A stretch of DNA of 20,000 nt, taken from NCBI RefSeq assembly GCF_004010195.1, contig NC_057718.1, forward strand, positions 7,538,217-7,558,216. The letters run 5' to 3'. A program made the translations under genes and the position numbers. The notes under the pieces were generated by a model. That model made no database searches. It was not told the DNA's origin and was given only the letters and a program-made list of their open reading frames with translations. Origin of the DNA: Chiloscyllium plagiosum (lineage: Eukaryota). This document shows, one piece after another, positions 1 through 20,000 of the stretch. How positions within the stretch are numbered: the stretch's first letter is position 1; every line of letters starts with the position of its first letter.

Positions 1-92
1 GCAGGTGGGTCTAGTCTGGTTTGGGATTATGTCCAACATGGACTGGTTAGACCGAAGGGTCTTTTTCTGTGCTGTATGTCTTGATGTTTATG
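1..92 (+). mobile_element. 3' tail fragment of CR1/HER1-like LINE
   Basis: ggactggttagaccgaagggtctttttctgtgctgtatg matches the reverse complement of the LINE tail at 16256-16320 and resembles the tail at 17120-17160. Confidence 0.7.
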
Positions 93-227
93 TCTTTAAG
101 TTTGGTTAGACTTTACTGCGGCTATGCATATCTCTGTTATCCGGAATGTTTGATCAACCAGCACATCCCTGGTCCCATAGGTTATGGTTATTAAAAAGTT
201 CATCGACCATAAAGTATCTCCATGTCT

Positions 228-328
228 AGCAGCCCTTCACCGCCACCTTCTCCAAGCTGGTTTAGGGATGGGCAATAAATGACAGTCTAGCCAACAATGG
301 CCACATTTCATGAATGAGTCTAAAAAAT
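228..328 (+). mobile_element. Decayed 3' tail shared with the CR1-group LINE at 7448-8378
   Basis: agggatgggcaataaatgacagtctagccaacaatggccacat aligns to agggacagggcaataaatgctggcccagccagcaatgccaacgt at about 8308-8351. Confidence 0.7.
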
Positions 329-439
329 ACGTTAGACTTTGCTGAACATCAGCTTGTTCTGACCTTTCTCTTGCACCGAGAAGCGGTCAGTCACAGCTTC
401 TGCCAAAGCTGGTCTCGATCTCCCGCCTGGTGAACAGTT

Positions 440-582
440 AACAATGGTTTCGTGGTCATTCAGATTCACAAGCCCAGATAGCTGTCACCATCAAATTCCA
501 CAATCTGCTGTGGCAAGATTTGAACCTGGGAACCCAGATCATTAGCTGAGTTCCTGCATCAATAGCTTTACAATATTATCGT
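440..582 (-). mobile_element. tRNA-derived SINE head fragment (non-HE1)
   Basis: Reverse complement has a B-box-like ggttcaaatcttgcc followed by gatggtg...atgaccacgaaaccattg, which I recall from shark SINEs. Confidence 0.55.
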
Positions 583-614
583 TCAGCCTGCTCAAGCTCT
601 GGGAGGGGATGGGC

Positions 615-980
615 ATATAGTCGTTAGAATATAGAAGCATGAGAGGTGATCTTGTTAAAATGTACAAGATCCTGAGGGGATTTGACAGGTTAGGTGCAGC
701 AAAGTTGTTTGGAGAAAACAGGACTAGAGGGCATTATCTCACAGTGAGACAGAGATGTTGAGGATGAATTGCTTCTCTGAGGGTATTGAGAGAGCTGTCA
801 AGGCTGGATGATTAGGTATGTCCAAAGCTCAATGAGACAATCAGTGAAGAAATAAAGGGTAATGGGGCAAAGCCAGGAAAGTGGAGTTGAAGATTATCAA
901 ATCCACCATCATCTCATTGAATGGCAGAGCAGACTCGATGGTTGAGTGGCCTGTTTCTGCACCTATGACTTTTGGTGTTA
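615..980 (+). mobile_element. CR1/HER1-like LINE, ORF2 C-terminus and 3' UTR, decayed
   Basis: Encodes SLEYRSMRGDLVKMYKILRGFDRL, similar to SLERKRLRGDLIETYKIIRGLDRV at 8495-8800; ends in the gagtggcctgtttctgcacctatgact tail. Confidence 0.85.
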
Positions 981-989
981 TATGGACCT

Positions 990-1372
990 GAGTAAGCAGA
1001 TGAGAACTTGGGTTAACATCTCCTCTGAAAGACAGTGTGGCGATCCCTCTGTACTGCATTTTATTAGATTCCCTACAGTGTGGAAAGAGGCCCATTGGCC
1101 CAACAAGTCCACACCGACCCTCCAAAGACTTACGCACCTAAACTATGGGCAATTTAGCATGGCCACTTCACCTGGCCTGCACATTTTTGGACTGTGGGAG
1201 GAAACCAGAGTATCCGGAGGAAACCTATGCAGACACAGGGAGAATGTGCAAACTCCACACACACAGTCGCCCAATGCTGGAAATGAACCTGGGACCCTGG
1301 TACTGTGAGGCAGCAGTTCTAACCACTGAGCCACCGTGCCTGTAGTGGAGTGTCAGCTCTGATTTTTCAGTC
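990..1372 (-). mobile_element. Deu-domain-type SINE fragment split by the HE1 insertion (pieces about 990-1058 and 1341-1372)
   Basis: aacatctcctctgaaagacag...ccctctgtactgca continues after the HE1 copy as gtggagtgtcagctctgatt; family assignment from memory. Confidence 0.5.
1061..1340 (-). mobile_element. HE1-like tRNA-derived V-SINE, near full length with internal deletion
   Basis: Reverse complement starts ggcacggtggctcagtggttagaactgctgcctcacag (A box) then ggttcatttcc (B box) and ends tttccacactgtagggaatcta; homologous to 6094-6238, 15227-15520 and 18336-18565. Confidence 0.9.
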
Positions 1373-1590
1373 AGAATCATTGCTGCCAAATTCCACTATT
1401 CCATCTCGTGCCACACCGGGATTTCATCTCTCATTCCCTCTCACCAGGTAGATTACTTTTTAAAAAATGGTGCCTAGCCCAGATTCCCTGTAATTACTAT
1501 TTTCTGGGAATGAAGAGAGACTCCAGGAGGAGGGCACCAGGGCCAAAATTGCAGCTTTTTACAATTCCAGATTGACTTACAATTGTCAAC

Positions 1591-1749
1591 ATTTGGAGAT
1601 GCCGGTGCTGGACTGGGTTGACAAAGTTTAAAAATTGCACAACACCAGGTTATAGCCAACAGGTTTAATTGGAAGCACTAGCTTTCGGAGCGCTGCTCCT
1701 TCACCAGGTGGTTGGACTATAACCTGGTGTTGTGTGATTTTTAACTTTG
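1591..1749. mobile_element. HHR-bearing Penelope-like mini-element, family A: minus arm 1591-1710 and inverted plus arm from 1711
   Basis: Homologous to 7192-7390 and 9308-9359; exact 13-bp TSD tacaattgtcaac at 1578-1590 and 1750-1762. Confidence 0.8.
1676..1710 (-). ncRNA. Minimal type-I hammerhead ribozyme motif with A6>G core mutation
   Basis: Minus strand reads CAC-CUGGUGA-A-GGAGC-AGC-GCUCC-GAAA-G-CUA-GUG; stem I CAC/GUG, 5-bp stem II. Confidence 0.7.
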
Positions 1750-1864
1750 TACAATTGTCAACTGCAGCATTTTGTGTTGGTGTTCAAAGGAGCTATACCA
1801 CAAGTATATTTCCTCTTTCAACCTCTGCAAGTATCTAAACTATGTGCAATTATATTATCCAAAG

Positions 1865-2140
1865 TTGTCTGAGGAATCATGATGAGTTGCTGTGGCGCAT
1901 CTTGTAGATGGTACAGTCTGCTGTGACTGAGTGTTGGTGGTGGTGGGAGTGGATGTGGTGCCAATCAAGTGGGCTACTTTGTCCTGGATGGTGACAAGCT
2001 ATGAGAGTATTGTTGGAGCTGCCCCTATCCAGGCAAGTGGGGAGTATTCCATCACATTCCTGACTTGTGTCTTGTAGATGGTGGACAGGCTCTGGTGATT
2101 CAGGAGATGAGTTACTCTTTTCAGACACCCAGCTTCTGAT
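1865..2140 (-). mobile_element. CR1-group LINE ORF2 fragment, same family as 7448-8378
   Basis: Reverse complement aligns with about 7790-8070 (cctgtccaccatctacaag...gaatactccccacttgcct...gattggcaccacatcc). Confidence 0.85.
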
Positions 2141-2917
2141 ATGTTGCCACAGGAGTTATGGAGCTAAAATTTCTGGTCTGCCAGGCAGAATTTTGCACTG
2201 CGTTAACTCAACTGTTTTGTTTGTTTTTTTTTTCAAAATCGTTGCATAGCATGCTAGGTTCTTCCTGATTGAAACTTTGGGTGTGTCTTGGTGAAAGTTT
2301 TTTTGTTTTAGCGCAATGAGATGCTAGTGGTTACAGATATGTTACTAGTTGTGGTAGATACGGGTGTGAGGGAGAAGACTGGAATTTGAGGTGATAAATT
2401 AAGTTCAACACAATATTGAAACACTGATTCTCTTCACATGCCCAACCCTTGCCCAACACTCCATCCCCAATGTCTCAATGGATTAGGAAATCCTACAAAT
2501 GCCCGCTGATATAACCCCATGCATTGGCATTACTAAAGCAGTTTTATCTGCGCTGTATTAAAACACTGAGGCCTCATTTCAAGTTCTCCTCTGTTTCTCT
2601 CTCAACCAAAACCACACTGTTACAACCTAATGGACTCTGCTTTCTGTTTTGGCTTTCTTGAAAGAAATACCCCGTTTTGATGCCCACATCTGGGTTAAAA
2701 GTGCACAGAGTTTTCCATCGCCTTGTCCCCTCGAATTGTGAACTTATCCCACCCTTACCTTCTTTTGGTAGGTGCCTGCCTCTTTACCTGGGAATGTGCT
2801 CTTCCAGCTTTTCTGTTGCAGCGATGGGCAAGTGCAAACATATTGCCATATTTAATTTGTACTGATTCTGTGCTGTCATTTTGGCACTTTACCTGCTCTG
2901 GCCTTTAGTTTGAGACA

Positions 2918-3118
2918 ACTTGGAGAACTGCAGATACTGGAGAGTCCGAGACGATGAAAAGTGGTGCTGGACAAAGCACCACAGGTCAGGTGGCATCCGA
3001 GGAGCAGGGGAGTCAACGTCTCGGGTCGGAGGACTGAGGGAGGGAAAGGGGGCTGAGAAATAAATAGAGGGAGGGGAGTGAGGCTGGAGGAAAGGGGTGT
3101 TTGCAGGTGGGAGGTGAA
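2918..3118 (-). mobile_element. Penelope-like pLTR fragment, family B, with decayed HHR
   Basis: Reverse complement reads pyrimidine-rich tract, then ...gacccgagacgttgactcccctgctcctcggatgccacctgacctg...ccagcaccac...ccagtatctgcag, homologous to 17323-17449; CUGANGA and the left stem II arm are deleted and GAAAC reads GAGAC. Confidence 0.75.
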
Positions 3119-3129
3119 AGAGCATTCTA

Positions 3130-3315
3130 GAATAAATACTTAGCAGACCAGAGAATGTCAATCCAGAAGTCACTTTGGCAATTTAAGAAACCTGACTATG
3201 AACACTTCAACTCAATACCAACAAACAAGATCCCAACAGATTCACTAATGCTCTTTTCCACTCTTTCCTGATCTGACCAATGTGTGACTGTAGCCTTTTC
3301 TCTGAAGTGGCATTT
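3130..3315 (+). mobile_element. Highly decayed tRNA-derived SINE, probably the 440-582 family
   Basis: Residual ttcactaatg...cctgatctgacc..tgtgact...tctgaagtggc motifs; recalled similarity only. Confidence 0.35.
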
Positions 3316-3331
3316 GATGAGCACGTTACTT

Positions 3332-3476
3332 ATCGGGGGACATAAATTTAAGGTGAAGGGTGGAAGGTATAGGGGAGATGTCAGGGGTGGGTTCTTTACC
3401 CAGAGAGTGGTGGGGGCATGGAATGCGCTGCCCGTGGGAGTGGTAGAGTCGGAATCATTGGCGACCTTTAAGCGGC
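3332..3476 (+). mobile_element. CR1/HER1-like ORF2 C-terminal fragment
   Basis: GHKFKVKGGRYRGDVRGGFFTQRVVGAWNALP closely matches GHSFKLRDNRYRTDVRGSFFTQRVVGAWNALP at 8495-8800. Confidence 0.9.
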
Positions 3477-4059
3477 GTGACCAACAGACCAATGTGAGTA
3501 ACCCCCAATTTGAGACCTATGCCCCCCCCCCCCCTCCTTTACACCTGGAACAATTGACCAGAGAAGTCTGGTCATTGCTAACTGCAACAACGTGTCTGGC
3601 TCGTGAGTGAGGCGGTTTGCTCGAAAGATTCTGCAACAAACTCTCATATTTGGATTCACAAGACCAGCTTTTTAATGAAGGTGGGAAATGGATTCTTAAC
3701 TAGAATAGTTTTTTCTTAAATAAAACCCAACGATTTGTGAAGGTGACAGTTTGGTAAGGAGTACCATTCTGAACTTCTCTGGACGATTAACACTTTTGTT
3801 TACAGTGTTTGTCTCTTTGTTTCTGTGCTAACCGCATTTAATGTGGAGTCTGCACTTTAACGACAACACTGTAATGAGCCAGTGGGGCTTGGTTTAAAGG
3901 TGACTTTGGTCACCAAGATGAGAATCGTTCTCTGTTTGACCCCTGTACACTGAAAGAGAAATATCTCCACATACTTTACAGGGGTGATTATCAAACAGTT
4001 TATACAGTGTTCCCTCTTGGGGATGCTGGAATATTTCAGGGAAAGTTTGTTGAAGGAGG

Positions 4060-4190
4060 GTACATTTTACAGAGTATTCTAACGGTAGACCATGAGATAG
4101 CCAGAGGGATTTCGGAAGGCAATTCTAAAGGTTTAGGCCCAGGTAGCTGAAGGCAGGGCCATCAATGATTGAAAGATTAAAATCCGGGTT
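4060..4190 (-). mobile_element. L2-like LINE fragment
   Basis: ggcaattctaaaggtttaggcccaggtagctgaaggcagggcc resembles the reverse strand of the L2 ORF2 C-terminus (AFSYLGPKPLELP); from memory. Confidence 0.5.
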
Positions 4191-4307
4191 TAGTGAGCAT
4201 TATAACATTCACAAGTGTTCACCTTAAGTGATGTACAAAATGTCATGGCACCTTGATCCTTCGTTAGTCCTTTTGCTATGGTGTACCATCAATAAAGAAT
4301 GATTTTG

Positions 4308-4380
4308 AAGCTCTCTCAAAGAGCTAGCACAGGCACAATGGAATGAATGGCCTCATTCTGTGCCACCTCATCCTGTGAGT
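4308..4380 (+). mobile_element. CR1-like 3' tail fragment
   Basis: gcacaggcacaatggaatgaatggcctcattctgtgc tail motif. Confidence 0.55.
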
Positions 4381-4450
4381 ACAAGGTGCAGTCAAGCCAC
4401 TCTGTTAATTTTCTTTTTAAACACGACATGTTACATGAGTCCGTGCTGCA

Positions 4451-4862
4451 CTTCAGCATTTCTTGGGAAAAAGACCCATTTGTCAATGTCGGTGTCTTTT
4501 ATTCAACAAGGCAATTGACAAGATAAAGGTTTGTATGGAGTGAATGGATTAGTTGGCAAATGGACTCTATTTGCACAAGTTAATGATGACTGACAGTTTA
4601 CATTTTTAACCAAATCAGGTTGGAACTCATTTAGTCAAGGCATTGTCTTGAGAAATGGACTGGAGAAGGGTGTCACTTATTCTGTTCAGTTGAGTTAAAA
4701 CAAGTAAGTGTTCAAAGATCAGGACTCTGTGTTATGTATGCAGCTTCCAGTATGTTGCACACTGTGTGGTCTGTCTAGCAGTCTGAAGTTGTCGGTGTAA
4801 TTCTTTGCACCCCCAGAATTCTGTAACTTTGACAAAATGTCATTTTTCAGCAATACTCAAGT
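4451..4862 (-). mobile_element. Penelope-like fragment, family D, with short inverted terminal piece at about 4825-4862
   Basis: Aligns with 17530-17880 and 18250-18330 (gttggcaa.tggactct, gatgactgacagtt, gtcaaggcattg, tgtcac.ta.t, gagttaaa); 4828-4862 is an inverted copy of about 4451-4487. Confidence 0.7.
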
Positions 4863-5084
4863 AGATATTCTTTGTGAAAGAGACACTGAATCTGCTACCA
4901 CCTTACCAGGGCTAACGACGGCTTGCAGCTGGGACTGCTGTGAACCCTTGGAGGTGCAAAGCAGAAATGTTCTCCATTATGAATCGGCCTGCGCTGACCC
5001 AGCTGGGGTGGGGGGGGCACATGGATCTGAATCTGGACCTTCTGGCTCAGGGGGAACACCAACCAATTGTGGCACAAGACCCCC

Positions 5085-5225
5085 AAACATTTCACTTTAC
5101 ATAACAACTTTCACAATGTCAAGAGGTGGAGTACCACAGCCAGTGCAGTACTGTTTTCAGAGTGTTGCCATGTAGCAAATTAATTCACCAATCTGCACAC
5201 AGCAAACTTCTAGAAAACGCAGTGA
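5085..5225 (-). mobile_element. Deu-SINE/L2-type 3' region, minus copy
   Basis: caatctgcacacagcaaac and actttacataacaactttcac are diverged reverse complements of the 5241-5378 segment. Confidence 0.55.
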
Positions 5226-5240
5226 CGTCCTGGTTTATTT

Positions 5241-5378
5241 TATTGCTGTTTGTGGGCGCTCTCTGTGCACACATTGGCTGCCATGTTTCCTAGACTACAG
5301 ATGCCTGCATTTAAAAAGGCCTTCATTGCCTGTAAAGCATCAGCAGCTGTGAATGGTGATATATAAATGCAGGTCTGT
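5241..5378 (+). mobile_element. Deu-SINE/L2-type 3' region, plus copy
   Basis: attgctgtttgtggg...tgtgcacacattggctgccatgtttccta...ttcattgcctgtaaagc...gtgaa...atataaatgcag. Confidence 0.65.
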
Positions 5379-5478
5379 CGGTGAGACATTTGTGCTGAGT
5401 GGCAAAAAACTGTTGACAGATCAGTTATCCCCGTTGACAATTTTCGGGGGGGGTTTAATTGTAATTGAGCAGATCTTT

Positions 5479-5508
5479 GCCACTGACGTTGCAGCCACTG
5501 ACGTTGCA
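5479..5508. repeat. Perfect 15-bp tandem duplication (gccactgacgttgca x2)
   Basis: Directly visible at 5479-5493 and 5494-5508. Confidence 0.95.
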
Positions 5509-6093
5509 ATCCGTGAATGTTATAATTGAGAAGGGAATTGTCAATCTAATTTTAAAACAAGCTGACAGAAAATCAACAGCTGGAAGGTCGTGTTTTCTCC
5601 AGCGCAGTTTTAGTGACACGACGAAGCCCAGTGCAAATGGATGAAGTGTCCTTGCAGGGAATGTGGTTACACAGTCCAGTCAATTATCTGGTGAAGTAAT
5701 AGCTGCGTAGTGAGAGCATGTAGTGTTTTTTAATGGAGATGGAGACCACAGCTAATGGCAGCACTGAGAGGTTGAAGCATTATAATCCATAAGTGCACTT
5801 GTTCTTGACAGAGCTACCGTTCTGATCTCTTGAATTGTTTCCAGGATTCTGAATTATCTGGAAACCCCTGTGCAACTGTAAGAGGGGACAGCACATTAGG
5901 AGGCTATTCAGCCCATCTCACCCATGCCAGCCCTTGTGCATTGGTTCCATTGCGCTGACATTTCCCTGTTGTCCTCCTAAGTGTTTCCCTTCGATTACCT
6001 CTCTGATTCCCGTCAGAAAGAGATGATTAGCTCACCTTCCACAATCCTACAGCCAATTCATTACAGTTCATAGCAACTTCTTGAAGAGGAAAT

Positions 6094-6238
6094 GGCACGG
6101 TGGCTCAGTGGTTGGTACTGCTGCCTCACAGCGCCAGGGATCCAGGTTTGATTCCAGCCTCCGGTGACTCCCTGTGTGGAGTTTATGCATTCTCTCTGTA
6201 TCTTCGTGGGCTTTCTCCAGGTGCTCCAGTTTCCTCCT
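6094..6238 (+). mobile_element. HE1-like SINE, 3'-truncated
   Basis: ggcacggtggctcagtggttggtactgctgcctcacagcgccagggatccaggtttgattcc tRNA-like head with A and B boxes. Confidence 0.9.
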
Positions 6239-6459
6239 TGTTGTGTAGTCCAATGTACCAATAAATGTTGCTGATGTGACTCTGACATTAATAAGAGTGG
6301 ATGAGAGAAGCCACTAGACGAGGAGAAGACCCTGTGCTGGGAGCTGTAAGAGTTACTTCTGATGTGTAGATGTCAATGAGAATTTTACATCGTTGTAGAG
6401 CAAGAGTGGAAGAGCTTAACTCAAGTATAAGGAGCCAATGGCTTTGTAGAGTGGATGTC

Positions 6460-6690
6460 ACAGAGTCATATCCAACTTGCCCACTCTGCTTAGTTTTCAC
6501 AATCAATCTAGTCCCATTTGCCTGCATTTGGTCCTTGTCCCATCCATGTACCTGTCTAAATGTTTCTTAAATGTTAAAATTGTACTGACTTCCGCCACTA
6601 CATCTGGCAGCCGTTCCAGAGACTCCACCCTCTGTGGGAAACAATTGCCCCTCTGGGCTCGTTTATATCTCTCCCTTTCTCCTTAAATGT
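6460..6690 (-). mobile_element. CR1/HER1-like 3' end
   Basis: tagtcccatttgcctgcatttgg...catccatgtacctgtctaaatgtttctt is homologous to 17885-18043. Confidence 0.8.
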
Positions 6691-7191
6691 ATGTATAGAG
6701 ACCCACAGCCCAGGGACCATTACAAATAATATAATTATGTCAGTAGCCCCATTAATTACAGTCCAGCTGATGGTAAAACTGGACAAATCTGACTCCAGAA
6801 TGAAAGCTGGCTTGATAATAACCTGTTTAATTTTCGCAATTAGTTATCATGGTTGGTTAGTCACTGAAACTTACACATATGCAGCTGCAGATGTTCTCTA
6901 ACAATAGAACATAAGCTTATTACATAAAGTTAGAAATTTTGAAAAAGCCTAACCTATATATATGTTAAAAGACCGTTTGAATTTAATACAGGCATCAAAA
7001 CAAAGCTTCAACCTGTTTCCCAGCAGCATGTTTTATAGTGACTCAGTCCCAGAATAATATCAGTCCTCTCTCAGCTTTGTAAGTCTTTATATCAGTCATG
7101 CCTTGAACCGAAGAGTCTTCCTCTCCGAGTCCATTAGCTTGAAGTTCTTTCAATTCTGATAGCCTAAACTTTCTCTGTTCTAACAACTCCA

Positions 7192-7390
7192 AAGTTAAGA
7201 ATCACACAATGCCAGGATATAGTCCAACAGGTTTATTTGGAAGCTCTAGCTTTCGGAGCGCCGCTCCTTCATCAGGAGCAGTGCTTCGAAAGCTAGTGGT
7301 TCAAAATAAACCTATTGGACTATAACTTGACGCTGTGTGATTTTTTAACTTTGTACACCCCAGTCCAACACCAGCATCTCCAAATCATGA
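7192..7390. mobile_element. HHR-bearing Penelope-like mini-element, family A: minus arm 7192-7276 and plus arm 7274-7390
   Basis: Long inverted repeat; TSD ctaacaactcca (7180-7191) vs ctaaaaactcca (7391-7402), 1 mismatch in 12. Confidence 0.8.
7243..7279 (-). ncRNA. Minimal type-I hammerhead ribozyme, intact core
   Basis: Minus strand reads GCUC-CUGAUGA-A-GGAGC-GGC-GCUCC-GAAA-G-CUA^GAGC; 4-bp stem I, 5-bp stem II, palindromic AGCU in place of helix III. Confidence 0.8.
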
Positions 7391-7447
7391 CTAAAAACTC
7401 CAGGATTTCTGTGTAAGCTTTCCTGGCTTGGGAACTGCATAGACTAC

Positions 7448-8378
7448 ACGACCTTCCCTCCATCATAAGGTCAGCATTGGGGATGTTTATCGATGGTTGC
7501 ACAATGTTCCGCATCATTCGTGACTCCTCTAGATACTGAGGCAGTCCATGTTCAAATGCAACAAGATCTGGACAACATCCTGGCTTGGGCTGACAAGTGG
7601 CAAGTAACAGTCACACCATGCAAATGCTAGGCTGTGACCATCACCAATAAGAGACAATCTAACCACCACCCCTTGGCATTCAATGGTGTTGACATCACTG
7701 AATACTCCACTATCAACATCCTAGAGGTCACTATTGACCAGAAACTCAACTGGACTCGCCACATAAAAACAATGGCTACAAGAGCATGTCAGAAACTAGG
7801 AATGCTGCTGTGAATAACTCACCTTCTGACTCCCCAAAGCCTGTCCACTATCTACAAGGCACAAGTCAGTAATGTGATGAAATACTCCCCACTTGCCTTA
7901 ATGGGTACAGCCCCAACAACACTCGAGCTTGACACCATCTAGGTCAAAGCAGCCTGCTTGATTGGCCCCACATCTACAAACATCCACCCCTTCCACCACC
8001 AACGCTCAGTAGCAGCAGTGTGTACCATCTCTAAGATGCACTGCAGAAATTCACCAAAGATCCTCAGACAGCAGCTTCTAAACCCATGACCACTACCATC
8101 TGGATGGACAAGGGCAGCAGATACATGGGAATACCACCACCTTCCACCCAACTCACCATCCTGACTTGTAAATATATCACCGTTCCTTCAGTGTCGCTGG
8201 GTCAGAATCCTGGAATTCTCTCCCTAAGGGCATTGTGGTCAACCCACAGCACATGGGCTGCAATGGTTGAAGAAGGCAGTTCACCCCCAACTTCTGAGGG
8301 GGCAACTAGGGACAGGGCAATAAATGCTGGCCCAGCCAGCAATGCCAACGTCCCACAAAATAAATAATAATAAAAAAA
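7448..8378 (+). mobile_element. 5'-truncated CR1-group LINE (RT C-terminus and 3' tail), pseudogenised
   Basis: Translates, with stops and frameshifts, to MFIDGCT (decayed FADD)...MQQDLDNILAWADKWQV...ILEVTIDQKLNWTRHI...STIYKAQV; ends in an A-rich tail taaataataataaaaaaa. Confidence 0.9.
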
Positions 8379-8412
8379 GACTAAAAACCACTGAAGGAGC
8401 TGGCTCCCTGGA

Positions 8413-9308
8413 ATTAGAACATAACAGCGCAGTACAGGTCCTTCAACCCTCAACTTTGTGCTGACATGTGAAACCAAGCTGAAGTCCATCTAACCTACAC
8501 TATTCCATTTTCATTCATATGTTTATCCAATGACCATTTAAATACCCTTAAAGTTGGTGAGTCTACTACTGTTGCAGGCAGTGCATTCCATGCCCCTACT
8601 ACTCTCTGAGTAAAGAAACTACCTCTGACATCTGTCCTATATCTATTATCCCTCAGTTTAAAGCTATGTCCCCTTGTGCTAGCCATCATCATCCGAGGAA
8701 AAAGGCTCTCCTTGTCCACCCTATCTAACCCTCTGATTATCTTATATGTCTCAATTAAGTCACCTCTCAACCTTTTTCTCTCTAACGAAAACAGCCTCAA
8801 GTCCTTTCCTCATAAGACCTTGCCCCCATACCAGACAACATCCTAGTACATCTCCTCTGAACCCTTTCCAAACTTCCATATCCTTCCTATAATGCAGTGA
8901 TCAGAACTGTACGCATTACTCCAAGAGTGGCTGCACCAGCGTTTTGTACAGTTGCAGCATGACCTCATGGCTCCGAAACGCAATCCCTCTACCAATAAAA
9001 TCTAACACCCCGTATGCCTTCTTAACAACCCTATCAACCCGGGTGGCAACGTTCAGGGATCTATGTATCTGGACATCGAGATCTCTCTGCTCATCTGCAC
9101 TACCAAGAGTCTTACCATCAGCCCAGTACTCTGCATTCCTGTTGCACCTTCCAAAGTGAATCACCTCACACTTTTCTGCATTAAACTCCATTTGCCACCT
9201 CTCAGCCCAGCTCTGCAGCTTATCTATGTCCCTTGTAACCTGCAACATCCTTTAGCACTATCCACAACTCTACCAACTTTAATATCATCCGCAAATTTAC
9301 TAACCCAT
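8413..9308 (-). mobile_element. 5'-truncated CR1/HER1-like LINE, ORF2 RT C-terminus to 3' UTR
   Basis: WVSKFADD near 9285-9307; ORFs 8916-9248 (DIDKLQSWAERWQMEFNAEKCEVIHFGR) and 8495-8800 (SLERKRLRGDLIETYKI...FFTQRVV..WNALP) are typical CR1 ORF2. Confidence 0.95.
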
Positions 9309-9359
9309 GTGATTTTTAACTTTGTACACCCCAGTCCAACACCGGCATCTCCAAATCAT
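9308..9359 (+). mobile_element. 3' fragment of family A HHR mini-element
   Basis: tgtgatttttaactttgtacaccccagtccaacaccggcatctccaaatcat is nearly identical to 7336-7388. Confidence 0.85.
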
Positions 9360-9424
9360 AAATAAAGTGGGGTGTGTGTATTTATTGCGAAAATGTACTG
9401 CATGAATCTAGTCATTAATCCATG

Positions 9425-9465
9425 GAGCTCTGCTGAAGAGTCATCTCGACTCGAAACGTTAGCTT
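9425..9465 (+). ncRNA. Minimal hammerhead motif with A6>C core change
   Basis: GAGCU-CUGCUGA-A-GAGUC-AUCUC-GACUC-GAAA-C-GUU^AGCUU; 5-bp stem I with one G.U, 5-bp stem II. Confidence 0.7.
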
Positions 9466-9560
9466 GCTCTCTCTCCTTGGATGCTGCCCGACCCGCAGTG
9501 ATCTCCAGCATTTTTTTGTTTTCAATACAGATTCCAGTATGTGCAGCAATTTGCTCCTAT
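9425..9560 (+). mobile_element. HHR-bearing mini-element, family B variant
   Basis: HHR at the 5' end, then gatgctgcccgacccgcagtgatctccagca...ttccagtatgtgcag, shared with 17360-17440. Confidence 0.7.
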
Positions 9561-9974
9561 GGACACCAATTATCTGACCAGCTGGATAACCAAAAGAGAA
9601 AATAAATAATTTTTGTGTTGATAAAGCATCCTTCACGACCTTGATGTGTTTTAGCGGCCAATGAGAAGTGCAGCTGCACAATGTAAAAATGCACTTTCAA
9701 GTTTAAGCATTGACATTCAGCATTGCCTTCCAATGGACAGAGATTCTTTGCAAACCAGCCTGGGATGAAGAAGTGAAGACTATATGAGGAGTGTCCATGG
9801 TGTATTCTTGGAGAGCATTTGGCTTAAGCTTTGTACGAATGCACATCAAAATACTTCACAGTCTACAAGAAAGAACTGGGGCGAGTCACTTTATATTATC
9901 ACTTGAAAGCTTAAGCAATGGAATTGATAGAAACAAGAAATGAAAGAATGAAACTGGCAAATAGAAAATAAGCC

Positions 9975-10400
9975 ATTCGACAACCAGGCAGAAAACTAGC
10001 CACCAGGATACATGAACATCAACTAGCCACAAAAAGACATGACCCTCTCTCACTAGTATCCTTACAGATGAGGAAGGACACCACTTCGACTGGGACAATA
10101 CGTCCATCCTAGGACAAGCCAAACAGAGAATTCCTAGAAGCATGGCATTGCAACCAGAACTCTATCAACAAACGCATTGACTTGGATCCCACCTACCACC
10201 CCCTGAGAAAAAGAACAGGAAATGCCATCACCAATACAGGAAATGACATCACCAACCCAAAGAAACCTAAGCACATAAACAGAAAGCAGGCCATTCACCA
10301 GTGCTTCAGCCGGGGGCTCGCTGATGATGTTACGTAGTATGGTGATGAAACGTCTGAAAACGAAATTTCCAGCTCAGTGAGCAAACTTACATCCAGAAAA
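9975..10400 (+). mobile_element. Penelope-like retroelement 3' fragment (family C): GIY-YIG endonuclease remnant and pLTR
   Basis: Translates with frameshifts to IRQPGRKLATRIHEHQLATKRHDPLSLVS...EEGHHFDWDNTSILGQAKQR..EFLEAWH.NQNSINKRIDLDP, carrying the Penelope endonuclease motifs (Y)IGQT.R.L..RI.EH, HFDW and LEA..N. Confidence 0.9.
10318..10357 (+). ncRNA. Minimal type-I hammerhead ribozyme in Penelope pLTR, intact core
   Basis: UCG-CUGAUGA-U-GUUAC-GUAGUAUG-GUGAU-GAAA-C-GUC^UGA; canonical GUC site and ACGU palindrome, but stems weakened by G.U pairs. Confidence 0.75.
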
Positions 10401-10735
10401 TCAACCAGATGCTTGAGAGGTTAGGAGCTAAAGTCGTGGAATTCTGCATTGATGTGAGGACTATAAAGAGCATAGTTGGAGGATAGGTAGTTTGTCAAAT
10501 TTCCATTGAGCTTCCTTTGTACGCTAGAAGGCTGAGGGCAGAAAGGGCCTTCTAGAAGGAAAGTAGAGAATTGAAAAGACAAGCAGCTCGAGAAAACCAT
10601 GTCACGAGCAATGCATACAGTATATTAATGAAAAGTATAAGTAAATCATTATTTTACCTGGAAGAAGTATTAGGAACCTTGATGGTGATTAGAAAGAGGT
10701 AAAAAGCAGGGATTCTGCCTCCTGTGCTTGTGTGG

Positions 10736-10800
10736 AGCTAATACTTTCATCAAATAAACCTGTTGGATTATAACCTGGTGTTGTGATTTTTTTTTTTTAA
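10736..10800 (+). mobile_element. Fragment of family A HHR mini-element
   Basis: agcta...aaataaacctgttggattataacctggtgttgtgattttt matches about 7291-7348. Confidence 0.75.
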
Positions 10801-10853
10801 TTGTCTGGAGAAAGGCTACAGGAAGGGACTTGGCATTTACCATGATTAAATAA

Positions 10854-11000
10854 AAGACAAAAAAACTACAGATACTGGAATCCAAAGTAGACAGGCCAGA
10901 GACTGGAAGAACGCAGCAAACCAGGCAGCATCAGGAGGTGGAGAAATCAACATTTCAAGGTGTAGCGCTTGGGTTCCACCCGAAACATCTCCACCTCCTG
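10854..11000. mobile_element. Family B mini-element: minus arm 10854-10968 and inverted plus arm 10971-11000
   Basis: Plus arm gggt-tcc-accc-gaaac (HHR stem II and GAAAC), then tctccacctcctgat, the reverse complement of atcaggaggtggaga; TSD atgattaaataa (10842-10853) vs ataattaaataa (11001-11012). Confidence 0.75.
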
Positions 11001-11024
11001 ATAATTAAATAATATGTCAGGGTC

Positions 11025-11130
11025 TAGGGAGGGAATTGTTCCTTTTGGAATACTGGGATGAGGGGGAAAATGTATTTGGTGACATCACATTGCAGGTGGT
11101 GGAAATGACAGAAGACAATCCATTGAATAG
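11025..11130 (-). mobile_element. Penelope-like ORF fragment (RT-endonuclease linker region)
   Basis: IQWIVFCHFHHLQCDVTKYIFP resembles the I..II.RHF..LQ.D....IFP linker of vertebrate Penelope elements; from memory. Confidence 0.55.
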
Positions 11131-12107
11131 TGATTCTGTGCTCAATTAATACTATTGCCATGCTCTCTGCTTCTATATGCACATATCCTTTCTGGTTCTG
11201 AATTATTCCCAATCCTTTTTTTTACTACTCTTGGTATTTATAAATTTTAAAATGAACTTTTAAATTCACATTTATGTGCACTGCCATTCTTCTGTTATCT
11301 GCTATGTTTGTCTTTTTTTTTAGCCCTTTCCCCTCTGAACTTTATGTAGTCTGCTTAGTTCTCCTTTGTATTAACAGCATGGTATATATCTAATAGAGTC
11401 AGATGAAGCAGGAAGAGAGGCTGCTATCTCTTTTGTTAACTAGTGGCTTTGGGTCGCCCATTGTCTTTCTTTGCTCTCCACTCCCCTGGTCTTGTGTGTA
11501 CGAGGTTTGGGAGAAAGGTTTCTGATGCTGATGGGTCATCCTCCTGGAGTGGGAGCATTAGAAACCTTTTTTTGTGTAGAATATTTCCAACTGTGAGTGT
11601 GCACTTCTCAGTGAAATCTGTTGCAAAAAAGTCGAAGCTGTTTGTTAACTGGGTACCGAGTCCTTCAGAATCGAATGAATGTACTTGTTTTTTACTCTCT
11701 GTTCTTGTCAAGCTACCCTGGGATTAGTGATTTTTTTGCTTACGCGTGGAAGTGAGATTTTCCATACCAGTGCTACAAACGCATGTACACGTGTCTCACT
11801 TCGAGTTATTTACATTGCTGCTGCTGTGCTGCTAAATTCCAGTTTGATTGTCAACACCTCTTCCCTTCTCTCTCCTCTTCCCATGTTTTTTTTATCAGAA
11901 AGTGTTTGCCTTGAAGTTTGGATCACATTTAACTTTCATTCCGATGACAGCGTCCAAGCGCTTTTGCAGGTTTTACAGCTCAGTTCTGGATTATTTCACG
12001 TCTGATACATTTTTGATAAAGATGCAAGTCTGAATTTTGCCCCGGGAGCTACGACTGAAAGGGCAGGTGCTAGGGGCTGAAATTGGAGAAATGCAAAATG
12101 CTCAGAT

Positions 12108-12722
12108 CCAGGTTCAGCAGGTGATAGGGAAGGCAAGTGAAATATTGGCCTTTCTTTCTTTCAAAGGGAACAGATTGTGAAAATAGAAAGCTCTTGCTAA
12201 ACTAGACAAGGGACTAGTCAGACTGCAGCTGGAATATTGTGACCAGTTTTGGCTTCCTTATCCAAGGGAAGATATATTGGTATTTGAGAAGGTTCACTAG
12301 GGTAATAGAAGGTATGAGGAGAAGTTGAGTAGGTTGGGCCCGTACGTATTGGAGTTTAGGAGGATGAGAGGAGACCTTATTGAAAGAAACAAAATTCTTA
12401 GGATCTTGACAGGTAAAGATGTTTCCCCCGTGAGAGAGTCGAAGACCAGAGGGTATCATCGCAGAGTAAGGATCAGATAAGGAGGAATTTCCTTTCCCAA
12501 ATGGGAGTAAGTCTGTGGAATTCTTGATGGCAGAAGGTTTTAAAGGCTGGGTCATTAAGAGTATTCAGGGCTGAAATGGACAGATTTTTCATCAGGAATG
12601 GAACCAAGGGATATGGGGAGAAGGCAGGAGAATTGAGGAATATCAGATCAGCCATGATCTCATTTAGTGGCAGAATATACTCAATGGGCTGAATGGTCAG
12701 TTTCTGCTCCTATATCTTTATA
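12108..12722 (+). mobile_element. CR1/HER1-like LINE 3' fragment
   Basis: Encodes LYKGLVRLQLEYCDQFWLPY-like and LEFRRMRGDLIE motifs; tail gggctgaatggtcagtttctgctcctatatct. Confidence 0.9.
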
Positions 12723-13460
12723 ATTTTTTAAAATAATAGTCACCTAACTGGAAATTAATGAGTTGATTTCTGCTGGAGCTATCTGGGATGTCTTGGGTCG
12801 ATTCACTGATCGGTCTTGCTGGTTTTAGTCCAGGATACAATGTGGGGAAGAATGTCCATATGAAACCTTGGGTAGAAGCTAGTCTCAGTAAAATAGGTTA
12901 TATTTGTTCCATGTTACTCAGCAGCTATTGCATTTGAGGTGGCCTCTTGAGGGTCATCATGCTGAGCATAAGGGTAGGTTCACATTAATACTTCAACTAT
13001 GTGCTGTTAATATTGAAGCACTGTGTGCTATCTAGTCAACATGTGGAGAACTCATTGACTCCTCCCATAAGTAGTCCCGTTGATCATGACGGGCAGGTCT
13101 TGTAATGTCAGTTCAGGTACTAACTGCCTAATGCAGCAGTTTTATTTTATTTTGAGAGGTATAAGATGTCTTTTTCTGGTGATCAATGTAATAGCTGTCT
13201 TTGTATTCTGATGTAAATTTGTCAGGATGAAATATGAGAGGTTAGTGAGTTGCTACAAGTTCTTCCTTCAGTGTAAAGAGCAACATTGCTGAATTTGGAA
13301 TTCATAGAATCGTACAATACAGGCCTTTTGGCCCATTGAGAACTGCAGAGTTTTATTCCTTTACTGTGCCTCTGGTCTTATAAGAAAGCTTCTTCTGAAT
13401 AAAAGATTAAAGCACGCATAGATTACACAGTCAATGAAACAATGCATTAACCCACATGAC

Positions 13461-14333
13461 TGTGAAAGGACTGTATCTTTTTATTTTTTTCGTTTTGTAG
13501 GGGCTGAAATGAAAGAGCTGTTTTTTAAAACTAGTATTTAAAAGTGGCTGTATTTTTGAAAGCAAGTAAGCTGCCAGGGATTGTGTGAACAATGGCTGAA
13601 GCAAGCAGCCATCCAAGTTTAATTGAGAGCCCAGGGTGATATTGACCCCAAGGTGTTAGCTGGTGTCATTTTGCAATGGTACAAATTGATGTTGATTTGG
13701 TCTATGGACTAGTGATCAGTTGACCTGCCAACCGACTGTATAATTAATTCTTGGGTAACTAAACAATTTGGAGTTGAAAGCATGTGTAGGAAGAAGGAAA
13801 AGTTCTTCCCTGGCTTAGGAGCAGTCTCTCTGTTCTCCGCAGTTCAAAACTCATTGTAAACCTGACACAAAACAGTTTATTTTTGCAGCAGTTGTAACCA
13901 GTGATTTTGTCTGGATAAGGCAGAGACCTTTCATGAGAGATCTGGCCACCTTGTGTCTCTTTCCAAACTGTGGAGGTATCTAGAGAAAGATGACTGAAAC
14001 AAGGTGCTGGCCCCAGAAGAGTCATGAAGATCATGTCAACAACTGAATTCTCTTTTCAGTTTTCACCCTTCCTATGTGTTATGGGTGGTTTATAAGGGGG
14101 TCAGCTTTTTAATTAATTGTGTTTTATTCTGACAGTTTAACTGTAGTTAGAGTCCGGTTTTTGCAATAAATAGTATTGTTCAGTCCAAATACTTGGATGA
14201 TACTTTTCATCAACCTTGGTGTGAAAATTTGGTGAATTAGGGAAGTTTACATATTTTTAAACATGTTTAACTTTTGTTATTTTAGGAACAGAGGGGTTAG
14301 CTTTCTGTTGTGTTACTGAAGTGAATTGTAACA
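13461..14333 (+). mobile_element. Putative solo LTR (about 870 bp)
   Basis: Termini TGTGAAA...TGTAACA, internal AATAAA near 14165, flanked by atga-c and g-atga; no coding signal. Confidence 0.45.
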
Positions 14334-14525
14334 GATGAGATGTTACTGATAGCTTTTCTTCCTTTTAGCCAGTTGACGTCCCTGTATTGTGCCAGGAGAT
14401 CAGATGCACTTGTGCAAAGGAGGAAGAGAGTATTCACTTTGATGTGGTGGTATTTAGGAACTCTGATTTTTAATCTCTTGTCACTGCTGGTGGTATGAAT
14501 ATGCAGTGTTAGTGTTGATGAATTC

Positions 14526-14611
14526 CGGATGAAGGGCTTTTGCCTATTTTCCTGCTCCTCGGATGCTGCCTGACCTGCTGTGCTTTTCCAGAACCACTCT
14601 GACCTAAACCC
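14526..14611 (+). mobile_element. Family B HHR mini-element with inactivated ribozyme
   Basis: cggatga-a-gggc-tttt-gcc then deletion of GAAAC-GUC, then cctgctcctcggatgctgcc; exact 11-bp TSD ttgatgaattc at 14515-14525 and 14612-14622. Confidence 0.8.
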
Positions 14612-15226
14612 TTGATGAATTCTGGGTCAAGGAAAACACTTAATGGACTCAGAGTCATGAATCTTCCGCTGTGCTGGACACAAGTTGAAATGGATTCTGG
14701 TTGGGAGCTGGGACGTGATGTAGCTGTGGTCTAAAGGGCACAGTCTTTGCATTCCCATGACCCACTGTCCTCCTGGGCATTTTAGATGGGAGTTTAGTGC
14801 CCTTGAGTACTGGTTGACTTGCCAGTGCTGTGTACCACTTGGATCTGGATTGTAATTTTCTTACGGTTCGTCCAGAGCGGAAAAGCTTTATTCACTTCTG
14901 CCTGATGTGACTTTGCAATGGTATAAGTTATGCCAGCTCACCAAATCATTTATGAGGGTTGTGCATCTTTCAAATGAAGACAGCCAAAATTATCAAATGG
15001 ATTCAGATGAAGGAAGATTTGTTGAGCCATTCCAGTCCCATCCTTTTCCATTATTATTTTTCAACATTGGCCAGACTTAGGTTCCTTTTTTTATTATTAC
15101 TAAGGAAAGGAATCAAGGAGACAGGCTCTCCATTGCATACCACAATGTCAGAGTGACAGCACTGGTGTGTCATGAGATGCTGAAAGACTTGTGTGTAACT
15201 TGAAGCTTCAGTGAAGAGTAATGTGA

Positions 15227-15520
15227 GTGGCTCAGTGGTTAGCCACTGCTGCCTCACACCACCAGGGAGACGGGTTCCATTCCACCCTCAGGTGACTGTC
15301 TGTGTGTGGAGCTTCCACATTATGCTCGTGCCTGTGTGGATTTGCTCTGGTTTCCTCCCAAAGTCTAAAGATGTGCTGGTTTGGGTGGATTGGCCACGCT
15401 AAATTGTCAAGGGAAGTGCAGTCTACGTGGATTAGCTGTGGGAAATGCAGGGTTACAGGGTAGGGAGGTGGGTCTGGGAGGCATGCAGTTTGAAGTGTTG
15501 GTGTGGATTTGACGGGCTGG
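15227..15520 (+). mobile_element. HE1-like SINE, diverged
   Basis: gtggctcagtggttagccactgctgcctcac head and ttcctcccaaagtctaaagatgtgc...ggattggccacgctaaattg core. Confidence 0.85.
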
Positions 15521-15534
15521 AGCGATTCTGTGAA

Positions 15535-15870
15535 GACATCTCTCCTCTTCTGTTCAAAGTGGCTTCTGCCTCACTTTTTATTCCTTCCATCTGAACTTGT
15601 CCCCTCTGATTCGAGACTCCCCAACCAGGTGAACCCCCATCCGACCTGTGCACATCCTGCCATCTGTGTTTGGATCATTTGTAAGTCTTCAGTGAGATCG
15701 CCACCTCTCATTCGTCGAAACTCATGAGATAGGCCCGCGTTTTCCAAACTACTTTCCCAGAGGGCAGCCTGGCTATCCTCGTGTCAAGTCTAGACAAATC
15801 TCATGACCCTTCCACAGGCAATAAACTCCTTCCAAAGGTAAGGAGACCAAAACTGTACACTGTCCTATAG
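15535..15870 (-). mobile_element. Old CR1-like fragment
   Basis: gagatcgccacctctcatt (RGDL region on the reverse strand) and ccaaaactgtacactg (LxYCVQFW region on the reverse strand). Confidence 0.6.
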
Positions 15871-16255
15871 TTTCCATATAAGGTTGAGCCCCTCTCCTCC
15901 ATAACAACAACATTAGTACGCTCAATTACTGGCCAGACTTCGGCTTCCCTTTTGTTTTTATTGCTAGGGAAAGGGATCAAGTGAAATAATGTAAAATCCA
16001 TTATTATCTGCAGCGATTTTTCAGGTTTCTGGAGTGCCTGGAAAACCGTTTGGTATTTATTCCATGGTTGCTAGCTTTGTCATGTCGCCAAGGCGGTAAT
16101 TTTGGAGTTGGCACTGACACAGCAGCACTTGGGAGACCCCACAGGTTTCCAATGGAGTGAAGTCTGTTGCTGGAAAACAGACCGAGAAAGCACTCCAGCA
16201 ATCCATTTGGATGAGACACCTTTGTTTCTAGCCATGGATACAGCAGGCAGACTCA

Positions 16256-16640
16256 TGCAGTCATAGAGATGTACAGCACAGAAACAGACCCTTTGGTCCA
16301 ACCCGTCCATGCCAACCAGATCCTATGCCCTCTAGTTCTGAACTCCCCCACCCCAGGGAAAAGACTTTGTCTATTTACCCTATCCATGCCCCTCATGATT
16401 TTATAAACCTCTATAAGGTCACCCCTCTGCCTCTGACACTCAAAGGAAAACAGCCCAGCCTATCTAGCCTCTATAGCTCAAATCCTCCAACCCTAGCAAC
16501 ATCCTTATAAATCTTTTCTGAACCCTTTCAAGTTTCACAACATCCTTCTGACAGGACAAAATTGCATGCAATATTCCAAAAGTGGCCTAACTAATGTCCT
16601 GTACAGCCGCAACATGACTTCCTAACTCCTGTATTCAAGA
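16256..16640 (-). mobile_element. CR1/HER1-like 3' fragment with internal deletion
   Basis: Tail gtcatagagatgtacagcacagaaacagaccc; ataaacctctataaggtcacccctc is RGDLIEVYK on the reverse strand; homologous to 8700-8970. Confidence 0.9.
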
Positions 16641-16704
16641 CTTGTCCACCCTTGAGGCGGCACTATACTCAACTGATGACTTTGCTTGAACAACTTTAAA
16701 TCCA

Positions 16705-17165
16705 CTGAGAGAGGAGAGAAGCTGGAATTGTTCTCCTTTTAATCAGAAATGGTTCAGTGGAAAGATCTAATAAATTTCAGCGTTGGCATTTCCAGACATT
16801 TTAAGGGATCTGGGAAACCGACCCGTAGGAAGAAACGTTTTTCCCTTTAACACCATTTTGTTAGTATGATCTGAAAGGCTGATGGAAGCATTTTCAGTGA
16901 TCCCTGTTTGAAAAAAGATTTTGAAACTTGATTGGAAGAACATTTTAAGGGCAGTGGGCTAAGGGATAATGGTCCTTCCACATCTGGGTCTTTCCCACCA
17001 TTTACAAAGATCTACAGAGACCTCGTGAGGTGCAATGTCTGGAAGGTAGGGAATAGAGGGAAACAGAACATATGCAGGCAGATGGGATGTATTTAGAATG
17101 GCATCATGGTTAGTATAGACATGGTGGGCCGAAGGGCCTGTTCCTGTCCTGTGTTTTATACTTGT
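16705..17165 (+). mobile_element. Decayed CR1-like fragments ending in a 3' tail
   Basis: gagaagctggaattgttctcc (EKLELFS) start and tail atggtgggccgaagggcctgttcctg; may be two separate pieces. Confidence 0.55.
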
Positions 17166-17322
17166 GTGCATTGGATGAGATGGTCGCTGTGTTATTGTGA
17201 AGACATGGAAGGTACGACATCCATTCACCTTTTTTTTTTGGATGTTTCTATTTGCTCCCCTGGAAAGGTGGTGTTAGTCTTTCGTTGCCAATTCTCGTTC
17301 TTGCTGGACTCATCATATACCT

Positions 17323-17449
17323 GATTCCTCATGAAGGGCTTGTGCCCGAAATGTCGATTCTCCTGCTCCTCGGATACTGCCTGACCTTCTGTGCTTTTCC
17401 AGCACCACTCTCTTAGACTCTGATCTCCAGCATCTGCAGTCCTCACTTT
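17323..17449 (+). mobile_element. Family B HHR mini-element
   Basis: AUUC-CUCAUGA-A-GGGC-UUGU-GCCC-GAAA-U-GUC-GAUU (G5>C, C15.2>U); TSD tcatcatatacct (17310-17322) vs tcatcacatacct (17449-17461). Confidence 0.8.
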
Positions 17450-17884
17450 CATCACATACCTTGACCTATCTTACCCAATCGCATCCCTTTTCCACCCCAG
17501 TAACTAATCAATTAATGGGGAGTTGTTTGGTAGCAGTATGACTGAGAAAGGACACATTATTTTTGAAGCTTTTCATCTTGCACTCATTAGGACAATTTTG
17601 CAAGAATACCAATGAAAGGGAAAATCAATATTTATGCTGTATGGGAGGACATCATGGATTGGTTGGCAAGTCGACTCTGATACGTAAAGGCATTGTCATG
17701 GAGAATGCAGTAGTTGATGATGAGTGACAGTTAACCGCCAGGCTTTTTTTGGATTTCAAACCAGGCAGATTGACTCTGACTCTGATCGGTCAGGGCATTA
17801 GTCTGGGAAATGAACCAGTGAATAGTTGTCACCTAATTTTTTGAGTTAAACCAGACACTGTGTGTGTACATGCTCTTTCTTAGA

Positions 17885-18043
17885 GAGTCATACAGCAGGG
17901 AAACAGACCCTTCAGCCCAACCTGTCCATGTTAGCTAGGTTTCCTAAACTAAACTCGTCCCATTTTGCCTGCATTTGCTCCATATCCCTCTAAAACTTTC
18001 CTATCCATGTACTTGTCCAAATGTCTTTTAAACTTTGTAATTA
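17885..18043 (-). mobile_element. CR1/HER1-like 3' tail insertion
   Basis: Homologous to 6460-6580; TSD tctttcttaga (17874-17884) vs tctttgttaga (18044-18054). Confidence 0.85.
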
Positions 18044-18335
18044 TCTTTGTTAGATTAAGTAGCTACAGCGATAGGACAGCTAACGTAAACTTTCCTTAGG
18101 CCTCCAAGAAAACAAAAGAAATCTTTTAAAGTCTTCCCTTCCGTTATCCATAGTTTTAGATTGTGTAAGAATGCGAAAGGTTAGGCTTTATACTCTGAAA
18201 CTCCCACAATTAGCTCAACTCCCAGCATTTGCAAACTCTTGTTGGTTGCTTTCCATCTGCAAGGACTGGTCCCTTTGTATCGTAATGGGTATTGCTTTCA
18301 AGACCTGCAAATGTGTCACACTGCAAGCCTGATGC

Positions 18336-18565
18336 TTGGGTTTCCTTCGGATGCTCTGTTTTCCTCCCACAGTTCAAAGATGTGCAGGTTAGAGTGGATT
18401 GACCATGATAAATTGCCTATAGCGTTCAGGGATGTGCAGGCTCGATGGGTGAGGAAATGTAGGGTTACGGAAAATAGGCTGGGGCCTGGGTGGGATGCTC
18501 TTCAGAGGGTCAGTGTGGACACTATGGGTCGAATGGCCTCTTTCCGCACTGTAGGGATTCTATAA
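18336..18565 (+). mobile_element. HE1-like SINE, 5'-truncated
   Basis: ttcctcccacagttcaaagatgtgcagg core and tail tttccgcactgtagggattctat; reverse complement of 1061-1220. Confidence 0.9.
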
Positions 18566-18909
18566 TTATCCTGCAAATGTTGTCCAATTGCAGAATCACA
18601 TCCAGTATTAGACAGTGTGTTAGAGGATTTGCAAACATGAGTTTGTAGGGGGATATACTTTGCTCATTGTAGACAGCTGAAGGGATGTGCTATTTAATAC
18701 AATCCGCAAGACAAAAAGCTTCACCAAAATGCTTGCTTTTCAAATTAAAGAGTTCCAGGACAAAAATGCCCATGTTGTGTTTCTTTCCCCTTTGATGTTT
18801 CTACGAGTTCATCGGTAGCAGTGACCAGGAGACTCCAGGTTACACTGGTGTCCCCAGGACCTTCTGACTCAAGCTGGACTAAGTACACAAGGAAGAGAGG
18901 AATCGAAAG

Positions 18910-19025
18910 ATAGATATTTTTCTGATCAACTTGTTCAGAGATGTGATTACTCACTTCTGGAGTAGGTGGGACTTGAACTTGGACCTCCTGTCTCAGAGTT
19001 AGGGACGCTAACACTGGGGCACTTT
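18910..19025 (-). mobile_element. Short tRNA-derived SINE or tRNA pseudogene-like head
   Basis: Reverse complement gcccagtgttagcgtccctaactctgagacaggaggtccaagttcaagtcccacc has A-box and B-box-like elements. Confidence 0.6.
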
Positions 19026-19500
19026 AAGCAGTTGCATTTATTGCCAAAATGCAGGATTGAGCTAGTAGTCTTTCAGATCATCAGTCGAACGCACTGCAGA
19101 GAGCTATTTCTGCTATGCTGTTGGGTTGAGGCGGAGAAAGAGTGGATGGAGGCTTGAGAGATTCTTATGTACTGGAGTAGCCCAGTAGGGTGGAATGGCC
19201 TGTGCTAGTTCTGCAAGTTCTATTGAATGAATCAATTAGATGAGGTGGGAATGAGACTGTACAGACTGTTCTCGGTGTCAAATAGGGCTTCATACAGAAG
19301 GTGATATGTTGTTACATGAGATTCTACTGGAACAGCAAAGCATAAATAAAAAACAACAGTACTTCCAAACTCCCAGAGCATCAGTCACCAGAGGGAGATG
19401 AAAGTGGTCAATTTGTTTCTGACTTTTTTTTGTTAGTTTTTAAATGAAGTATTTAACTCAAGGAATCCATAAAATTCTGCTTCTTGCTAATCACTGCCTA

Positions 19501-19530
19501 ACACACACGCGCAAACACAGACACACACAC
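19501..19530. repeat. Interrupted (CA)n microsatellite
   Basis: acacacacgcgcaaacacagacacacacac. Confidence 0.85.
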
Positions 19531-19699
19531 TGAAAATGAAAGGGCGAGTTTACAGGGAAAAAAACTCCTTTTTAAAGTTAATTCTGTTCCAAGGGTTTCA
19601 TTCATTGCACTTTGTGCTATGTTTAAATGGAATAGTAATTAGATTCCGCAATGCTACCTTTTTTGTTTTGGATGCATCTTTTTAATAGTTATTTTTATT

Positions 19700-20000
19700 T
19701 ACCTTGCCCTCCATCCCTCTCCCCTTCCACTATCCATTAATCCACCTGAGTGTGAGTGTATTCCTTCCTCTCTCTCAGTCACTACTCCTGTTCTTGCTTT
19801 CTGTCCTCCTCCTCCCCTTTCCCGGCGTTACCCCCTCTCCATTATCTCCACCCATGTCCCTCCATTGTTTTCCTCCTCTTTTCTTACTCTCCTCACCCCG
19901 CCACCCTATCCTCCAACATCCTTCTTAACTTACGTCGAGTTTTTTCCAAGCTCTTACTTTTTGTCTCCAACTTCATCTTTTTCTCTTTTCTTGTTTCTTT
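19700..20000. repeat. Polypyrimidine low-complexity tract
   Basis: Strong C/T bias across about 300 bp; accounts for the spurious Pro/Leu/Ser-rich ORF 19704-19928. Confidence 0.85.

Follow-up and report, generated by a model that had tools for sequence, protein, structure and literature searches.

Penelope-like element fragments in the window

The window analysed here, 20,000 nucleotides of the Chiloscyllium plagiosum genome (NC_057718.1, positions 7,538,217 to 7,558,216 of the forward strand), contains a series of short repeats that carry hammerhead ribozyme motifs or their remnants and that belong to five families, designated A to E, rather than to the four or so counted in the initial annotation. 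Family A is found towards the left end as a foldback, in which a unit at 1591..1716(-), which starts 9 nt before the hammerhead box and includes the tailed 3' end (nhmmer, box -9..+120, and descriptor), is joined to an inverted, shorter second arm with a tail-less 3' end (1711..1749, +). The hammerhead of the longer arm (1679-1707, -) has an A6->G change, and the insertion lies between the two copies of an exact 13-nt target-site duplication (1578..1590 on the left, 1750-1762 on the right). In another family A foldback the inverted arm (7187..7281, -) has the tail-less end and an intact hammerhead at 7247-7275(-), detected with the descriptor, and the direct arm (7274..7393, +) extends from helix II to the tailed 3' end. 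Because this direct arm begins within helix II, the CUGAUGA box is missing, and at 7274-7298(+) only helix II and GAAAGCUA are kept. The same family also supplies a 5'-truncated fragment in which only the last ~50 nt, tail included, are left (9308..9360, +) and an internal fragment (10751..10790, +).

Family B accounts for two units on the plus strand. That at 14522..14600 ends at the tail-less 3' site, has a hammerhead broken by an internal deletion and is flanked by an 11-nt duplication (14515-14525/14612-14622), and that at 17319..17450 reaches the tailed 3' end, carries a hammerhead with a G5->C change (17328-17355, descriptor) and is flanked by an 11-nt duplication with one mismatch (17312-17322/17451-17461). 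The earlier description of the short copies as non-coding, with target-site duplications of their own, is borne out by these two insertions and by the 13-nt repeat noted above. A degraded B-like 3' fragment of a Penelope-like element (PLE) is found at 2924..3094(-) (nhmmer, model 496-673, E 6e-20), with a hammerhead remnant at ~3004-3035. Family C contributes a unit that begins at the 5' strand of helix I (9425..9558, +; descriptor and family alignment), its hammerhead at 9430-9460 showing an A6->C change. Family D is present as a 5'-truncated PLE (9966..10409, +) comprising the broken end of the GIY-YIG frame and an intact hammerhead at 10321-10354; the stop codon (10335-10337) lies inside the helix II loop and the copy ends near the short 3' site. 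Finally, a family E foldback occupies 10854..11003, with a long arm (-) extending to ~10964 and a short arm (+) in which a helix II and GAAAC remnant can be recognised at 10971-10986(+).

Hammerhead motifs and their architecture

Both strands of the window were scanned with a minimal-hammerhead descriptor comprising CUGANGA, 0-1 unpaired nucleotides, a helix II of at least 4 bp with a loop of 3-9 nt, GAA, then A-NN-U (NN pairable) and finally H. Two intact hammerheads were found, at 7247-7275(-) and 10321-10354(+), these being the only copies in the window to keep an intact core, together with three that have a single core mismatch, at 1679-1707(-), 9430-9460(+) and 17328-17355(+). Against these 2 + 3 motifs, 200 dinucleotide-preserving shuffles gave a mean of 0.00 exact matches and of 0.04 at up to one mismatch (maximum 1). 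Four further sites, 7274-7298(+), ~3004-3035(-), 14522-14544(+) and 10971-10986(+), are remnants of the same repeat families. The motifs in the window are genuine hammerheads, and nine of the ten sites listed in the initial annotation stand as intact motifs, one-mismatch motifs or remnants of repeat families; the tenth, 17560-17596(-), must be withdrawn, its box reading CUAAUGA, with no drawable helix II and no other copy in a 309-kb sample made up of the window and other genomic loci. At 9425-9465(+) a hammerhead unit was correctly recognised but parsed as CUGAAGA: the family C consensus of three aligned copies reads CUGAUGA-A-GAGUC..GACUC, so the copy in the window is a mutated one. The 309-kb sample contains 50 intact hammerheads, and proportions within it are rough, since its loci lie beside other PLE copies and their selection followed likeness to the copies in the window. 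No match to the Rfam hammerhead models (type I, II, III, HH9 and HH10) was obtained in the window at the gathering score or at E up to 10, which is what we would expect of motifs without a helix III.

Judged by their sequences, the five families share the architecture of published PLE minimal hammerheads, as the initial annotation had supposed. The conserved core, CUGANGA ... GAAA ... UH, is intact in the family consensus motifs, an unpaired nucleotide follows A9 (between A9 and 10.1) in 50 of the 50 intact motifs of the 309-kb sample, and a G10.1-C11.1 pair closes helix II in all five family consensus motifs. Helix I is 3-5 bp long; no stable helix III is predicted, and the stretch before the cleavage site (15.1-16.1) is palindromic (ACGU in B, C, D and E, AGCU in A), which would allow a dimer to form. 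The helix II arms given previously are right, with GUUACC/GGUGAC as the family D consensus, and so is the proposal that they covary: when scored between families, leaving aside within-family variation (neutral decay), both partners change at three of the four pair positions that the families share, position 10.2-11.2 being G-C, A-U or U-A and position 10.4-11.4 G-C, C-G, U-A or A-U. For family E, the remnant in the window has one intact relative (L073:2779-2805).

Linkage to Penelope reading frames

Families A, B and D are not free-standing, since in longer copies their units follow a GIY-YIG reading frame and, in family D, a reverse transcriptase (RT) as well. In family D an RVT_1 match (E 3.6e-9, above the Pfam cut-off; L052) lies upstream of a match to the endonuclease tail on the same strand, weak GIY-YIG matches are present at three other loci (L040, L035 and L091) and the C-terminal peptide gave 60,025 first-look candidates. 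Family D accordingly combines RT and GIY-YIG in one reading direction, as a PLE should; for A and B, the endonuclease part alone was found. In family B a GIY-YIG domain (E 4.8e-5, above the Pfam cut-off; L038) is located ~150 nt upstream of the unit, the endonuclease resembles that of family D (E 4e-12) and at least eight sampled copies extend from the hammerhead up into the GIY-YIG frame; an RT domain beside the family B endonuclease was looked for and not detected.

The tail of the family A reading frame (L049) in turn resembles the family B endonuclease tail (E 3e-9). When this frame tail, the 3'UTR and the hammerhead up to the 3' end were used together as a query, whole-length matches (1 to 937-940) were obtained at seven places, the query locus included, with matches elsewhere from 1-900, 58, 85, 104, 142, 199, 230 and 317. 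The truncation points of family A are a continuous series that reaches into the reading frame. This taper of the length distribution into Penelope frames is the outcome that the initial annotation had set against its own interpretation, and its statement that A and B occur only as short units is not supported. Families C (3 copies) and E (2 copies) yielded no long, frame-bearing copy.

Ends, copy number and lineage of the short copies

The 5' ends of the short copies are discrete in the manner of a SINE. Among 44 single family B copies, 15 start at model positions 548-558, that is, no more than 11 nt from the box at 559, and an even spread would place ~0.7 starts there. Families A and C show the same pile-up and family D does not. 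The sharp peak of short copies foreseen in the initial annotation is present in this form, and the part of that reading which places their 5' ends just upstream of the hammerhead is retained. The word at the family B 5' boundary is Inr-like by its consensus. Plain 5' truncation does not predict the pile-up, which stands as a counter-point to the explanation preferred below.

At the other end, the same 44 copies fall mainly into two clusters, at model positions 635-653 (20 copies) and 668-681 (20 copies), and families A and D repeat this pattern. The hammerhead is ~75-90 nt upstream of the first 3' end, with the second 30-40 nt further on. In foldbacks one arm is tailed (30-40 nt) and the other tail-less, target-site duplications measure ~9-16 nt and, among the matches listed genome-wide, minus/plus pairs are found 101-123 nt apart. 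The copies therefore bear the signature of PLE insertion, namely 5' truncation, an adjacent inverted copy and a 30-40-nt tail at one end.

Exact intact motifs number 26,595 (B type) and 16,625 (A type) genome-wide, with reversed-pattern controls giving 0, and the very high copy number claimed for these repeats is confirmed at roughly 10^5-10^6 arms. Head-to-tail arrangements are rare: there are 9 exact family B junctions in the genome against the 26,595 intact B motifs and one tandem pair in the 309-kb sample (L045), and the window contains no head-to-tail tandem and hence no retrozyme-like run of two or more units, each with a hammerhead. Nor do the short family B copies show a lineage of their own marked by diagnostic substitutions. 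On a family B tree built on 95 columns, and therefore of low resolution and limited power, 22 long rows among 68 required 22 state changes, the maximum possible (shuffled mean 18.8), so that long and short copies are intermixed. In family A, the segment right after the GAAAGCUA motif comes in two subtypes, told apart by an extra 2 nt, and both are represented among the long copies.

Origin of the short copies

We consider it probable (about 0.8) that the repeats of the window are about a dozen 3'-terminal pieces of Penelope-like retroelements, all of them dead and drawn from five lineages (A-E), the short copies being by-products of autonomous elements. The motifs and their family consensus, the contiguity with PLE endonuclease frames in A, B and D, the two 3' ends, the inverted arms and the duplications are all directly observed. 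The copies would be made by the PLE RT/GIY-YIG endonuclease through target-primed reverse transcription, with synthesis starting at internal RNA sites and running towards the RNA 5' end, as it does in vitro for an Anolis PLE, and many of the products would stop just upstream of the hammerhead. The short unit most likely represents the stretch from the 5' end of the element's RNA to the internal RT start sites, which would make the short copies run-off by-products and not a self-propagating family. The hammerhead might act, as a dimer or with the help of a protein, in processing the element's RNA.

A more far-reaching proposal, which we put forward tentatively and regard as doubtful, is that in at least three PLE lineages here the dominant retrocopy is a discrete ~90-130 nt unit that extends from the 5' strand of helix I to either internal RT start site. 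Its template would be a short RNA dedicated to it, such as a processed leader or promoter-proximal transcript, and random truncation would not be its source. Were this true, the hammerhead-plus-RT-entry module would be a minimal mobile unit with several hundred thousand copies, amounting to a ribozyme-headed SINE-like class and to a natural read-out of PLE RNA starts.

It is unlikely that the short units are a self-propagating non-autonomous class, SINE- or retrozyme-like, that draws its transcripts from its own copies and relies on PLE proteins acting in trans to move. Such a class would account for the sharp 5' boundary that A, B and C have at helix I, the palindrome centre shared by 20 of 30 family A foldbacks, the very high copy number and the appearance of C and E as short units only, and non-autonomous PLE derivatives are on record for other animals and for Chlamys elements (the available parts of 10.64898/2026.07.22.740005 and PMC8557442). 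However, the units of A, B and D adjoin PLE reading frames without a break, the truncation points continue into the frame, the insertions have PLE hallmarks, long and short B copies share the tree just as both A subtypes extend to long copies, tandems are near absent and the short copies lack the upstream 3'UTR, which would be the candidate promoter. For these reasons the separate class proposed in the initial annotation is not supported.

Far less probable is the idea that the family A foldbacks are MITE-like miniatures of DNA transposons, with TIRs and target duplications and with an incidental hammerhead-like box. A near-perfect ~85 bp hairpin flanked by duplications does invite it, and Rfam matches this hairpin with plant microRNA precursor models only, below thresholds, but the arms are unequal in a fixed way, a 30-nt tail being present on one only, the outer end of the other arm varies, as does the duplication length (~9-13 nt), 10 of 30 copies have a different junction, single-arm copies and copies running into the 3'UTR and reading frame exist and family B obeys the same rule. 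The unequal arms, variable ends and frame-bearing copies largely refute this reading. That the motifs are mere chance matches to a loose hammerhead pattern has next to no probability, 17560-17596 being the one claimed site of that kind and the other nine being secured by the shuffles (0.00-0.04 against 2-5 observed), by the reversed-pattern controls and by their constant position within repeat families whose intact copies number tens of thousands.

These data document, in one large animal genome, tens of thousands of PLE hammerheads with intact sequence together with PLE tail units in several hundred thousand copies. This is relevant to repeat annotation, since units of this length can easily escape classification. 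The statistics of the end points, with two 3' ends 30-40 nt apart, tailed and tail-less foldback arms and a 5' boundary that is sharp at helix I, agree with the model of PLEs derived in vitro, in which the RT initiates internally and priming involves two strands, and the 5' boundary could mark the PLE RNA start.

Comparison with known systems

Like SINEs that share the 3' tail of an autonomous partner, the repeats are discrete short units with a 3' end identical to that of an autonomous element, with target-site duplications and with 10^5 or more copies. Unlike SINEs, they have no visible tRNA-, 7SL- or 5S-like head and no lineage of their own, and each unit is wholly contained in the partner element. 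With metazoan non-LTR retrozymes, as described in the accessible text of PMC7229834 and of the preprint 10.64898/2026.07.22.740005 (which, in that text, covers one cartilaginous-fish genome), they have in common that they are short non-coding hammerhead repeats related to PLE terminal regions and that solitary 'monomers' are known there too. Retrozymes, however, form head-to-tail arrays in which two hammerheads release a ~170-400 nt circular RNA, whereas the window has no tandem, and their hammerheads are of the classical type I in contrast to the minimal ones seen here.

Several features are shared with canonical insertions of endonuclease-bearing PLEs (PMC11167929 and the part of PMC8557442 available): 5' truncation is strong, an inverted copy, itself 5'-truncated, adjoins the 5' side, a single end carries the 30-40-nt tail, the pair of 3' ends agrees with two sites of internal RT initiation, the hammerhead is located ~75-120 nt from the 3' ends and there is a GIY-YIG frame (with RT for D only). 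The Anolis PLE frame starts inside the hammerhead, whereas the frame of D stops within it and those of B and A stop ~150-520 nt upstream. The available portions of the same two sources contain no mention of a 5'-end pile-up at helix I. Published PLE minimal hammerheads either need the element's protein (PMC11167929) or, according to the accessible part of PMC4209133, cleave poorly in vitro. The 4-6 bp of helix II here contrast with 7-8 bp for the Schistosoma families of that part, and the 43,220 exactly intact A and B motifs exceed the ~9,000 in Xenopus and ~4,000 in the coelacanth that were counted there with another descriptor. What is shared with the motifs it describes is the CUGANGA and GAAA core, the G10.1-C11.1 pair, a palindrome where helix III would stand, a helix I that is short, several consensus families per genome and motifs that are mostly solitary, with some in close opposite-strand pairs. 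The PLE-tail hammerheads are of a known kind, represented here by new members in five lineages.

Hammerhead motifs and other repeats in the window

The window is repeat-rich, non-coding sequence from a genome of 3.56 Gb in 101,977 contigs. Both strands were scanned with a descriptor of the minimal hammerhead, the form without a stable helix III (CUGANGA box, 0-1 unpaired nucleotides, helix II of at least 4 bp, GAA, an A..U element of four bases whose inner two can pair, and H), modelled on the hammerhead of Penelope-like elements (PLEs) in the available portion of PMC4209133. This returned two intact motifs, at 7247-7275 (minus strand) and 10321-10354 (plus), and three with one core mismatch, at 1679-1707 (minus), 9430-9460 (plus) and 17328-17355 (plus). 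As the mean over 200 dinucleotide-preserving shuffles was 0.00 intact motifs, or 0.04 with one mismatch allowed, the hammerheads noticed in the initial annotation are real. Four more sites named there prove to be pieces of the same repeats, truncated or degraded. A further one, at 17560-17596 (minus), is taken as a chance match because its box is mutated, helix II is absent and no second copy exists in the 309-kb sample made up of the window and numbered loci from the same genome. A search of the window against Rfam gave no curated RNA family at gathering score, and no hammerhead even at E values up to 10.

Another interspersed repeat, unrelated to the hammerhead units, has four copies in the window, at 1176-1340 (minus), 6094-6237 (plus), 15245-15400 (plus) and 18333-18562 (plus); by resemblance, we take it to be a tRNA-related SINE. 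Fragments of retroelement reading frames at 7400-8350 (plus) and 1866-2117 (minus), repeated in inverted orientation, are presumably LINE-like, again by resemblance, and the pieces of these frames tried against Pfam gave no match.

Five hammerhead families

Searches of the source genome, together with alignments, define five families, A-E. In family A the box is followed by A, GGAGC-loop-GCUCC, GAA, AGCU and A. Helix II is GGGC/GCCC in family B (then ACGU and C), GAGUC/GACUC in family C (then ACGU and U, with a helix I of 5 bp), GUUACC/GGUGAC in family D (then ACGU and C) and GGGU/ACCC in family E, of which a single intact copy was found, in locus L073. The G10.1-C11.1 pair and an extra nucleotide after A9 are common to all five, and the extra nucleotide is needed by 50 of the 50 intact motifs in the 309-kb sample. 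The stem covariation proposed in the initial annotation is borne out across the family consensus motifs, where the remaining helix II pairs change on both sides from family to family. In its available text, PMC4209133 lists these same three features as arguments against chance. Since MAFFT did not bring the two sides of helix II into register across families, the pair table was drawn by hand from the consensus motifs; it leaves out within-family variation, which is post-insertion decay.

Longer copies run into endonuclease reading frames

In at least eight sampled copies of family B the hammerhead is preceded by ~200 nt of C-rich 3'UTR and, upstream of that, by a reading frame, which in L038 matches GIY-YIG at E 4.8e-5, over the Pfam cut-off. 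This endonuclease is similar to that of family D (E 4e-12). No reverse transcriptase (RT) was found beside it, either by Pfam on fragments of L076 or by blastp against the D RT (E 2.0); the RVT_1 match of L075, under the cut-off at E 2e-5, seems to come from a neighbouring LINE.

In the window, a broken reading frame leads directly into the D motif and has its stop codon inside the helix II loop. Pfam gave no domain match on 20 reading frames from the window, the D copy there being too broken. Genome-wide, the last 74 residues of the D frame yielded 60,025 first-look candidates, and longer D copies resemble GIY-YIG weakly (E 0.003-0.005, under the Pfam cut-off). Locus L052 has an RVT_1 match over the cut-off (E 3.6e-9), 5' of the endonuclease-tail match and in the same orientation.

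For family A, three copies have ~420 nt of upstream sequence in common, and in L049 a CA microsatellite lies upstream of this sequence and, further upstream, the tail of a reading frame similar to the B endonuclease tail (E 3e-9). When the genome was searched with this 940-nt L049 stretch, seven places, the query locus included, matched over the whole length (1 to 937-940) and one further place over 1-900, with other matches beginning at 58, 85, 104, 142, 199, 230 and 317. Many begin at 442-445, just past the microsatellite; for about 12 of these, going by the listed coordinates, the frame tail matches separately a short way upstream, in the same orientation. The microsatellite varies in length; it separates the endonuclease stop codon from the 3'UTR (L049 reverse strand, first 450 nt) and breaks most genome matches of the query into two pieces.

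Because they are contiguous with endonuclease reading frames in longer copies, the A, B and D units (each running from hammerhead to 3' end) are, on sequence evidence, the 3' ends of endonuclease-bearing PLEs. The initial annotation had A and B existing solely as short units, which the longer copies of both contradict. Families C (three copies) and E (two copies) were found as short copies only. A long family A copy was also present within ~700 nt in 3 of 30 loci picked for the D frame (L035, L049 and L091); PLE copies seem to insert into or beside other PLE copies.

Insertion anatomy

According to the available text of PMC8557442, PLE insertions are heavily 5' truncated, have an adjacent inverted 5'-truncated copy and carry a tail of 30-40 nt, often at one end only; PMC11167929 explains the tail by RT starting at either of two internal sites, and describes cleavage and extension of both DNA strands. 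The same hallmarks are present in the window and sample. End points were taken from 53 B insertions outside the search targets, comprising 44 single copies and nine foldbacks, in which two inverted arms of one insertion are paired head-to-head. The 3' ends of the single copies fall at model positions 635-653 (20 copies) or 668-681 (20), with four earlier. Where foldbacks reach the 3' end on both arms (targeted loci included), usually one arm has the extra 30-40 nt and the other does not. Families A and D have a similar anatomy. Among the first 100 genome-wide places for each, minus/plus pairs of B and A 20-mers are mostly 101-123 nt apart, a spacing that implies 5'-to-5' joining of two units. 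The copies are bounded by target duplications of ~9-16 nt, which in the window lie at 1578-1590/1750-1762, 14515-14525/14612-14622 and 17312-17322/17451-17461. A compound B array at L045:500-900 combines a partial unit and an inverted arm with two direct units, the second joined to the first head to tail.

The family A foldback (window 7187-7393; also L001-L030) is predicted to form a near-perfect RNA hairpin of ~85 bp that matches Rfam plant microRNA-precursor models below threshold (E 6e-8 to 0.02). These were the sole sub-threshold Rfam matches of note in the window, at 7215-7328. Judged by sequence, such hairpins, in their tens of thousands, could be a source of small RNA. In the A foldbacks of L001-L030, helix II CpG has become TpG on the same (plus) strand in both arms (~12 TG versus 0 CA by eye), which keeps G-U pairing in the plus-strand hairpin; as the foldback sample is biased towards the query, the pattern may be inherited, not selected.

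A 5' boundary at helix I

The initial annotation had set a sharp peak of short copies, expected of a non-autonomous family, against a continuous taper into Penelope reading frames, which would refute one, and both are seen: the series of truncation points extends without a break into the reading frames, and a sharp short-copy peak is also present. Among the 44 single B copies, 15 begin at model positions 548-558, the box being at 559 (~0.7 expected if starts were even), 16 further upstream (positions 2-536) and 13 within the unit. At the nucleotide level the B peak lies 2-12 nt ahead of the box; A units start 5-17 nt ahead of it and C units at helix I. No 5'-end peak near the hammerhead was found in family D. 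The B boundary has a putative initiator-like word. The helix I boundary is the one feature that plain truncation does not predict.

Copy number, lineage and tandems

The very high copy number suggested in the initial annotation is upheld by exact genome-wide pattern counts of 54,915 mid-unit 20-mers and 16,625 intact hammerheads for family A, and 99,016 and 26,595 for family B; reversed-pattern controls gave 0 for all four. At loci not picked for the family concerned, the exact 20-mer is kept by 3 of 19 A arms and 9 of 36 B arms. Applying these 309-kb sample proportions to the counts suggests ~3.5 x 10^5 A and ~4 x 10^5 B arms in total, rough figures because the sample adjoins other PLE copies.

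That short B copies form a lineage of their own, a SINE-like class, finds no echo in a tree of 22 long and 46 short copies, where, within the low resolution of 95 shared nucleotides, the two are mixed: the long/short label switches 22 times, as often as it can, against a shuffled mean of 18.8. Both A subtypes are likewise present among long copies. Nor do the units qualify as retrozymes, as had been proposed, on the defining feature of head-to-tail tandems (PMC7229834; preprint 10.64898/2026.07.22.740005, in the available text), which are nearly absent for B: nine exact junctions genome-wide, set against the B counts of hammerheads and 20-mers. One of the nine, in L045, is the only tandem pair in the 309-kb sample. 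The 5' boundary differs from the ribozyme cleavage site, 28 nt further 3', where only three copies begin. As 0 of 89 B-unit 3' flanks continue into shared internal sequence, the units do not represent pseudo-LTRs at the upstream end of full-length copies.

A model for the short units and its relation to known elements

We prefer to see the short unit as the stretch from the element's RNA start to its RT entry sites. The PLE RT/endonuclease would prime on nicked DNA and copy from one of two internal sites, probably ~75-90 and 110-125 nt 3' of the hammerhead box; if both strands prime, foldbacks with one tailed arm would result. The cDNAs would end by random truncation or by run-off where the RNA has a fixed 5' end, immediately upstream of helix I, and short copies would be by-products, dead on arrival. 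The hammerhead may serve in RNA processing, either dimerised or assisted by protein, as proposed in PMC11167929 and in the available text of PMC4209133.

PLE hammerheads, their solitary and inverted-pair occurrence and PLE insertion anatomy are already in print (PMC4209133, PMC8557442 and PMC11167929), as are animal hammerhead repeats described as non-autonomous PLE derivatives (PMC7229834; 10.64898/2026.07.22.740005), so far as the available portions of these sources go. Families A-E are PLE-type hammerheads, a class already described; searches of titles and abstracts on shark hammerhead ribozymes and on Penelope and transposable elements of Chondrichthyes brought up no paper on these five families. 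The arrangement that we favour, with the unit spanning RNA start to RT entry, can be set beside the Anolis element, whose RNA has its start and RT entry sites near one another at its head.

Follow-up and report, generated by a model that had tools for sequence, protein, structure and literature searches.

The window analysed here, a 20,000-nt stretch of the genome of the shark Chiloscyllium plagiosum, holds at 7243 to 7279 of its minus strand a hammerhead motif whose stem I spans an inversion junction. The preliminary description of this DNA left two readings for it, a chance compensatory change or the retention of a foldable ribozyme, and we asked which of them fits the locus, its family and its predicted fold. 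Very probably, the locus is a dead 3'-end insertion of a Penelope-like element (PLE) in which stem I was completed by chance and the ribozyme is locked in the tip of a hairpin.

The motif and the insertion that carries it

Read from 7279 to 7243, the minus strand is GCUC-CUGAUGA-A-GGAGC-GGC-GCUCC-GAAA-G-CUA^GAGC, letter for letter as first described. C3 falls at 7275, G10.1 at 7267, G12 at 7254 and A17 at 7247, and the cut had been correctly placed 3' of 7247. The core CUGAUGA (7275 to 7269) and an extra A between positions 9 and 10.1 occupy 7268 to 7275; stem II, of 5 bp with a 3-nt loop, lies at 7255 to 7267, and the GAAA box, a loopless stem III and the cleavage triplet CUA follow at 7247 to 7254. 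On either side, GCUC (7276 to 7279) and GAGC (7243 to 7246) can form four Watson-Crick pairs as stem I, as had been claimed. The letters conform to the hammerhead core CUGANGA ... GAAA ... NUH and carry in addition the marks of the PLE minimal hammerhead, namely an unpaired A at 7268 and a G7267-C7255 pair in the place of G10.1-C11.1; hammerheads of this kind have been described as having such an extra base between 9 and 10.1 (PMC4209133). Stem III (7251 to 7248) is AGCU, which is self-complementary and of the dimer-dependent type, and an AGCU/AGCU duplex amounts to -2.5 kcal/mol. In sequence the motif belongs to the PLE minimal hammerheads; both this type of ribozyme and the structure of the insertion around it have been described before.

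The Rfam covariance models gave no hammerhead match at E<=1 over the motif region; loopless stem III variants would not be expected to score in them. Rfam matches to the miRNA families MIR845_1, MIR860 and MIR7696 over the palindrome were rejected, being far below their gathering scores and reflecting the palindrome only.

The motif lies within a 200-bp insertion (7191 to 7390), recognised from its inverted repeat, its flanks and the structure of its family as a head-to-head pair of 5'-truncated Penelope-like pLTR ends. It is flanked by an 11-bp target-site duplication (TSD), the two copies of which (7180 to 7190 and 7391 to 7401, plus strand) agree at 10 of 11 bases. The left, inverted arm (7190 to 7276, minus strand) bears the hammerhead core and ends without a tail at the inner 3' end of the family. 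The right arm (7274 to 7388, plus strand) is truncated inside stem II, lacks the CUGAUGA box, retains the U at position 1.2 and reaches the outer 3' end through an optional tail of about 35 nt (7354 to 7388) found on this arm alone; loose ends of family contigs pile up at 7387-7388. Both arms share the AGG/CCT microhomology at 7274 to 7276, at which they are joined. The inversion junction stood up to inspection, with arms at 7197-7268 and 7274-7345 that span 72 nt, are 82% complementary and enclose a 5-nt loop. The inverted pLTR, the optional tail within the 30-40 bp range and the TSD are those of a Penelope-like (EN+) insertion.

The origin of the stem I strand GCUC needs a correction, however. 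It had been attributed as a whole to the opposite arm, which holds for GCU (7277-7279), whereas the C at 7276 is the native base of the family and lies inside the microhomology. Compared with the native CCAC/GUGC, the junction alters just two positions and would by itself give C-G, U.U, C-G and G-C; since three of the four pairs are already there, the single substitution at 7245, a point variant of the family GUGC, is enough to complete the stem. With the second arm starting inside stem II, what now stands 5' of the core is complementary to the 5' strand of that stem. The preferred pairing partner of the borrowed GCU, which complements stem II of the other arm, is 7263-7268, such that the hairpin closes over the core. 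The T>A change at 7245 also lengthens a palindrome at 7240-7254 from 4 to 5 bp (AAGCU-AG-AGCUU), which offers GAGC another competing partner.

A sister insertion of the same family lies at 1585 to 1749, with a tail-bearing minus arm and a short plus arm, also head to head and with a different junction, placed in the spacer just 5' of the core. Its hammerhead (1676-1710) uses CAC/GUG for stem I, as reported; what the report omitted is that its core is mutated to CUGGUGA by a change at 1704. Two short family fragments at 9312-9359 and 10750-10794, one of them an inner end with the tail and the other a stretch 3' of the ribozyme, both lack the core. By-eye inspection of the open reading frames of the window identified no host gene; LINE-like fragments were seen, among them frames at 8495-9251 and 7320-8187 on the minus strand and at 1866-2155, which by eye resemble C-terminal reverse transcriptase (RT) fragments of CR1/L2-type LINEs. 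Several SINE-like repeats occur elsewhere in the window.

The family, its junctions and the GAGC variant

By pattern matching across the 3.56-Gb assembly, the full native core with CAC/GUG occurs in 12,186 exact copies and the 20-mer over the cut site with GUGC in 11,101, and neither reversed control pattern occurs at all. Among the copies listed (40 of 60), the family stops at two preferred points about 35 nt apart, in line with the extension at the outer 3' end that is present in the right arm of 7191-7390 and absent from the left one. The longest family member seen is a copy of about 2.7 kb (L142; G000:C30:37549600-37553300, parts 915-1490 and 1343-3620) with an inverted arm of about 580 nt, decayed RT and endonuclease frames, a CxxC linker and a CA-rich spacer that precedes the ribozyme. 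Its upstream frame matches Pfam RVT_1 at E=0.0099 (16 bits, under the cut-off of 29.6), has weak RT matches in NCBIfam and reaches 0.96 to HTH_animal/RVT_1 clusters of the ESM Atlas. The C-terminal frame that follows the RT carries a YIGET motif, has no Pfam or NCBIfam match, and reaches 0.94 to an Atlas cluster with 23% GIY-YIG members. The order of RT and then GIY-YIG expected of an EN+ PLE is thus seen in this relative and not at 7191-7390, with the GIY-YIG lead coming from the Atlas; the frames were visible in one of the two long family loci fetched. A zinc-finger-like linker motif has been described for Neptune and Nematis (PMC8557442), and the CxxC before the endonuclease frame of this one decayed copy suggests a possible Neptune-type element.

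Is the fourth pair of stem I linked to the junction? The 17-mer across the junction occurs 136 times in the genome, and from the other 135 matches we sampled 81, in 80 fetched loci; 39 of these 81 run straight into a mirror arm. GAGC was found at none of the 75 in which the site could be called (6 could not). Genome-wide, the cut-site 20-mer with GAGC has 134 copies against the 11,101 with GUGC (1.2%), and, conversely, GCUC precedes the core in none of the 30 GAGC copies fetched (the first 30 of the 134). In the complete lists, the present locus is the only one with GAGC among 50 intact-core junction copies, and the only one with the junction among 56 intact-core GAGC copies. Independence would lead to 0.23-0.58 such copies among the 50, one was seen, and the association is not significant (Fisher p=0.20), so that stem I shows no covariation beyond independence. 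GAGC is a recurrent variant of the family, unlinked to the junction, which is what the preliminary description had named as an argument against a retained ribozyme. Its other suggestion, a chance compensatory change, agrees with these counts and with the one substitution that sufficed. The hammerhead motif is far beyond chance; the 4-bp stem I is not.

With its 134 copies, the change that gives GAGC is comparable in frequency to other changes: it exceeds the mean of three control A>T sites (252 copies together) 1.6-fold, and C or G at the site equivalent to 7245 accounts for a further 238 copies. An inverted arm lies within 200 nt of 18/30 GAGC copies vs 9/30 GUGC copies, in samples drawn from different regions of the genome. 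A second GAGC match (L141) was rejected as a junction copy, as it continues into the native upstream sequence. Among the 39 direct palindromes with the same junction, 22 belong to a subfamily in which the 3' side of stem I is 2 nt longer (GUGUG) and the arms are nearly identical (L032, L036, L038, L052, L075, L089 and L098 within L031-L110, for example); this may reflect a hotspot for junctions at the CCT/AGG pair that flanks the core, or the copying of one template that was already palindromic. One further locus (L080; G000:C11:400-1470), near the start of its contig, carries the junction 17-mer twice, once on each strand and at a distance of 300 nt, one of the two lacking the upstream arm of the element; this is possibly an assembly artefact.

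Both arms have decayed. The left one differs from the column majority of 30 family copies at 7 of 87 nt and the right one from the family majority at 10 of the 68 nt compared (7274-7341). Within the left arm 2/34 positions are changed inside the ribozyme vs 5/53 outside (p=0.70), and the arm is no better conserved within the ribozyme than outside it. No base has changed among the 13 of the core and the 10 of stem II; at the divergence of the arms this has a chance of 0.07-0.15, a figure that makes no correction for the locus having been selected as an intact one.

Reads from four runs were mapped to the locus. Contigs of two organisms that start in the left flank enter the element, as far as 7234 (X4) and 7225 (X9, X10), such that a second organism probably has the insertion too and, being apparently present there, it is not very recent. 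These locus-specific contigs end at 7225-7234, short of 7245; one 86-nt contig covers 7225-7278 with one difference and is not assignable to the locus. In the single shallow RNA sample, about 2% of one run (X21), 580 reads mapped, of which 10 did so at >=99% identity and 99% run on into unlike sequence, and therefore nearly all of them come from other family copies. That same sample gave no depth on the unique flank (6750-7197), and a search of sequencing runs listed no RNA run with the insertion sequence. The family reads (over 7198-7393) are strand-biased over the ribozyme half, with about 300 vs 32 first mates at 7226-7253. Many have poly(A) or poly(T) loose ends at 7387-7388 and 7218-7220, and family transcripts may be polyadenylated near the element ends, although other copies are the source of these reads and artefacts of adaptors or priming are possible.

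Predicted folding of the motif

Folding was predicted with nearest-neighbour energies, which leave aside Mg2+, tertiary contacts and help from proteins; for a related PLE ribozyme, cleavage depends on its protein (PMC11167929). A 161-nt region folds as a single hairpin of -90.2 kcal/mol (z=-13.5), in which the CU of the core is paired and GAUGA is the loop. When the fold was constrained to the hammerhead, its probability was 0.019 for the 37-mer, 3e-9 for the 61-nt RNA 7230-7290, whose fold contains the palindrome hairpin around the cleavage site, and 1e-17 in the 161-nt context. The 37-mer alone comes closest; there the hammerhead lies about 2 kcal/mol over the minimum energy and 2.45 kcal/mol from the ensemble, and stem I reaches a probability of 0.15. 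The dominance of the inverted-arm hairpin had likewise been named beforehand as a finding against a foldable ribozyme, and the predictions bear it out.

The effect can be followed as the 5' end of the transcript is extended: the probability of stem II falls from 0.97 (5' end at 7275) to 0.10 (7278) and 0.006 (7279), while that of stem I is <=0.008 throughout the series. It appears, therefore, that the very bases that make stem I undo stem II. The same is seen across the family, where the stem II probability is <0.05 in 26/30 intact junction copies and >0.5 in 9/12 native copies. The strict hammerhead-fold probability is low in native copies too (1e-4 for the sister copy), and the comparison by stem II is the fairer one because unpaired core bases are penalised in native copies also. 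By these predictions stems I and II do not form together in the natural transcript context. The locus had been called the best candidate for activity in the window. This holds in a weak sense only, no other copy having its core unmutated; stem II is predicted to be lost here and kept in the sister copy (pair probability 0.92-1.0).

Stem III adds a requirement for a partner. Three motif matches in the window were checked, namely the 7243-7279 copy, the sister 5.6 kb away and the opposite arm, and none offers an intact same-strand partner in cis: the CUGAUGA box is missing from the right arm, which is also on the opposite strand, and the core of the sister is mutated. A partner in trans is possible. 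Two strands of the 37-mer reach a lowest predicted energy of -39.2 kcal/mol in a structure that is not the double hammerhead, for which we count 2 x -11.7 plus about -2.5 kcal/mol, a rough sum, as the active dimer is not a nested fold.

Origin of the locus and comparison with known systems

The events would then be the following. Two 5'-truncated, hammerhead-bearing pLTR ends would have been joined head to head at integration through the 3-nt AGG/CCT that flanks GAUGA, either from two cDNAs primed on opposite strands and annealed by AGG/CCT or by fold-back self-priming. One tailed and one tailless cDNA could anneal in this way, because nicking and extension by the PLE enzyme take place on both strands and reverse transcription starts at two sites (PMC11167929); as another route, self-priming on an antisense template has been published (PMC3846280). 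The bases borrowed 5' of the core would by coincidence match the family GUGC at 3/4 positions, and a neutral T>A at 7245 would have supplied the fourth pair, after the insertion as we infer, since the other arm keeps the family base. Apart from that change the insertion would have decayed neutrally. In transcripts that include them, the borrowed bases and the rest of the arm would pair with stem II, locking the core at the tip of a hairpin of about 72 bp, and therefore the ribozyme is predicted not to form; stem III would still require a second ribozyme.

Selection is a contrary reading, namely that GAGC was kept as a compensatory change to restore stem I and that the host uses this copy as a ribozyme. 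The perfect 4-bp stem, the intact core and an insertion apparently common to a second organism speak in its favour. We find it very improbable nonetheless, for the frequency of GAGC fits independence, the other 49 intact-core junction copies lack the same change, the ribozyme has no excess conservation, the hairpin dominates the predicted fold and no partner for stem III lies nearby. The retained foldable ribozyme of the preliminary description finds no support in these results, as the inverted-arm hairpin prevails and GAGC has no tie to the junction. Just as improbable to us is a conformational switch, in which the hairpin would hold the hammerhead off until the arm is removed or unwound (through trimming, through a helicase or the PLE protein, or where transcription starts near 7279) and would then permit cleavage with a partner in trans from family transcripts, the junction and the compensatory change having been retained by the host. 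If it were true, it would exemplify a ribozyme that a rearrangement rebuilt and a vertebrate host retained.

Two further readings accept a chance origin or leave stem I aside. RNA trimmed to about 7243-7279 might self-cleave weakly as a dimer, at high Mg2+ or with PLE protein, without any role at the locus. All core bases are intact, the hammerhead fold of the 37-mer is 2.45 kcal/mol from the ensemble and PLE minimal hammerheads cleave at a low level as dimers or trimers (PMC4209133), yet the two-strand minimum of -39.2 kcal/mol is not a double hammerhead and the natural flanks abolish the predicted fold; we see a small chance of it, and such cleavage in vitro would be a property common to thousands of family copies. 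Alternatively, the T>A change may have been templated, perfecting the quasi-palindrome AAGCU-AG-AGCUU at the cleavage site with no relation to stem I. Quasi-palindrome correction is a known type of template-switch mutation, the improved palindrome (5 bp instead of 4) is visible in the sequence, and its lengthening may explain the 1.6-fold excess of this change over control A>T. That excess, however, rests within ordinary site-to-site variation, with three control sites pooled, and we hold a templated change to be distinctly unlikely. The preferred account remains the dead insertion with a stem completed by chance. As found, the locus carries little weight, as one decayed copy among >12,000, and a repeat family of this size yields an apparently compensated stem by chance. 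The family itself, with >12,000 intact native cores and many tailed and inverted copies, is good material for how inverted PLE ends form.

The literature search returned no paper on the hammerhead of this family in sharks or on a stem I rebuilt at a junction; subscription papers, Repbase/Dfam and supplements, which lay outside its scope, may name the family. The closest match is the type I minimal hammerhead of metazoan pLTRs described by Cervera and de la Pena (2014, PMC4209133), which shares with ours the core boxes, the extra base, G10.1-C11.1, a palindromic 15.2-16.2 without loop 3, a short stem I, thousands of dispersed single copies and an occurrence in truncated PLE ends; the same paper also reports dual motifs that lie on opposite strands. 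That type cleaves at a low level as dimers or trimers (PMC4209133), and the minimal PLE hammerhead has been found weakly active in dimer or trimer form (PMC6765202). Unlike it, the present copy has a stem II of 5 bp, and an inversion junction supplies the 5' side of its stem I; since this side complements stem II, loss of the fold is predicted. The hosts named in the passages of PMC4209133 that we drew on are fish, coelacanth, frog and reptiles, and sharks are not among them.

The insertion resembles the inverted pLTR insertions of Arkhipova et al. (2013, PMC3846280) and Craig et al. (2021, PMC8557442) in its inverted 5'-truncated copy, its junction palindrome, its tail at one end and its TSD (8-10 bp in those, 11 bp here); it differs from those, as they are described there, in having no ORF between the arms, a total of 200 bp and a junction inside the ribozyme. 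As in Poseidon PAc of Anolis (Frangieh et al. 2024, PMC11167929), the hammerhead lies near the element end. In PAc two reverse-transcription start sites define the tail and both DNA strands are nicked and extended, from which two opposed arms would result. The PAc ORF begins at stem II, unlike the family studied here, in which the frames of the long relative L142 end about 600 nt upstream of the ribozyme. Non-LTR retrozymes (bioRxiv 10.64898/2026.07.22.740005), which have been reported from one chondrichthyan genome, are likewise PLE-derived, hammerhead-bearing and non-autonomous. We rejected a retrozyme identity, as Tandem Repeats Finder shows no tandem array in the window: retrozymes are described in that preprint as head-to-tail tandem repeats with at least two complete ribozymes, whereas the present locus is a single head-to-head insertion.
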